Below, piece by piece: positions 1 to 64,000 of a stretch of 64,000 bases of DNA; within the stretch, counting starts at the first letter, position 1, and the number at the start of each line of letters is the position of its first letter. The DNA comes from Macrostomum lignano (lineage: Eukaryota), in NCBI GenBank assembly GCA_002269645.1, contig NIVC01002150.1:136150-200149 (forward strand). The letters run 5' to 3'. Below the pieces are notes generated by a model. That model searched no databases, was not told the DNA's origin, and saw only the letters and a list, made by a program, of their open reading frames with translations. Made by a program: the position numbers and the translations under genes.

Positions 1-766
1 AGGTTCAGGTTCAGATTCAGATGTCGGTATCAGGCTGTAAAACGGATAAAATGCCTAATTGGCATTAAGAGTAAAGGTGAAAGCAAGGACCATTGCTGTA
101 GAGTGGTCTACAACAGTGGTCCTTGGTGAAAGGCCTATGTAAACACAGGCCCTGTTGATTTTCACTTTCAATTGGGGCCAACACCGACATGCGTGACGAT
201 GAGAACTTAACGTTTAGCTTGTTATACAGTTATTGTTATTTAAATAGCCGAGATAAATAATAATTGCCTTAATAGTAGATTCCGGCTTTCCAAAGGATAT
301 GAGAAAAACGCATTTGATTTAATGTACTTCACGCGAAAGCAAATTTCAGACGAATTAAACTTCTTGTTTCGTAGAAAACTACAGATCTAATCATTTAATA
401 AAAAATGAATATCCGGACGTAGCTAAGCTAAGGTTGCTATGCTAAGGTGCAAGGTGTAACTAAGGTCGGAGGACTAAGGTCAACAGTTAGCAGTAGACTA
501 TATACTTAGACTACTCACGGTGGGTTCTAGTAAATTTCTTTGTAAATTGGTCAATCGATAATATCAATATGTAAGATCGAGGTCAAAGATGATGAATATA
601 GCATTGGGCCTCCAGCTTCAATTGATAGGAAAAGCTTTTTATAGGGAAACTAAAGCCGTTTGTATTCCAATGTTCAATTTCTCAATAAAGACTGCATTAC
701 TTTAGCATTTTTTCCAATAGCCATAAGCCATAGGCTAGCTAGCAATACTTATATTTAGTACTGTAT
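1..766. repeat. Interspersed repeat copy A (diverged duplicate of ~3543-4283; begins before the window)
   Basis: Collinear shared blocks, e.g. AGATTCAGATGTCG..CAGGCTGTAAAACGG, CCAACACCGACATGCGTGACGATGAGAACTTAA, CTTCTTGTTTCGTAGAAAACTACA, CGAGGTCAAAGATGATGAA, CCATAGGCTAGC. Confidence 0.85.
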
Positions 767-770
767 ATTA

Positions 771-1345
771 ATAGCCCTGTTCCCCCGTCCCCATCTTTCG
801 ACGGTCATCAATCGTCAGATCGATGACTGGGCTGACTCCCTCCACAGGGACAGATGGGCGGGCACCCAAAACTGCCGGCAATCTCGTGCCGCAGTTCCGT
901 GCCCCTCTCGCAGGCTCAGGAACGTCCTTCTGAACCAAAATCGGAAGGATATTTGAGCCCTTGTCATGACCTTTACCGGCCATGGCTACCTCGCCAGGCA
1001 CTGCTTCCTCCGAGGCGACCTCGATAGTGAGCATTGCCCCTTTTGCGAGTACGACAATGAAGTTGCTCAGCACTTTGTCACTTCCCTTTCTTTACCAGAG
1101 ACCGGCTACGCTACCTCGGGCCTAACCCGTCCATTGACGAGGTCTGCCAGCCCGACAGCATCTCACGGCTCATCCGGCTCCTCCAGGCGACTAGACGAGC
1201 CACTTTCTTCCCAACGGAAGATCACGCTGCAGGACGGACCGGCGGACCACCCTGACCCGGCGGACCACCTCTCTCTGCAGCTGGGGTCTCTGCCTGTCTG
1301 CGGGCCTTCAGGGACGGGAGTCTCCTGCATCAGTAGGCGCTAAAA
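771..1345 (+). mobile_element. Degenerate 3' fragment of an RNase H-type non-LTR retrotransposon (I group, Loa/R1-like)
   Basis: Manual translation ..INRQIDDWADSLHRDRW..NRKDI*ALVMTFTGHGYLARHCFLRGDLDSEHCPFCEYDNEVAQHFVT, then frameshift near 1083 to ..RDRLRYLGP..ISRLIRLLQATRR. The TGHG..CxxC..H C-terminal motif is typical of these LINEs. In-frame TGA at 954. Confidence 0.8.
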
Positions 1346-1563
1346 ATACACATGCATAACACGTGTTTCCATGCAGCAAGATGCGGCCAGTGCTTGACAG
1401 CCTATTATATAGCTGACTCAAGCTGCGTGTCTGAGAGACTGCCGAGAATGGGAACAGTGCAGCTGGGAAATGCGAATGAAATATCAGAAAGGATTTTGTT
1501 ATTACGTGTAGTACCTGCGATCTGCGACCCTCCCGGCCTGTGGATGAGACATTCGATGAGGCA

Positions 1564-2410
1564 ACAACAACAACAACAACAACAACAGAGTACGCTGCCA
1601 GATCACAAAAGCAGCGTCAGATGGCGCGCTTCAAAGCTTGGGCGCGAACAAAAGCCGCACCGCCGGCAGAGTCCGGGGCGCCGGCGTCAGCCAGCAGACA
1701 GTCGACGTAGCGCCGAGTCCTCGCCTGTCCCCGCCGGTAGGGTGCCTGCAACGTAAGTAGCAGCACCTCCTGCACCGGCTCCGGGCAGTAGGCCTCGGCG
1801 CGGATGACGTGGCCTGCCAGCTGGAGTCGCCGACGGCGCAGCAGATCGCTAGGACGGGCCAGGCCGGCGCGATGATAGAGCGCCGTGTTGGTGACTCGCT
1901 CGTTGCCGATCTTGAAGGCGGCGCGCAGCAGGCCAGCGTGCGCCGCGTCGACTTGAGCCTCGAGCGAGTCTGTCAGCGTCCAGGTCTCGGCGTTGTATAA
2001 CAGGACGGTCTCGATCACCGCCTGGAACAGCGCCGCCCTCTGGCGGTCCGGTAGGGCCTCGGACTGCAGGACTGACCTTATAGAACGAAAGGCAGCCCAA
2101 GCAAGTCCTCGGCGACGCCGCAGATCCTCGCGGACGTCGGGAACCAGACCGCCGAGGTAGACGAACTGCTGACATCTTGGAAGCTCACTCGCCTGTCCGT
2201 CAGCGCCTCGGCAGAAGATTGCAGCCTCGGTGTCGTCCGGCACGCATAGCACGACGGTCTTCTGCGTGTTGACCACCAGGCCGACGCTCGCCGCAACGGC
2301 AACCAGCCTATCCAGCTGTCGTTGGGCGCCCTCGACGGTCGAGGACAGCAGGGCGAGGTCATCGGCGTAGCCAAGCACGCTGAGCCGTCTCTCCGGTTGG
2401 CGTCGACCCA
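1564..2410 (-). mobile_element. 5'-truncated RTE-like non-LTR retrotransposon with intact RT C-terminus, (TTG)n tail and 10-bp TSD
   Basis: ORF 1617-2411 has LGYADDLALL, NTQKT, FVYLG and LLYNAETWTLT motifs. (CAA)8 tail at 1562-1585. Direct repeat CGATGAGGCA at 1554-1563 and 2411-2420. Confidence 0.92.
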
Positions 2411-2454
2411 CGATGAGGCATTATTACTTTATTCGGTAATATAGTTATTATATA

Positions 2455-2652
2455 TCATTTAACTTCATTTGAGTATTCGAAAGCTGCATTTGAGTTTTTC
2501 AAAAGCATCATTTGAGCTATTGGAACTCATCATTTGAGTACGAGCGTATTCGAAATCATCACTCGAGTTATTCGAAATCATCATTTGAGTTATTCGAAAG
2601 CATCATTTGAGTTATTCGAAAGCATCATTTGAGTATTCGGAATCATCATTTA
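2455..2652. repeat. Degenerate ~22-bp tandem repeat (ATCATTTGAGTTATTCGAAAGC)
   Basis: About 8 imperfect units read directly. Confidence 0.75.
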
Positions 2653-3542
2653 AATAATGTATGCATGTTACTTAATAAGTAATTATACATGTTAAGTATA
2701 TTTACAAGTTAAGTAATTATACATGTCTACTATATTTTCAAGGACTAATAGGAACTTTATAGTAGTCCTTGACTATATTATCTGCATGTACAAACGGCAC
2801 TGTATGAAGCATGTGTACGACCAGGACCACTGACAGAATTTAGTAGGCCCTGTGTGTACGCCTACATATTACAGTAGATACAAAATGTACATCCATCAGC
2901 CACTTATAAATGCAATAAATGCGATAATCCCAAAACTTCGAAAAGTCTCGTGGCCGCAAAAAGGCTCAGACTGCAGAGACACCAGTTGTTTCGTGGGCTG
3001 CATGCAATGCATCCAGTGTACTGGTAATTCTCCGGTAAAGGACGGTAAAAGTGCATCCGATATAAAAAATGATATAAAATAGCAACATTTTGAACTTCGC
3101 ATCTGGCCTCATTATGTCTGCACATGTCTGCCAACTTTATGTCAGCACACATATGCATACATACCCTTGTGTATGAATATTTTTCCTTAAAAAACATTTG
3201 TAAAAGCCTTCAGCTTAAGGTTTCCTTTTTCCATTGAATTTCAATATATCATTAGGCACAGAATTCAGTATATAGGCGAGGGCAGATGTCAGAGGGAGTA
3301 TAGCTAGTGCATAATTTTCTTAAGTGCATGACGTAAATGACCCGCAATACTATTTAAGAGCATACTGAGTACCGATGTAGTCATGAAAGTCTAACGACCC
3401 CATTTTCCTTGGCGCAGCTAGGAGCCAGGATGTGTGGGAGTTAAAAAATCTAGTGCTTTAAGCGATATGTGTTTGTGTTTAGCAAAGTCTTGTCTTTTTC
3501 TAGATGTCAGGTTTAGGTTCTTTATTTAGGTTTTTTAAGGGT

Positions 3543-4283
3543 TTAGGTTAAGATTCAGATGTCGATTTCAGGCTGTAAAACGGAAAAATCCCTAATTGGC
3601 ATTAAGAATAAAGGTAAAAGGCGCCCTGATTTTCACTTTTGGTTAACGCCAACACCGACATGCGTGACGATGAGAACTTAATTTTTATATCTTGTTATAT
3701 ATTTATTGTTATTTTGATAGCCAGGTTAAAAGATTTTTATTTCAATAGTGGCCTCCAACTTGCCAAAGGATATGAGAAAAATGCACTTGATTTAATGTAG
3801 TCCACGCGAAAGCAAATTTTAGACGAAATAAACTTCTTGTTTCGTAGAAAACTACAATAGTTGATAAAAGAGATAAAATATATTACGACGTAGCTTAGCA
3901 TGCTATGCTATGCTATTGCTAATTTGCTAAGGTCTAACTAAGGACTAAGGTCAACAGCCAGCAGTCAGCTAGGCATAACTCCGCGCCAAAACTATAATTC
4001 AATACTAGTAGGCTATATACTTAGACTAGTCACGGCGGGTTCGAGTAAATTTCTTTGTAAATCGGTCAATCGAGTTCGAGTAATATTGATATGTGAAAAT
4101 GTGAAATCGAGGTCAAAGATGATGAAGACATAGGGCTCCAACCCTAATTGGTGGGAAAAGCTATTTATAGCCTTATAGGGAAAACTAAACCCTTTTAAAT
4201 TCCAAAGGTCAATTTCTCAATAAAGTCTGTATTGCTTTAATTTTAGTATTTTTTCATATAACCATAGGCTAGCAATATCTATA
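3543..4283. repeat. Interspersed repeat copy B (duplicate of 1-766)
   Basis: Same collinear blocks as copy A, with many substitutions and indels. Confidence 0.85.
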
Positions 4284-5115
4284 ATCTAAATCTTCATCTT
4301 ATACCATACTATACTAGGCCCCTATGCCATACTTAGGGGTTGGACAAGATCTTGATCTTGATTGTCAAGATCTCAGTACTTTTCTTAATCTCAATCTTTT
4401 TTAAGATCTCTAAAAAACAAAAAGTCAAGATTTGTGACTATATGACTAGGCCTATTGGTGACTACAATATTATCATATTTATGTTTGATATAGGCCTACA
4501 TCTAGTTACCAACAAGCTCAATATTAAAAATTGTTTTTCCTTCTATTATGATCATTGTACATATTTATCAAATAACAATATTGTAACATTGTCAGTTGAG
4601 GTGCCCCAACAAGGGCCATTTTAGTGAAAGCAGTGCCATTCTATAATATTGTTAATTTGATGGTCTCATACACTAACATCTGCTTATAGTAATGCCCAAA
4701 GAATTTTAAACAACATTGCGTGACATTCGTAAAGCTTATGTATAATATGATCAATAATTTCTGTTTTCAAGTCGGTTTTCATTCTGGCCAATAGGAAAGC
4801 CATGCATAAATTATGCTAGCCTGAAATTAAGCTTTTGTTGCGCACCCACCCCCATCCCACTCGTTATCAGTTCTGTCTGGCTGGGGTGCCCGGGGTTAGG
4901 CTCTGTTTTCTCCTCTTCCTTCGCTTTGTACCTTTGCCTCCTGCCTTTCTTTCGTTCTCTCCTCTTTGCTCCGTCACAGTTCTAACCTACACCTCTGCCA
5001 AGTCTCAGTTGCGCCATTACCACTGCCAATTCTCAATCACGTCACCACTATTGTTTGTATGGGGTTCTTGCTACAAGTACTACCACTATACAATCACTGC
5101 CATTATATCATCACC

Positions 5116-5412
5116 CATACATGCGCAACCTCCAAATTACAAGTCGGCCGTGGGACTTAGTTTTAACAAAAATGCAACGTAGTTTTTGGCCAAAAATGCA
5201 ACTTACATATAAAAAAACCCAAAAGCAAAATTAATGCAACTTTGGGTAAACGGCAGGAGTAACTATGACTGTCTTATAAAGCCAAAATGCCTTGTCAGCT
5301 ACTTAGTACTACTACTTGGTGTTTTTTGGGTTGGCATTTTTGCGACTTCCTTGGTTGGCCGCCAAATCAGTCGGCCAGATCAGCCAACTCAGCCGACTGT
5401 TGCGCATGTATG
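5116..5412. mobile_element. 297-bp hAT-type MITE containing a 28S rRNA-derived segment
   Basis: Perfect 14-bp TIRs CATACATGCGCAAC (5116-5129) and GTTGCGCATGTATG (5399-5412). 8-bp TSD TCATCACC/TCATCGCC (7/8). Subterminal AAAATGCAAC/TGCGACTT motifs. Confidence 0.88.
5244..5307 (+). other. 28S rRNA-derived fragment (helix 69-71 region), not an rRNA gene
   Basis: GGGTAAACGGCAGGAGTAACTATGACTGTCTTATAAAGCCAAAATGCCTTGTCAGCTACTTAGT versus the conserved eukaryotic LSU sequence recalled as GGGTAAACGGCGGGAGTAACTATGACTCTCTTAAGGTAGCCAAATGCCTCGTCATCTAATTAGT. Confidence 0.88.
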
Positions 5413-8145
5413 TCATCGCCATTGCCTTAGGCTCATCAACTCGCTCTATCATCTATCTTATTGTTATGCAGCCACCTAGTGTATTCCTTACAGATTCAGC
5501 AAAATACTTAGGTCCATCTCTATTAACAACCTAGATGGAATTGATAACTAACAAGCCCTAACTATCTACTCATATGGATACAATAAAAGAATTGCAGCCA
5601 TTGCCTATATCATTCATCACTATCATTGAGTGCTACCACTACCAAATTTGCCTCTGTTGTATTCACCTTTGTCATTTGATCCAAAGTATGCCATTTAATT
5701 GTCACAATTAGCACTAATAGATAGAATAGTGTAAATAGGCCTACTAGATGCTAATTAAATTAGGCTTAATCTCAAATCTTAATTGAATCTCAATTGTCTT
5801 GAAAGCATAGATCTTGAGCCTCAAAAATCTCAAAATGTGATATTGTCTAACCCCTAACTATATTATATATTAATAGCTATACAGCTATTTAAAATTTAGT
5901 TTATTTAAGTCATTCAAACATTGATATGCCATGTTATTTGTAGCAGATTATATAAAATCAAAAAATGTGTTAAATAAAAAGTAGGCCCAGATCTTATAAT
6001 TAGTTTAAAAATCAAATATTACAATATATATAGTCCATATAATTATTACTTAAACTAATAGACATTTAATAACTTTATGGCCTATTCATAGGGCCTAGTA
6101 TTAGTGTTTTTGAGGTAGGGCAAAGAAATAGAGATTATTTTCTCGCTTGTGGCTTGGTTGGCTGATACCAAATTGGGGTGGTTCTAACTTTCAAATTGTC
6201 ACTGGCATTGAGCTCACACAAATTAAATCTGAAAAATTGTGCAGACAAATCCCAACAAAATTTCTCCTATAATACTCTGGCTGCCAGGGTCCTCAATTCT
6301 GGGGGAAGGGTAGTTTTGTTATTGGTAAGCAGTCTTCATTAGGCACAATTGTTCAGAGTTGGTCCTTAGACACCAAATTGGATGTAAATCAAATGCTTCA
6401 AATGCTTAAATGGTTACTATGAGTAGCCTAGTGCTGCCACCATTGTTATTTTCATATTATGGAACATTGAGGTCTCAGAGCTTTCTTTGAGATGAAACTT
6501 GGTTATTTTATGCCCCATGGGCAAATGACTCAAAATAGGCTATGGTTCTGATTAGTTAATTTGTGATTAAAGATTGTTTAATGTTTATTAATAGCACTGA
6601 GAACTAAGGAAAATATTAGCTAGATTAAACAAGGTGACTTATTAATATTATTTTGGCAACCTAACAATCAGATGATAGTTGGCAGTACCGCGGGTGCACT
6701 AATAGATGTTAAGCTAAAGTTATACACAAGCTAATAGACTCGATCAAGTTGTACTAATGGTTAAGTATTAATAATCAGTTAAAGTTATGAGAAAGGGAAG
6801 AGAAAGAAAAGGCAAGGTCAAGACAAGGTCAATGCTAGGGAGCATCATTAAATAGAACAAAAAGAGCAGAATGTGGACAAATAGGGACAAACACTAGAGA
6901 CAAAACATGGACACAAAAGACCAAACATGGAAATAGAATTTTGAAATTCAGTCAAACATAGAAAAACAAAAAATAACCAAATGGGGGATACACAAAACCA
7001 GGGAAAGGAGCAAGGAGGCCAAACCCAGGAAGCAAGAAAATGATGAAATTTTGCCATTAGGGGGCATCTTATGGTAGACAAAATGGGCCAACCCAGGTAA
7101 CAGAAAAAGGGGGGTCATAAGATGGTCTGGAAAATTAATTTCTTAGCAGAAATTTTCAGTGCATAGTAGTGCATATCAAAAGCTAACAACAAAATGAAAC
7201 ATCATGTATAGTACAGAATCAAATTGACATCAAGCTGACCAGTTGGAAGCAACCATCATATTTTTTACCAATTGCTAATTTTAACTCTCAAACTGAAAAG
7301 TGCATAATGCAGTAGAAAGTTTTAAATTAAAAAGCACTAATAAAAGCTAAAAAATTATGTTTTATTACTTTGATTTAGTCTAAATTTTACTAGATCTTCT
7401 AGTGCCACTGCATTTTTGCTATGAATTTGTCAATAACAAATATAGGGCTTGGTGTAGAACTTTGTACTTTAGCTTCATGCATAGCATATACCAAAAATAT
7501 ACTAAAATGTAGGCCTATTCCTGAATACACACAACACTTTCCTTCAGGGAGTATTGAGGCCTAGTAGCCAAAAAGTCCCAAAATCCTAATGTAGAAAGTA
7601 TATTAATCCTAGTAGTATAATCATGTATTGATTAGTTTTTACTTGTTTAAAATGAAAAATAGTTATAAAAGCCTAACCAATTACCAATTTCTCAGAGAAA
7701 TTATCAAGGTTCCATTTTCTAAATAAATTGCACCTCCCCTCTCCATCTCCTGTTTCCCTCCCTCTGTGTCTCTTGGCCTTCTCTCTATCTCCTTGTCTGT
7801 TTAACCACAATAATAATGGAAATTGGCATCCCAAAGAATGAACTACACAAAATATATCTCATATTTAAACATGAGCAATAAATATTTTCTCCATGATAAG
7901 CAATCTTAACATGCATAGAAACATTGTTATTCTATTATATTTGATAAAACAAACCTTTTTTGGTAAATAAAGCTCTCTTTTCATAGAAGTTAGAACAGTC
8001 TCTATAAAGTATAGATTAATTAAAAATTAAACATATTGTCATTATTGAAACTCTTGTTTTAATAACAATTTATCTAGAGTTCTGGATCTATAAAATACAA
8101 CAATTATTTATAAAATTAGATATCTTTTCTTATTAGTCTCTATAC

Positions 8146-8440
8146 CAGGGGTCCCTAACCTTCTACAGATAGTAGGCCACATTTACAACTGGCTTAGGTA
8201 TGTGGGCCACACGCTCCTTCACTTCCTTTATCCCCCTCAACCCTTTTAACCCGCAACCCCTATATCCTTTACCTTGAATATTGATATTACCTAGCATTCC
8301 TTCTTACTTTTCACTTCAACTCTTGAATGCATATACATTTGTGCACTAGGAGTGGCTAAAATAGCAATCCAAATGAATTGAAGTGTCAGGAGCCACAGTG
8401 AAATCCAATGATAGACTCAGTGGGCTGAATGTAATGCAAA
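8146..8440. mobile_element. Decayed hAT/Charlie-like element (left end clear, right end approximate)
   Basis: Terminus CAGGGGTCCCTAACC preceded by CTCTATAC, resembling the NTCTAGAN Charlie target. The right TIR is not recognisable. Confidence 0.4.
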
Positions 8441-10339
8441 CTTATTAAATAAAGTTTAAATAATGTTTCTTAATGAAAAGCTTCCATGTCTAAGGCTACT
8501 GGTATGTCCAAAAGAATAGTAGAATTACTATTAAAAGCAACAAATTAACTAATCATGGTACTATCAAGCATTTTAAAGAACCAAAATATTAAGTTGAATA
8601 ATTGATAATTAAAATTTAATCTTATACTAATTATACTGCATGGGCAAAACTAGTTTGAATTGCTAATTACTAAATACAATTATTTGCATTTGGTATTGGA
8701 ACTCCAAATATTTATTAATCACAGAAGTTTTTTATCGCTGGCTAACATTGAATCAGTGAATTGCAACTCTGTCCAATGTGTGCTCTGTGGCATTCATGAG
8801 TACACCAACAAGTGATATAGGAACTCTTACTGGTAAGTGAATATTTATTATTTTCAAGCAGGTCTTGCTCAATTCGCTAGTTTAATGTTAATGAAATAAT
8901 TTATGATATTTATTTTTGTACCTTAAGTGAGTAGTATAATGATTTATTAGCATTTGAGGGAGACATGTCACAGAGGTTTGAAAATTAGAGAAATTTTAGG
9001 ATTCAGCTCATGTTTCTATTTAATTGCTGCTTTTAGATTTTTACAGTTGCTGCGTTGGTCATTTAGTCTTTGCTTTATTTTATTTTTTTAGTTCAAATGT
9101 AACAACATGCATGTTAAATACTTAAAATTTCTACCCAATTATGCATACATTGCTTATGCACTTAGTGTTTTAATTATATGCTTTGCACTTTGCAATCAAT
9201 GTTAATGTATGAAATACATCATATATTTACATGTAATATTAGTAAATTTCTTTGTTATAATGTGTCCTTGTAGACTGACTGCACTTAGGATATTGAAATC
9301 AGAAGTCATCAATACCTTGAAATGTATGTTGACCAAATTAATTGCTATTAGTAATGTCCGTTTCTAACTATGAGCAGTCATACTTATACTTAGTTGTTAT
9401 TGCAATGAACTTGCACTTTTTAACAATCTAGAGCTTTGTCTTACTCTTTAAACTGTCTCACTCTCAGCCTGTTGTTACTTTCATAGCTTTTTATCTTTGA
9501 TAACAACTCTCTGTAGATGCTTTTTTGTCTCATGTAGCTAAGAGACGCCAATGTTAGACATTCTTGTTAAGCAGACTGCTAATAGTAGTGCAGTATGCTG
9601 TGCATACACATTTTTTCTCTAAATCTCACAATCATGTTTGCCCTCTAAAAACAGCCTTTGCTTTAACAGAATCTAATTGAATAACTGACTCTAGCAGTTT
9701 AAGAGTTTTAAGTTCTTCCATCTGATGCTAAGAAGTGAGCAGATGCAAAGGCAAGTACAACACTCGCATAGGAGACATTGCTGCGCTCATAAGCGCCTAT
9801 TTGTGCTAGCACTAACCTATCGCAATCTGATACCATACGTGGAATCGAACCCGGGCCCTCCTTAGACTAGGCTTTGTTTTTATGTTAGAAACGTTTTTGT
9901 ACATCAAAACTATCATCACTTTCCTAAATAACGATGAACTTTACAATTTGACAGTTTGACAATTTCTTTTACCTTTTAAAATGCTATCAAAATGTTCTTT
10001 CCTAGCCAGAGGCAACATGTGCATGCTAATAAGGGCAGGCAGAGGTGTGCGGTGAGTGAAGGCTGGCTAGATGATAAGAATTTGGAAAGTTTATTAGCCT
10101 GAAAAGTGAGTGTCCGGCCCTACTCGACCGTCTCACAGCCTCGCTACTCACTACTCAGTGTTAGTTTTTTCTCTTCACTTAAACAAACTCCCCTAGCAGT
10201 ACTTATTGTTTAATTCGGGCGAGCGATTTCCTACCTAACTGACAGCCCTAGCAACCAGCCGCACGTGTACTTGTGCGCACTCGCGCCCAGTAGAATCCAG
10301 AGCCCCCCGTGGTGTGCGCGTGAGAGAGGCGAGAGACGA

Positions 10340-13300
10340 ATGCCATACCGTGTGCTGTATTGTACGGGTATTTTGTGCGTAAACAGAAATTATATATAAT
10401 ATATAATAGCAGCGGTTAGCCTCTGACCCAAGAGTTTTATTAATTTATTATGCTAACAAAGACTAAGTCGTGTTTTATTCAGACACAAGGCTAGTTTTCT
10501 CACCCAAGCTCGATTATATATAATAACTAACTTGGCCTAGTAAGTAACTAACCGCCGTCTATGTATTTCCTGTCGCAGATGTTCACAGCAACGAGAATTT
10601 GGCCGAAGTAGAACTAGTCTCCTTAGTGACCGAGTCGCTGCCGCGTTATAAATTGCGCGCCGATCGGCTTGTTGAGCTGACCGGTTATGCTCACAAAGAC
10701 TGGATAGACGTATCGCCTAGGCACAGACGGGCCTCCATCACAGCGGATCGGAAGGCCTCTAACGAGGCGTTGACTTATGAGCAGATTAGCAAATCGTTGG
10801 ACTATTTTCTATTGTGCGGACTGAGAATTAGCCAGATGACTAAGGCTTATCATGACATCGAGGCGGTCACCAGGCTGTTGGAAGAGGTTCGTGTTTTTCT
10901 TGTTCTATGTTGCTTTTTTTATTTGAATTTTTCATTCCTAGTAGGGCTACTTTTGCATACTTGTATCTGTGCACTCTTAAATCGTTTGTAGGTACCCTAG
11001 CAACTAAATCGGGGGGATATGTAGTTTATAGGACGTTATTGAAGTACCCTAGTAACTAAATCGGGGGGATATGTAGTTTATAGGACGTTATTGAAGTACC
11101 CTAGCAACTAAATCGGGGAGATATGTAGTTTATAGGACGTTATTGAAGTACCCTAGTAACTAAATCGGGGAGATATGTAGTTTATAGGACGTGATTGATG
11201 TACCCTAGCAACTAAATCAGTGGATATGTAGTTTGTAGGACGTGATTGAAGTACCCTAGCAACTAAACAGGTGGATATGTAGTTTGTAGGAAGTGATTGA
11301 AGTACCCTAGCAACTAAATCAGGGGGATATGTAGTTTATAGAAGATTGAAGTGCCCTAGCAACTATATCTGGGTTTATTCAACTTATTGGATATTTAAAT
11401 CGCCCCAATACACATTTTGTTATTCGCATTCGATGGCCAAATCTAATTATTCGAATCATACCGAATTATTAATTTCCCACAAACTCCCCAGCGCGAAACC
11501 GACCTGGAGCTGGCCGCCAGGATAGGCAAAGAGCTGCTAGAAAAGAATCGCGATCTGCAAGCAAAATGCGACATATTAGACGAACAGCTAACGCAGGAAC
11601 GAGACGTTGTAAGTAGTGTTAAGCGGGTTTTCTATGCAAAAAAGCAAATGCCTAAAGATATTTTTGTGTACTATTTCAGGTGGCGCAGTTGCGACACGAT
11701 TTGCATCTGAAGGAGGAGCTGCTGGCAATCTATGCTCAGAGCGAGGATTCCGAGGTCGCGGGCGCTTCGGCAAGCGAAGGGTATGTCAGAGTGCTGTGGG
11801 GCTGGTTGATTCTGTCACAGGAATGATTATTCATTCCCTCTCTGTCACAGGAATGATTATCCATTCTCTCTCTGTCACAGGAATCATTATCCATTCCCTC
11901 TCTGTCACAGGAATGATTATCCATTCCCTCTCTGTCACAGGAATCATTATCCATTCCCTCTCTGTCAAAGGAATCATTATCCATTCCCTGTCACAGGAAT
12001 CATTATCCATTCCCTCTCTGTCACAGGAATGATTATCCATTCCCTCTCTGTCACAGGAATGATTATCCATTCCCTCTCTGTCACAGGAATGATTATCCAT
12101 TCCCTCTCTGTCACAGGAATCATTATCCATTCCCTCTCTGTCACAGGAATGATTATCCATTCCCTCTCTGTCACAGGAGTGATGATCCATCCCTCCCCAC
12201 CCCTTCAGTGAGTCGCTGAGCCAGTCCGTGGGCAGTTTCGCCGGTGTTCACCTCACAAACCTGGAGCGCAAAGTGAAGCAGCTCGAAGAGGAGAACATGC
12301 AGCTGCGGCTTGAGAAGTCCCGACTCAGCAGCGACACTGACGGCATGGAGGAGCGGGAGACGGCCTTGGTGAAGGACTGCATCAGGCAGCTGGCCGAGGC
12401 CAACCTGCACATCAAAGGCCTGTCTGACAATCTCAATCAGAAAACCGATTTGTACATTAGCCAGCAGACTGAGATTACCCAGCTGCTGACTAAAAATATC
12501 GAATTGGAAAGCAAGATTAAGCGGGTGAGTCTTGTTTTGTTAGGGTTGCTAATTTAGCCTTTGGCAATGTGCTGGGTATAGTGGATTGCTAATCTAGCCT
12601 TTGGAAATGTGCTGGGTATAATGGATTGCTAATCTAGCTTTTTTGTCAATGTGCTGGGTATAATGGATTGCTAATTTAGCCTTTTTGCCAATGTGCTGGG
12701 TATAAAGGATTGCTAATCTAGCCTTTTTGCCAATGTGCTGGGTATAATGGATTGCTAATCTAGCCTTTGGCAATGTGCTGGGTATAATGGATTGCTAATC
12801 TAGCCTTTGGCAATGTGCTGGGTATAATGGATTGCTAATCTAGCCTTTGGCAATGTGCTGGGTATAATGGATTGCTAATCTAGCCTTTGGCATTGTGCTG
12901 GGTATAATGGATTGCTAATGTGTTGGGTATAGTGGGTTGCTAATCTAGCCTTTTTGCCAATGTGCTGGGTATAATGGATTGCTAATCTAGCCTTTGGCAA
13001 TGTGCTGGGTATAATGGATTGCTAATCTAGCCTTTGGCAATGTGCTGGGTATAAAGGATTGCTAATTTAGCCTTTTTGCCAATGTGCTGGGTATAAAGGA
13101 TTGCTAATCTAGCCTTTGGCATTGTGCTGGGTATAGTGGATAGCTAATGTAGCGTAAAATAGATCAGCTATCGATTTTTTTATCGTCAATATGTAAACAG
13201 CTTAAAAGTACATAATAGATTTTCGAAATGTATAGTAGTATTTAGCGGATTGCTAATCTATTCTGCAATAGTAATGCTAGCTGTATGAGCAATTTTAAGA

Positions 13301-16300
13301 ACCAATCAACTCCACAGGTGGCAATGGAGCGCGACCTGCTTGACACCAGGCTAAGAGAAGCGCAGAATGCTCAACGTGCGCTCACTGGCGAACTGGGCGA
13401 TCTGCACGATCGCTATGACGAGTGCCTCGGCATGCTGGACGAAGCGCAGCAGGAGATTCGCGCGTTAAAAAAGCGCCAAAAATCGTTGCGACTTGGCGCC
13501 GCCGGTGCTCATCTATTGGCTCCGCCGTCTGCCGCGGCCGCTACCACCGCCGACGCTTCCTCTGTGGCCGCTTCCGGGGCCCGCCTGTTGCCGATGCACG
13601 CACCGGCTGTGCCGCCGCCGTACGAGCAGAGCCTCATGAGCGAGCTGGAGATGAGCTCGGCTAGGGTCGGCGGCGATCATCGGATGTGAGCGAGCTTTTG
13701 GGGAGTTGCTGGGACTGCTGTTATAAAGTACACGGGGCTCTGATGAAGCTTGTGGAATTCTATGGAAATTCTAAGGATGTCTTTAGGATTCTCTGATTGG
13801 TTGGTGAATAAGTCAATGGGATTCTCTGATTGGTCGTGAATAAGTCAATGGGATTCTCTGATTGGTTGGTGAATAAGTCAATGGGATTCTCTGATTGGTT
13901 GGTGAATAAGTCAATGGGATTCTCTGATTGGTCGGTGAATAAGTCAATGGGATTCTCTGGTTGGTCGGTGAATAAGTCAATGGGATTCTCTGATTGGTTG
14001 GTGAATAAGTCAATGGGATTCTCTGATTGGTCGGTGAATAAGTCAATGGGATTCTCTGATTGGCCAGCAAAGAAGAAACCAGTAAAATTTGTGCCATCCC
14101 ACCCTCCCCAGCGCGGACAATCTCAAGGCCTTGGAGACGGTCAAGATAGTCAAAAGTGCCGCCGCCCAGGGCCTGCACGGCAGAGCTGGCATCAGGCCGA
14201 CAGGCGCTGCCGCCGGCATAGCCCTCACCAGCACTAGCTTAGGCTACGCCACTACTCTCCGCGATCCTGTTGTTGCTATGGCGTCATTGGTTACACCTGG
14301 CGACGAGGAGCAGCGCAGCGGGGCGGCCAGTTCCGGCTATCGAGACGAATGCCTGTCAGAGTGAGTTTTTAGGGAGGCTGCTTGGGGATCAGCATTCATA
14401 TTGATGTTGGCTTTGCGCTGATTGATATATTCATATTTGTGTCTTCAGGTTTTCTAGTGACGTTTAAGATTTCCAAAAAATGCTCATTTCCTTACAAGCT
14501 GCACATTCCCCTGCAAACTGCACATTCCCCTGCAAACTGCACATTCCCCTGCAAACTGCACATTCCCCTGCAAACTGCACATTCCCCTGCAAACTGCACA
14601 TTCCCCTGAAAACTGAACATTCCCCTAAAGACTGCATATTCCCTAAGCTGAACATTCTTCAAACTGTACATTCCCTGAGCTGAACTATTTTCAATGTAGC
14701 AGTTAGAATTACAATTAGATTTTTTGAATTATTTCTGTTCCAGTCGCATGATGAAGCTGGAGTCTTATCTTACTCAGCCGTGGAAGTCTCTATTCAGGTT
14801 GGGCATAATTAAGCTTAGTTTTGTCTAATTTCTAATTTACAAAATAAGACTTCAATTCCAATTGAGGTGCAGATATCATCGGTGGTGATCTGAGAAATCT
14901 AACTGGCACAATTTCAATGGAATTTCACTTGATTGCGAGCTTAAAAGTGGTGACTTTTGTTACTCATTATCACGCTTTGGGTCGGCTTCCTCTGATCTTT
15001 CTTTAAGTCTTGATCAGTGTTCTTTCGCTAATCTCAACCTGTTTGAAAAACTTGCGCTAACAGAAGCACTAGTGTCAAATTATACTAGCATTTGCACTAC
15101 TCTCGCGTGATTTGTTATCATAAATGACTCTTAAATTCTCTCTCATGACCCTATTCTCTCCCTGACCCTATTCTCTCCCTGACCCTATTCTCTCCCTGAC
15201 CCTATTCTCTCCCCTGACCCTATTCTCTCCCTGACCCTATTCTCTCCCTGACCCTATTCTCTCCCTGACCCTATTCTCTCCCCTGACCCTATTCTCTCCC
15301 TGACCCTATTCTCTCCCTGACCCTATTCTCTCCCTGACCCTATTCTCTCCCTGACCCTATTCTCTCCCTGACCCTATTCTCTCCCTGACCCTATTCTCTC
15401 CCTGACCCTATTCTCTCCCTGGCCCTATTCTCTCCCTGACCCTATTCTCTCCCTGACCCTATTCTCTCCCTGGCCCTATTCTCTCCCTGACCCTATTCTC
15501 TCCCTGGCCCTATTCTCTCCCTGACCCTATTCTCTCCCCTGACCCTATTCTCTCCCCTGACCCTATTCTCTCCCTGACCCTACTCTCTCCCTGACCCTAT
15601 TCTCTCCCTGACCCTATTCTCTCCCTGACCCTATTCTCTCCCCTGACCCTATTCTCTCCCTGACCCTATTCTCTCCCTGACCCTATTCTCTCCCTGACCC
15701 TATTCTCTCCCTGGCCCTATTCTCTCCCTGACCCTATTCTCTCCCTGGCCCTATTCTCTCCCTGACCCTATTCTCTCCCCTGACCCTATTCTCTCCCCTG
15801 ACCCTATTCTCTCCCTGACCCTACTCTCTCCCTGACCCTATTCTCTCCCTGACCCTATTCTCTCCCTGACCCTATTCTCTCCCTGACCCTATTCTCTCCC
15901 CTGACCCTATTCTCTCCCTGACCCTATTCTCTCCCCTGACCCTATTCTCTCCCCTGACCCTATTCCCTTTCGTCCTCTTTCTCAGGTATTTTCATTTCTC
16001 TCTTCTCGCTTCCCTCTCTCCCACTTCTTTCTTGTCTTCACCGCCGCTCACACCTGTCGATTCTCCGCCACCGCCACGCAGGTCGCTAAGCGTTGGCAAT
16101 CTGAGCGAAGCGAACGCCGGCTTCGCCGACATGAACCTGGTGATGAGCAAGCTCAAAAAGGAGCAGGAGCGACGCCGGAAAGCTGTCACTCAGCGTTACA
16201 GGTAAGACGAAAACGTGCAAGTTTCAGATTTGCCAATGTTTAATTTAAAGTTCAGTTTCTCTTAAAATAAACTTTATTGGGACCTCGTCAGAGGCAGCTG

Positions 16301-19300
16301 TCTCGTCTCTCCTCGAGTGGCTGCTTTGAAAGGGTAACTCAACTAAAATAATTATCTTTTTTGTTATATTACTCAGCCACTAAGCTACTTATAGTAGTTT
16401 TTTATTTCGACCCTCAGTTGGTAATTAGGTCAAGAATTTTGCAGATTCTATCATTGCGCTTTCCATTCTCTTCAATCGGTTGGTTGATGATACCCGGGTG
16501 TGCAGAAGTGCGCCAAAAACGCTATTTCTTGTTTGTCTTAAAAAAAGCGAAAAAACGACCCAGAGTCGAACCCGCGACCTTCGAACCCCAGGTACGCATC
16601 GGAGCAGTCGGCCGGCTCCACTAGTCCTCTGTCGGCTTCGAATCCCGAGCTGAGCTCGGCCGGCTCAAGTCCGCCTCGCAACTCGTGGGACGTGGCCGCC
16701 GCGGAGCCCGAGGTTGACGAGCCGCATGACGGACTGCCGCCGCCCCAGCAGCAGCCGCTGGCTCAGCAGCAGCATCATCATCAGCAACAGCAGCCGCAGC
16801 CGCAGTCCTCGCTGCAGCAGCATCTGCCGCTGCCGAAAGCGGCCAGCCGCATCGGGATGGGCATCGCCCCGGAGAAGCTGCAGCTGGTGAAGCCAATCGA
16901 AGGCTCCTTGACGCTGGCACAGTGGCGTAGGCTGGCCACGCCCGGCCTGCATGCTGTTGTTGTCGGCGACTTGCCCGGTGTTCAAATACGCGGCGGTCTG
17001 GAAGGCGATCCGATGCTCTGCGAACTCATGGGCGATGCGGTCTGCGGCCAGGGAGAGGCGGATAAGGCGCAGCTCAGCCTCAGCGACATCGAGGAGGACG
17101 GTGAGGAACAGCAACAGAGGCTTGCAGATCCATGAGGATTGTATTGAGATCCATGAGGATTCTATTGAGATCCATGAGGATTCTATTGAAATCCATGAGG
17201 ATTGTATTGAGATCTATGAGGATTGTATTGAGATCCATGAGGATTCTATTGAGATCCATGAGGATTCTATTGAGATCCATGAGGATTGTATTGAGATCCA
17301 TGAGGATTTTATTGAGATCCATGAGGATTCTATTGAGATCCATGAGGATTGTATTGAGATCCATGAGGATTTTATTGAGATCCATGAGGATTGTACTGAG
17401 ATCTATGAGGATTGTATTTAGATCCATGAGGATTCTATTGAGATCCATGAGGATTGTATTGAGATGCATGAGGATTCTATTGAGATCCATGAGGATTCTA
17501 TTGAGATCCATGAGGATTGTATTGAGATCCATGAGGATTGTATTGAGATGCATGAGGATTCTATTGAGATCCATGAGGATTCTATTGAGATCCATGAGGA
17601 TTGTATTGAGATCCATGAGGATTTTATTGAGATCCATGAGGATTGTACTGAGATCTATGAGGATTGTATTTAGATCCATGAGGATTCTATTGAGATCCAT
17701 GAGGATTGTATTGAGATGCATGAGGATTCTATTGAGATCCATGAGGATTCTATTGAGATCCATGAGGATTGTATTGAGATCCATGAGGATTGTATTGAGA
17801 TGCATGAGGATTCTATTGAGATCCATGAGGATTCTATTGAGATCCATGAGGATTGTATTGAGATCCATGAGGATTCTATTGAGATCCATGAGGATTGTAT
17901 TGAGATCCATAAGGATATTAAGATCCATGAGGATTGCATTGAGATCCATGAGGATTGTATTGAGATCCATGAGGATTGTATTGAGATCCATGAGGATTGT
18001 ATTGAGATCCATGAGGATTCTATCGCGGCACACCAAAATTCTAGCGAGATCCGTTAAGATATGTAATTGCAGCATTACCTACATGCAAAATGCCTGTTAC
18101 ATTACATTACCATTACCTACATTAAATGATTAATCATACTTGCTTACAAGCTCACCATCAATCAAAACGAAAAAAAACTCGCAGACGATTTCTGCCGCAT
18201 CAAGTTCAAAGACGCCGAGGCCTCCGGCCTGACCTATACATACACTAACTCGAAGGTGATGCACCCGACTGACAGCTATGAGTTTGCCGCCCCGGCTCCA
18301 CCTGTCGCTGCCACCTCGCCTTCGGCTGCAGCCGCTGGCAGTGCGTCGAAAATCGCTGGTGGCTCCCGGTCGGCGACCACGCTTGTGCCTGACGTGTCCA
18401 AGTGAGTGACGCTTCGGTGTGCGTGAGACAAGTAGACTGAGAGAGAGGGGGTGAGACAGGTAGACTGAGAGAGGGGGTGAGACAGGTAGACTGAGAGAGA
18501 GGGGGTGAGACAGGTAGACTGAGAGAGAGGGGGGGTGAGACAGGTAGACTGAGAGAGAGGGGGTGAGACAGGTAGACGGAGAGAGAGGGGGTGAGACAGG
18601 TAGACTGAGAGAGAGGGGGTGAGACAGGTAGACTGAGAGAGAGGGGGGTGAGACAGGTAGACTGAGAGAGAGGGGGGTGAGACAGGTAGACTGAGAGAGA
18701 GGGGGTGAGACAGGTAGACTGAGAGAGAGGGGGGTGAGACAGGTAGACTGAGAGAGGGGGTGAGACAGGTAGAATGAGAGAGAAGGGGGTGAGACAGGTA
18801 GAATGAGAGAGAGGGGGTGAGACAGGTAGACTGAGAGAGAGGGGGGTGAGACAGATAGAATGAGAGAGAGGGGGGTGAGACAGGTAGAATGAGAGAGAGA
18901 GGGGGGTTAGACAGGTAGAATGAGAGAGAGGGGGGTGAGACAGGTAGAATGAGAGAGAGGGGGGTGAGACCGTTAGAATGAGAGAGAGGGGGTGAGACAG
19001 GTAGACTGAGAGAGGGGGTGAGACAGGTAGAATGAGAGAGAGGGGGTGAGACAGGTAGAATGAGAGAGAGAGGGTGAGACAGGTAGAATGAGAGAGAGGG
19101 GAGTGAGACCGTTAGAATGAGAGAGAGGGGGTGAGACAGGTAGACTGAGAGAGGGGGTGAGACAGGTAGACTGAGAGAGAGGGGGTGAGACAGGTAGACT
19201 GAGAGAGAGGGGGGGTGAGACAGGTAGACTGAGAGAGAGGGGGTGAGACAGGTAGACGGAGAGAGAGGGGGTGAGACAGGTAGACGGAGAGAGAGGAGGT

Positions 19301-20187
19301 GAGACAGGTAGACTGAGAGAGAGGGGGGTGAGACAGGTAGACTGAGAGAGAGGGGGGTGAGACAGGTAGACTGAGAGAGAGGGGGTGAGACAGGTAGACT
19401 GAGAGAGAGGGGGGTGAGACAGGTAGACTGAGAGAGGGGGTGAGACAGGTAGAATGAGAGAGAAGGGGGTGAGACAGGTAGAATGAGAGAGAGGGGGTGA
19501 GACAGGTAGACTGAGAGAGAGGGGGTGAGACAGATAGAATGAGAGAGAGGGGGGTGAGACAGGTAGAATGAGAGAGAGAGGGGGTTAGACAGGTAGAATG
19601 AGAGAGAGGGGGGTGAGACAGGTAGAATGAGAGAGAGGGGGGTGAGACCGTTAGAATGAGAGAGAGGGGGTGAGACAGGTAGACTGAGAGAGGGGGTGAG
19701 ACAGGTAGAATGAGAGAGAGGGGGGTGAGACAGGTAGAATGAGAGAGAGAGGGTGAGACAGGTAGAATGAGAGAGAGGGGAGTGAGACCGTTAGAATGAG
19801 AGAGAGGGGGTGAGACAGGTAGACTGAGAGAGAGGGGGGTGAGACAGGTAGAATGAGAGAGAAGGGGGTGAGACAGGTAGAATGAGAGAGAGGGGGTGAG
19901 ACAGGTAGAATGAGAGAGAGGGGGTGAGACAGGTAGACTGAGAGAGGGGGTGAGACAGGTAGAATGAGAGAGAGGGGGATGAGACCGTTAGAATGAGAGA
20001 GAGAGGGTGAGACAGGTAGACTGAGAGAGGGGGTGAGACAGGTAGAATGAGAGAGAGGGGGTGAGACAGGTAGAATGAGAGAGAGGGGAGTGAGACCGTT
20101 AGAATGAGAGAGAGGGGGTGAGACAGGTAGAATGAGAGAGAGGGGGGTTAGACAGTTAGAATGAGAGAGAGGGGGTGAGACAGGTAG

Positions 20188-20225
<38 letters not shown>

Positions 20226-21095
20226 GAGACAGGTAGACTGGGAGAGTGGGTGAGACAGGTGATAATGAGGGAGGCAGAGTAGCGTCAAGGAATTGGAGTC
20301 TGTTGGTCTCAGATTTACTCAGGAAGGATGGGGAATTCAAACCTGTCAGTCACTAGAAAGCAACTCCTCAGTGTCCTGATGTTCCATTATAATTTCTGCA
20401 GAGCTCCGCCGGGCAAGCAGCCACCATTTGCTTTGCAAATCGCCCGCACCCCGTCTAAACGGTGGCCGCAAGACGACGGCACGTCGACATTTTCGTTGAG
20501 CTTCGGCCTCGCCGACGTACTGCGTGAACGCGGCGTCAGGAGCGCCGCCCCCGACGACATCGCCGCCAGCGCCTCGCTGCACCGGCTGCACCAGCAGCAG
20601 CAGCAACTGCCGCGGCGGCAGCGGTCCCGCCAGCCGAGCACCAGCGCCGGCCTGCCGTCGGCAGACGACGAATCCGCGTCTAGACAGCGATCGGCGTCGT
20701 CGTCGGCTTCTTCGACGGCGGACAGCAGCAACGCGGCGGCCTCGGCGTCGGCCGAAGGCGAGGAGGATGACGAAGCGACGCCGACGCACGACGGTTGGTT
20801 TTTGCCGACGCTGGGCGCCGGCCTGAGCGCCACCCTGCGCAACCTGCTGCAGGGCGTCAGCCTGGTCGCTGGCGGCCCCATGCCGCCGTCGTCCTCTTCG
20901 GATTCGTCGACCTCTTCGGCCAGCCCGCCGCTGCCGCCGGCCACCATCGCCGGATTGAATATCTTCGGCCAGACGACAGTCGAGACTTCTTCGACGGCTA
21001 ACGCCTCCGCGGCGCCTGGCGCAGTCGGCGGCGGCGGCGGTATTGTTCATCGGGTGTCGTCGCTGAGCCCGGCTGACCTGGAGCCGCCCAGTTGA
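10340..21095 (+). CDS. TRAK: Trafficking kinesin-binding protein (TRAK1/2, Milton), HAP1_N + Milton domains, ~1030-1060 aa. Exons 10340-10367, 10579-10886, 11492-11608, 11680-11780, 12209-12524, 13318-13685, 14112-14360, 14744-14797, 15986(or 16082)-16201, 16592-17100, 18185-18401, 20402-21095
   Basis: Diagnostic motifs LAEVELVSLVTESLPRYKLRAD, QMTKAYHDIEAVTRLLEE|RETDLELAARIG, PEKLQLVKPIEGSLTLAQWRRLA and TYTYTNSKVMHPTD. All junctions are GT-AG and phase-consistent. Exon 1, the 54-nt exon and the choice of acceptor at 15986/16082 are less certain. Confidence 0.93.
10992..11370. repeat. 52-bp minisatellite, ~7 units, TRAK intron 2
   Basis: GTACCCTAG recurs at 10992, 11044, 11096, 11148, 11200, 11251, 11302. 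Confidence 0.95.
11812..12190. repeat. 30-bp minisatellite (CTCTGTCACAGGAATGATTATCCATTCCCT), ~12 units, TRAK intron 4
   Basis: Direct reading; explains the repetitive ORFs at 11616-12211. Confidence 0.95.
12550..13150. repeat. 40-bp minisatellite (GGATTGCTAATCTAGCCTTTGGCAATGTGCTGGGTATAAT), ~14 units, TRAK intron 5
   Basis: Direct reading. Confidence 0.95.
13785..14065. repeat. 33-bp minisatellite (GAATAAGTCAATGGGATTCTCTGATTGGTTGGT), ~8 units, TRAK intron 6
   Basis: Direct reading. Confidence 0.95.
14490..14680. repeat. 19-bp minisatellite (CACATTCCCCTGCAAACTG), TRAK intron 7
   Basis: About 6 near-perfect units plus degenerate ones. Confidence 0.9.
15147..15965. repeat. 18-19-bp minisatellite (CTGACCCTATTCTCTCCC), ~45 units, TRAK intron 8
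   Basis: Direct reading. Confidence 0.97.
17126..18025. repeat. 21-bp minisatellite (GAGATCCATGAGGATTGTATT), ~43 units, TRAK intron 10
   Basis: Direct reading; source of the 331/333-aa artefact ORFs. Confidence 0.97.
18422..20260. repeat. Purine-rich ~26-30-bp minisatellite (GAGACAGGTAGACTGAGAGAGAGGGGGT), ~65 units, TRAK intron 11
   Basis: Direct reading. Confidence 0.97.
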
Positions 21096-21194
21096 TTGAC
21101 TTGAGGAGTCATGAATTAAAAAAACTGGCTTACTGACTTCTAAAGTAGGAATACACGCTCTAGTTACACAAAGTTAGAGAATCGAAGTTTCTCT

Positions 21195-21505
21195 TAATTC
21201 GGCCTAAAACGATTTTTATTGGATCGGCCTTAAAAAATCAAAGCTGCCTAAATCGGCCTTAAAAACTGAAATTACCTAAATTTACCTTCAAAAATCGATA
21301 TTATCCTAATCGGCCTTCAAGAATCTAAAATACCTAAATCGGCCTTCAAGAATCTAAAATACCTAAACCGGCCCTCAAAGATCAAAATGACCTAACCTAA
21401 ATCGGCCTTCAAAAACCGAAATTACCTAAATCAACCGATCAAAAATTAATATTACCTTAATCGGCCTTCAAAAGTCGAAATTTCCTAAATCGGCCTTCAA
21501 AAAAC
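21195..21505. repeat. Degenerate ~29-bp tandem repeat (TAAATCGGCCTTCAAAAATCGAAATTACC) downstream of TRAK
   Basis: About 10 imperfect units. Confidence 0.8.
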
Positions 21506-21986
21506 TGCCAGTTGATTTGCTGGTTGGAGTCGTGCAGGATAAGATTTATTGAGACCAAAGCTCACTTTTATTTTTCATCGCTTAGTTTATCGGCTTTTAA
21601 AAAACTCCTCACAGTTTGCGTTTCTTAATCTCGTTCATGTTTTGTAACTTTTTTTAGATTATTTTTTATTTAACTCTTAACTTAGATTAGGGCGTCGCAG
21701 CGCCGCGCTTTGCTGTTTGTTTTATCGTAATCGATTGGCGCGTATTTAAAATCTATAGTTTTCATATGCGTTCTATTTTAGCCAGTTAATTAGTAGTGTG
21801 TATAGGACATGCGCAGGCCCAGTATGTATAGTGAGACTTAATACTAGATGTAAATAGCCTGTCCATTGCAATTTAATACCTGTGTTTACTCTTAGAATCA
21901 TGTAAATTTGCAATATGCTTCCGAGCAGATGCATTGCCGCAATCCTGTATGATTATTACTATTGGTGATCTCTTAAATGTGCGAAT

Positions 21987-22022
21987 CAGGGGTCGGCAGC
22001 GAACTCCGGCCCTCGGGTCTTT
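21987..22022. mobile_element. Isolated terminus of the Charlie-like hAT family also seen at 32465 and 46880-47134
   Basis: CAGGGGTCGGCAGCGAACTCCGGCCCTCGGGTCTTT matches the family end CAGGGGT(C/T)GGCAAACTCCGG..CCCTCGGGTTCTTT. Confidence 0.55.
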
Positions 22023-22847
22023 TTAACCTTCACTGTGACACTCTAATTGTGTGACACTAAAATTGCGACATTTCTCGTGCTATGTGACAGATTTTACGGT
22101 TCAGATCTGTATTCTTCTACTTTTCTCAGTAGTTTTAGTAAACTTAGTAAGTCTTAGTAAACTTAATTACGAGGTCTTTGTTTTATCGCTTGTTCGCTCT
22201 AGATCGACGCATCTTTGTTTTTGATGCTGATTAAAAAAAGCTTTTGCCTTCCAGAATCCTGAGTTCTTCTCTGCGTTACTTCAAGTATCTTGATGATGCT
22301 CTTTCATGCCGCAACTATTTTAACAGCCAACCATTACATTTGACTAACTGGATATTTACAACTCAATATTAGTAAAGACTAATCAGTAGTGTTTGCTGCG
22401 CGCTATGTTTTAGATTTAATTGGCCAGTATTCTGTTATGCTTTGTAGATTATGGACAAACGTTATAGCTTAATTTTGTGAAAACTTTTGAGTCATCATTG
22501 CTGTTTTGCTTTGTAAGCTACTCTTAGTAGCACCAAAGATATCTAACGGACGCATCTTGATCAGTGTTTTTAATCGCGTTTAGCTCATGGCTTCGTATAG
22601 AAATAGCTTAATTTGCAATAAATACTACTAACGTGTATTCGCTGCTTCTGCACTTATATTTTTAAGACTGCACTGAACTCACTGCTGTGTGAGATTGGTG
22701 AATCATATATTTTAGTCGTTGCACACTTGCCAGCCTAGCAAAGTAAAAGTTTCAAGTTGAGTCTAATTGTAGCCTAAATATTTCACTCATTTTTGTTGAG
22801 CTGCAGGAGTTCAACTGACATTATAGAGCATCACAATCGTCATTAAT

Positions 22848-23050
22848 GGGGGGGTTGTAGCCTAGTAGTTAGAGCGTCGGACTCATGACCTGAAGGTTGG
22901 GGGTTCGATTCCCGATCCCAGTTTTAACAATGTGTTATCTACAGCAAGACACTTAACGCTTCAGTTCGCCCAGCTGTAAAATGGGAGCCAGCATTAGCTG
23001 GGGTAATTGAGGCTGTGTGTGGCGACCTCCAGTCCTTGGACTGAACAGCC
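22848..23050 (+). mobile_element. tRNA-derived SINE with CORE-like central domain
   Basis: A-box-like TAGCCTAGTAG, anticodon-loop-like CTCATGA, B box GGTTCGATTCC, then GCAAGACACTTAAC..CAGCTGTAAAATGGG resembling the CORE/MIR domain. The acceptor stem does not pair, so it is not a tRNA gene. Confidence 0.75.
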
Positions 23051-23741
23051 GTCAGCTGGGAGTTCAACTGACATTATAGAGCATCGCGGTGTCAGCTGGG
23101 AGCTCAACTGATATTATAGAGCATCGCGGTGTCAGCTGGGAGCTCAACTGATATTATAGAGCATCGCGGTGTCAGCTGGGAGCTCAACTGATATTATAGA
23201 GCATCGCGGTGTCAGCTGGGAGCTCAACTGATATTATAGAGCATCGCGGTGTCAGCTGGGAGCTCAACTGATATTATAGAGCATCGCGGTGTCAGCTGGG
23301 AGCTCAACTGATATTATAGAGCATCGCGGTGTCAGCTGGGAGCTCAACTGATATTATAGAGCATCGCGGTGTCAGCTGGGAGCTCAACTGACATTATAGA
23401 GCATCGCGGTGTCAGCTGGGAGTTCAACTGACATTATAGAGCATCACAGTGTCAGCTGGGAGTTCAACTGACATTATAGAGCATCACGGTGTCAGCTGGT
23501 GAGTTCAACTGACATTATAGAGCATCACAGTGTCAGCTGGGAGTTCAACTGACATTATAGAGCATCGCGGTGTCAGTTGGGAGTTCAACTGACATTATAG
23601 AGCATCACGGTGTCAGCTGGTGAGTTCAACTGACATTATAGAGCATCGCGGTGTCAGCTGGGAGTTCAACTGACATTATAGAGCATCGCGGTGTGAGCTG
23701 GTGAGTTCAACTGACATTATAGAGCATCGCGGTGTGAGCTG
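23051..23741. repeat. 40-bp minisatellite (GTCAGCTGGGAGTTCAACTGACATTATAGAGCATCGCGGT), ~17 units
   Basis: Direct reading; units abut with no spacers. Confidence 0.97.
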
Positions 23742-23866
23742 AGGTCTAAATAGGCACAGACATAAAAATACATATGCATGTACGCGTGCACCCTACATAC
23801 AGTAGCATAATTCAATATTAACTGAGAAAACGCTAAACTACTCAGTGCAGTAAGTAGTATACAAAG

Positions 23867-24355
23867 TCAGCAAACAGCGCAGCGGCATTCGTCCCGCTCG
23901 AAGCTGCACTGCCTCCACCAGGCCTCGTCGGCGATTCGCTCAGCAGTTGTCGTTGTTGTCGTCCTCGCCAAATCGACCGCCGGTGTCCGCATGAGCAGCA
24001 GCTGCTGTTGCTGCTCCCAGTCGTAGCAGCATCTCCGGTTGGTCCGGCACCAGACCAGGCCGCACCACACGGAGCCGCAGGCGGCCAGGCCAGTGCCAAT
24101 CAACAGCGCCCAGACTCCGGCCAAGCGGTAGCGCGCGGCTGTCGGCCAACCGGCGGCGTGCAGCAGCTCGGCCCGGTAGAGGCAGCTGCCGCCCGCTACT
24201 ATGAGCACCGCGCCAAGCAGCGCCAGGGTCAGGCATTTCGTGTACTGGCGCCGCCGGCTGAGGACATTGGCGCTGGCGCACCGGCGCTCCTGGCAACGCC
24301 GCGTATGGCGCCGCTGTTGGCCTGCCGGACGCCTGCATGGACCATTAAAGTACAT
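23867..24355 (-). CDS. Putative small two-TM membrane protein, Cys/Arg-rich, 162 aa, unknown function
   Basis: GC-rich ATG-to-TGA ORF. Hydrophobic segments CLTLALLGAVLIVAGGSCLY and LAGVWALLIGTGLAACGSVWCGLVWC, followed by basic RTNRR. No family recognised. Confidence 0.55.
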   Translation of the reverse strand: MYFNGPCRRPAGQQRRHTRRCQERRCASANVLSRRRQYTKCLTLALLGAVLIVAGGSCLYRAELLHAAGWPTAARYRLAGVWALLIGTGLAACGSVWCGLVWCRTNRRCCYDWEQQQQLLLMRTPAVDLARTTTTTTAERIADEAWWRQCSFERDECRCAVC

Positions 24356-25409
24356 GTAGTACTCTACACTTGCAAATAGTACAAACCCCGCCGCCGGATG
24401 CTACCCTGAGGTTTTCGCTGTGCTCAAAAAAGATGCATTAACAAGTTCAGAGGTTACGCGCTCGTACATGTTCGAGTTTTTAGTGTATTTTGTCCCATCT
24501 TCATCTTATTACTGTTCTTTGGTAGTGTTAAAATTTTAACTTGCTTGCCTGTCTGTGCAGTGCTGCTGCTGCCGCTGACCAGTCGAACTGCTGCCGTTAA
24601 CTAGCGCGACGCCAGCTGAGTAGCCGGGCTGCAGACGAGCTCTCTGAGCACCATAATTAGCTGCTCTCACTGGCGACAGGCTGTGGAGCTGGGAGGAGAC
24701 GCGGCTGGCACCAGGCGCCCAGTGCAGCGCGGCCAGTTCGCGCTGCCGGCCCAGCTGCCTGCTGCAGTGGCAGCAGCTTCTCGTCTGGCGGCAGCGGCAA
24801 CGCTGATCGCGCGGCTCGGCTGCGAGCGTCAGCTGGTGCTGCGGAAAGTCGGACGAGTTCGAGCTGGCTGCTGCATGCTTTACTGTCAAACTGCTGTTGA
24901 GCATTGTTGTTACATACAGGTTTGGATTGACTGCTGCCCGAGCTCAGTGAGTTCGACATCAATGCACAAATACTAGCCAAATCATGTAGATGCAATATGG
25001 CGCTACTATTGGCCAATTCGTCATGATAAGAAATCAAATCTCTTGTTGCTGCGCGAGGCTTCAACTGCATGAGATCTGTGGCTGGATGCTGCTGGATGGA
25101 GCGAATTGTGTAAGCAGCTAACAAGAACGCCCACGCAACAGATCCGGGTTGCATGCATGCTTGCGCACAGTTTTTAATCTCCCTGCCGAGCTGAAAATGC
25201 ACTGCATAGATGTAAACTTCGCTTACTGAGATCTATCTATACATGCATGAGCAAATCTCTGCTTGCTTAGCACTCGATAGGCTGTTGCACCGACGTGTGC
25301 CTGTCTGCATTATAATGTTCTTTAATGCAGCTGTTGTAAAACTTTGTACTGTCTCAATATTAAATTGATCCAAAACTCTGTACTCGTCGCTTAAGGAGGT
25401 TATCACCCG

Positions 25410-25775
25410 GCCCCAAGCACTGAGTTTGGCGCCGGCCTCTGGCACTGAGTTTGGCGCCGGGCCCTAGCACTGAGTTTGGCGCCGGCCTCTGGCACTGAGT
25501 TTGGCGCCGGCCTCTAGCACTGAGTTTGGCGCCGGCCTCTAGCACTGAGTTTGGCGCCGGCCTCTGGCACTGAGTTTGGCGCCGGCCTCTAGCACTGAGT
25601 TTGGCGCCGGCCTCTGGCACTGAGTTTGGCGCCGGCCCCAAGCACTGAGTTTGGCGCCGGCCCAAGCACTGAGTTTGGCGCCGGCCCCTAGCACTGAGTT
25701 TGCATGGCGCCTCCTCTGGCACTGAGTTTTGCGCCAGGCTCTGGCACTGAGTTTTGCGCCAGGCTCTGGCACTGC
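25410..25775. repeat. 25-bp minisatellite (GCACTGAGTTTGGCGCCGGCCTCTG), ~14 units
   Basis: Direct reading; flanked on both sides by TTATCACCCGGCC. Confidence 0.95.
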
Positions 25776-26917
25776 GTTTATCACCCGGCCTCTAGCAGGA
25801 GGCATGTCCCACAAATTCCTACTTGAACTGCTGTGCAGTGATGCAAGCCCTAGTCTCAACATGCAGCAGCTATATATGATCCAACTGGAGCTGAAAGCGG
25901 CAACTGTGCTTCACAGTTTCATGTGGCACCACTAGTGTTGTCTGTCATACATCAGTTACATAATAATTAGTATAAAATGTGGATGGATAATCCATATTTA
26001 ATTGTAACTATTGCGTAATCAATCCATGCACAAGGCTAGCTACAGCATACTGAGCTGCTTCAGCGCACTAAAGCAATCAGAAAGCGTGGGAAAATCTGCT
26101 TTTAAATCATGCAGATAGTCGCACATGCATGTAATCGTATGTGCCAACATTATACATGTAGAAGCATGGAATGATGGCAGCCTTTTTGGTTGCGCCCCAC
26201 CCCCTATTATCGAGTGCAATTAGATAGACTAGGTTAATTTCGCAATAGTCTCTCTGGAGACCCATGCACGTAGTGTTGAAAAAACGTTATTTGTAAGAAC
26301 GCGATTACGAAATTTACGCAATTACGAAATATTACGAAAAATTTAATTTAGTAATTAAAAAATTGCTGAGAAAACTGCCTGAAACTGTTTCAGCGCTAAT
26401 TCTTTTATTGCACCTAAAAGTGTCAGGACTTTAATTTACATGTATACTTATGTTGTTATTCGTGGCGAATTGTTTCTGTTCTAAATTCTTTACTCGTAAT
26501 ATAGCCATGCAAAAGTTAGACAAAATATGGGAAAATGTCTAGATATATGGGCAAAATTTCGGCGGGCCCACCTCTCTCTCTGATAAATTATACTACTACA
26601 TCATGACTTACACGGCTGGAACAACAATCTCATTAAGCTTATATATGCATAATCCAGAAATATCAAACTCAATTTTTAACCTTACGGCATTTTCATGTTC
26701 CACTTTTAAAAAAGCTAAATGACGATTGATTAAACACTGATAAAATTTCCATGATTAGGATTATAGGGCTACGCGTCCTTTTAACAAAACTTGAAATTTC
26801 CATTGTATTCCGAATAACAGGGTCTAGAGCTTATCTAAAATTGCCTAAATGACCTCTGAGTTTTAACTCATATCAACAATTCAGTGCCGTACACAGGGGG
26901 AAGGGCGGAGGGCCGCA

Positions 26918-27171
26918 CAGCTGGAGCGTCGCCATGGATTTTATGGTGGGCGGGACATGTACATGAACATGCATGTACATTATTTTTCAGAATCGGTGTT
27001 ATCAGCGCTCATTTTGCGCTGCAGGCACTCATTTTTGTGCCGCAGGCGCAATATATTTCGTCATCCTGATCATTGCAAACTTATTGATTTCCATAACGGG
27101 TCACTATTAGGTTGGGTGGGGGTTAAAAAGCATAATTGACATGCCCCCCCCTTGTGGCGACGTCCCCTCAA
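26918..27171. mobile_element. Non-autonomous element with imperfect TIRs (related copy at 47887-48620)
   Basis: Left GGAGCGTCGCCATGGATTTTATGGTGGGCGGGACATG; right CATGCCCCCCCCTTGTGGCGACGTCCCC. No TSD found. Confidence 0.5.
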
Positions 27172-27670
27172 TTGCCTGGGGGGTGACAGAGGTCTGGTTG
27201 GTGCGGGAGTGGTCTGTCAGCGCGCCCGGTCAATCCGTACGCACTCCCCGGTCCGTCAGCCCGCAGAATATTCTGTTGTTGCAATGGTTAACGTTAGTTT
27301 TATCGATCAGAAAGCAACGTTCAGCCGCCGAAGATTCCGGCCCCAATTTTTGATGCACAAAAGAATGCATGAGAAGCCTATTACAATAAAGTATTTCTTT
27401 CTTTGTAAAAAAGAATTGACAAAATTTAAAATACACCCACAACAATGCAAGTTTGTTTGAATGAAAGCGCTGTTCTGGAAATTGAAGTACATATTTAACC
27501 TATTCTCACGCAGTCCAAAATTTTGATATTGACCGACTAGATAGTTACTTTATTTATTTTTAGTAGCTGGCCCTTGCTTTTCAACTTTTCAAGCGATAAT
27601 AATAGTTTCAACCAGTGCACGAGGATCAACAAAGCATCATTCATATCGTATACTCGCTTTAACAGTTAAT

Positions 27671-30600
27671 ATGAAGAAAAAGAATCAACTGAAGTCAACC
27701 AACAGACCGAGCCTGGCTGATGATATTGCTCAGCAAGACCAGCCTTCTCAGAAATCTGGACGAAAACGTAAATTAAATGAAGATGATGGTCCTGTATCTA
27801 TAAAAGTAAGTAAAAAGCTGAACAGTGAAAGAAGAGTGTTCTCATCACAGACTCTGTATTAAGACCTAGCTTCAGCAGTTAGCAAGTTGTGAACTGCCAT
27901 ATTATATTGGTTTGATTGAACACTTTGTTAAGGCTAAGCCCATAGGCATAATAATATAAATTTAATAGGGCAGGGCATTATGAGCCTATAACAGAACTCA
28001 AAACTTTATCCTTTAACATTAGAGTAAATGTGATTTATGTTTTTGTTATAGCTTAAATGCCTTAGGCCTAATATTAGAATATCAATTGACATACACACAA
28101 ACATACACATATATAGTTTTCATTTTTAGTATATCTGATTCATAGTAAATGTTAATTTAATGGGCCTATATAGATCTGGATCATTTTTGAATCCTAGTCA
28201 TCTTATCAACTATCAAGTGCCATTTTGTAAACTTATCTACAAATAGGTTTTAGATAACTTTATTGGTCATTTTATTGTTTCAATATACATTTTTACTATA
28301 GAACATTTGGTTTAATCTGAACACTAAAAAGGTATATAAAAATCATTGAGAGGGGTTCTATTGAGTCTTAAAAACTCTATTTTAGAGTTCTAAGTACTAC
28401 AATTAGGGGGCCTAATATGTATTAATACAAAATGATAATACAATCTACATTGATTATGTATAGATAAATTTTTTGAATTGACAGCAATGATGGGCACTAC
28501 TAAATTTATTTTTAGTGCTGCTAATTAGTGCTATCGCTAACCGATAAAAGAAATAATTAGCAATCGCTAACTAGTAGGTGCTATTTCTACTTTGAATTTA
28601 GCGTAATTAGCGCTGCTAATTTTGAAATGTGAGAATTGATTAATACATTTAATATAAACTACCATTTGACATGTATTTATGCATTCTTGCACATTTTTAA
28701 CTCACACATTTTAAATGAATAAGCTAATAATGCCATTGCTAATAATTTGTTTTTATTATCAATGCTAATAAAAAATCATAAAGCTGCTGAACTATCAGAG
28801 CAATAGTTGGTAGAAAGAGTTCCTAAACTACAATGCTGTTTGCCTTGAAAAACGTCAAGGGCCCTTACTACTGGGGCCATGGCCTTCTTATACTCAAGAA
28901 GGAAAGTGAGATCATCAGCCTGAAATGGTGGTATAGGATTTATTATCCCACTATCACCCTATTGATATAGCCTGTTGCTTTGCATCATCGCTTAGAGAAT
29001 ATCAACTGAGCAGAATGTTGAATTCTTTGATTAAATTATTAAATGAAGTCAAACGAATCAACAACTTTTTGCTAACAAATTAAAGGTAGTAAGAAAACTT
29101 TTAAAAGTCAATAACAAAAACAAGATTAATTGTTGATAACAAAAGCAAAAAAAAAGAAATTCAAATTTAATTTCGAATTTCTAAGAAAGTTAGAAACATC
29201 AGAGATTTACTATAGGTGGATTTATGTAATCTTTAACTTATTACTCAAATAGGGTCTCGTTTTTTGTATTAAACAGTCATTAACTGTCTAGTTTTATAGC
29301 AAAAAAAATATTTAGTTATGTTTGGGTAAAAATTCTTTACAATAGGTTCATTATGATTTGTAGAAAAAAATGGAAGCCAAATTTCAAACATTGATTATGA
29401 TTCTTTAGAAGAATTTATAAAGATAATTTTTGGGCAATAGGTGTCAAAATGAATAGAAATTTTCAAACACTCAGCTTGCCACTCTACTAATACTATGTTA
29501 TACTTTTATAGCAGTTATACTTTTATAATAGTAAAGGTGATACTGCTGACTCATTTAATTAGAATCAATGATAATCTTTTAGTAGCCTTGGAAATATCAG
29601 TTAGCAATAAAGAATAAGGATATCATGATAGCAATTGGCTACAATTGGATTGACACACTCTTAGAATACATCACTTGTCCTACTTAAACATTGAAATCAA
29701 TAAAATTGGCTTGCAACCAAAAATTGTCAACAAATCATGAGTATAGCATCCTAATGTACTGCTAGTGGTTCATGCTAGAAAACTTGCAAGGAGTCAATAA
29801 GCAAGGATGTTAATTGCTTCAAACATATCTTTTTCTGCATTATTTGGGTTGAACAAAATAATTTATAAGCAAAAGAAACAAATATAATAGTTTTCATATA
29901 CCAACAAACTCCTTAATTCATGATTCTTTAATGCTTAATGCAAGCTTTAGCTTAAAAATCAAGAACCACATAATCTATTGTCTCTTTTTTACCATTGTAT
30001 AATTGTATTTTGATCAGTTTTGTGCTTTTGGAAATATTTAATGCTTAATTGGCAGTTTAACACCTATTTTTTATTTTAAAGTACTGGAAGTACTGGCTTA
30101 TCAATGGTAACTTCCATTACCAAAGTTTGTCATTCTAAAAAAAGCTAGAAAAAGTGCCACTTTAAAAGAAGCATAATTCTTAAGGCATATTGTAAACAAA
30201 ACATTTAGTTGAAGGCTTTTTTTGCAGTATAATGTCTAGTGTATAAAAGAACTTTTGTTTGAATTCTAGCAATTAATTTCCCCTATTAGTGTAATAAAGT
30301 TACACTGTGCAAGTGGGGGGCACCTATTAAATATCTAAAGAATAGGCCTAGCTTCTATGTATTTAGCACATTTCAAAGCTGCAATAAAGATTAAAAGTCA
30401 TGCCAAGGAAAATTAGGGTGCATTATCAAACTTGTTTATATCTTGAATTAGACTAAGTAGATTATTTATACAAATGTGTAGTGTGATTTAATATAAGTAT
30501 TGGAAATATCATTTTAGATTGGTCATAATTTTTTATGACTTATAATTGGGAGTTTCAAATCCTAACCTATTTAATAAACCAATTTTTAGTATGTCGACAG

Positions 30601-33600
30601 CAAACTGAGCCAGAAAATTCTCAAAGTTGCACAGGAGCAGCTGGCCGAAACTCGCCTGTAAGTTCAGTAAATAAAACTTGCTAAAATCAATCACCTGTCT
30701 AGATAAAAGCATTTCATTTTTATTTAGTCCAGTAAATTATAACTTAATAAACCTTTCTATGGAAGAAATCTAATGTAGGTCCAAATGTAGAATTTATAAT
30801 GAAAGCTAAAATTGAGATATCAGTTTATCTGTTGAAACATCTTTCTTTCCTGGAAGATTAACCAAATAGTCGTACTTTTGAGTAGCAACAGCAGAGTTTG
30901 ATACTTCAAAAATTATATTCTACCATATGCACAGTTGTAGCTGTATTAGCAGTTTTTTTACTAGGCAGTGGCTTATTCTCACATATTTTTAACTGCCGTA
31001 GTCAGTCTATAATAGTTGTAGCCATGATTATTATGCATTAAATTAAGTTATTACTGTGAAACTAGGACTCTGGGTTTCATTCATCAAGAATGTAATGCAT
31101 ACATGCGCAACTTCTGAAATTACGCTGGCCGTGCGACTTAGTTTTCGATAAAAAATGCGACTTACCTATGAAAGAGCCAAGCAAAAACTTTAGGTAAACG
31201 GCAGGAGTAACTATGACTATATTTTTTAAAGCTAAATGCCTCGCCAGCTAATTAGTGCTGCGTGCAGATTCCGCGTTTTTATAACAGCTAATCAGTATGT
31301 CATCTAGTGGCGGCATGAAGCAATTAGTAAATTGTCAGTACAGTGTAGTGAGCATACTACAAAAGTCATGATTCATGAATGTCCAGAAGTAAGTGAAGTG
31401 AATACAGTGTTAGGCCCTACCTATAGCTCAAGAACGATTTGCTAGACGATTTGGCATGGAAGATGAGAGCCCTGATTCAGATGGCTCATCAGATGCAGAA
31501 TACGAATCCAGTAGAGATACAAGCTGTGAAAACCCACAGATTTTTAAACCACTGAATTCTAATTCCCAGAACTATTTTTGCATAGATTCTAAATTTGAAG
31601 TCATGCTCAAACAAAAACTTGTTAACAGTAAGGAAAAAGGCAAAGATGGGAGTAATGCATGTTAAACTAAGATTTGAGGCCTTTGCAAATTCTCTCCATT
31701 CCTCAATCTTCTCATCCTCTTTTTCTTTTCTCTCTCATCCCTTATCCCTTCTCTCTTTCCTCTCCTCTCTCCTCTCTTTCCTCTCCTCTCCTATCTCTTC
31801 TGTCTCCTCTCTACATTCTTATCTCTCCTCTCGTCTCTCTCCATTCCACTCTACTCTCTCATCTTATCTTCCCTCTCGTCTCTCTCCACTCTACTCTCTC
31901 ATTATCTCTCCTCTCTTTTCTACTCTCTCATCTCTCCTCTCTTCACTCTCCTCTCATCTCCTCTTTATCCTCTCTTCTCTCATCTACTCTCTCCTCTTTC
32001 CTCTTTCCTCTCTTCTGATCTTATCCATCATCTTTTCTTTCCTCTTTTCTCTCATCTCCTCTTCTCTCTCATCTCTTTTTCCTCCCTCAGCTTTTCTCTC
32101 CTCTTCTATCTTTTCTCCCATCGCATCGCTCGCCTCTCCTCTGTTTGCTTATCTCTAATCTTCTATTCCCTCTACTTTGAAGTAAGAAAATATGCACATA
32201 TTTTTGCTGAAGATAAGAGGAGAGAAGAGGGCATTGAGGAGAAAGGGTAGAGAGAAAGGGGGAGAAGAGAGGAGAGTAAAAATGAGAGGAGAGAGAAGAG
32301 GGAAAAGGGGGGAGAGAGAGAAGAGGGGAGGCAAGGTAGAGAAGAAGAGAGAGATGAGAGTTGAAGAGACACCAACCTTGCTACTCGAAGTTAGGAAGTT
32401 TCAAAGAACCCGAGGGGCGAGGGCCAGATAGAGGGGCTTCGCGAGCCGGAGTTTGCCAACCCCTGCTCCAGAGTTAAAGAAATGACGCGGGCTTCTGATT
32501 TCAAAGATCTTGTCTGTGGTTGAAGGCTTCTATTCTGTTTTTGCTCTCCTGCCACACTTGCACCTACTACCCCCTGATTGCCTCTGATTGTGACTTACTT
32601 CCCTCTTATTGCGACTTAGTTGCTTCTTTTTGCGACTTACCTAATCCTTTTTGCGACTTACTTAATCCTTTTTGCGACTTACCTAATCCTTTTGCGACTT
32701 ACCTAACCCGTTTGCGACTTACCTAATCCTTTTTGCGACTTACTTAATCCTTTTTGCGACTTACTTAATCCTTTTGCGACTTACCTAACCCTTTGCGACT
32801 TACCTAACCCTTTGTGACTTACCTAATCCTTTTGTGACTTACCTAATCCTTTTTGCGACTTACTTAATCCTTTTTGCGACTTACCTAATCCTTTTGCGAC
32901 TTACCTAACCCTTTTGCGACTTACCTAATCCTTTTTGCGACTTACCTAACCCTTTGTGACTTAGCTAATCCTTTTTGCGACTTACCTAACCCTTTGTGAC
33001 TTAGCTAATCCTTTTTGCGACTTACCTAACCCTTTGTGACTTACCTAATCCTTTTTGCGTCTTACCTAATCCTTTTTGCGACTTACTTAATCCTTTTTGC
33101 GACTTACCTAACCTTTTGCGACTTACCTAACCCTTTGTGACTTACCTAATCCTTTTTGCGACTTACCTAATCCCTTTTGCGACTTACCTAATCCTTTTTG
33201 CGACTTACTTAATCCTTTTGCGACTTACCTAACCCTTTGTGACTTACCTAATCCTTTTTGCGACTTACCTAATCCTTTTTGCGACTTACCTAATCCTTTT
33301 GCGACTTAGCTGATCCTTTTGCGACTTACCTAATCCTTTTTGCGACTTACCTAACCCTTTTGCGACTTAGCTGATCCTTTTGCGACTTACCTGATCCTTT
33401 TGCGACTTACCTAACCCTTTTGCGACTTACCTAACCCTTTTGCGACTTACCTAACCCTTTTGCGACTTAGCTGATCCTTTTGCGACTTACCTGATCCTTT
33501 TGCGACTTACCTGATTCTTTTTGCGACTTACCTAATCCTTTTTGCGACTTACCTAATCCTTTTTGCGACTTACCTAATCCTTTTTGCGACTTACCTAATC

Positions 33601-36600
33601 CTTTTTGGGACTTAACTAATCCTTTTTGGGACTTACCTAATCCTTTTTGCGACTTACCTAATCCTTTTTGCGACTTACCTAATCCTTTTTGGGACTTAAC
33701 TAATCCTTTTTGCGACTTACCTAACCCTTTTGCGACTTACCTGATTCCTGTTGCGACTTACCTGATCCTTTTTGCGACTTACCTGATCCTTTTTGCGACT
33801 TACCTGATTATTTTTACAACTTAGTTTGCTTCTTTTGCGAATTGTTTTTCTTTTGCTTCATTATTTTCCCTGAACTGCTCTTTCTTTCGCTTTCCTCTTG
33901 CCTTTCTTGGTTCTTGTGTTTTTGTGTTTTTGGTTGACTCAATTTTGCGACTTACCCCTGGTCAGCCACGATTTACGGTGGCCGAATCGGCCAGGTCGGC
34001 CAGCAGTTGCGCATGTATGATGTAATGTCAGCTGGCATAATATACAGAAATCAATAGGATTAATAACAGTGCCACTTTTCCATATTCCCTTGAAATGTAT
34101 AAGCAAAATTTAGCTTATTTAATTATATTATGTTTTAACTTTTTTCGTAGGTATTTTACACTGAAAAAATATTTTAGCGCCAGAACTAGATTTTAGCGCC
34201 TCAGTCTAGATTTTAGATAGGTTATAGGTATAGGTTAGATATATAGGTTAGGGTTAGAAAGTTGACAGATTTTTTTAGATTTCATGGCTTATGGGGAGCA
34301 TCGCTGAGATGTCAAGGGGGGAAGTTGATATGTTAAAGCTTGTGGGGGGGGAATAACTGACATGTCAAGGCTTACAAGGGACTGCTTTCAAAGCAGTATA
34401 TTAATGCAGAGATATTGCAAAGAGATGCTACATGTAGCTTATTACAAAACTTGTACTGCATTTTTTGGCTCCCCAACGCTAAGATACTAAGCTAAAAAAT
34501 ACTACTAGCGCTTCACAAACTTATGCAGATGTCAGGCTGTAGGGTTAGTGTTAGCGTTGGTGTTAGGGTATAGGGTTAGGGTTAGGGTTATAGCGTTAAG
34601 ATTCGGGTTAGTGCTAGGGTTAGGGTAGCTTATAACTTAGCTCATGTAGCTTATTAAAAATGTTTATCATAGAAGCGTCATGCAAAAATAATGGAAGCGT
34701 CATGTGAAAAATAATGGAAGAGTCATGCAAAAAATCATAGAAGCATCATGCAAAAACTCATGGACAAAAGATTAAATTTAGGGTTATGTTTAGGGTTAGG
34801 GTTAGGGCTATTAGAAGTTTTACAGGAGATTTTTTAAGATTTCAAGGCTACATGTAGCTTATTAAAAAACGTTTATTTCATTTCTTTAGCTCCCCAACGG
34901 GGGCGTAGATTGCTAGTGCTAGCTCTTAGCGCTACAGTCTAGATCTTAGCGCTACAGGCTAGATTTTAGCGCCATAGACTAGACTTTAGCCCCACAGGCT
35001 AGCTTTTTGTGTTTTTGCACCTAGGAGAGATCTTTATTCATTCCTAGGGGGTCTTTGACCACCTTGACCTCCCCTTGATAATCCCTCATTGAGGTTAATC
35101 CTTATTTGAGGGAGAGCAGTTGGGGAGGGAATTGAGAATTAAATATTCTCAATCAAGCCTGTTGTTAATTCTCAAACAACAACAGACAGCCGCAGTCTAA
35201 GCGAACCACAAAATCGGCGAGAGGCGGCGCATCAGCTTCGGCGAGAAAGTTCGCATCAACCGGTAGACGTCAGCGCGATGAAGCGGACAGCGACAGTGAG
35301 GACAGCGACGGCGAGGACGACGACAGTGAAGAAAGCGATAGCGACGGCGCACACAACGCCGATGAAGGCGATGCAGGCGAGGCCGTTGATGCCAGCGCCG
35401 AGCTGGCCAATCAGCTGTACACGGATGAGGGCGGCCCGCTCGGCCAGCTGGACGCCGAACAGCTGCGCTCGTTGATCGCCGAGAAGCGAACAGAAATTGA
35501 CGAAGAATTGGTGTCGGGCGTCGGCGGCGGCAGCGAGGCCGGTGCCAGCCGGGTCAGCAGCTGTTTGCCAGACTCGGTGCGGGAGCACTTCGAATCCTGC
35601 CGAGCTGTGCTCAGCCAGTACCGCAGCGGCAAGCTGCCCAAGCCTGTGAAACAGTTGCCGCATTTTTCTCAGTGGCAGGAACTGGTCGAACTGTTGGATC
35701 CAAACTCTTGGACTGCGGCGGCAATGTGTGCCGTTACTAAATACTTTGCCGCTAAAGGGAAGACGCAGGCTTTGCAATTCTTCCAGGTGAAAAATGAATA
35801 TTTTTCTTCGGATATATTGTACAAAGTCGTAGTGGCATTAGCTGTCTAATTGAATCGGTGTGCTTTTCTAATAGCAAGACAACGTTGACGGCAGGGAGAA
35901 GGGCGCAAAGACTGAAGAAAGAAAGGCGGGGGGAGACGAGAAAGGCAAGAGGAGGGAAGAGATATGTGAGAGGGAAGAGAATGGCGAGAGAAAAGAGAAA
36001 AGCGAGAGGGGGGAGAGAAAGGTGAGAATGAGAAGAGGAGGGCGAGGAAAAGTGAGAGGTGAAGAGAAAGGCGAGAAGGGGCGAAGAAAAGCGAGAGGAG
36101 GGCGAGGAAAAGGGAGGGTAGGGTGAGGAAAGGCGAGAGAAGGAGAGAAAGGTGACATGGGGCGAAGAAAGACGAGAAGAGAGTGAGGAAAGGCAATTGG
36201 AGGTAGAGAAATGCGAGTTGTGGCTGTAGCCGGGAAATGAGAAGTGACAGTATCAGATATGACAAACTGAGAAGAAAAATATAGAAAAGAATACAAAAGA
36301 TGTTTATCTTTTTACGTAGGGTAGCAGACTAGTCATTTTCACCATTGCTTTGTTAATATTAGTCTTATCGCACAGCCCCTGACCCTCTCGCGCAGGGCTA
36401 CTTGCTTCCCCGCTGTCGCGACGACATAGCCGAGTATAGGCGTCTTAACTTTCACTTGTACTCGGCGCTGCGCAAAGCACTGTTTAGGCAGCGGGAGTTT
36501 TTCTGCGGCTTACTGCTGCCCTGGGCTAGGGAGTCGATCTCCCTGCCGGAGGCTACGATCATTGGGGGCCTGTTGCGCCGGGTCAGCATCCCTGTAAAGT

Positions 36601-36968
36601 ACGCCGCCCCGGCCCTGCACATGCTGCTGCAGCTGCCGTACAGCGGCGGCCGGGCCATTCTAATCCGGGTGCTGCTGGAAAAGAAATATAACCTACCGGA
36701 TCCTGTGCTTGGCCAGGCTTTGGCTCATTTTGTTGCTATGGAAACAGATTCGGCCGATCACCTGAACGAGGACGGTCGGCTGCCGGTGCTTTGGCACCAG
36801 GCTCTGCTGGCGCTGGTTGAACGCTACGGCGACTACTTGAGCGGCGACGAGCGGCAGCGCCTGTTGCGGCTGTGCCGGCAGCACCAGCATCCGGAGATAA
36901 CGCCGGCTGTGCGACAGGCTCTCGGGGCGCTGCAACAGCGTGACGCCAGAATGGAGACTGCCGACTAG
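27671..36968 (+). CDS. BYSL: Bystin (Enp1), 40S biogenesis factor, 458 aa. Exons 27671-27805, 30590-30657, 35186-35786, 36396-36968
   Basis: Motifs SLADDI, YVDSKLSQKIL, VLSQYRSGKLPK, WTAAAM, LLPRCRDDIAEYRRLNFHLYSALRKALF, LLEKKYNLP, LPVLWHQALL, HQHPEITP. GT-AG junctions are phase-consistent (1377 nt). Confidence 0.96.
28485..29900 (-). mobile_element. Decayed hAT transposon with transposase remnant in bystin intron 1 (right boundary approximate)
   Basis: Minus-strand 28770-28950 reads IPPFQADDLTFLLEYKKAMAPVVRALDVFQGKQHCSLGTL/LPTI, matching the hAT FLxEY..ALDxxQGE..LLPT motif. Terminus CAATGATGGGCAC at 28485 with CGCTA/TAGCG subterminal repeats. Confidence 0.6.
31193..31257 (+). other. 28S rRNA-derived fragment, second copy
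   Basis: GGTAAACGGCAGGAGTAACTATGACTATATTTTTTAAAGCTAAATGCCTCGCCAGCTAATTAGTG; shares the GGCAGGAG variant with copy 1. Confidence 0.88.
32200..32465. mobile_element. Partial Charlie-like hAT MITE nested in the 2.9-kb element (left boundary approximate)
   Basis: End GTTTGCCAACCCCTG (32451-32465) followed by CTCCAGAG (NTCTAGAN-like). The reverse complement matches 46880-46930. AG-rich interior. Confidence 0.65.
32600..33830. repeat. ~20-21-bp minisatellite (TTTTGCGACTTACCTAATCC), roughly 55-60 units, inside the hAT element
   Basis: Direct reading; the core TGCGACTTA equals the subterminal motif of the hAT family. Confidence 0.95.
34160..35010. repeat. Internally duplicated repeat with interstitial TTAGGG-like tracts
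   Basis: TTAGGG-type runs at ~34220-34260, 34540-34626 and 34778-34808. Duplicated blocks GCTACATGTAGCTTATTA, GCTCCCCAACG and CTAGATTTTAGCGCC. Confidence 0.7.
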
Positions 36969-37914
36969 ACGTGGCGTTGCATGCTGCTACAGCTCGCTTG
37001 CTTGATTAAAATTGCGAGAATAAAAAAACACTAAATTTATTAAATTTTGCATATTTGGAAATCAGCTTTTGGTTTAAGTTGTTTTTTATTTCTAGTCGAG
37101 TGAGAGCTTAGCTGATTCGCCAACAGCAGTGCAAGTTAAGCAGTAGCAGTTTGAGCTGCAGTAGGCATACTAATCGCCTTTACAAGCTTGAAAATTAACA
37201 TTTTCGAACAAATACAGTAAACTTAACAAGTTGGCTGTCAACTTAAGCTCATAATGTGGAGCCCGGGTAACTTAATGTACACAAATGATACGTAGAAGTT
37301 GGATTTGCAAAAAGCTACAAAAATTCGACCTGGGATAGGAGAGAACAAGCAAGGGGACAATTAGGACTATTATGTAAACTTAAGCTCATAAGGTGAAGTC
37401 CCTAACTTAGCTTGGGAACGTTTAGATCTCAGTCTAGTCAAGGTCCCATCAGCATCGGCGTGTCTTATTGTGTGGCTCTGGTCTCTATAGGCCCTTCCAA
37501 CTGACGATTTTAGGATTTGACGTCAGTCTTTATAAAAGCAAAATGGTTATAAAAGGGTAAGAAAGGCATGGAATAATTACAGTGACAGGCAGGCAAAGCG
37601 CATTCCGATACGCCTTGTGCTCCGACTGTGACCCTGACACCGGGGCGTAATTAGGCTGAGTGGTATTGATGCTTCCCATTTATAATTACAGGTAGGCGGA
37701 GAAGCGGGACAGCGATTATTGTTTTGCCTACCTGCATCGTTTCGCGCCTAATTTGATGGAAAAGCATTGGTTCAATTTTCAAAGAGCTGCACGCAGTGCC
37801 TTTAATTTGTGTGTGCATTAGTTGACTCCCTCGGAAAATTGAGTTTGCTGAATCGGAAATTGTACCATTCGAAAACTGCCGCGCCTTCCAGTTTAAGAAG
37901 ACTCGCTTGAATTC

Positions 37915-39227
37915 CAATCGAGTGAGGACAGTCGCTTGAGTTCCAATTCAGTGAGGACAGTTGCTTGAGTTCCAATCAGCGAAGACAGTCGCTTGAGTTC
38001 CAATTCAGTGAAGACAGTCGCTTGAGTTCCAATTCAGTGAGGACAGTCGCTTGAGTTCCAATTCAGTGAGGACAGTTGCTTGAGTTCCAATCAGCGAAGA
38101 CAGTCGCTTGAGTTCCAATTCAGTGAAGACAGTCGCTTGAGTTCCAATTCAGTGAGGACAGTCGCTTGAGTTCTAATTCAGTGAGGACAGTTGCTTGAGT
38201 TCCAATTCAGTGAGGACAGTCGCTTGAGTTCCAATCAGTAAGGACAGTCGCTTGAGTTCCAATCAGTGAAGACAGTCGCTTGAGTTCCAATTCAGTGAGG
38301 ACAGTTGCTTGAGTTCCAATTCAGTGAGGACAGTTGCTTGAGTTCCAATTCAGTGAGGACAGTCGCTTGAGTTCCAATCAGTGAAGACAGTCGCTTGAGT
38401 TCCAATTCAGTGAAGACAGTTGCTTGAGTTCCAATTCAGTGAGGACAGTCGCTTGAGTTCCAATCAGTGAAGACAGTTGCTTGAGTTCCAATCAGTGAGG
38501 ACAGTTGCTTGATTTCCAATTCAGTGAAGACAGTCGCTTGAGTTCCAATTCAGTGAAGACAGTTGCTTGAGTTCCAATTCAGTGAGGACAGTCGCTTGAG
38601 TTCCAATTCAGTGAGGACAGTCGCTTGAGTTCCAATTCAGTGAGGACAGTTGCTTGAGTTCCAATTCAGTGAGGACAGTCGCTTGAGTTCCAATTCAGTG
38701 AGGACAGTCGCTTGAGTTCCAATTCAATGAGGACAGTCGCTTGAGTTCCAATTCAGTGAGGACAGTCGCTTGAGTTCCGATTCAGTGAGGACAGTCGCTT
38801 GAGTTCCAATCAGTGAAGACAGTTGCTTGAGTTCCAATTCAGTGAGGACAGTCGCTTGAGTTCCAATTCAGTGAGGACAGTCGCTTGAGTTCCAATTCAG
38901 TGAGGACAGTCGCTTGAGTTCCGATTCAGTGAGGACAGTCGCTTGAGTTCCAATCAGTGAAGACAGTTGCTTGAGTTCCAATTCAGTGAGGACAGTCGCT
39001 TGAGTTCCAATTCAGTGAGGACAGTCGCTTGAGTTCCAATTCAGTGAGGACAGTCGCTTGAGTTCCAATTCAGTGAGGACAGTTGCTTGAGTTCTAATCA
39101 GAGAAAACAGTCGCTTGAGTTCCAATTCAGTGAGGACAGTCGCTTGAGTTCCAATTCAGTGAGGACAGTCGCTTGAGTTCCAATTCAGTGAAGACAGTCG
39201 CTTGAGTTCCAATCAGCGAAGACAGTC
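37915..39227. repeat. 30-31-bp minisatellite (GACAGTCGCTTGAGTTCCAATTCAGTGAG), ~42 units
   Basis: Direct reading. Confidence 0.97.
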
Positions 39228-39561
39228 TACAAGACACACCTAGACCATCAGAAGCTGTCTATCTAGCATATGAGAGTTCCATAAATCAGAAATCGGTGTG
39301 TGCTTTCCTATGTGTCATTCTGTTCTGTGTTCTGGACTCGCTCTTATAATGTGCTGCTAGTACATGCACATGTACATTTGAGTATCTGCTACGAGTATAT
39401 GTGCTTATGTTAGCAAAACCTCATTCTGTCTAATTACAAAAGGATTGATAGCAAACCTGACTGGCAACGCGCTTACTGCTTTTGCTAGATGTATACTCAA
39501 CAACATTAGTATACACTTATTACTGAATATGATTGCGCAGTAAATTCTAATTGACTTTTGA

Positions 39562-40136
39562 GTGGCGCAACTTGCGGGGTCGCTTCATAAGCTCGAAATT
39601 TCACAACCTCAAAAATTTTAGCAGCAGACTTCATAAGCTCGAAATTTCACAACCTCGAAAACCATTTTAGCAGCCGACTTCACAAGCTCGAAATATCACA
39701 ACCTCGAAAACCATTTTAGCAGCCGACTTCACAAGCTCGAAATATCACAACCTCGAAAACCATTTTAGCAGCCGACTTCACAAGCTCGAAATTTCACAAC
39801 CTCGAAAACCATTTTAGCAGCCGACTTCACAAGCTCGAAGTTTCACAACCTCGAAAACCATTTTAGCAGCCGACTTCACAAGCTCGGGGTTTCACAACCT
39901 CGAAAACCATTTTAGCAGCCGACTTCACAAGCTCGAAATTTCATATCCTCGAAACTGGGTTAAGCTCAGACAGACAAACAGACAGACACTAAAGACACTA
40001 AGATAGACAGTAAATTTTCGAGCTTGTGAAATTTCGAGCTTGTGAAGTCGGCTGCTAAAATGGTTTTCGAGGTTGTGAAATTTCGAGCTTGTGAAATTTC
40101 GAGCTTGTGAAAGCAACCCGCAACAACTTGCGCCAC
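39562..40136. mobile_element. Foldback-type element with long TIRs built of 49-bp subrepeats
   Basis: Left GTGGCGCAACTTGCGGGGTCGCTTCATAAGCTCGAAATTTCAC; the right end reverse-complements to GTGGCGCAAGTTGTTGCGGGTTGCTTTCACAAGCTCGAAATTTCAC. About 7 forward units on the left and 1-2 inverted units on the right, with a CAGA-rich spacer. Confidence 0.75.
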
Positions 40137-40695
40137 GCAACGCAGAATTGGGCTGGGTGTTGAGGGATTGGGAAGAGCGGAAGGCAAAGATTAGATGGAT
40201 TGAATCTTCCGCCCGGTTTTCATTGTTTTTTCTAGCATTTTTTACTATCAATACGCTCGTAGTTGGCAAGGTGATAGACGCTGGCCGAAGACACTGCTCA
40301 CTGGGGCAAAGGGTGGCAAATTTTCAATGTTGCTGAGTATATCTAATTTAATGGGTTAGTTCTTGCTGCATTATTGAGATTAAAAATTTCCATAACCACC
40401 ATTTTGCATTCTTCATCACATCGAACCGCACAAATGAATAAATACATGTCTACATTCTACAATTGCCAAGCCTGCTAGTTGAATCTCGGTCAAGTCTGCA
40501 TGAATTTCTCCTCTGGAGGGTTTGGGTGGCAATAAGAGAACTCTCGCCCTACCTATAGTCTTAAGCAACATTGATTGCTTCAGCCAATCCGAGTAAGAAA
40601 AGAGCGGTGCGCATAGATGTTAAAAACGATAGGGCTGATCCTCTAAGTCTAGGATTGATGGAAAAAGTCAAGCACTCAGATTCCAAAACTGCGTA

Positions 40696-41533
40696 ATGGA
40701 GAAACCAATACCTATCGCTAAAAGTGGGACACACGACGATCTCAGCACAAGTGGGTGCCGGCAGCAGCAATGCAAACAGCATAACGTGCTCCATCAAGAC
40801 CAACAATATCCGCACCTGCTCTTACCGTGCGAGCAGGAGTCGAACGAGCAGCGGCAGGTGCAGACGCACAAGACTAAACACATGATGGCTAAGCGGAACG
40901 CCAGGGAGAGGCAGCGCGTCAAGGCTGTAAATTTGGCTTTTAGTAGACTTAGAAGGTAGGATCGATAGTACGGCAATCGTTCCGTGTATATTTATACGTG
41001 TTGCATGTTAGTGCTGATGCGAATATACAAATGTTTCAATGACAGTGCGTGTTTTGAGTGCATCTTATAGTGTGATAAAAGTTCTTGGCTGTAGCATCTC
41101 ATTTATGGTATTCTGATGACCGGCTTGAAAACTAGTTTAATGAAGTGAGACACACAAGTGTCACAAACGAAGGGACATTAAAGCACTGCATAATCAGACA
41201 CTACAAAAACGGGACCTGCATGCAGGGAATGGCATGAAAGGATCTGAAGGGACCTGCATGCAGGGAATGACATGAAAGGATTGGAAGGGAAATGCACAGT
41301 CCTCATGCTGAACCCGCAGGCACATCCCGTACGAGAACAAGGGAAAGCGGCTATCCAAGATGAAGACGCTGCGCATAGCCATAGACTACATCCGGCTGCT
41401 GCAGTCGGTGCTAGGCGAGCTGGACTCCGGTGTCAGCCCGGGCAGCAGTGCCAGCTACCGGGCGCTGCTGGCGCTGGCGCGGAGCAAAGAGGCGTCGCCC
41501 TGTTTTATTTGGCACGGCGGCGGCAACGTTTGA
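40696..41533 (+). CDS. Achaete-scute-like bHLH transcription factor, 157 aa. Exons 40696-40955, 41320-41533
   Basis: Spliced bHLH AKRNARERQRVKAVNLAFSRLRR|HIPYENKGKRLSKMKTLRIAIDYIRLLQSVL with a phase-2 GT-AG intron. The RNxRERxRVKxVN basic region is ASC-type; the subfamily is not resolved. Confidence 0.88.
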
Positions 41534-43619
41534 GAAAACGTATTTCAGGAGAACGTATTTTCAGTATTTCAGGAGAAATACTGAACCGTGTTAAAGCTTT
41601 TAACACTGCAGGTTGTAGTGTACAAATCATATAGTCATTGGCTTGAAATAGTAACAACAATCGTTATAATATGTACACGTATCTTTTTAACAGCACCGGT
41701 TTATTGAACGTTGAATGCATGAATAAATGTGCAGTGCATGAATGTACGCGCGGTTTAAAAATCAGCATAAACTGTGGCTGAATGAAACGGTAGCTCACAT
41801 GTAATTAAATTAACGTGTAGCTCGTAGTCTAACGGTAGGTTTTTTCGTCTTATGTTTATCCTATCAGTCAAGAGAAAACCCCCTACGGCCCTACGTGATC
41901 TGGGCTTGAATACTTACTCATTATTGTGTTCGGTCTTAATGATTCATAATGTTAAACCGGTTTCGAAAGTAAAATAAATGCCTATTTTATGGTCTTAGGC
42001 CCTTTAGACAGGTTGATTGTCGCTCTTGTGTTGGACCATCGCTTCTCCCCCAGAGTTCGGCGGTTTCTTCCGGTTGGTTGACTGACTTTCCAGGCCGCTG
42101 CACATTGCTGTTGCCCCGGGCCGGTGTGCGTGAGTCTTCTCTAATGTTCTTTAATGAGTTTTGGGCTGACTACGTTCATAGATGCTCTTTAAATATATCT
42201 TTTCTTCTATCCTCCAGAGGTCAAGCGTTGTTCCTGGTGGTAGCTAGTTAAGACCATCCAGCTCCAGCACATATGGACGCTGATTGCTCGGCCAGAGGCA
42301 TTTTGTCCTGTTGCGCAATGCCGTTTAAGTTGGTAGTTTAAATGCGAAGACAGATAGGCAATTCTGATTACTGTACTTATAGTGTGAAATAAAGTCAAGA
42401 CAGAACTTTATTGTGGCACAAAAGCACGAAAAACATTACAGGCTAAAGAACCTGCCTTATATTGAAACTATTTGTTATCGATCGACTGACTCACCGCAAC
42501 CCTCCAAACCGTGCTGCGCTAGCAAAGTACATGCAACGAGAGATAGTCACCAAAACAACTTAACCTAGCCCCCGCCCCCGGCGCGCACCCAGGCCAAGCT
42601 ATCACAGTGGCTCAGCTAAAAGCGCAAAACCAACGTATACTACTTATATAATTTTACCCAGAGACGATACGAGATTTGTTTGGGCCATTTATTAGTCTGC
42701 GTGAACATCAGGACTGGTGATTGCTAGTTTTCTTGTCCTTCCATTGTCACTAATATTTTCTGTACGCTTTTGCGTCGGCATGGTTCGCTCTTCTCTTCGA
42801 CGGAAAAGCTCCGTCGACTCCATAGCTGTCTTTAGAATTCACCATCTTCAGATATTTTCAAGAAAGTTTCTATATATTTTTCTGTCTTAATGTGGCAATA
42901 GTCACAGGTCTATAAGAGCATGTGTCTATAGTTTCTGCAGTGACATTGATTTGAATTCCCAATCTTGCGCGCGGCTCAACACATAGAGCCGCGTAGCCGT
43001 CTGCAGAAGCACAATTAGCTGCATTGTCTCCTCTCCACTCCCGTTCTGACCCCCTCTATAGCAGCGGGGTTACGAAAGTCCAGGACTTTTCAAGCTCTTC
43101 AAACTCAAAAAGCCATGGTTATGAAGCTTTCGTTGAAAAAAAACTAGCTATAGCTACCTACCATGAATAAATGAAACTTGATTTGAACGGACTCAACTCT
43201 GCTTTATCCTACGACGCCGCGACTGCTGACTGTCGCAGTGGAGAAAAATGAGCTTTCAAGCCCATTGTCTAATAGAAGATGCACCCCCCAGCCTCACAAT
43301 TATGGGCCTCTGGCGGCTGCAGGCTTTTTTGAAATTGTAGCTGAATACGAGTATATTGTCTTCTGGGTATTTTCCATCTTAATTTTCCATTTTAATTTTT
43401 TACCCTCAGCGTCTGAAGATGCTTTGACACACAATTCGCTAGACTTGCCTTGCATATTCAAAACTTTATTAGTTGACTACCTTCATTGTCATTCGAGGAA
43501 ACTTCTATAGTGCGGAAATTTCCAAATCACCCCATCCTGCAGCGGCACCCTTTAGCTGCCAGCTAAGTGTGTTAGTGCAGGCCGAGTTTCTTATTTTAAG
43601 CACCCATACAGTGGGCTAG

Positions 43620-43627
43620 TATTTAAA
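43620..43627 (+). promoter_or_regulatory. Putative TATA box of the lysozyme-like/VWA gene
   Basis: TATTTAAA ~30 nt upstream of TCAG at ~43653, followed by a 5'UTR intron at 43722-43788 (GTAAGT..TTTTTCAG). Confidence 0.45.
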
Positions 43628-43804
43628 AAGCCGACAGCCGCGCCCTGATGCTCAGCAGACAGCTTTCGCAAGCAGTAAAAATTGGTTGAAACTTCACTGT
43701 TTACCTCTGACAGACCAGACGGTAAGTATGCTAGATTATGAACTACAATATCAGGTCTCTAGATTTTACTCTTAAACTTGTTTTTCAGAAAGCAAATCTT
43801 CCCG

Positions 43805-45442
43805 ATGGTCCGCTGGGTCCCAATTCTCGCACTGCTGTGCGCCATCCTGCACGCTATGCGGCCCGTGACCGCGGCTGTGGATCAAACTCTGCAGCCGAAA
43901 GCTAAAGGGGCCGACGTGGTCCGAGCCACAGTTCGCAAGATCCGCAACAGCTGCATCTTTCCCAACGACTTAGGATTTCTATTGCGCGTCGCATATGTGG
44001 AGTCGAAATTCGGCCTCAACGCCAACACGTTTCGTTCCGACGCTGATGGTTTTGGCAAAGGCATCTGGCAGTTGGACAAAATCGGATTCGACGACACCAA
44101 ACTCGGAAGCAGTACAAAAAGAAACTTGGTGAAGGAGAAGTTCGGAATCGACTGGACAACTATGACATACGCATCCGCTAACATGAACGTGCCGCTCTAC
44201 AACGCTCTTGCTGCGCGACTGCTGCTCTCTCGAAAACCGGCCGCGATTCCATCTGGCATTGAAGCGCAGGCCAAATATTGGAAGACCTATTACAACAGTG
44301 GCGCTGGCAAAGGCTCTGTAGATAAATTTATCAGCGACGTCAAGAGCATACAGCCTTGCAGTACCGTTGGTGCCGACCTGCTATTCATCCTGGACGCTAG
44401 CGGCAGCATCGGATCCAGCAACTTTCAGCTCATGAAGCAGGTGCTGATTGCAGTTGCTAATAAATTAACGATAGGCCCCGCGGCTACGCAGGTAGCTGTG
44501 ATCACGTTTTCCAGCCGAATAAATGAGAAGATAGAATTTGGCCAACATTCAACACTGAGCTCTTTGACTTCGGCCATTAAAGCGTTGTCGTACACAAGCG
44601 GAGGCACGAACACGAATCTGGCATTGGATCTCGTCGGATCCACGTTCCAGTCTGCTAGACCTCTGAGGGAAGGCTTTCCCCGGCTGCTTATCGTGCTGAC
44701 AGACGGTGAATCGAATAACCCTGAAGCCACTCGCCTGGCTGCGAACAGACTGAATGCGTACAGCTGGCTTGAGCGCTACGCCGTTGGCATGGAATCGGAC
44801 GTAAATCATGATGAACTGGAAACCATCGCGTCATGCTCGCATGTTTATATTATAAAATCTGTCAGCGAGATCACCGGCCTGACGGACGATCTTTACGAGC
44901 TCGCCTGCCAATCGTCGGTTGCGCTGCCTACGGTCAATGCCGGCTTCGCAACCATGTCTGGAACGCTGCCGCCGGGCACGCCTCGGAATGTGCGCGACAC
45001 GGCGGTCTCTCGCGCTATCGGAAGAACCTACGCTCTGCAGGTGACTTCCGGTTGGGCTAATCTCTACGTGTCCCTCGGCATGGAGAACCCGAGCTCTGCT
45101 GTCAATGACTACTCAGCGGAGGCGACCCCAGGCCGATCGGCAGTCGTGTTTGTCAGCTCCGCAGACCTGGCAGCCTCATCTTCTCCGCTGAGCAGGCGCA
45201 AACGCGAGCTGTCCAGCAGCGGCAGCAACTCCAGTACGGCCGCCAACTCAAGTATCGTTTTGTACCTGTCGATTGTACCCAAAGAAGACAGCGGGTCGGT
45301 GACGTACACGCTTGAAGCCCGCGATGGCGACGCTCGCTCGCTTTATCCGAACTCAAACGCTGGCGGGCCAACACTGCTGCACTGGTCGAAGCTGGCTTTG
45401 CTCGTGGGCATGGCGATTGGCGTGGTCGCGGTTTTTGATTGA
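43805..45442 (+). CDS. Secreted, probably GPI-anchored protein of 545 aa: signal peptide + lysozyme-like domain + VWA domain + beta-rich domain + hydrophobic tail; single coding exon
   Basis: Signal MVRWVPILALLCAILHAMRPVTA. Lysozyme-fold motifs VAYVESKFG and GIWQLD, plus AKYWKTYYNSGAGKG. VWA with intact MIDAS (DASGS, GGTNT, LTDG). RRKR at 45194-45205. C-terminal NSNAGG + LALLVGMAIGVVAVF. Confidence 0.9.
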   Translation: MVRWVPILALLCAILHAMRPVTAAVDQTLQPKAKGADVVRATVRKIRNSCIFPNDLGFLLRVAYVESKFGLNANTFRSDADGFGKGIWQLDKIGFDDTKLGSSTKRNLVKEKFGIDWTTMTYASANMNVPLYNALAARLLLSRKPAAIPSGIEAQAKYWKTYYNSGAGKGSVDKFISDVKSIQPCSTVGADLLFILDASGSIGSSNFQLMKQVLIAVANKLTIGPAATQVAVITFSSRINEKIEFGQHSTLSSLTSAIKALSYTSGGTNTNLALDLVGSTFQSARPLREGFPRLLIVLTDGESNNPEATRLAANRLNAYSWLERYAVGMESDVNHDELETIASCSHVYIIKSVSEITGLTDDLYELACQSSVALPTVNAGFATMSGTLPPGTPRNVRDTAVSRAIGRTYALQVTSGWANLYVSLGMENPSSAVNDYSAEATPGRSAVVFVSSADLAASSSPLSRRKRELSSSGSNSSTAANSSIVLYLSIVPKEDSGSVTYTLEARDGDARSLYPNSNAGGPTLLHWSKLALLVGMAIGVVAVFD

Positions 45443-46115
45443 GTCGCTTCAACTGGAAACTGACAAGTGACGCTGTTTATTTCAAACTATAATTATTCCA
45501 GAAAAACTAGCCACGCCACACGCGTACTTCTATCGCAAACCAACACTATTTATTCCGAGATGCTATGCTTGTTATCCAGACTAAAACTTAACAGCAGGAG
45601 TAACAAAGAACTAACAAAAGTGCCATATTTTCATGTAGTTGATAGCGAGGGGTCAAATCAAGGCGACGACAAAAGGACGCACATGCACACAGATACGAGG
45701 TGCCTTGAAAGTACGCAGGCACGCGCTCACATCGGGTGTACAGCGGTCCTGTGACTGGCATAACAAGCATAACAAGGTGCTTAAATGTTTTTGCTTAAGC
45801 AAACTGCACAAATTCTAAAACGATGCTTTTCTACAAGTTTTCTCCTATTTAACTTTTTTTCTTTTTCAGCACTTCTCGAGAGTTACAAGCCTAATGTCTT
45901 CACGTGTAGTTCATATACATGAAGTACATTTTGTAAAACAAAAGTAAATATACGCAAACGCAGAATATATTCAAATTCTTTTATCGACATAAAAAATAAC
46001 AAAGCAAACTGTAACTCTAAATGAATTTTTCAAATTAAAAAAAGCAACAATGAATAAATATATGAATGAGTATTTTAAGAATGCATAGAAAGTGTTGCAC
46101 TTTACCAAATAATCC

Positions 46116-46853
46116 TTTCGATACATATCGGCAATCGATGGAAATAGACGCACTAGTGCACTTATACATGCCTGAGCAAAAAGAAAAAATGACTAACCTC
46201 GACTATGGAGAACAAGTTTAAATTATCATGTACCTTACACGCATTTATACATGCATATTACTGTTCTTAAATTAATTTAACATAGCATATTGCCAAAAAT
46301 CTCCTATGCAAGTCCTACATAAGGGTATTAAAAAATGCCAACTGGAAAAGACAATACTAATTAAGAGTTAAATTTACTTTCGATACATATCAGCAATAAA
46401 TAACTATGTTCCTTTCGCAGTACTGCACTTTGATGCAGGGAATGGAATTCGGACACTTGAATAGTTTTACCGCAAATCGCTGATAAGACAGCTTCTGTAA
46501 AGTGCGACAGGAAATATCTACTTTCGATACATATCGTCGCGTCATTTACCTATGTTAATTCTACACCCACGAGTAGGTCTTAACTGCTACATATAGATAC
46601 GATGTAATTTAGCTTACAATGACCGTCCGGAAAATCAATCTAAAATAGGATCTACAACTACTGTCTGAAAATTTCCAGAATAAATAATTTCGATACATAT
46701 CGGCGAGGAATAAAAATCGCCTCAATTTTATACTAGATGCTCACACACGCAATAGGTCCTGAAAATCAGACAGCAAAGTTGACTAACCGCCGTCAGAAAA
46801 AATTCCCTCCTAGTTTCGACTCTAAAAAGTTGACTTTCGATACATATCGGCAA
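46116..46853. repeat. Five copies of TTTCGATACATATCG(GCAA) separated by non-repetitive spacers
   Basis: Copies start at 46116, 46378, 46522, 46688 and 46835. Confidence 0.9.
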
Positions 46854-46879
46854 CAAATAAAAGTCGCCACTCCCTACAT

Positions 46880-47134
46880 CAGGGGCCGCGAAGCCTCTCT
46901 AAGACCCTTGGGTCCTTTGAAACTTCGCAATAGCAATCCAGCCTGCTGAAGGTTTGTGTCACTTCTCAGCTCTCTTCCCTCTAATATCCTCTCTCTTTTC
47001 TCTTCACTCGTCTCTCATTTATTTCGTCTCTCCTCTCTTATCTCTTCCCTCCCCTCTCTCTCCCACTCTGGCCAGCAGTCATGCGCCAGATTCTCTATCT
47101 GGCCCTTGAGGTACAGAAAGTTTGCCGACCCCTG
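46880..47134. mobile_element. Charlie-like hAT MITE immediately 3' of the STN1 stop codon
   Basis: Ends CAGGGG.. (46880) and GTTTGCCGACCCCTG (47120-47134). Flanks CCCTACAT/CCCTAAAC (6/8). CT-rich interior. Confidence 0.75.
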
Positions 47135-47136
47135 CC

Positions 47137-50100
47137 CTAAACGCACGCGTAGGTCCTGGGCGCTACGCAGATAATTTGACTGTCCTCCGCCATTCGGTCC
47201 AGCAGGCGGCGCAGCCCGGCCTCCGTCAGGCCCGGGTAGCAGCCGCGCCGCTCCCTCCGCAGCCGGCCCAGCAAGGCCAGCTCACTGACTCCGCCGCCGC
47301 TGCCCGTAGGAGCCGCCGCCGACGCCATCGACGCCGATGCTCCACCTCCTTCTGTTGAAGCGTCTCGCAGATGGCGCAGCGTCGCCACAATGTCCGCCCG
47401 AAGTCTCGAGTCGGCCTCGCACAGCTGGTACTGCTGGCGGCCAGTGTCCTCGCATAGCCAGGCCCGCAGCTGGCCGGATGCGACCAGCGGATCCAGCAGC
47501 CCCGACTTGATCGCCTGCTTGGTGCCAATCGACGACAGCCAGTTGGCGCTGAGCAGCAGATCCGGCAGAGTGAACTGGTGCAACCGGTGCGCGCGCAGGT
47601 GCTCAACCAGGCGCTCCTGAGACTGAGTCTCCTGGGAGATTGTGTTTTCGTTATTGAAACAGACTTTAAATCAGTTAGAGTTGCTTGTTTGGCGATAAAT
47701 TAAAATAGAAAACTGAGAATCTGAATTAAGGCTTCGACGTGTTATGAATTTCTGTACACTAAAGCCTAACCTCCTCTAACCTCAACACCCAGCTTATTTC
47801 TGTGTTTCATCAGAGAATACACTTACTGCATTTGTTACATTTTAATGTCGAAAAAGTTGCATAATAATGCCCGATACATACGGTACAGCCGGGGCGTCGC
47901 CACAAAGGGAAAGGGGACATGTCCATGTCTTCATGTCTTCAGGACGCCTAAATGAGTGCCTGCGGCGCCTAAATGAGTGCCTGCGGCGCTAAAATGAGTG
48001 CCTGCGGCGCCAAAATGAGTGCCTGCGGCGCTAAAATAAGTGCCTTCGGCGCCAAAATGAGTGCCTGCGGCGCTAAGAGCGCTAAAATGAGTGCCTGCGG
48101 CGCCTAAATGAGTGCCTGCGGCGCCTAAATGAGTGCCTGCGGCGCCAAAATGAGTGCCTGCGGCGCTAAAATGAGTGCCTGCGGCGCCAAAATGAGTGCC
48201 TGCGGCGCTAAGAGCGCTAAAATGAGTGCCTGCGGCGCCTAAATGAGTGCCTGCGGCGCCTAAATGAGTGCCTGCGGCGCCTAAATGAGTGCCTGCGGCG
48301 CCTAAATGAGTGCCTGCGGCGCCAAAATGAGTGCCTGCGGCGCTAAAATGAGTGCCTGCGGCGCCAAAATGAGTGCCTGCGGCGCCTAAATGAGTGCCTG
48401 CGGCGCCTAAATGAGTGCCTGCGGCGCCAAAATGAGTGCCTGCGGCGCTAAAATGAGTGCCTGCGGCGCCAAAATGAGTGCCTGCGGCGCCTAAATGAGT
48501 GGCTGCGGCGCCTAAATGAGTGCTAACAACACCAATTCCCAAAATAATGTAGGAATTTTGTCATGTAGAATTCCTGACATTGTCCCCCCATCATAAAAGC
48601 CGTTTTGATGGTTCCAGGCTAATCAGTAAATGTGACGAGGTTTTGTTCGAAATTTAAATTCATATTGGCTTCTCCGTTGCGTTAATTTCGGCCCTGTAAT
48701 CTGATTTGATAGCCTGTCTACTAACGGTAGTATATACCGGTATGGAGATACGCAGCTATACATGTGGGCGAGGTGGCATTGATCACAACGTTTTCGCATC
48801 TCTTTCACTCTGTAGCAACGGAAAAAGACTTAGGTTCGATTTTATTGAGAAGCCAATAATGCTGCAAGTATTGTATAAGCGAATGCAACTCAGCGGAAAC
48901 GCGTTCCACTTTCGCGCCTCTCTTAGTTCAATTCTCTCCTATTAGGGCTCGCCCCGAAGGCACAGAGCGTGTGTGCTGAATTGCCTTAGCGTTGGCGTTG
49001 TGACAGGATGCCCGCAACCCTCCTGCGAGCATTCATGTACATGTATATTTATCTACAGGCCGAGTTCTCACTCACCCGGTGCTTGGCCGCCTCAGCCAGG
49101 CGAACCTGCCTGCTCAGCCCGTCGGGCAGCCGCAGCCGCAGGCTGTAGCCAAACTGGCAGCTCGGATCGGCCAGCTGGGCCAGCCTGCTCAGCCTGAGCA
49201 GCTCCTCGCCAGGCTCGGCCACCCGATGATAGCCGCAGCTGAGCTCCCGGCTGCCGCGGAATTCCCGCACCAGGCCCCTGGCGTGCAGGCTGAGGCCCGG
49301 CCTGGGCGCCGGCTGGGCCGCCTCGGCCGCCTGCGTCTCCGCTAGCAGCAGCTCAGCCAGGCTGTCCTCAGCACCCAGCGTTGTCAGGCCGGCCAGCGCG
49401 GCTGTTGCGACGGCGCTGCTATCGCCGTAGGAACTGCCAGTCGTGGTTGCTATGGCAACCGCGTCGAGCTGCCTGGCCGCTCGGAAACTGTGCAGCGACG
49501 GCGGCGGCGGCTGCCGCGGCTTCCACAGGGTGCAGCCGATTGAGCCGGTACCGTCGTCAACTGCAAGGAGGAAGATGGGACGACTGCACTCAGATACTGG
49601 CAGTTTGGGAAGGGGGGCAGGGTATGATTCAGATAGGGCTGATGGCCAACTCCTAATCCTCAGTGAGTCGCTACGATCACATGACCCTTTAGTGAGTCGC
49701 TACGATCACATGACCCTTTAGTGAGTCGCTACGATCACATGACACTTTAGTGAGTCGCTACGATCACATGACACTTCAGTGAGTCGCACCTACCCTCAAT
49801 ATTTCAGTGAACCGCAACTATGCCAAGATGAATCAGGGAAGTCGCCACTATCCCCTGACACTAGTGGGCTGCCACTATTCCGGGACTCAAAAAGCAGCAA
49901 CTACACCAACTACTAACAAGTAGCATAACTACGAGTAGCAAAAAAGTATCTTTTACGGTAAATCCAAATTGAACGTGAGACAGGGCAGAGGTGTGCACTA
50001 TTATTGCTAATTATTAAAACTCAGCTGTGCGGGTGTGGCACAAAAACTTCGCTCACATCTGGTTTGGCCCACCGCCCCCCCCCCTAGTCCGCGCGAACTC

Positions 50101-52177
50101 ACCCAGGCACTTGAAGTAACCGTCAAACTCCGTAGCCGAACGGCACAGCCCGATGACGTCAAACTTTCTGACCAGCTTTCTGCCTACTCGATATGAGACT
50201 CCGCCGTCTATAGCGGGTAGATGGAGAGATGGAAAGAGATAGGAATTACATAATGAGTAAACAATTTTCTCTTAAAGCAAGCGGAGCTTTTAAAAAGAGC
50301 GCGGCGGAGGAAGAGACTGATATTTGGAGGGCAAGAAAACTTTTTGGAGAAGTACTTTTAACTTTCTAAGCTAGAGATAGTCAACAATAAGTAGCTGTTT
50401 GATAAGCTTGCTGAGCAGGTGAGATAGAGTGACAGCGGCGACAGGTAAAAGACTGGTAGATGGCGTAGAAGAGTAAGTGCGACAGGTAGAAGGTGTACAA
50501 GAGCAAGGAAGACAGGTAGAGGGCACAGAAGAGAGAGGGAGACAGGTAGAAGGCACAGAAGAGAGAGGGAGACAGGTAGATGACGCAGAAGAGAGAGGGA
50601 GACAGGTAGATGGTACAGAAGAGAGAGGGAGACAGGTAGATGGCACAGAAGAGAGAGGGAGACAGGTAGATGACGCAGAAGAGAGAGAGGGAGCCAGGTA
50701 GAAGGCACAGAAGAGAGAGGGAGACAGGTAGAGGGCACAAAAGAGAGGGAGACAGGTAGATGGCACAGAAGAGAGAGGGAGACAGGTAGATGGCACAGAA
50801 GAGAGAGGGAGACAGGTAGAGGGCACAGAAGAGAGAGGGAGACAGGTAGAGGGTACAGAAGAGAGAGGGAGACAGGTAGAGGGCACAGAAGAGAGAGGGA
50901 GACAGGTAGATGGCACAGAAGAGAGAGGGAGACAGGTAGAGGGTACAGAAGAGAGAGGGAGACAGGTAGATGGCACAGAAGAGAGAGGGAGACAGGTAGA
51001 AGGCACAGAAGAGAGAGGGAGACAGGTAGATGACGCAGAAGAGAGAGGGAGACAGGTAGATGGTACAGAAGAGAGAGGGAGACAGGTAGATGGCACAGAA
51101 GAGAGAGGGAGACAGGTAGATGACGCAGAAGAGAGAGAGGGAGCCAGGTAGAAGGCACAGAAGAGAGAGGGAGACAGGTAGAGGGCACAAAAGAGAGGGA
51201 GACAGGTAGATGGCACAGAAGAGAGAGGGAGACAGGTAGATGGCACAGAAGAGAGAGGGAGACAGGTAGAGGGCACAGAAGAGAGAGGGAGACAGGTAGA
51301 GGGTACAGAAGAGAGAGGGAGACAGGTAGAGGGCACAGAAGAGAGAGGGAGACAGGTAGATGGCACAGAAGAGAGAGGGAGACAGGTAGAGGGTACAGAA
51401 GAGAGAGGGAGACAGGTAGATGGCACAGAAGAGAGAGGGAGACAGGTAGAGGGCACAGAAGAGAGAGGGAGACAGGTAGATGGCACAGAAGAGAGAGGGA
51501 GACAGGTAGATGGCACAGAAGAGAGAGGGAGACAGGTAGAGGGCGCAGAAGAGAGAGGGAGACAGGTAGAGGGCACAGAAGAGAGAGGGAGACAGGTAGA
51601 TGGTACAGAAAGGAGAGGGAGACAGGTAGAGGGTACCGAAGAGAGAGGGAGACAGGTAGAGGGTACAGAAGAGAGAGGGAGACAGGTAGATGGCGCAGAA
51701 GAGAGGGAGACAGGTAGAGGGTACAGAAGAGAGAGGGAGACAGGTAGATGGCGCAGAAGAGAGGAAGACAGGTAGAGGGCACAGAAGAGAGAGGGAGACA
51801 AGTAAATGACGCAGAAGAGAGAGGGAGCCAGGTACATGGCGTAGAAGAGAGAGGGAGCCATGTAGAGGGCTTAGAAGAGACTGCTTGTCACGCCGGCTGC
51901 GGGTCAACTTTCGCCTCGATTTTCTATAGAGCCTAAAGCCCACACTGAAAGCTAAAAAGCGAAGAGACAGACGGATAGATGGCGCATAGAAACTAAAAAA
52001 AAACGAGCTAAAAAGTCTATAATGCCATTAGGCACGCCGCTAGCACTCACCGAGAGTGGACACAGCAGGTGCACTCAAGATGGCGCCAATGCAGACTGGC
52101 AGGTGCTGGCAGCAGGCTGGATCCAGCTGGGCCGCCTGCTGCTCCGCTGTAGGCTGGCCGTCATCGCCCAGCTGCAT
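47137..52177 (-). CDS. STN1: CST complex subunit STN1 (OBFC1), ~403 aa. Exons 52177-52051, 50207-50103, 49560-49076, 47631-47137
   Basis: N-terminal QLDP motif; OB fold KLVRKFDVIG..CL|VDDGTGSIGCTLW..LHARGLVREFRGSREL; C-terminal winged-helix-like region ending MAEDSQIICVAPRTYACV. Junctions are phase-consistent (1212 nt). RPA2 is the alternative, but the N-terminus and length favour STN1. Confidence 0.82.
47887..48620. mobile_element. Imperfect-TIR element (family of 26918-27171) with internal 21-bp minisatellite (AAATGAGTGCCTGCGGCGCCT, ~27 units, 47945-48520), STN1 intron 3
   Basis: Left GGGGCGTCGCCACAAAGGGAAAGGGGACATG matches the reverse complement of 27140-27171. The right end reverse-complements to ..CTTTTATGATGGGGGACAATG, like 26935-26960. 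Confidence 0.6.
49660..49790. repeat. 30-bp tandem repeat (TAGTGAGTCGCTACGATCACATGACCCTT) x4, STN1 intron 2
   Basis: Direct reading. Confidence 0.92.
50435..51880. repeat. 30-bp purine-rich minisatellite (GAGACAGGTAGATGGCACAGAAGAGAGAGG), ~48 units, STN1 intron 1
   Basis: Direct reading; source of three ~500-aa artefact ORFs. Confidence 0.97.
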
Positions 52178-54502
52178 TATGACAGTGCCGAGCAGGGCTG
52201 CAACTATAGGCAACGTAAACTGCCTAAATTCAATACAATCATCAGTATATCTCATAATTAGTCTCTACTGAAGTTGTTAGGCTGCGCTACAATGAGGCCC
52301 CCAGCTGTGATTCAGCTTGAGTATCTTAAAATTTATCGGTTACTTTCGAAATTGCGCCACTTGGCTCATTACCGTATAGGAAAGCTCGAATAAATGTGCA
52401 AAAAATAAACTTGCAAAGCTCGGTTTGATTTGGTATAATTCAAGGCTGCGAATTTCCGCTCAGATAACTTATTTGAATCATTCGAATTAATGGACAGATG
52501 ATGTTCGAAAAAGGCGTGTGTGGACAAATCGACTAAACGATTTCCCTTTTGTGCCGTCATTTAAGTTTCTTCCATAGACAATGAAGGCGTGGGGTGTAGA
52601 GGGATGAGTGAGTGGTTTTTGCCATAGACAGCTTGCGCTGTTGCACGTTTTTGTGGTGAAGGGAATTAAAAATCAAATAATTTAATTTGAGTTTCAATGG
52701 TAAAGACAGGCATTAGTAAAGATCAAATCGTTAGTCAATGGGAAAATCAATGTGGGACTCGAACAGAAGGTAATCTGCTAAGGTAATGATTAGGTATAGG
52801 ATAAAACATTATTTTTGAGGGAGCTATTTGTATAGAAATGAAAAAAGCTACCGAAAAAGACACGTTTATCTCATATCAAACATAGACGTAAAGATTTACG
52901 AGATTTACGAGAGTCTTTCAAAGTCTTGAAAGTCTTTAAAGCAATCCAGTTTCCGTAAGTAATTACGGTTTGTTATAGAATTGAAAGCATAGACGGGTCT
53001 CATCCACTGATAAAATTTTACATAATAGAACCAGAAGACAGGCAAAACCTGCTTCTGAAGTGCGCTCTCAAGAGATTGTGCACGAATAGAGTTTAATCAT
53101 GCAATTATAGACTTGTCTAATCCTGTCTCAGAGATTGACAGGCAAATCCTAAGTCTGTCCCTTCTACAAAAACAGCAATTATTGTCTCATTAAACGGCGC
53201 AGCGAAGGACAGAAAGAGAGCACAGCCCCGCTTGCGCTTGTTTACCCGCTTTCACTGTTGCTGCCCCAGCAATATATGCCCTGCCTGTCGTTATGAAAGC
53301 TTATTAGAGCTACAGGCCTGGAGTGTAGCGATAAAACTAAAATCCGTTGGTTGTCAGCCACGGAGAGAAAAATCTGGGTCGCACAGCAAGAAACCATCGC
53401 AGTGGCATTATTAGGCAGGGGCCAGAGGGAGGGGAGGCAGCGAGAAAGCGCTACTCTGACCCTCGCTGAGGCTCGCTTGCCAGCTAGTACGAGTAGAGCT
53501 GAGCAGACTCGCATTAGCAGCACGATTATGCAGATAAGGAGCACTGCATCAAAAAACAATGAGTTGTTGCGCTAAATTGTGCTTGTATTAGGCTCGTATA
53601 GAGATGCTTAGATGAGTACAGCAAGGGACTTTTATGCTAGAACCGACAACGTTTAACTAAATCTCAGCTGGTCTTAATTCAACTCATACTTGCAGCATTC
53701 CTTGTATAGAAAGAGAGACAGACAGACAAGGACCGACCAGAGTGTTTACTGCATGGCAAAAGAGTAACCCGAGACCCAGACAAACTGGTCGAAAAAGAAA
53801 CGAATGTCAGGGGGGCTTGTACGAACTATACTATTCTATTGAACACGAGGGTGAGAAAAAATCTACCGAAAATATACAATACTATTGGTTTACGAATAAC
53901 ACACACCCGTCAATTCCTAGAAAGAAAGCTAAGAATCGTAATACATATATAAACTTTTTCTGCCAAGGAGTTGAAACAGACAGTCACTAAACTTTCGCAA
54001 CATCACAGAACACAGAATTGAGATCAGTGCGTTAATTAACCTGGCTTCAACACTGGAATTCTATCGAATCGGCAAATGACAACGGGTAGGTGAAACGTGT
54101 TTACAATGGTCCAACTGCACCAGTGGTCGTTCTGATCTGATAGAATACGATATAATTGAAATAGGCCTTACCCACTGCAAGATGGCTAGGTGGTATGCAA
54201 CAGAACAGCCGTTGCAATAGCGCGGCGCATCCAAAGGCTGCGTACAGTTTTTACAGTGCTGAGACTGGGAAGTCGCAACTCCCAGCCTGTATTTATATGA
54301 GCTGCTTCTACCGCAGCTCAAATCTGCTATCCTATCACAGCAGAGTAAACTGGAGCTTAGATTAAGTTGCCACTCGTTCACGGTGGATGCTTTAAGGAAT
54401 GACAAAAGGCAATTCAGCTTGCATGATAACCATGACAAACTCTGCTTAACAAGTCCCGATTGCAACAAGACTTAAAAACCTATTTTAACCTTTTAATTGC
54501 AG

Positions 54503-55830
54503 AAAGCAGCCAGCGCATATTCCTGACCCAAAGCAGCCGCTCACCATCCGCTGAGGAGGCGACCACCACGCTGGCTGTGACTCGAACCATGACCACAAGA
54601 ACAAGCGCCACAACGCCAATGACTACGAGGTCTCGAACGGCAACGGTCGCCGAGAGTAATGAGCGAATGGCAACGGAGCGTCAGCGCCGAGCTGAGGGCG
54701 CGAAACGCCTAGCCAGGCTGGAGCGAGCCAGCAGCGAGTTGGCCACCTACGGCCGGCGCAGGTTTGAAGCTACAACCGACGAGACAACAGTGCCAGCATC
54801 AGCCAGGCAACAAGTCGACGAAATTGGGTCTAAGTGCGGCCTATCGCCATACACAACAGTTGTCATGGAGACAGAGACTACGCCGTCGCCGCGCGGTCCA
54901 GACAGCGGCGAGAGGCAAGCCGGTCGGATGCGGGCACGTCTAATGAATGAGCTGAGGCTGCGCCAGCCAGAGCTACCAGTCCGGTTCAGGCACGATCGGA
55001 CAGCACAAGAGCTGACCCAGGAAGGCTGCCTGACCTCTCGATCTACTCGCATCGCCGGCGGCTACCCATGGCCAGTGAACTACAAGTACACTCCATTTCC
55101 AGAGCCGCGCTTGCAGCGTTGGACTTCGGCCCAGCGACGTCTTACAGCGGAAGCTATTGCCGCGGCAGAGGAATCGGAGCATGCGAAGGACGCGGGAGCA
55201 GACGACAGCATGGCCCAGACTGTGCTAATTGAACTGGCAATTCCGGCGATGTCACAGAAATCGCCTTCGCCGACGCATCCGCACGTTGTATTTGATTTGC
55301 CAATGGTGACAATGTCGCTGCCGCAGCACCACCCACGCAAAGCAAGCGACAGTCAGCTGCCGACGACTACGGGCAAATTCACCGGCCTGGCACCGGCGGA
55401 CAATTCTAGCGTGAAGTGGCAGCGAAGCAAGTCGCAGTCGACGGTGCAGAAGCACGCGCCGCACCGATTGCTGTCCGTGTCAACCATTGGCGACGAAGAG
55501 CGGTCCAGACGGCAGACCCAGCTGCAGAGACTGGCCCAGGTGTGCAACAGGCTGAGCAGCCATCGCCAATGCACCAAGGACGGCGCAGCGGAGGCCAGTA
55601 AAACGGAGTGCAAGCACAAGACAGATGCTATAGACTATCTAGTGGAGGAAATCGAGGCGGCCGTGGCCAACGGCGGGCCGCTGTTCCGCACTGGGGCTGA
55701 AGAGTCAGACGATCAACTACCGGCACTGGCTTGCCCTGGCTCACTCGCTAAATCGCGTCAGCACCTGACCCGAAACTGGCTGCGGCAGCACCGCTTCCAA
55801 GGAGCTGGACCGTCGGTCATCATTGGCTGA
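54503..55830 (+). CDS. Large terminal exon (or single-exon ORF) of an unknown Ser/Thr/Arg-rich, probably disordered protein
   Basis: 456-codon non-repetitive GC-rich ORF (54460-55830) with acceptor-like TTTTAATTGCAG ending at 54502. Upstream exons not identified; no domain recognised. Confidence 0.6.
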
Positions 55831-58800
55831 TTCGCGAATCAACCACAAGTCAGTGTAGCAGCAGTGCGCACGAGCTTACAAAAATTATATTTAGCAGTAG
55901 CAAGGCGTCAGCAGCAACCAAGCAATAATGCTCGCTAACGCCTGGTTTGCGCATCCATTTGTATAGTACATGCTTATTACTACTGCCTTTTGAGCCGAGC
56001 TCTTTAGAACTCGTAAATTTACTAGAAACAAAGCTCCGATCTTTACAGTAGATTTATGAAGGCATACCAAGCAGTTGTCTTTAATGTTATCCGACTGTCT
56101 GCTCGAAAATGTATTCTCGTAATGAATCAAAATGTTGTTTAACTATTAAATTGTAAAGCTTTGAATGTGGCCTAAGGTACTGCTATATCTCTGCTATACT
56201 ATTTTTGTGCCCAATATAACACATTAGGTGTGTAGTTCACCAAATCACGATGCAAAAATCGCGGATTATTGTAAATACATTCATTTAAAACTGCATTAAA
56301 ATTAATAACATATACACAAACCAATATTCGCACAGGCCATTATGAATTGTTTATGCGCCATTTAAAAAAGGAAAATGGAGCAATCCAACAAAATGGTTTA
56401 ATTTTAAATTTTGCTTCGGCATGCAGCTTCGGAGATGGTCGAGATGCCAATTCTTCCTCAAAACAGCCAGAAAATTTTTTTGGTACTTTTAACACGACGA
56501 GGTTTGGAATTCAAAGCTAGTCTAAGTCATTTGAGTTTTTATTTCTAGGACTCTTCGGTCGAAAAAATAAAATAGTAAAACAGTAAATAGTATAATAATG
56601 GAGTAACTTACTGGATAGCAAAGCTAAGGATTAACAATTTGTTGGCCTAGCATACTACTTATGCTACTTACGAGCATAAGTAGAGGGTAAAGAACACAAT
56701 AAGCTGCCCACGAAACGATTGAGTTACCTACCAATTAGCTAGCTATTAGTGCAGATAAATTGTGCTACAGAGAAATGACCCATAACTATTTTATGATATG
56801 CAAAATCCTTTACAAAGAAAGTAAATAAATTAAAGTAAACCTTTATTGAAATAATCCATGTAGAGAAATTGCCCTTGCGCAAGATTCTATTATTTAAGTT
56901 AAAGCAAAACGGCAATAAATAAGTGTTTATGTAACAAACAAATAAAAACAAATAAGCACAGCAACTGTAAGACTTTGAAGTAATACAAAGCGCTTTATCA
57001 TTTGAAAAGTGAAAGAAAATGTTGTCGGACAATATTCAATTTCACAATAAGTCAATAAAACATAATAGTGCACTCGTGTTTGTCAATTACAAAAACGGCA
57101 TTACGCAAATAGATAAGTGAGTTGAGTAGTTAATTGAGATCTATCCAGTTACAAAATTTCCGTGGAGTCACGAGGGATAAATAAATAAACGGTTTACTTT
57201 GAACTGTATTAAACAATTTATTGCTGTACTGAGTCGCCAATAATAAAAAAGTTTCTCTCTCTTTCTTAGTCTGAAAATTCGGGCTGGTCGGTGCAGTAAT
57301 GCAGTTACGAGCGTAATCGGCACATACTGGACTTTAAGTGAATCCGTCCTTCCTATATGCATGTACATGGCGTAGAAGGTTCGGGCCATTAAAACTTTAT
57401 TTAGCAAATTTTAAATAGCTACGAGCGTACGCCGCCCCGAGTGAGTGAAGCGGTTAGGTTTATCGATTTTTTTCAACCCTACAGTCCTAGATTTTCTAAC
57501 CCCGGCTATTGGCTACGCCGCTCTGGCTAGAGGTGGCTGAGGCTTATCGATTTTATTATCTGTTTTTTAAACCCCAACCATTAATCTTTTCTAACCTCCG
57601 ATAGCCGTCATAATGAATGGCTATAGGCTAAGCAGACTTCTAGCCACAACGGCGGCCTGACTGACTGGGGTAATTGAGGAATATCGATTTTTTTGGTGTT
57701 TTCCACCCTAGCCTCTAACCCCGATAACCATGCTAGGCTTATCGGTTAACAGACGTGAACTTTTAATCGTTTTGTTATTAACTACGCTACCCCACTTCAC
57801 GAAGTGTGTTGATAATACAAGACACGGAATCAAGTTATTTTGTACAACTCATAGGACAGGGCAGGGCCCATACATTATAAAGTAACAAGCTGTAGGTGTA
57901 GATTATTAAACTGAAAAAAACGATACTGAATTAAAATATAAAGGATACGTTAGTTGAGAGCAATAAACGCCTGATTAAAATGTCAGGTAAGTGCATTTGC
58001 AAAGATTAACGACAGGACAGGGAGATAAAATATTGAAATACACTCAGTACTTGTGATTGAATGAACAAACTGTAAAGATGCATAGTTGCGAACCATAAGC
58101 AACTGTCAAAACTCTGATGAATGCAGAAATACGAGCAAATACGTACAACTTGGACTGTCATGCTGATAAGAAAATTGTCATTGAGAAACTGCACACAGAA
58201 ACACGTGCATGGACTTCCGTCGCTCCCGCCTCAACTCAAAATGCAAGCAAGATCAATTTTAATAAAACTCCCTAAACACCAGTATTGATTATTTATTGAT
58301 AGGTACAAATATATAAATAGATTTTTGGTCTACTAAAAAACTTGAAAACAGCACAATAAAGATGTGACAATGTGGACTCTCACCGAGTAGTGCATAGTTG
58401 ACTCACTGCTTGCAGATATAAGACGTTTATAAAAAAATAAACATAAAGCAGTGGAAAAATCAAGGATTTAGCTTTATATATGTATTATCGTAAGGAATCA
58501 AAGAAAATAAACAGGATTGTGGGCGTTGAGTGAGCAACCAGTGGTTTAGTACAACTTAATACAAAAATATAAGTGATTTATGTTTGAAAATAAATCGGCT
58601 ATATGATGCCTAAATAGTGACAAAAATACGTGTCATATATGATTATAATAAACACAGGTAAAGATTAACAAACAGCATGTACAGGTAACAGATACAATGT
58701 GACATGCAGTGTTTAGATATGATATATAAATGCTCAGAAGCACACAAATAACAATCTTATCGAAAGTTTAGATTATTTTAACTTGGCTGACAGTGATTGT

Positions 58801-58903
58801 GACAGGAAAAGTTGCGGGCAGGAAGAAGGGCTATTATATACATGCGCACAAAAAAGTACACAGCTGGTCATGCAATCGAGACTAAGATAAGCGGCGTCAC
58901 GGA

Positions 58904-61900
58904 TCATTTAACAGCCCAAGAGCAGGTGGGATTAATCTTGAGCAGGTAATAAATCTGTGTGTTACCGGGCAGCCGGCGCTCATTGATGTTGCCGCCAACC
59001 TCGTACAGGGAGGTGGTGGAGGGGTCGCAGCCCAGCCCGTGAAGAACTTCGGCAGCGGTGGTGGACGGCGAGATTGGAACCAGCTGGCTGCGGTTGGTGC
59101 TGGCCTGGTGAACACTGATGCTTACCTTGGTGAGAGGGGGTGAAGTGGTCAGGTATGGGAAGTTGCTTGATTAGCGCCGAAGTGTGCAGTAGGAGTGCGC
59201 AAGCGGTCTACTTTTACTAAAGGCTGTTAGTGAATTTGGGAGGCTACTGAAGGATCTGAGAGGCTACTAAAATCTGACGGGCTGTTGAAGGATCTGATGA
59301 ACAGATAAGTTTAGATCTATTTATAGATCAAAAAGGGGTCACTAAAAACAGGGGATTAGATTACTGAATTAGGATCAGATAAGACAGCTGATGTATTGGA
59401 TGGGCAGCTGAAGTATCGGATGAGACAGCTGAAGTATCGGATGGGACAGCTGAAGTATCGGATGGGACAGCTGAAGTATCGGAAGGGACAGCTGGAATTG
59501 GATGGGACAGCTGAAGTATCGGAAGACAGCTGAGTATCGGATGGGACAGCTGAAGTATCGGAAGGGACAGCTGAAGTATCGGATGGGACAGCTGAAGTAT
59601 CGGATGGGACAGCTGAAGTATCGGAAGGGACAGCTGAGTATCGGATGGACAGCTGAAGTATCGGATGGGACAGCTGAAGTATCGGATGGGACAGCTGAAG
59701 TATCGGATGGGACAGCTGAAGTATCGGATGGACAGCTGAAGTATCGGAAGGGACAGCTGAAGTATCGGATGGGACAGCTGAAGTATCGGATGGGACAGCT
59801 GAAGTATCGGAAGGGACAGCTGAAGTATCGATGGGACAGCTGAAGTATCGGATGGGACAGCTGAAGTATCGGAAGGGACAGCTGAAGTATCGGATGGGAC
59901 AACTGAAGTATCGGATGGGACAGCTGAAGTATCGGAAGGGACAGCTGAAGTATCGGAAGGGACAGCTGAAGTATCGGATGGGACAACTGAAGTATCGGAT
60001 GGGACAGCTGAAGTATCGGAAGGGACAGCTGAAGTATCGGAAGGGGACAGCTGAAGTATCGGATGGGACAACATGCGACAACTCACCTGCTGGTTTTGGA
60101 TCGATGTCGCAGAAGTTGAGCTGTTAAACACCGGACTGTCAACAACTGCAGCTGCCAAGAGGATACGGGCGTTTTTGCTGCAGCAGCGCTGCCTGCTTGC
60201 GCAACAGTTTGGCCGCCTTCTTGGCGCTGCTGGCGCCGCCGCTGCCGCTGGTGCTGGCAAGCTGGCTTAATTTATTAGGCGGCTCGCGCAACTGTTTAAT
60301 TAGAAACTCTGGCACGCTCCACACTATGGTGCGATATTTAATGAGCATCTCAACTAATCCGATTAGATTGCCAGTCTCAGCCAACAGATTGGCGCCTTCT
60401 CGTTGCGCTTTCTTCGAAGATTGAATGGCGAATAAATTTGGCGCCATGACGGTTGCTATGGCTTTCAGATTCATTCGATTGTGCTTGTGCTGCTCGATTA
60501 CCTGACAGAGGGTGAATTGTGTGTGGGAGATCGAATATCATACTGATTAAGCTGAAGCTCAACTTACACAGGACTTCGCGCCGATGGCTAGGGAGGAGCG
60601 GGTAAGATAGAGAATAGCTGGGGCAGGGAGTAGGGAGAGAATAGCTGGGGCAGGGGGTAAGGGAGAGAATAGCTGGGCAGGGGGTAAGGGAGAGAATAGC
60701 TGGGGCAGGGGTAAGGAAGAGAATAGCTGGGCAGAGGGTAAGGGAGAGAATAGCTGGGGCAGGGGTAAGGGAGAGAAAAGCTGGGGCAGGGGGTAGGGAG
60801 AGAATAGCTGGGGCAGGGGGTAAGGGAGAGAATAGCTGGGGCAGGGGGTAAGGGACAGAATAGCTGGGGCAGGGGGTAAGGGAGAGAAAACAGGCAAAGA
60901 AAACTTGGGGTGGTTGAATATAGAGACCCAATTTCAAATCACGATATGTGGAAAAAAAACTCTACACTAAGACTTAGGGTTGAAAAAAAACAATCAAGAA
61001 ATGCGCAAATCATTTTCATGAGACAGACGCGCACCTTAGCAAACAAGTCGACCATCAGGCGCAGCGTGCTACAATTAGGCGTTGGCAACAGCAGCACAAG
61101 CAGATTAAGGCCTAACAATCTGTCCATATCGTGCTGAATACAGCGCAGTTTTAAATAGAAATCCGCATAGGCTGTTGACGTCAGCGGCTCGGGCAGCTCA
61201 CGCAGGAAGACCTTCAACAGGCCGGCTAGGTCGTGCCAGTCAGCGGTCAGACGCTGATGCTGCTGCTCGGTGTCGGCCATCAGCGCCTTGATGCCGGCTG
61301 ACTCGGCCCGCTCCCTGGCCTGGCGGATTCTCTGCAGCGAGCCGGGGACGCGGAACAGGCCTTCGGTGCGCAGCGCTTCCGGCCGTTCAAGCTGACCGAC
61401 AATCCAGCGGACCAGCTGAGGCACCCCGTCGCTACTGGAGCTGCCGCTCTCCTTAGCAACCAGCTGGTCAAGCGGCACGCCGAAACAGCTGGCAACAACA
61501 GAGCGCCGCGAGGCCGACCGGCCGCGTGACGACGGCTTCCTAAACGCCGGATCGCAGTCGTATTTATCGAACAGGGCGGCCAGCTCCAGGTGGGCCAGAG
61601 CTCGAATCTGCTGCCTATCTGGCTCGCTGAAATCGAATATGCTGGCATTGCCCAGGCGGTTGTTGGGCAGTACGAAGGTCGGGTATTGCTCAAGGCCCGA
61701 CGTGGCAACAGGTGTAGCACCGCTGCTTACAGATGGAGCCTGTGAAGGAGAGGACAGAGAAAAACAGTGATACGAGTAGTAGCGTGTGGTCCGTGTGGAA
61801 TTAAAACAATTTTTGAAGGCCGATCAATTGTAACTTTGTCAAATTGAAATAATAAAAGATGACAATAAAATAAGCCCCTGATCCTCTGGCAAGGCGGCCA

Positions 61901-62591
61901 GGTGTGACAGACAGCGACACGGTCTGTATGATAATTACCTGATCTGCGTGTAGTGGCGTTGCCCCGGCAACAGGCGCTGCAGTTCGTCCCGTCACTTGCA
62001 GCAGATCGTCCTCCGAGTCGCCGGTGTCCTCCGATCCGGTGTCCGCGTCGGCAACGCCCGAAGTTGCCGCTGCTGTCCCGGCGACCCCAGCCTCGCTGAA
62101 CAGCTGTCTAACATCCTGCCTAGAGGCCAGGCCTCGTTTAGCTTTCAAAGTAGCGATCCGCTTCATCACGGCATTGAGCTGCTTCCTGCTCATTCTTTGA
62201 TAGTGCGCGTCTAGTGCCGAATCTGCGGCGCTTAAATCGGCCCCAGCTTGATGATCGCCGATGGCGTTTGACGATGCCGTCGACGCTGACTCGGTCGACG
62301 TTGACATTGGCGACGATTGCAATAGTCGGCGAGCGATGTCGGCCAGCAGCGGTGAGCCGGTCTGTTCGAGCCAGTCCGCCGCGCTCTCGGCTTCGTCCGG
62401 GGTGCGCGAGTCCAGCTCATCATCGTCAGACTGGTAGCCGGCACCGTTGCGCCAGCTGCGGACGGCCGCAAGCTCGGCCGCGAACTCGCCGCTGCTACTG
62501 CTCGCTCGCTGCACAGGCCGCTGTCGGCGCCGCCGCCGCCGCCGCCGCCGTTTTGGCTGCCGTTTTTGCCCAGTTGCTGTGCCTTGGCAGC
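58904..62591 (-). CDS. Rho GTPase-activating protein of the ARHGAP18/28/40 (Conundrum) family. Exons 62591-61939, 61739-61035, 60501-60087, 59125-58904; one apparent frameshift near 60174; start codon unresolved
   Basis: Family motifs RTPDEAESAADWL, DVRQLF, LAHLELAALFD, FGVPL, TEGLFRVPGS (Arg finger), LKVFLRELPEPL, NRMNLKAIATVMAPNLF, and C-terminal LYEVGGNINERRL..INP..W. Confidence 0.9.
59385..60070. repeat. 21-bp minisatellite (GACAGCTGAAGTATCGGATGG), ~32 units, RhoGAP intron
   Basis: Direct reading. Confidence 0.97.
60590..60890. repeat. 28-29-bp G-rich minisatellite (GGGAGAGAATAGCTGGGGCAGGGGGTAA), ~10 units, RhoGAP intron
   Basis: Direct reading. Confidence 0.95.
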
Positions 62592-62651
62592 CTATAGGCG
62601 GGGGGAGTTAACGAGCATAGTAGCTGGGCCTGTGCCTGAACTGAACGTTAA

Positions 62652-62908
62652 AAAGTAATCTACGCTACATATCGGTAGCTGATCTAGTCTGGGTAAGACT
62701 CTACCACCCGTCAATTCTTCTAAATCTCTCTTTGAGAACTCCTCCTGAACTCTAAAAAGCAATTTACGCTACATGTCGGTAGTGGAGCTATTCGGGAAAA
62801 CTACTTCGTACTATATCCTGATAGTCTATCTAGTCAAGGCAGCACTCTTAAGACACTAATTACTAAAGGATTAAATTACTTAAACAATTTACGCTACATA
62901 TCGGTAGT
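62652..62908. repeat. Three copies of AAA(G)CAATTTACGCTACATATCGGTAG separated by unique spacers
   Basis: Core TACGCTACAT(A/G)TCGGTAG at 62661, 62765 and 62890. Confidence 0.88.
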
Positions 62909-63455
62909 CAATAATCACATTATATAATAGTTAGACTTTATTTATCAACATAAATAGGTATATGATCATATGATTATACGTAATATATTGACATACAAAG
63001 ACCGAAAAGAAGATGCCTCATAATACAAGACCAACTTATACCAAATTACAGTATATAAGTAGCCGCAGCTGGCAGATGCTTGCTTGAAGAGTTTAAAAAT
63101 GGTGCAGACGAAGATTAAGAGACTCTGTTTTTTATATTATAAAGTTTGGATCCCGATAGCTTTAATAAAACTCAATACAAGTCAGGCGAATTGAAAGCTA
63201 CTCGAGTATATATATGCTACTAACAATAGCAGTAAATTCCGCGGATCGCATTGAAAAACATTTATATTAGGCGGCAAAAATAATCTATAACTAACAGAAT
63301 AAAACCAGTTATATTGAGATTATTGGATATAAGCTGTGAAAATCATAAATTCCATTCCATTAGTAACGACAACCAAATTTTAATAATACTGCGAACATCA
63401 GAACGGAGATAGAACACAAATATTACTGGAGGTCCTGGGTTCGATTTCTCTCCCC

Positions 63456-64000
63456 TTAGCCGCTGCGCGAATCGCAGGACGCCAGCATTAGCTGATAGAC
63501 AGTCTCCAATCGCTGGTCCAGCACCGCAGAGAATTCTTTCAACCAAAATGCAGAAGTTTCCGATTGCCTAGTTGCCAGACTGACCGTTGACATCATAGAT
63601 GCGATATTACTGTTCACTCTGCCGCTGGCTACATCGCCCCCTGCGCCAACCGTCATTAGTAAACTACTATTAGTAGCAGGCTGATTCTGACAATCGGATG
63701 TTAGAGTGATAGCTCGCAGCTGGTCTCGCAGGGTATCAGCCATAGACAGTGCGCATTCGTGCGCGCTCCGATGATAGAATGCATCCACAGGGCGGCCTCG
63801 GTGGCAGACGAGGCGGTCAGATGATAAACGGTTGGAGCGTCCTGATAGGACAGGCAGAATGTGGCAGCCTGGTCCCGACTGTCCGACGGTTCAACCATGT
63901 GTCCGGCTAGCAGCAGGCGCCAACCGGCTGATCATCCTGCGGCTTATCCAGGTAGTAGAGAAAGTTGCCGCACAGTTTGAAATAGTACCGCTTCTCGCTG
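63456..64000 (-). CDS. 3' part of a PH-domain protein (sesquipedalian/PHETA-like), with two apparent 1-nt frameshifts (~63917, ~63761); 5' end lies beyond the window
   Basis: Stitched translation SEKRYYFKLCGNFLYYLDKPQDDQPVGA/LLLAGHMVEP..FCLSYQDAPTVYHLTASSATEAALWMHSIIGAR/HECALSMADTLRDQLRAIT, a PH fold followed by a helical segment. Confidence 0.75.

Follow-up and report, generated by a model that had tools for sequence, protein, structure and literature searches.

Two copies of a cut-and-paste-type element in Macrostomum lignano share a fragment of 28S rRNA

How did a fragment of the 28S rRNA gene come to lie inside a transposon of the cut-and-paste type, and does it serve any purpose there? 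The question was raised by two repeats in the Mlig_3_7 assembly (GCA_002269645.1) of the free-living flatworm Macrostomum lignano (PMC5730564), both within the 64-kb stretch of DNA analysed here (the window). The original prediction for this locus described a family of hAT-type MITEs that had captured a piece of 28S rRNA before it amplified. Below, the anatomy of the two copies, the identity and age of the rRNA-like piece and the routes by which it may have arrived are considered in turn. The reading that we favour, at a probability of roughly 0.6, is that of a neutral passenger captured once, by template switching during gap repair, in a non-autonomous class II lineage, with the shorter copy as an internal-deletion derivative.

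Anatomy of the two copies

Four exact occurrences of the 14-mer CATACATGCGCAAC were present in the window and formed two inverted pairs (5116-5129/5399-5412 and 31098-31111/34006-34019); the chance expectation for matches with up to two mismatches was ~0.38 in the window. Each pair bounds one copy of the element and is enclosed by a target-site duplication (TSD). The predicted 8-bp TSDs were found in full for copy 2, where both sides read ATGTAATG (8/8), but with one mismatch for copy 1 (TCATCACC against TCATCGCC, 7/8). With four perfect 14-bp terminal inverted repeats (TIRs) and these duplications, both copies are non-autonomous elements of the cut-and-paste type, as had been proposed. The features of both are listed in Table 1.

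Table 1. Features of the two element copies (positions are those of the window)
Feature	Position	Strand	Remarks
Copy 1 left target-site duplication, TCATCACC	5108..5115	.	7/8 vs 5413-5420; read from sequence
Copy 1 5' terminal inverted repeat, CATACATGCGCAAC	5116..5129	+	exact 14-mer
Copy 1 5' subterminal region	5130..5243	+	aligns to copy 2 31112-31192, 76-84% identity
Copy 1 28S rRNA-like piece, H69 to H71, spans R2 target site	5244..5307	+	sense orientation
Copy 1 short filler TACTAC, then 3' subterminal region	5308..5398	+	homologous to copy 2 ~33905-34005, 78% column identity
Copy 1 3' terminal inverted repeat	5399..5412	-	exact 14-mer
Copy 1 right target-site duplication, TCATCGCC	5413..5420	.	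read from sequence
Copy 2 left target-site duplication, ATGTAATG	31090..31097	.	8/8 vs 34020-34027
Copy 2 5' terminal inverted repeat	31098..31111	+	exact 14-mer
Copy 2 5' subterminal region with GCTGGCCGTGCGACTTAG, AATGCGACTTAC	31112..31192	+	
Copy 2 28S rRNA-like piece	31193..31262	+	reaches slightly further 3' than copy 1 piece
Copy 2 non-coding interior	31263..32604	+	ORFs low-complexity only
Copy 2 tandem array, ~60 units of 20/21 bp (CTTTTTGCGACTTACCTAATC)	32605..33823	+	period 21, 59.7 copies, 89% matches
Copy 2 3' subterminal region, TGCGACTTA and repeated (T/C)GGCCG motifs	33824..34005	+	
Copy 2 3' terminal inverted repeat	34006..34019	-	exact 14-mer
Copy 2 right target-site duplication, ATGTAATG	34020..34027	.	

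Copy 1 was 297 bp long (5116-5412) and had no ORF of its own. Its 5' subterminal region contained a GTCGGCCG motif and four degenerate copies of (A)ATGC(G/A)ACTTA, which are presumed to be transposase-binding sites. The copy consisted of the 5' ~160 nt of a copy-2-like element, the filler TACTAC and the 3' ~110 nt, and the left breakpoint of its deletion coincided with the 3' edge of the 28S piece. Built in this way from copy-2-like ends and filler, copy 1 is an internal-deletion derivative. Ends joined through filler are the usual structure of such derivatives when they result from interrupted gap repair after excision, as in Ac/Ds and P elements.

Copy 2 was far longer at 2,922 bp (31098-34019) and non-coding. 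Within its interior, a CT-rich arm (~31700-32140) and a GA-rich arm (~32200-32370) gave rise to a long hairpin (32043-32277), and each unit of the tandem array that follows contained the subterminal motif TGCGACTTA. No transposase remnant was found in copy 2, whose ORFs were low-complexity translations of the hairpin and the tandem array, and exact-protein look-ups for the ORFs inside it matched no record. MITEs are by description under about 800 bp in size. The predicted term thus suits copy 1, with its TIRs, TSD and lack of an ORF, but not copy 2, which is a larger relative.

The copy 2 array is itself a minisatellite that arose within a transposon, from the element's own TGCGACTTA motif. 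The window had 81 rows of tandem repeats, and many of its other minisatellites may have a similar transposon origin. Two long hairpins, the one in copy 2 and another at 39916-40053 made by inverted 49-bp repeat arrays, gave weak Rfam scores against plant MIR precursor models; these are foldback structures, not miRNA genes.

The two copies shared more than their TIRs. At both ends, (T/C)GGCCG motifs adjoined the TIRs on the inner side and TGCGACTTA occurred as well, and the alignment of copy 1 to copy 2 gave an identity of 84% over positions 1-49, 76% over positions 58-195 and 71-78% over the last ~95 nt. All four TIRs were perfect and the TSDs nearly so, whereas the adjacent sequence differed by 16-29%, which suggests that the divergence mostly predates insertion and arose between active sub-lineages. 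No further copy or fragment of the element was found within the 64 kb, and the words family and amplification, where they are applied to this element, refer to two copies only, both within the window.

Identity and age of the 28S-like piece

The piece was compared to the 84-bp 28S duplex of the R2 target printed in a structural paper on R2 (PMC12180492). Copy 1 (5244-5307) aligned to reference positions 8-71 with 55/65 identical columns, and copy 2 (31193-31262) to positions 9-77 with 56/70 identical columns, at blastn E values, calculated within the window, of 4e-9 and 2.5e-7, respectively. Blastn gave no other significant 28S match in the 64 kb. Both pieces, 64-70 nt in length, were 80-85% identical to helices 69-71 (H69-H71) of eukaryotic 28S rRNA, the comparison being with published eukaryotic 28S. 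A decayed continuation of the copy 2 piece to ~31275 is possible. Smith-Waterman scores against a longer 28S stretch were 77 for copy 1 and 72 for copy 2, compared to 18 ± 2.3 for shuffled elements (z ~26). The piece is homologous to 28S rRNA in both copies and occupies homologous positions in their alignment, which upholds the central claim of the original prediction, ~65 nt of H69-H71 at the same place in each.

The structure of the rRNA has been lost. The Rfam model LSU_rRNA_eukarya placed both copies on the same model positions, 2255-2310 (H69-H71), a span that comprises the H69 hairpin, the single-stranded stretch with the R2 site and the H71 hairpin. The scores were weak, at 11.5 and 13.2 bits (E 2.4 and 0.73), and fell far short of the gathering threshold, since a covariance model penalises the broken pairs; the LSU matches of both copies were not recovered in the Rfam scan of the whole window. 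Two of the six H69 pairs were non-canonical in each copy, as were two H71 pairs in each. In RNA folding, the real 28S piece formed both hairpins at −17.8 kcal/mol, whereas the element copies formed neither and folded no better than shuffles (z ~ +0.8). The piece is a relic of 28S in its sequence and does not mimic the rRNA structure, in agreement with the earlier view that it is no folded rRNA mimic.

The cargo of the two copies has a single origin. The piece began 128 nt from the 5' end in copy 1 and 95 nt in copy 2, a difference due to indels in the subterminal region, and was preceded in both by the same non-rDNA junction, AACTTT(G/A)GGTAAACGG. Relative to 28S, both copies also carried the derived changes GCGGG>GCAGG, CATC>CAGC and AAGGTAGC>AAAGC, along with a common 2-3-nt deletion. 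The common junction and the common derived changes indicate a single acquisition in a common ancestor and support the view that one capture preceded the divergence of the copies.

Early capture had been predicted from the first of these changes alone. This G>A (GGCGGG>GGCAGG) is indeed present in both copies, and a capture before their split stands, but the change is weaker testimony to it than the junction and the other changes. It is a CpG>CpA change, and genuine LSU rRNAs among the metagenome loci recovered in a scan described below (L020, L021, L045, L059, L062, L072, L074 and others) read GGCAGGAG...CTCTTTTAAGG, so that the usual G-C at the base of H69 is replaced by a compensated A-U pair. 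The G>A is a natural polymorphism across eukaryotes. Since it lies at a CpG and the same base is natural in many genuine LSU rRNAs, it is the weakest of the capture markers.

Within the piece, the two copies were identical at 57/68 positions, close to the identity of each copy to 28S, as predicted by neutral drift from an ancestor that was nearly identical to 28S. The longest exact match between the copies, longer even than the TIR, was 26 nt and comprised the first 26 nt of the piece. This run is a possible hint of constraint but not a significant one, with a p of ~0.1-0.2 by our own estimate at a background identity of 78-80%.

Class of the element and route of capture

Consensus hAT elements have TIRs that begin 5'-YARNG and TSDs of the form nTnnnnAn, and the autonomous members encode a transposase with a BED finger, a DDE core and a hAT dimerisation domain. 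The elements described here share with non-autonomous hAT and P elements and MITEs the 8-bp TSD, short 14-bp TIRs, repeated subterminal motifs and internal minisatellite expansion. A TIR of 14 bp falls within the short-TIR range of hAT (about 10-25 bp). The terminus CATAC does not match that of hAT: against YARNG, Y1 and A2 fit, while R3 and G5 do not. Of the TSDs, TCATCACC and ATGTAATG misfit nTnnnnAn at position 7 and one fits at position 2, a comparison that involves two sites only. Pfam detected no transposase domain among 66 ORFs of the window. Duplications of 8 bp are not exclusive to hAT and also occur in P, some MULE, Merlin, Zisupton and Novosib elements. The P superfamily has 7-8-bp TSDs, short TIRs beginning with CA and a THAP-domain transposase, and the 8-bp TSD and CAT... 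terminus of the element are compatible with it. The hAT-type assignment of the original prediction, which was drawn from the 8-bp TSD and the short TIR, therefore did not hold as a result: judged by its TSD and TIR length, the element may be of hAT type, a reasonable prior, or equally of P type.

Whichever its class, we infer that a transposase supplied in trans would recognise the 14-bp TIRs together with the subterminal (T/C)GGCCG and TGCGACTTA motifs, and that a target cut with an 8-bp stagger would produce the 8-bp duplication. In a single event, the ancestor of both copies would have gained ~70-90 nt of 28S rDNA at a point ~100 nt in from its 5' end, most likely by a template switch to the highly repeated rDNA during repair of an excision gap, that is, as filler DNA or by transduplication; neither copy holds a trace diagnostic of the mechanism. 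Afterwards, the piece would have been a passive passenger that drifted to 80-85% identity, lost its H69 and H71 pairing and was inherited by diverging sub-lineages, and copy 1 would have formed by a later internal deletion of a copy-2-like element. The 28S piece is most likely biologically neutral.

Arrival of the piece by way of RNA is unlikely. A 28S fragment, or a 28S leader or co-transcript associated with R2, would have been reverse-transcribed by a LINE or R2 enzyme into the ancestor. The R2 target site lies at the centre of the captured stretch, whose extent is almost that of the 84-bp R2 target duplex; metagenome loci L001, L007 and L048 join 28S pieces that start at about the same position (AAACGGC...) to non-rDNA; and 28S-derived retroposons such as SINE28 are known (PMC10946416). 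However, 28S is uninterrupted at the R2 site, where no retroelement sequence separates the two halves, and neither copy has a poly(A) or short flanking duplications around the piece.

An ancestral copy that sat in or near the 28S hotspot might instead have taken flanking rDNA along by aberrant transposition in which a site in the flank served as a surrogate end. For rDNA-specific mobile elements, this part of 28S is known to be a hotspot (R2 and, at TTAA, Pokey), and the 3' TIR (5399-5412 and 34006-34019), GTTGCGCATGTATG, matches 28S at 11/14 positions in GACGCGCATGAATG, which directly follows the captured stretch. That likeness was read from the sequence post hoc, with a p of ~0.01-0.02 locally by our own estimate, and is probably due to chance, though it could hint at an rDNA-related element end. 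Such an event is improbable. The piece is internal, ~100 nt from the 5' end and, in copy 2, ~2.7 kb from the 3' end; beyond the decayed equivalent of GACGCGCATG, copy 2 continues into unrelated sequence and not into an element end; and the two copies are surrounded by non-rDNA and have TSDs that are unrelated.

Just as improbable is that the 28S module was kept for a use to the element or host, whether in factor binding, as a leader of the transposase transcript or in giving rise to small RNAs that could pair with 28S. Elsewhere the copies are 76-84% identical, but over the first 26 nt of the piece they do not differ, and this stretch is one base off 28S, so antisense small RNAs could conceivably pair with rRNA. 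Yet a run of this length is statistically unremarkable, each copy has its own scrambling in the centre of the piece, the rRNA structure has disappeared, and the deletion in copy 1 clipped the 3' end of the piece. The suggestions of the original prediction that the element might yield rRNA-targeting small RNAs or seed ectopic pairing with rDNA are thus speculative. In a fuller form, an H69-H71 module with the whole R2 target region would have been retained in an active transposon lineage for production of piRNA or siRNA able to pair with 28S or rDNA, for titration of an rRNA-binding or modification factor or as ectopic landing sites for rDNA-specific elements, which we consider very doubtful. 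Were functional retention true, transposon control would be tied to ribosome biology through a cut-and-paste element.

That the 28S similarity is fortuitous or stems from an assembly chimera is effectively refuted already: the Rfam covariance scores, far below the gathering threshold and absent from the whole-window scan, speak for it, but the E values of 4e-9 and 2.5e-7 and the z of ~26 speak against coincidence, and two independent, diverged loci 26 kb apart, each inside an intact TIR/TSD element, do not bear the signature of a misassembly.

Known systems, related sequences and surroundings

DNA transposons such as Pack-MULEs, Pack-CACTA and Pack-hAT are well known to capture fragments of their hosts; what is simply unusual here is a coding fragment of 28S as the cargo. 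Like Pack-type transposons and Ds-like derivatives, it is a non-autonomous TIR and TSD element with an interior piece of a host gene and a deletion of the gap-repair type, and the host-gene-derived fragment between its ends is common to both copies. Unlike them, its cargo comes from an rRNA gene and not a protein-coding gene, its host is a flatworm and it is known from two copies.

A 2024 review of the interplay between rDNA and transposable elements, which also discusses modular acquisition, covers as rDNA-derived modules 5S-derived SINEs, Cassandra and Ajax TRIMs and the 28S-derived SINE28, and among DNA transposons with such modules lists only Pokey/mPok, which have IGS-derived repeats (PMC10946416). 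Our literature searches returned this general review only, with no DNA transposon that has 28S cargo, and the TIR string appeared in no paper. The novelty that had been claimed is roughly upheld for this exact cargo: the review lists no DNA transposon with a 28S-coding fragment, but capture of host sequence, rDNA included, is in general well known.

Pokey and mPok (piggyBac, Daphnia) are comparable as a DNA transposon and MITEs with rDNA-derived sequence, and the Pokey site lies in the same 28S hotspot. In contrast to the present element, Pokey carries IGS-derived repeats of ~200 bp and not 28S coding sequence, and inserts at TTAA in 28S, while the copies described here have unrelated 8-bp TSDs and both lie outside rDNA. 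With non-rDNA flanks, different TSDs and no other rRNA-like sequence in the window, the copies are not rDNA-specific insertions of the Pokey or R2 type. SINE28 of mammals, 5S-derived SINEs and Cassandra TRIMs are likewise repeats through which part of an rRNA gene has been dispersed across the genome. Those are retroposons without TIRs that move through RNA, and in the 5S cases the piece is a Pol III promoter, whereas the present element has TIRs and a fixed 8-bp TSD and its piece is without a known promoter role. The hallmarks of rRNA-derived SINEs were thus lacking; TIRs were perfect, the TSD was of fixed 8-bp length and a tail was absent.

Few rDNA-derived modules are on record in transposons, and the element contributes a cut-and-paste case; a single capture provides a dated marker for tracing a transposon lineage in Macrostomum. 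If the family were abundant, there would be hundreds or thousands of 28S-like tags across the M. lignano genome, which may confuse rDNA annotation, FISH probes, rRNA depletion and read filtering. The element would gain biological interest only through conservation of the piece from copy to copy or through an input of the piece into small-RNA pathways.

Relatives of the element were sought in other datasets. A metagenome scan with the element 21-mer AACGGCAGGAGTAACTATGAC returned 102 loci, with the TIR in 0/102, and these were rejected as family members; they were genuine LSU rRNAs, R2-type junctions, a 28S-derived satellite and a few short 28S leaders. In scans of viral contigs, an element 25-mer and the array unit each gave 0 matches and the TIR with GGCCG gave 5, all of them chance matches to a single TIR and likewise rejected. 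The array unit gave 0 matches in a scan of prokaryote genomes. A protein search with the translated 21-bp array produced three weak matches (E 2.9e-10 to 6.4e-4), which were taken as unrelated repeat proteins.

Several of the metagenome loci are of interest in their own right. In metagenome Ga0209788, two loci (L064, 1-1319, and L077, 1-1216) consisted of a ~130-bp tandem satellite. Each unit held the same H69-H71 piece of 28S (CAACGGCGGGAGTAACTATGACT...AATGCCTCGTCATC), which indicates that this stretch escaped from rDNA independently elsewhere. At ~1575-1610 of L001, and in the same form in L007 and L048, there was a 29-nt 28S leader, AAACGGCAGGAGTAACTATGACTCTCTTA, with non-rDNA on both sides; L006, L013, L025, L031, L046, L067 and L070 were also listed with L001 as loci with 28S leaders or junctions. 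In many other metagenome loci, 28S was broken off right after CTCTTAAGG, and these breaks are taken to be R2-type insertion junctions in diverse eukaryotes.

The window also encoded a single-exon VWA-domain protein and exons of Bystin; no homeologue was found for the VWA gene cluster. The annotated gene model of Bystin, of 458 aa, has its start upstream of 33805, and copy 2 lay at its 5' end. A model with three exons (31646-32146, 35484-35786 and 36396-36968) gave exactly 458 aa, and its exon 1 was the CT-rich ORF inside copy 2, with a GC donor. In this gene model the transposon may contribute a first exon, probably artefactual, to Bystin, a ribosome-biogenesis gene. Just downstream of copy 2 was an interstitial telomere-like array, (TAGGGT)14 at 34540-34626, which is TTAGGG in another register.

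Two further sequences were observed upstream. A tRNA-like sequence at 22851-22920 passed the Rfam gathering score (36.1 bits) and was not called by ARAGORN; it adjoins a minisatellite of 40 bp x 17 (23051-23741) and may be a tRNA-derived repeat. At the start of the window, a degenerate reverse-transcriptase ORF (1620-2420, minus strand) was enclosed by direct repeats, 2-83/3540-3620 at 90% and 156-728/3627-4269 at 72%, and the whole of 1-4269 looks like an old retroelement of the LTR type. JGI and ENA metagenome proteins were up to 92% identical to this reverse transcriptase, pointing to Macrostomum-like DNA in environmental datasets.

Follow-up and report, generated by a model that had tools for sequence, protein, structure and literature searches.

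An open reading frame in a 64-kb stretch of the Macrostomum lignano genome (the whole stretch analysed, referred to below as the window) raises the question of what a domain with phage relatives is doing in an apparently secreted flatworm protein. A preliminary description of this DNA, made from its letters, had read the product as a surface protein in which a lysozyme-like domain is joined to a VWA domain, and had proposed it as a candidate antibacterial effector. Whether this proposal is reasonable depends on the build of the protein, on the family to which its N-terminal domain belongs, and on the likeness of that family to enzymes that cut bacterial walls.

Anatomy of the gene and its product

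In the M. lignano assembly the gene lies on a contig of 200 kb, in a window where minisatellites are abundant and one reverse-transcriptase-like fragment is found. The sole ORF at the locus in the six-frame list is 43778..45442 (+), with its first ATG at 43805. The reading frame proposed earlier (43805-45442) was borne out as a single ORF of 545 aa. The following features were recognised in it and upstream of it.

43621..43630, + strand: putative TATA-like box TATTTAAAAA, about 180 nt 5' of the ATG (read from the sequence)
43722..43789, + strand: putative short 5'UTR intron, GTAAGT ... TTTTCAG, with canonical splice-site consensus (read from the sequence)
43805..45442, + strand: single-exon CDS, 545 aa plus stop (six-frame ORF list; identical protein recorded for NIVC01002150.1, GCA_002269645.1)
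43805..43873, + strand: putative signal peptide MVRWVPILALLCAILHAMRPVTA, aa 1-23 (by inspection)
43874..44359, + strand: lysozyme-like (divergent SLT/GH23-like) domain, aa 24-185 (PHROG 3108, AF2 model, Foldseek, hhalign)
44000..44002, + strand: GAG codon of Glu66, candidate catalytic acid, with Ser67 next (conservation and alignment)
44060..44077, + strand: GIWQLD, aa 86-91, counterpart of GLMQ in family-1 lytic transglycosylases (conservation, model, hhalign)
44288..44314, + strand: YYNSGAGKG, aa 162-170, signature common to the family and phage proteins, possibly corresponding to AYNxG (motif position, conservation)
44375..44884, + strand: VWA domain, aa 191-360, with complete MIDAS, bracketed by Cys185 and Cys368 (Pfam PF00092)
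44924..45319, + strand: conserved beta-rich domain, aa ~374-505, 3' of the VWA domain in orthologues (alignment of 18 relatives)
45194..45205, + strand: RRKR, aa 464-467, putative furin-type dibasic cleavage site in a variable loop of the C-terminal domain (alignment)
45347..45439, + strand: GPI-anchor-like signal, composed of NSNAGG, an 8-residue spacer and hydrophobic LALLVGMAIGVVAVFD (by inspection)

The N-terminus has a signal-like h-region, VPILALLCAIL, which by inspection agrees with the signal peptide proposed earlier. In relatives the following domain starts 20-25 residues past a hydrophobic N-terminus. This N-domain of about 160 aa carries AYVES (aa 63-67), GIWQ and YYNSGAGKG; the AYVES glutamate codon had been placed at 44000-44002 and is found exactly there, and GIWQ, also reported before, occupies aa 86-89. 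The VWA domain matched PF00092 with E=8.8e-37 and 127.4 bits (gathering cut-off 23.8). Its MIDAS is complete, as had been claimed: DASGS (197-201), GGTNT (266-270) and LTDGES (298-303) provide D197, S199, S201, T268 or T270, and D300. The closest domains in the PDB are those of collagen VI, mussel PTMP1 and the integrin I domains.

A further conserved domain towards the C-terminus had been overlooked in the preliminary description. This beta-rich domain found no match in Pfam or the PDB. RxxR occurs at the same loop of this domain in 7 of the 18 aligned relatives (RRKR, RTKR, RRRR, RKRR, RQRR, RVKR, RHRR). The hydrophobic C-tail noticed earlier is the element LALLVGMAIGVVAVFD at aa 530-545, and a similar hydrophobic C-terminus lacking a cytoplasmic tail was seen in at least 10 of the 18 relatives. 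Taken at face value, these features suggest that the gene product is a secreted flatworm glycoprotein, probably GPI-anchored on the outer leaflet of the cell membrane and possibly released by a furin-type cut at RRKR. The conserved RxxR site and the GPI-like tail are compatible with the earlier idea of a tethered or shed protein.

A domain family shared with phages

No Pfam family matched the N-domain (aa 22-190) at E<=10, and none was found in NCBIfam or the PDB. The domain matched PHROG 3108, whose function is unknown, with E=9.2e-18 and 65.5 bits over positions 30-154 of 160, which is most of the profile. The likeness to phage hypothetical proteins that had been pointed out in the preliminary description is borne out by this match and by Klebsiella phage proteins containing YWKK(W/Y)YNTSAGKGT; motifs are shared with Gp54 of Klebsiella phage phiKO2 and with S6a_00066 of VLCpiS6a. 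By tblastn, 22 phage records were matched. An exhaustive profile search returned 1,477 representative clusters, 73 of them at E<=1e-30, with relatives reaching E=1e-63; the cluster count comes from this search, a word-indexed search with the single domain having given one protein. With narrower alignments as query, at least 310 family stretches were found in IMG/VR and at least 85 in bacterial genomes. The match to the family is far beyond chance. The phage proteins of PHROG 3108 stand alone, are about 150-165 aa long, lack a signal peptide and in some cases have E-T for E-S, whereas the flatworm protein, with 26-31% identity to them, adds a signal peptide, a VWA domain, the beta-rich domain and an anchor signal. 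A literature search on the motifs, on PHROG 3108 and on flatworm VWA or lysozyme proteins found no description of the domain family. Nor was an account of the architecture found.

Conservation across 285 domain copies of the family peaks at Glu66-Ser67 and GIWQ. Glu66 is kept in 273 copies (96%), position 67 is Ser or Thr in all 285, and Glu66 is invariant between the phage and animal members compared. The counts for GIWQ-D are G 280, I 277, W 260, Q 202 and D 206, and in YYNSG the Y is present in 255/285 and the N in 202/285. Because Asp91, the second carboxylate, is retained in only 72% of copies, hydrolase and transglycosylase chemistry are both candidates. In the mechanism proposed here Glu66, which closes a helix and is supported by Ser67 and GIWQ, would be the general acid, and the domain would cut peptidoglycan in its beta-1,4 MurNAc-GlcNAc backbone by muramidase or lytic-transglycosylase action.

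Lysis cassettes and ejection proteins are the classic places for peptidoglycan-cleaving enzymes, and it is the phage members only, within the family, that were found in them. In Klebsiella phage VLCpiS6a and Pseudomonas phage PSA28, TerS is followed in turn by the family gene, a holin with three TM segments (Pfam Phage_holin_3_3, E=1.3e-12) and a protein with an N-terminal TM segment. In phiKO2 the order is Gp53 (3 TM), Gp54 (the family member) and Gp55/56; a spanin pair is listed for this phage in the spanin survey (PMC6139136). The genome note on PMBT28 names a holin and no endolysin (PMC6025938). S6a_00032, the sole gene of VLCpiS6a annotated as 'endolysin', was considered as an existing endolysin of that phage and rejected, as Pfam identifies it as a dATP/dGTP diphosphohydrolase. 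An adjacent TM-bearing ORF of no more than 200 aa accompanies 64% of 146 small family ORFs, compared with 12% of 280 control ORFs from the same loci (odds ratio 12.7).

In family ORFs of at least 500 aa the domain is located at the extreme C-terminus without exception (9/9). A family-bearing protein of 985 aa is encoded between a T7_gp14-like gene and an ORF that is cut off by the contig end after at least 966 aa, at a locus downstream of a Phage_nozzle gene. This recalls the lytic transglycosylase domains of the T7 gp16 type, where a wall-cutting domain is likewise part of a large ejection (internal virion) protein. The SLT domain of T7 forms the N-terminus of gp16, whereas the family domain is C-terminal on a protein in the gp15 position and is missed by the SLT model. 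Phages may thus employ the domain in two ways: as a stand-alone endolysin beside holin and spanin genes, and as a C-terminal warhead of T7-like internal virion proteins.

Likeness to the lysozyme superfamily

The preliminary description had assigned the N-domain to the lysozyme/lytic-transglycosylase superfamily on the strength of ES and GIWQ. An AF2 model built from an alignment of 52 sequences had a pLDDT of 94.8 and a pTM of 0.90 (prediction from the single sequence gave a pLDDT of 40 and was unusable). In this model the Glu is at domain position 45, at the C-terminal end of a helix spanning domain positions 37-46. A short beta element follows the Glu helix, and GIWQ is flanked by beta residues at domain positions 64 and 69. 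Foldseek recovered lysozyme-superfamily neighbours in the PDB, but the similarity is weak: among the matches listed E ranges from 0.5 to 8 and the TM-scores from 0.43 to 0.48, all below 0.5, and no match reached E<=0.001. Enzymes of the superfamily make up 8 of the best 9 neighbours and 9 of the 19 listed, and the neighbours include GH23 chitinase, GH19, GH124, i-type lysozymes, fungal muramidases, Tse3 and destabilase. At the top is a Ralstonia sp. A-471 chitinase of GH23, followed by a GH19 chitinase (E=0.5-1.2). In BFVD four family members come first and are followed by LT_GEWL, SLT, destabilase and muramidase entries.

Sequence profiles point in the same direction. SLT is the only Pfam family matched by more than one family member, although these matches (5/52, best E=0.0022) are below threshold. 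Against a profile of five E. coli SLT sequences hhalign gave probabilities of 43% (P=2.5e-4) and 69% (P=4.5e-5) over about 35 columns, compared with 0.6-1.8% against single E. coli sequences. It paired ES and GIWQ with the catalytic ES and GLMQ of Slt70, MltC, MltD, MltE and MltF; of the E. coli enzymes MltD itself reads GIWQ and the others GLMQ. YYNSG (aa 162-166) is present in the flatworm protein, and the hhalign alignment stops short of SLT motif III, AYNxG. Family profiles run against PDB sequences gave nothing significant, the top lead being EtgA at E=0.36 and the rest chance matches.

How closely, then, does the domain approach the family-1 lytic transglycosylases and goose-type lysozymes of GH23? 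It resembles them in having one candidate catalytic Glu, next to a Ser and closing a helix, and a G-(L/I)-(M/W)-Q element about 20 residues past the Glu. Possible further parallels are a later Y-N-x-G stretch and, according to the model, a mostly helical fold of lysozyme type. Phages also deploy GH23 enzymes as endolysins and as virion-borne wall-cutting domains. In the flatworm domain the model places E66-S67 at the C-terminal end of the helix and GIWQ, which fits G-(L/I/V)-(M/W)-Q, between beta residues shortly past the Glu; a curated match to PF01464 is lacking. The family differs from GH23 in the longer spacing between motifs II and III and in a specific block, PLYxALAARL ... IP ... QAxYWKxxYN. 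As there is no significant SLT match, no PDB sequence relative and no TM-score of 0.5, filing the domain under GH23 is unwarranted on present evidence. The earlier view that the domain falls outside the c-, g- and i-type lysozymes of animals agrees with the Pfam result, in which no family matches at E<=10; the models for c-type, i-type, GH24 and GH25 lysozymes found no match to aa 22-190 at that level.

The lysozyme/lytic-transglycosylase-like nature of the N-domain is supported by the ES and GIWQ alignment, the Foldseek neighbours and the phage contexts, with the fold evidence at superfamily level only. The domain may represent a previously unnamed branch of the superfamily. The recently recognised endolysins of the Enc34 type (PHA02564; PMC8943055) offer a parallel, having a divergent, mostly helical lysozyme-like fold that bears no sequence likeness to known lysozymes. 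Identity of the family with the Enc34/PHA02564 endolysins themselves was rejected since Enc34 is absent from the PDB sequence and Foldseek matches. The rusticalin peptidases were likewise rejected, rusticalin being an L-Ala-D-Glu peptidase.

Animal relatives and possible function

The domain occurs in sea stars, corals, an annelid and a tardigrade, and its combination with VWA recurs in other uncharacterised proteins, including one from a brittle star. Named animal members come from Acanthaster, Patiria, Amphiura, Acropora, Orbicella, Oculina, Desmophyllum, Paramuricea, Owenia and Ramazzottius. Among 57 multidomain relatives 37 have VWA and 9 have CBM_14, while others have EGF, MAM or LDLa; the Owenia protein combines two copies of the domain with a chitin-binding type-2 domain. 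The domain-VWA architecture is an old and widespread invertebrate family and not a one-off, a point missed in the preliminary description. The flatworm domain shows a mean identity of 42% to domains of large metagenome-derived phage proteins (one of them confirmed inside a T7-like module) and of 26-27% to the small phage and prophage members. In a neighbour-joining tree calculated without support values the animal sequences group with the large-protein domains. These domains are therefore the nearest non-animal relatives, but a single animal clade was not resolved.

Most likely the animal family goes back to an old horizontal transfer in which the donor was a marine phage or the host of such a phage. 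After this event it would have gained VWA, EGF, chitin-binding and anchor modules. Phage-type and GH25 lysozymes of animals are also products of horizontal transfer. The same applies to the GH23 g-type lysozymes of early animals (PMC12855814, PMC11576321); neither report mentions VWA-fused proteins or flatworms. The present family would share with these acquisitions a source in a bacterial or phage wall-degrading enzyme, a patchy distribution in invertebrates and secretion. It differs from them in belonging to another sequence family and in being multi-domain and probably membrane-tethered, the classical ones being small and soluble.

With a probability of roughly 0.55, in our judgement, the account as a whole is right: a phage-derived lysozyme-like domain would form part of a surface-bound or shed effector that kills or digests bacteria. 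The metal-ion site of the VWA domain would hold the enzyme on a ligand, which might be matrix, mucus or a microbial surface. The occurrence of CBM_14 in nine relatives and the chitinase at the top of the PDB neighbours mean that peptidoglycan is not the sole candidate substrate, a possibility that the preliminary description had passed over. Many lysozyme-fold enzymes also cut chitin, and the animal proteins could be active glycan-cleavers directed at chitin or some other GlcNAc polymer in the animal's own matrix, remodelling cuticle, tube, peritrophic-like layers or mucus. VWA, EGF, MAM and LDLa are typical partners in matrix proteins, and the Owenia protein is a case in point. However, the flatworm protein has no chitin-binding module by Pfam, the structural matches to chitinases are weak, and the nearest non-animal relatives are phage proteins at sites where only peptidoglycan makes sense as a substrate, so we consider a chitin- or matrix-directed enzyme unlikely. 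Slightly less probable again is the loss of catalysis in animals, which would leave a lectin-like glycan-binding or structural module in a VWA-based adhesion or matrix protein. Lysozyme folds have been reused without activity, as in alpha-lactalbumin; VWA, EGF and the GPI-like tail recall adhesion and matrix proteins, as do the nearest PDB relatives of the VWA domain; and a few repeat copies, 12 of the 285 domain copies, carry another residue in place of the Glu. On the other hand, the retention of Glu66 and Ser/Thr67 across phyla, in animals and phages and in the flatworm protein itself, argues for selection on catalysis.

It might also be thought that this is not a working flatworm gene at all and that the sequence is a contaminant of bacterial or phage origin, an artefact of the assembly or a recent insertion that is now dead. 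The CDS has no introns, its N-domain has phage relatives, and a close homologue, P0005, is on a metagenome contig that also bears bacterial genes. That contig looks chimeric, however, as its GC content drops from 64% to about 45% at 7.5 kb. The flatworm gene is embedded in the 200-kb contig among repeats of the kind described above, with a TATA-like box and a putative canonical short intron upstream. Its ORF is intact and fused to modules of eukaryote type (a disulfide-bracketed VWA domain, the furin site and the GPI-like tail), the same architecture is found in other uncharacterised relatives, and an orthologue with 63-70% identity is present on an mRNA-sized contig of 1,845 nt. Contamination or artefact is thus very improbable. 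The idea that the lysozyme-VWA fusion is wholly bacterial, which the P0005 contig might suggest, was rejected because of the abrupt GC change, the chimeric look and the frameshifted gene there.

A more far-reaching version of the preferred reading, that of an antibacterial or bacteria-digesting effector, has in our estimation somewhat less than an even chance. The protein would then be the founding member of a new class of animal lysozyme-like proteins and of a new glycoside-hydrolase or lytic-transglycosylase family. It would have originated from a marine phage in an early animal, would act as a VWA-guided, tethered and furin-processed antibacterial enzyme, and its relatives would include the 'missing' endolysins of many phages whose current annotation shows none. 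According to this version, the source was an ejection protein or an endolysin, and cnidarians, echinoderms, annelids, flatworms and tardigrades have retained the domain over hundreds of millions of years.

For phage biology, PHROG 3108 gains a function that can be tested, and candidate endolysins or ejection enzymes become available for phages that infect Klebsiella, Salmonella, Pseudomonas, Vibrio and numerous marine bacteria. As M. lignano is amenable to RNAi, in situ and transgenesis methods, the role in the animal is directly testable. The usual list of animal lysozymes comprises the c-, g- and i-types together with a few phage-type and GH25 acquisitions. The repertoire of early-branching animals is still under discussion (PMC12855814, PMC11576321). 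If the proposal is true, a family unseen by curated models, in corals, echinoderms, annelids, flatworms and tardigrades, would alter this inventory and add a clear case of phage-to-animal gene flow. The fusion to VWA and an anchor signal suggests a wall-cutting enzyme placed on an epithelial surface, unlike the small soluble lysozymes. The presence of the domain in many marine invertebrates raises the possibility that a class of antibacterial enzymes in animals has gone unrecognised.

The window gene and the architecture of its product

In the six-frame ORF list the gene appears as a single long open reading frame at 43778..45442 (+), whose first ATG at 43805 opens 545 codons followed by a stop. 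It sits in the 200-kb contig NIVC01002150.1 of the Macrostomum lignano assembly GCA_002269645.1, where an identical protein is already on record. The DNA around the gene is repeat-rich and typically eukaryotic, with several minisatellites of strong strand skew. What could be a short intron of the 5'UTR (GTAAGT...TTTTCAG) and a TATA-like box were read from the sequence 5' of the ATG. Long minisatellite arrays at 17080-18133, 19651-20340, 47931-48542, 50358-51943 and 59356-60260 of the window are open in several frames (examples of their repeat peptides are ILMDLN, GAAGTHF and LPVSLSLL) and the GC and AT skews that accompany them locally are very strong (composition rows 14001-16000, 18001-20000 and 50001-52000). 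A 264-aa ORF at 1617-2411 (-) contains a YADD motif and by eye looks like the C-terminal portion of reverse transcriptase from a retrotransposon. Two more non-repetitive ORFs lie at 54460-55830 (+), 456 aa, and 36402-36968 (+), 188 aa.

A check of the sequence placed all features named in the preliminary description exactly where it had located them:

44000-44002 (+): GAG codon of Glu66, within AYVES (aa 63-67)
aa 86-91: GIWQLD
aa 162-170: YYNSGAGKG
aa 197-201, 266-270 and 298-303: DASGS, GGTNT and LTDGES, the MIDAS residues of the VWA domain
C-terminal end of the protein: hydrophobic stretch

The VWA domain spans aa 191-360 (Pfam, E=8.8e-37) and is flanked by Cys185 and Cys368; among solved structures it is closest to collagen VI, mussel PTMP1 and integrin I domains. 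The C-terminal region was compared in an alignment of 18 VWA-bearing relatives. Downstream of the VWA domain this alignment showed a conserved beta-rich domain of about 130 aa, for which searches of Pfam and PDB gave no match. In 7 of the 18 relatives an RxxR site occupies the same variable loop (RRKR, aa 464-467, in the window protein), and at least 10 end in small residues followed by a hydrophobic stretch, without a cytoplasmic tail. This ending matches the pattern of a putative GPI-anchor signal. The window protein is therefore one member of a conserved invertebrate architecture, which as predicted comprises a signal peptide, a lysozyme-like domain, VWA, a beta-rich domain that includes a furin-type site, and lastly an anchor signal.

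Fold and relatives of the N-terminal domain

Residues 22-190, which include the N-terminal domain, matched no Pfam or NCBIfam model even at E<=10. Their match was to PHROG 3108 (E=9.2e-18), a family of phage proteins whose function is unknown, and tblastn retrieved 22 phage records with Klebsiella, Salmonella, Pseudomonas, Vibrio, Shewanella, Pseudoalteromonas and Komagataeibacter as hosts. The likeness to a family of phage proteins with the signature YWKxxYNTxxGKG, which the preliminary description had pointed out, is therefore correct. An exhaustive profile search yielded 1,477 representative clusters at E<=0.001, 73 of them at E<=1e-30. Most of the best 150 relatives look secreted and animal, the domain beginning 20-25 residues past a hydrophobic N-terminus, and some contain two or three tandem copies. 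Members were found in sea stars (Acanthaster, Patiria), a brittle star (Amphiura), an annelid (Owenia), a tardigrade (Ramazzottius) and in corals and an octocoral (Acropora, Orbicella, Oculina, Desmophyllum, Paramuricea). Names that the sources give to relatives never go beyond 'uncharacterized' or a generic label. The 57 multidomain relatives possess VWA in 37 cases and chitin-binding CBM_14 in 9, while others have EGF, MAM or LDLa.

P0003, P0007, P0008, P0019 and P0023 are among the relatives that have at least three tandem copies and no other module, or copies with a replaced Glu. Such replacement occurs in a few tandem copies, such as the first repeats of P0007 (YVQT) and P0018 (WVDT). The closest single-domain relative, P0001 (48% identity), is encoded at 56-790 of a low-GC, eukaryote-looking contig of 1819 nt (L004, Logan SRR18067529); where a signal peptide would be expected, its N-terminus is extended by a long segment of many Pro, Lys, Gln and Asp residues that includes near-repeats of VPKAA.

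A single-sequence model of the domain was discarded (pLDDT 40). The model built from a 52-sequence alignment is confident (pLDDT 94.8, pTM 0.90) and mostly helical; helix 37-46 has Glu45, residue 66 of the protein, at its C-terminal end, and GIWQ lies between beta residues 64 and 69. The same arrangement, with the Glu at a helix end and the motif in beta structure, occurs in goose-type lysozymes and SLT domains. Foldseek gave no PDB match at E<=0.001, yet lysozyme-superfamily enzymes dominate the top ranks (8 of the 9 best neighbours and 9 of the 19 listed, TM-scores 0.43-0.48). These neighbours were the GH23 chitinase 3w6b, a GH19 chitinase, a GH124 cellulase, i-type lysozymes, fungal muramidases, Tse3 and destabilase. 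Among predicted viral structures (BFVD) there were four significant matches, all to uncharacterised phage proteins (the best of 1,021 aa, query TM-score 0.80); weaker ones were mostly LT_GEWL, SLT, destabilase, muramidase and endolysin entries.

Family profiles found no relative among PDB sequences, the sole suggestive match being EtgA (E=0.36), aligned on AxxES and GIxQ. SLT was the only Pfam family touched by more than one member (5 of 52, best E=0.0022). Comparing the profiles with individual E. coli sequences yielded nothing significant. With a profile of five E. coli lytic transglycosylases (Slt70, MltC, MltD, MltE and MltF), the animal alignment gave a probability of 43% (P=2.5e-4) and the mixed phage and animal alignment 69% (P=4.5e-5), both matching ES/GxxQ to the catalytic ES/GLMQ. 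MltD of E. coli K-12 has exactly GIWQ after its catalytic VES; Slt70, MltC and MltE have GLMQ. Across 285 domain copies Glu66 is conserved in 96%, Ser/Thr67 in 100%, Gly86/Ile87/Trp88 in 91-98%, Gln89 in 71% and Asp91 in 72%, and the Glu is invariant in an alignment spanning phage and animal members. We conclude that the domain is probably a divergent branch of the lysozyme/lytic-transglycosylase superfamily with motifs closest to GH23. It cannot be filed under GH23, because the curated model fails to recognise it.

Phage members and origin of the animal domain

Stand-alone phage members of about 150-165 aa are found in lysis cassettes. Klebsiella phage VLCpiS6a and Pseudomonas phage PSA28 share the order small terminase, family gene, holin with three TM segments (Phage_holin_3_3, E=1.3e-12) and a 156-aa protein with an N-terminal TM segment. 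The order in phiKO2 is Gp53 (3 TM), Gp54 (the family member) and Gp55/Gp56, and a spanin survey lists this phage with a two-component spanin (PMC6139136). The genome note on Salmonella phage PMBT28 names a holin and no endolysin (PMC6025938). PMBT28 is related to VLCpiS6a and is treated as a dZ phage in the literature. The sole gene annotated as endolysin in VLCpiS6a, S6a_00032 (ON602731.1, 13577-15706; 'endolysin; inhibits RNA polymerase'), was rejected as such: it matches the dATP/dGTP diphosphohydrolase families of Pfam. It adjoins adenylosuccinate synthetase, a pair typical of phages with 2-aminoadenine (dZ) DNA.

A survey of 160 further loci from IMG/VR and bacterial genomes placed an ORF that has a TM-like segment and does not exceed 200 aa next to 94 of 146 small family ORFs (64%), as against 12% of 280 control ORFs of similar size from the same loci (odds ratio 12.7; these figures rest on naive ORF calling and on loci that are not mutually independent). 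In family ORFs of at least 500 aa the domain lies at the extreme C-terminus (9 of 9). One protein of 985 aa, encoded downstream of a Phage_nozzle gene and between a T7_gp14-like gene and an ORF cut off by the contig end after at least 966 aa, is placed as an internal virion (ejection) protein would be in a T7-like phage. The endolysin slot and the virion ejection protein are the two classic phage sites for peptidoglycan-cleaving domains, and the placement of phage members in both is the strongest functional evidence for the family.

The window domain shows a mean identity of 48% to other animal members, 42% to the domains at the C-terminus of large phage proteins derived from metagenomes, one of which was verified as part of a T7-like module, and only 26-27% to small members from phages and prophages. 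A neighbour-joining tree, which was built without support values and does not tell one animal clade from several, groups the animal sequences with the large-protein domains, apart from the small endolysin-like members, whose radiation is large. The family occurs in at least 310 IMG/VR stretches and in 85 stretches from genomes of bacterial species in many phyla. Given this very great breadth, the most economical reading would be that an early animal acquired the domain from a marine phage or from the host of such a phage.

Many bacterial matches came from predators, namely Micavibrio and Pseudobdellovibrionaceae/Bdellovibrio-like bacteria (loci L131, L136, L137, L144, L145, L162, L166 and L167), and others from Campylobacterota, Magnetococcales and Cellvibrio. 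The close homologue P0005 was rejected as evidence of a bacterial lysozyme-VWA fusion, its contig L179 (ENA contig_23547, 1-15903) being probably chimeric. Bacterial genes at 64% GC extend to about 7.5 kb, and in the remainder, at about 45% GC, lies a frameshifted gene closely homologous to the window gene (10001-11008 and then 10998-11510).

Proposed function and novelty

We give a rough probability of 0.55 to the window protein being a wall-cutting enzyme of antibacterial defence or of the digestion of bacteria. Glu66 would serve as the general acid attacking the glycan backbone of peptidoglycan, in either a hydrolase or a lytic transglycosylase, the metal site of the VWA domain would keep the enzyme on its ligand, and the protein would be tethered to a surface or shed. 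Identical chemistry might instead be directed at chitin or another matrix glycan, a reading which we think rather unlikely; chitin-binding partner domains in relatives and a chitinase among the structural neighbours speak for it. A role of the domain as a binding or matrix module without catalysis is likewise unlikely, given that the Glu has been retained. Contamination or a dead gene is highly improbable: the architecture is conserved, the modules are of eukaryotic type, and the genomic surroundings also speak against it.

Literature searches, including by its motifs and PHROG number, found no description of the family, which has neither a Pfam or NCBIfam model nor a solved structure. It is distinct from the Enc34 endolysin family and from rusticalin, and two recent surveys of animal GH23 lysozymes mention neither VWA fusions nor flatworms (PMC12855814, PMC11576321). 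Lysozyme-superfamily domains and phage lysins are of kinds already known, as is the uptake of lysins by animals through horizontal transfer. The central claim is open to ordinary assays, and what appears to be new is this branch, its spread across invertebrates and its VWA architecture with a predicted tether.
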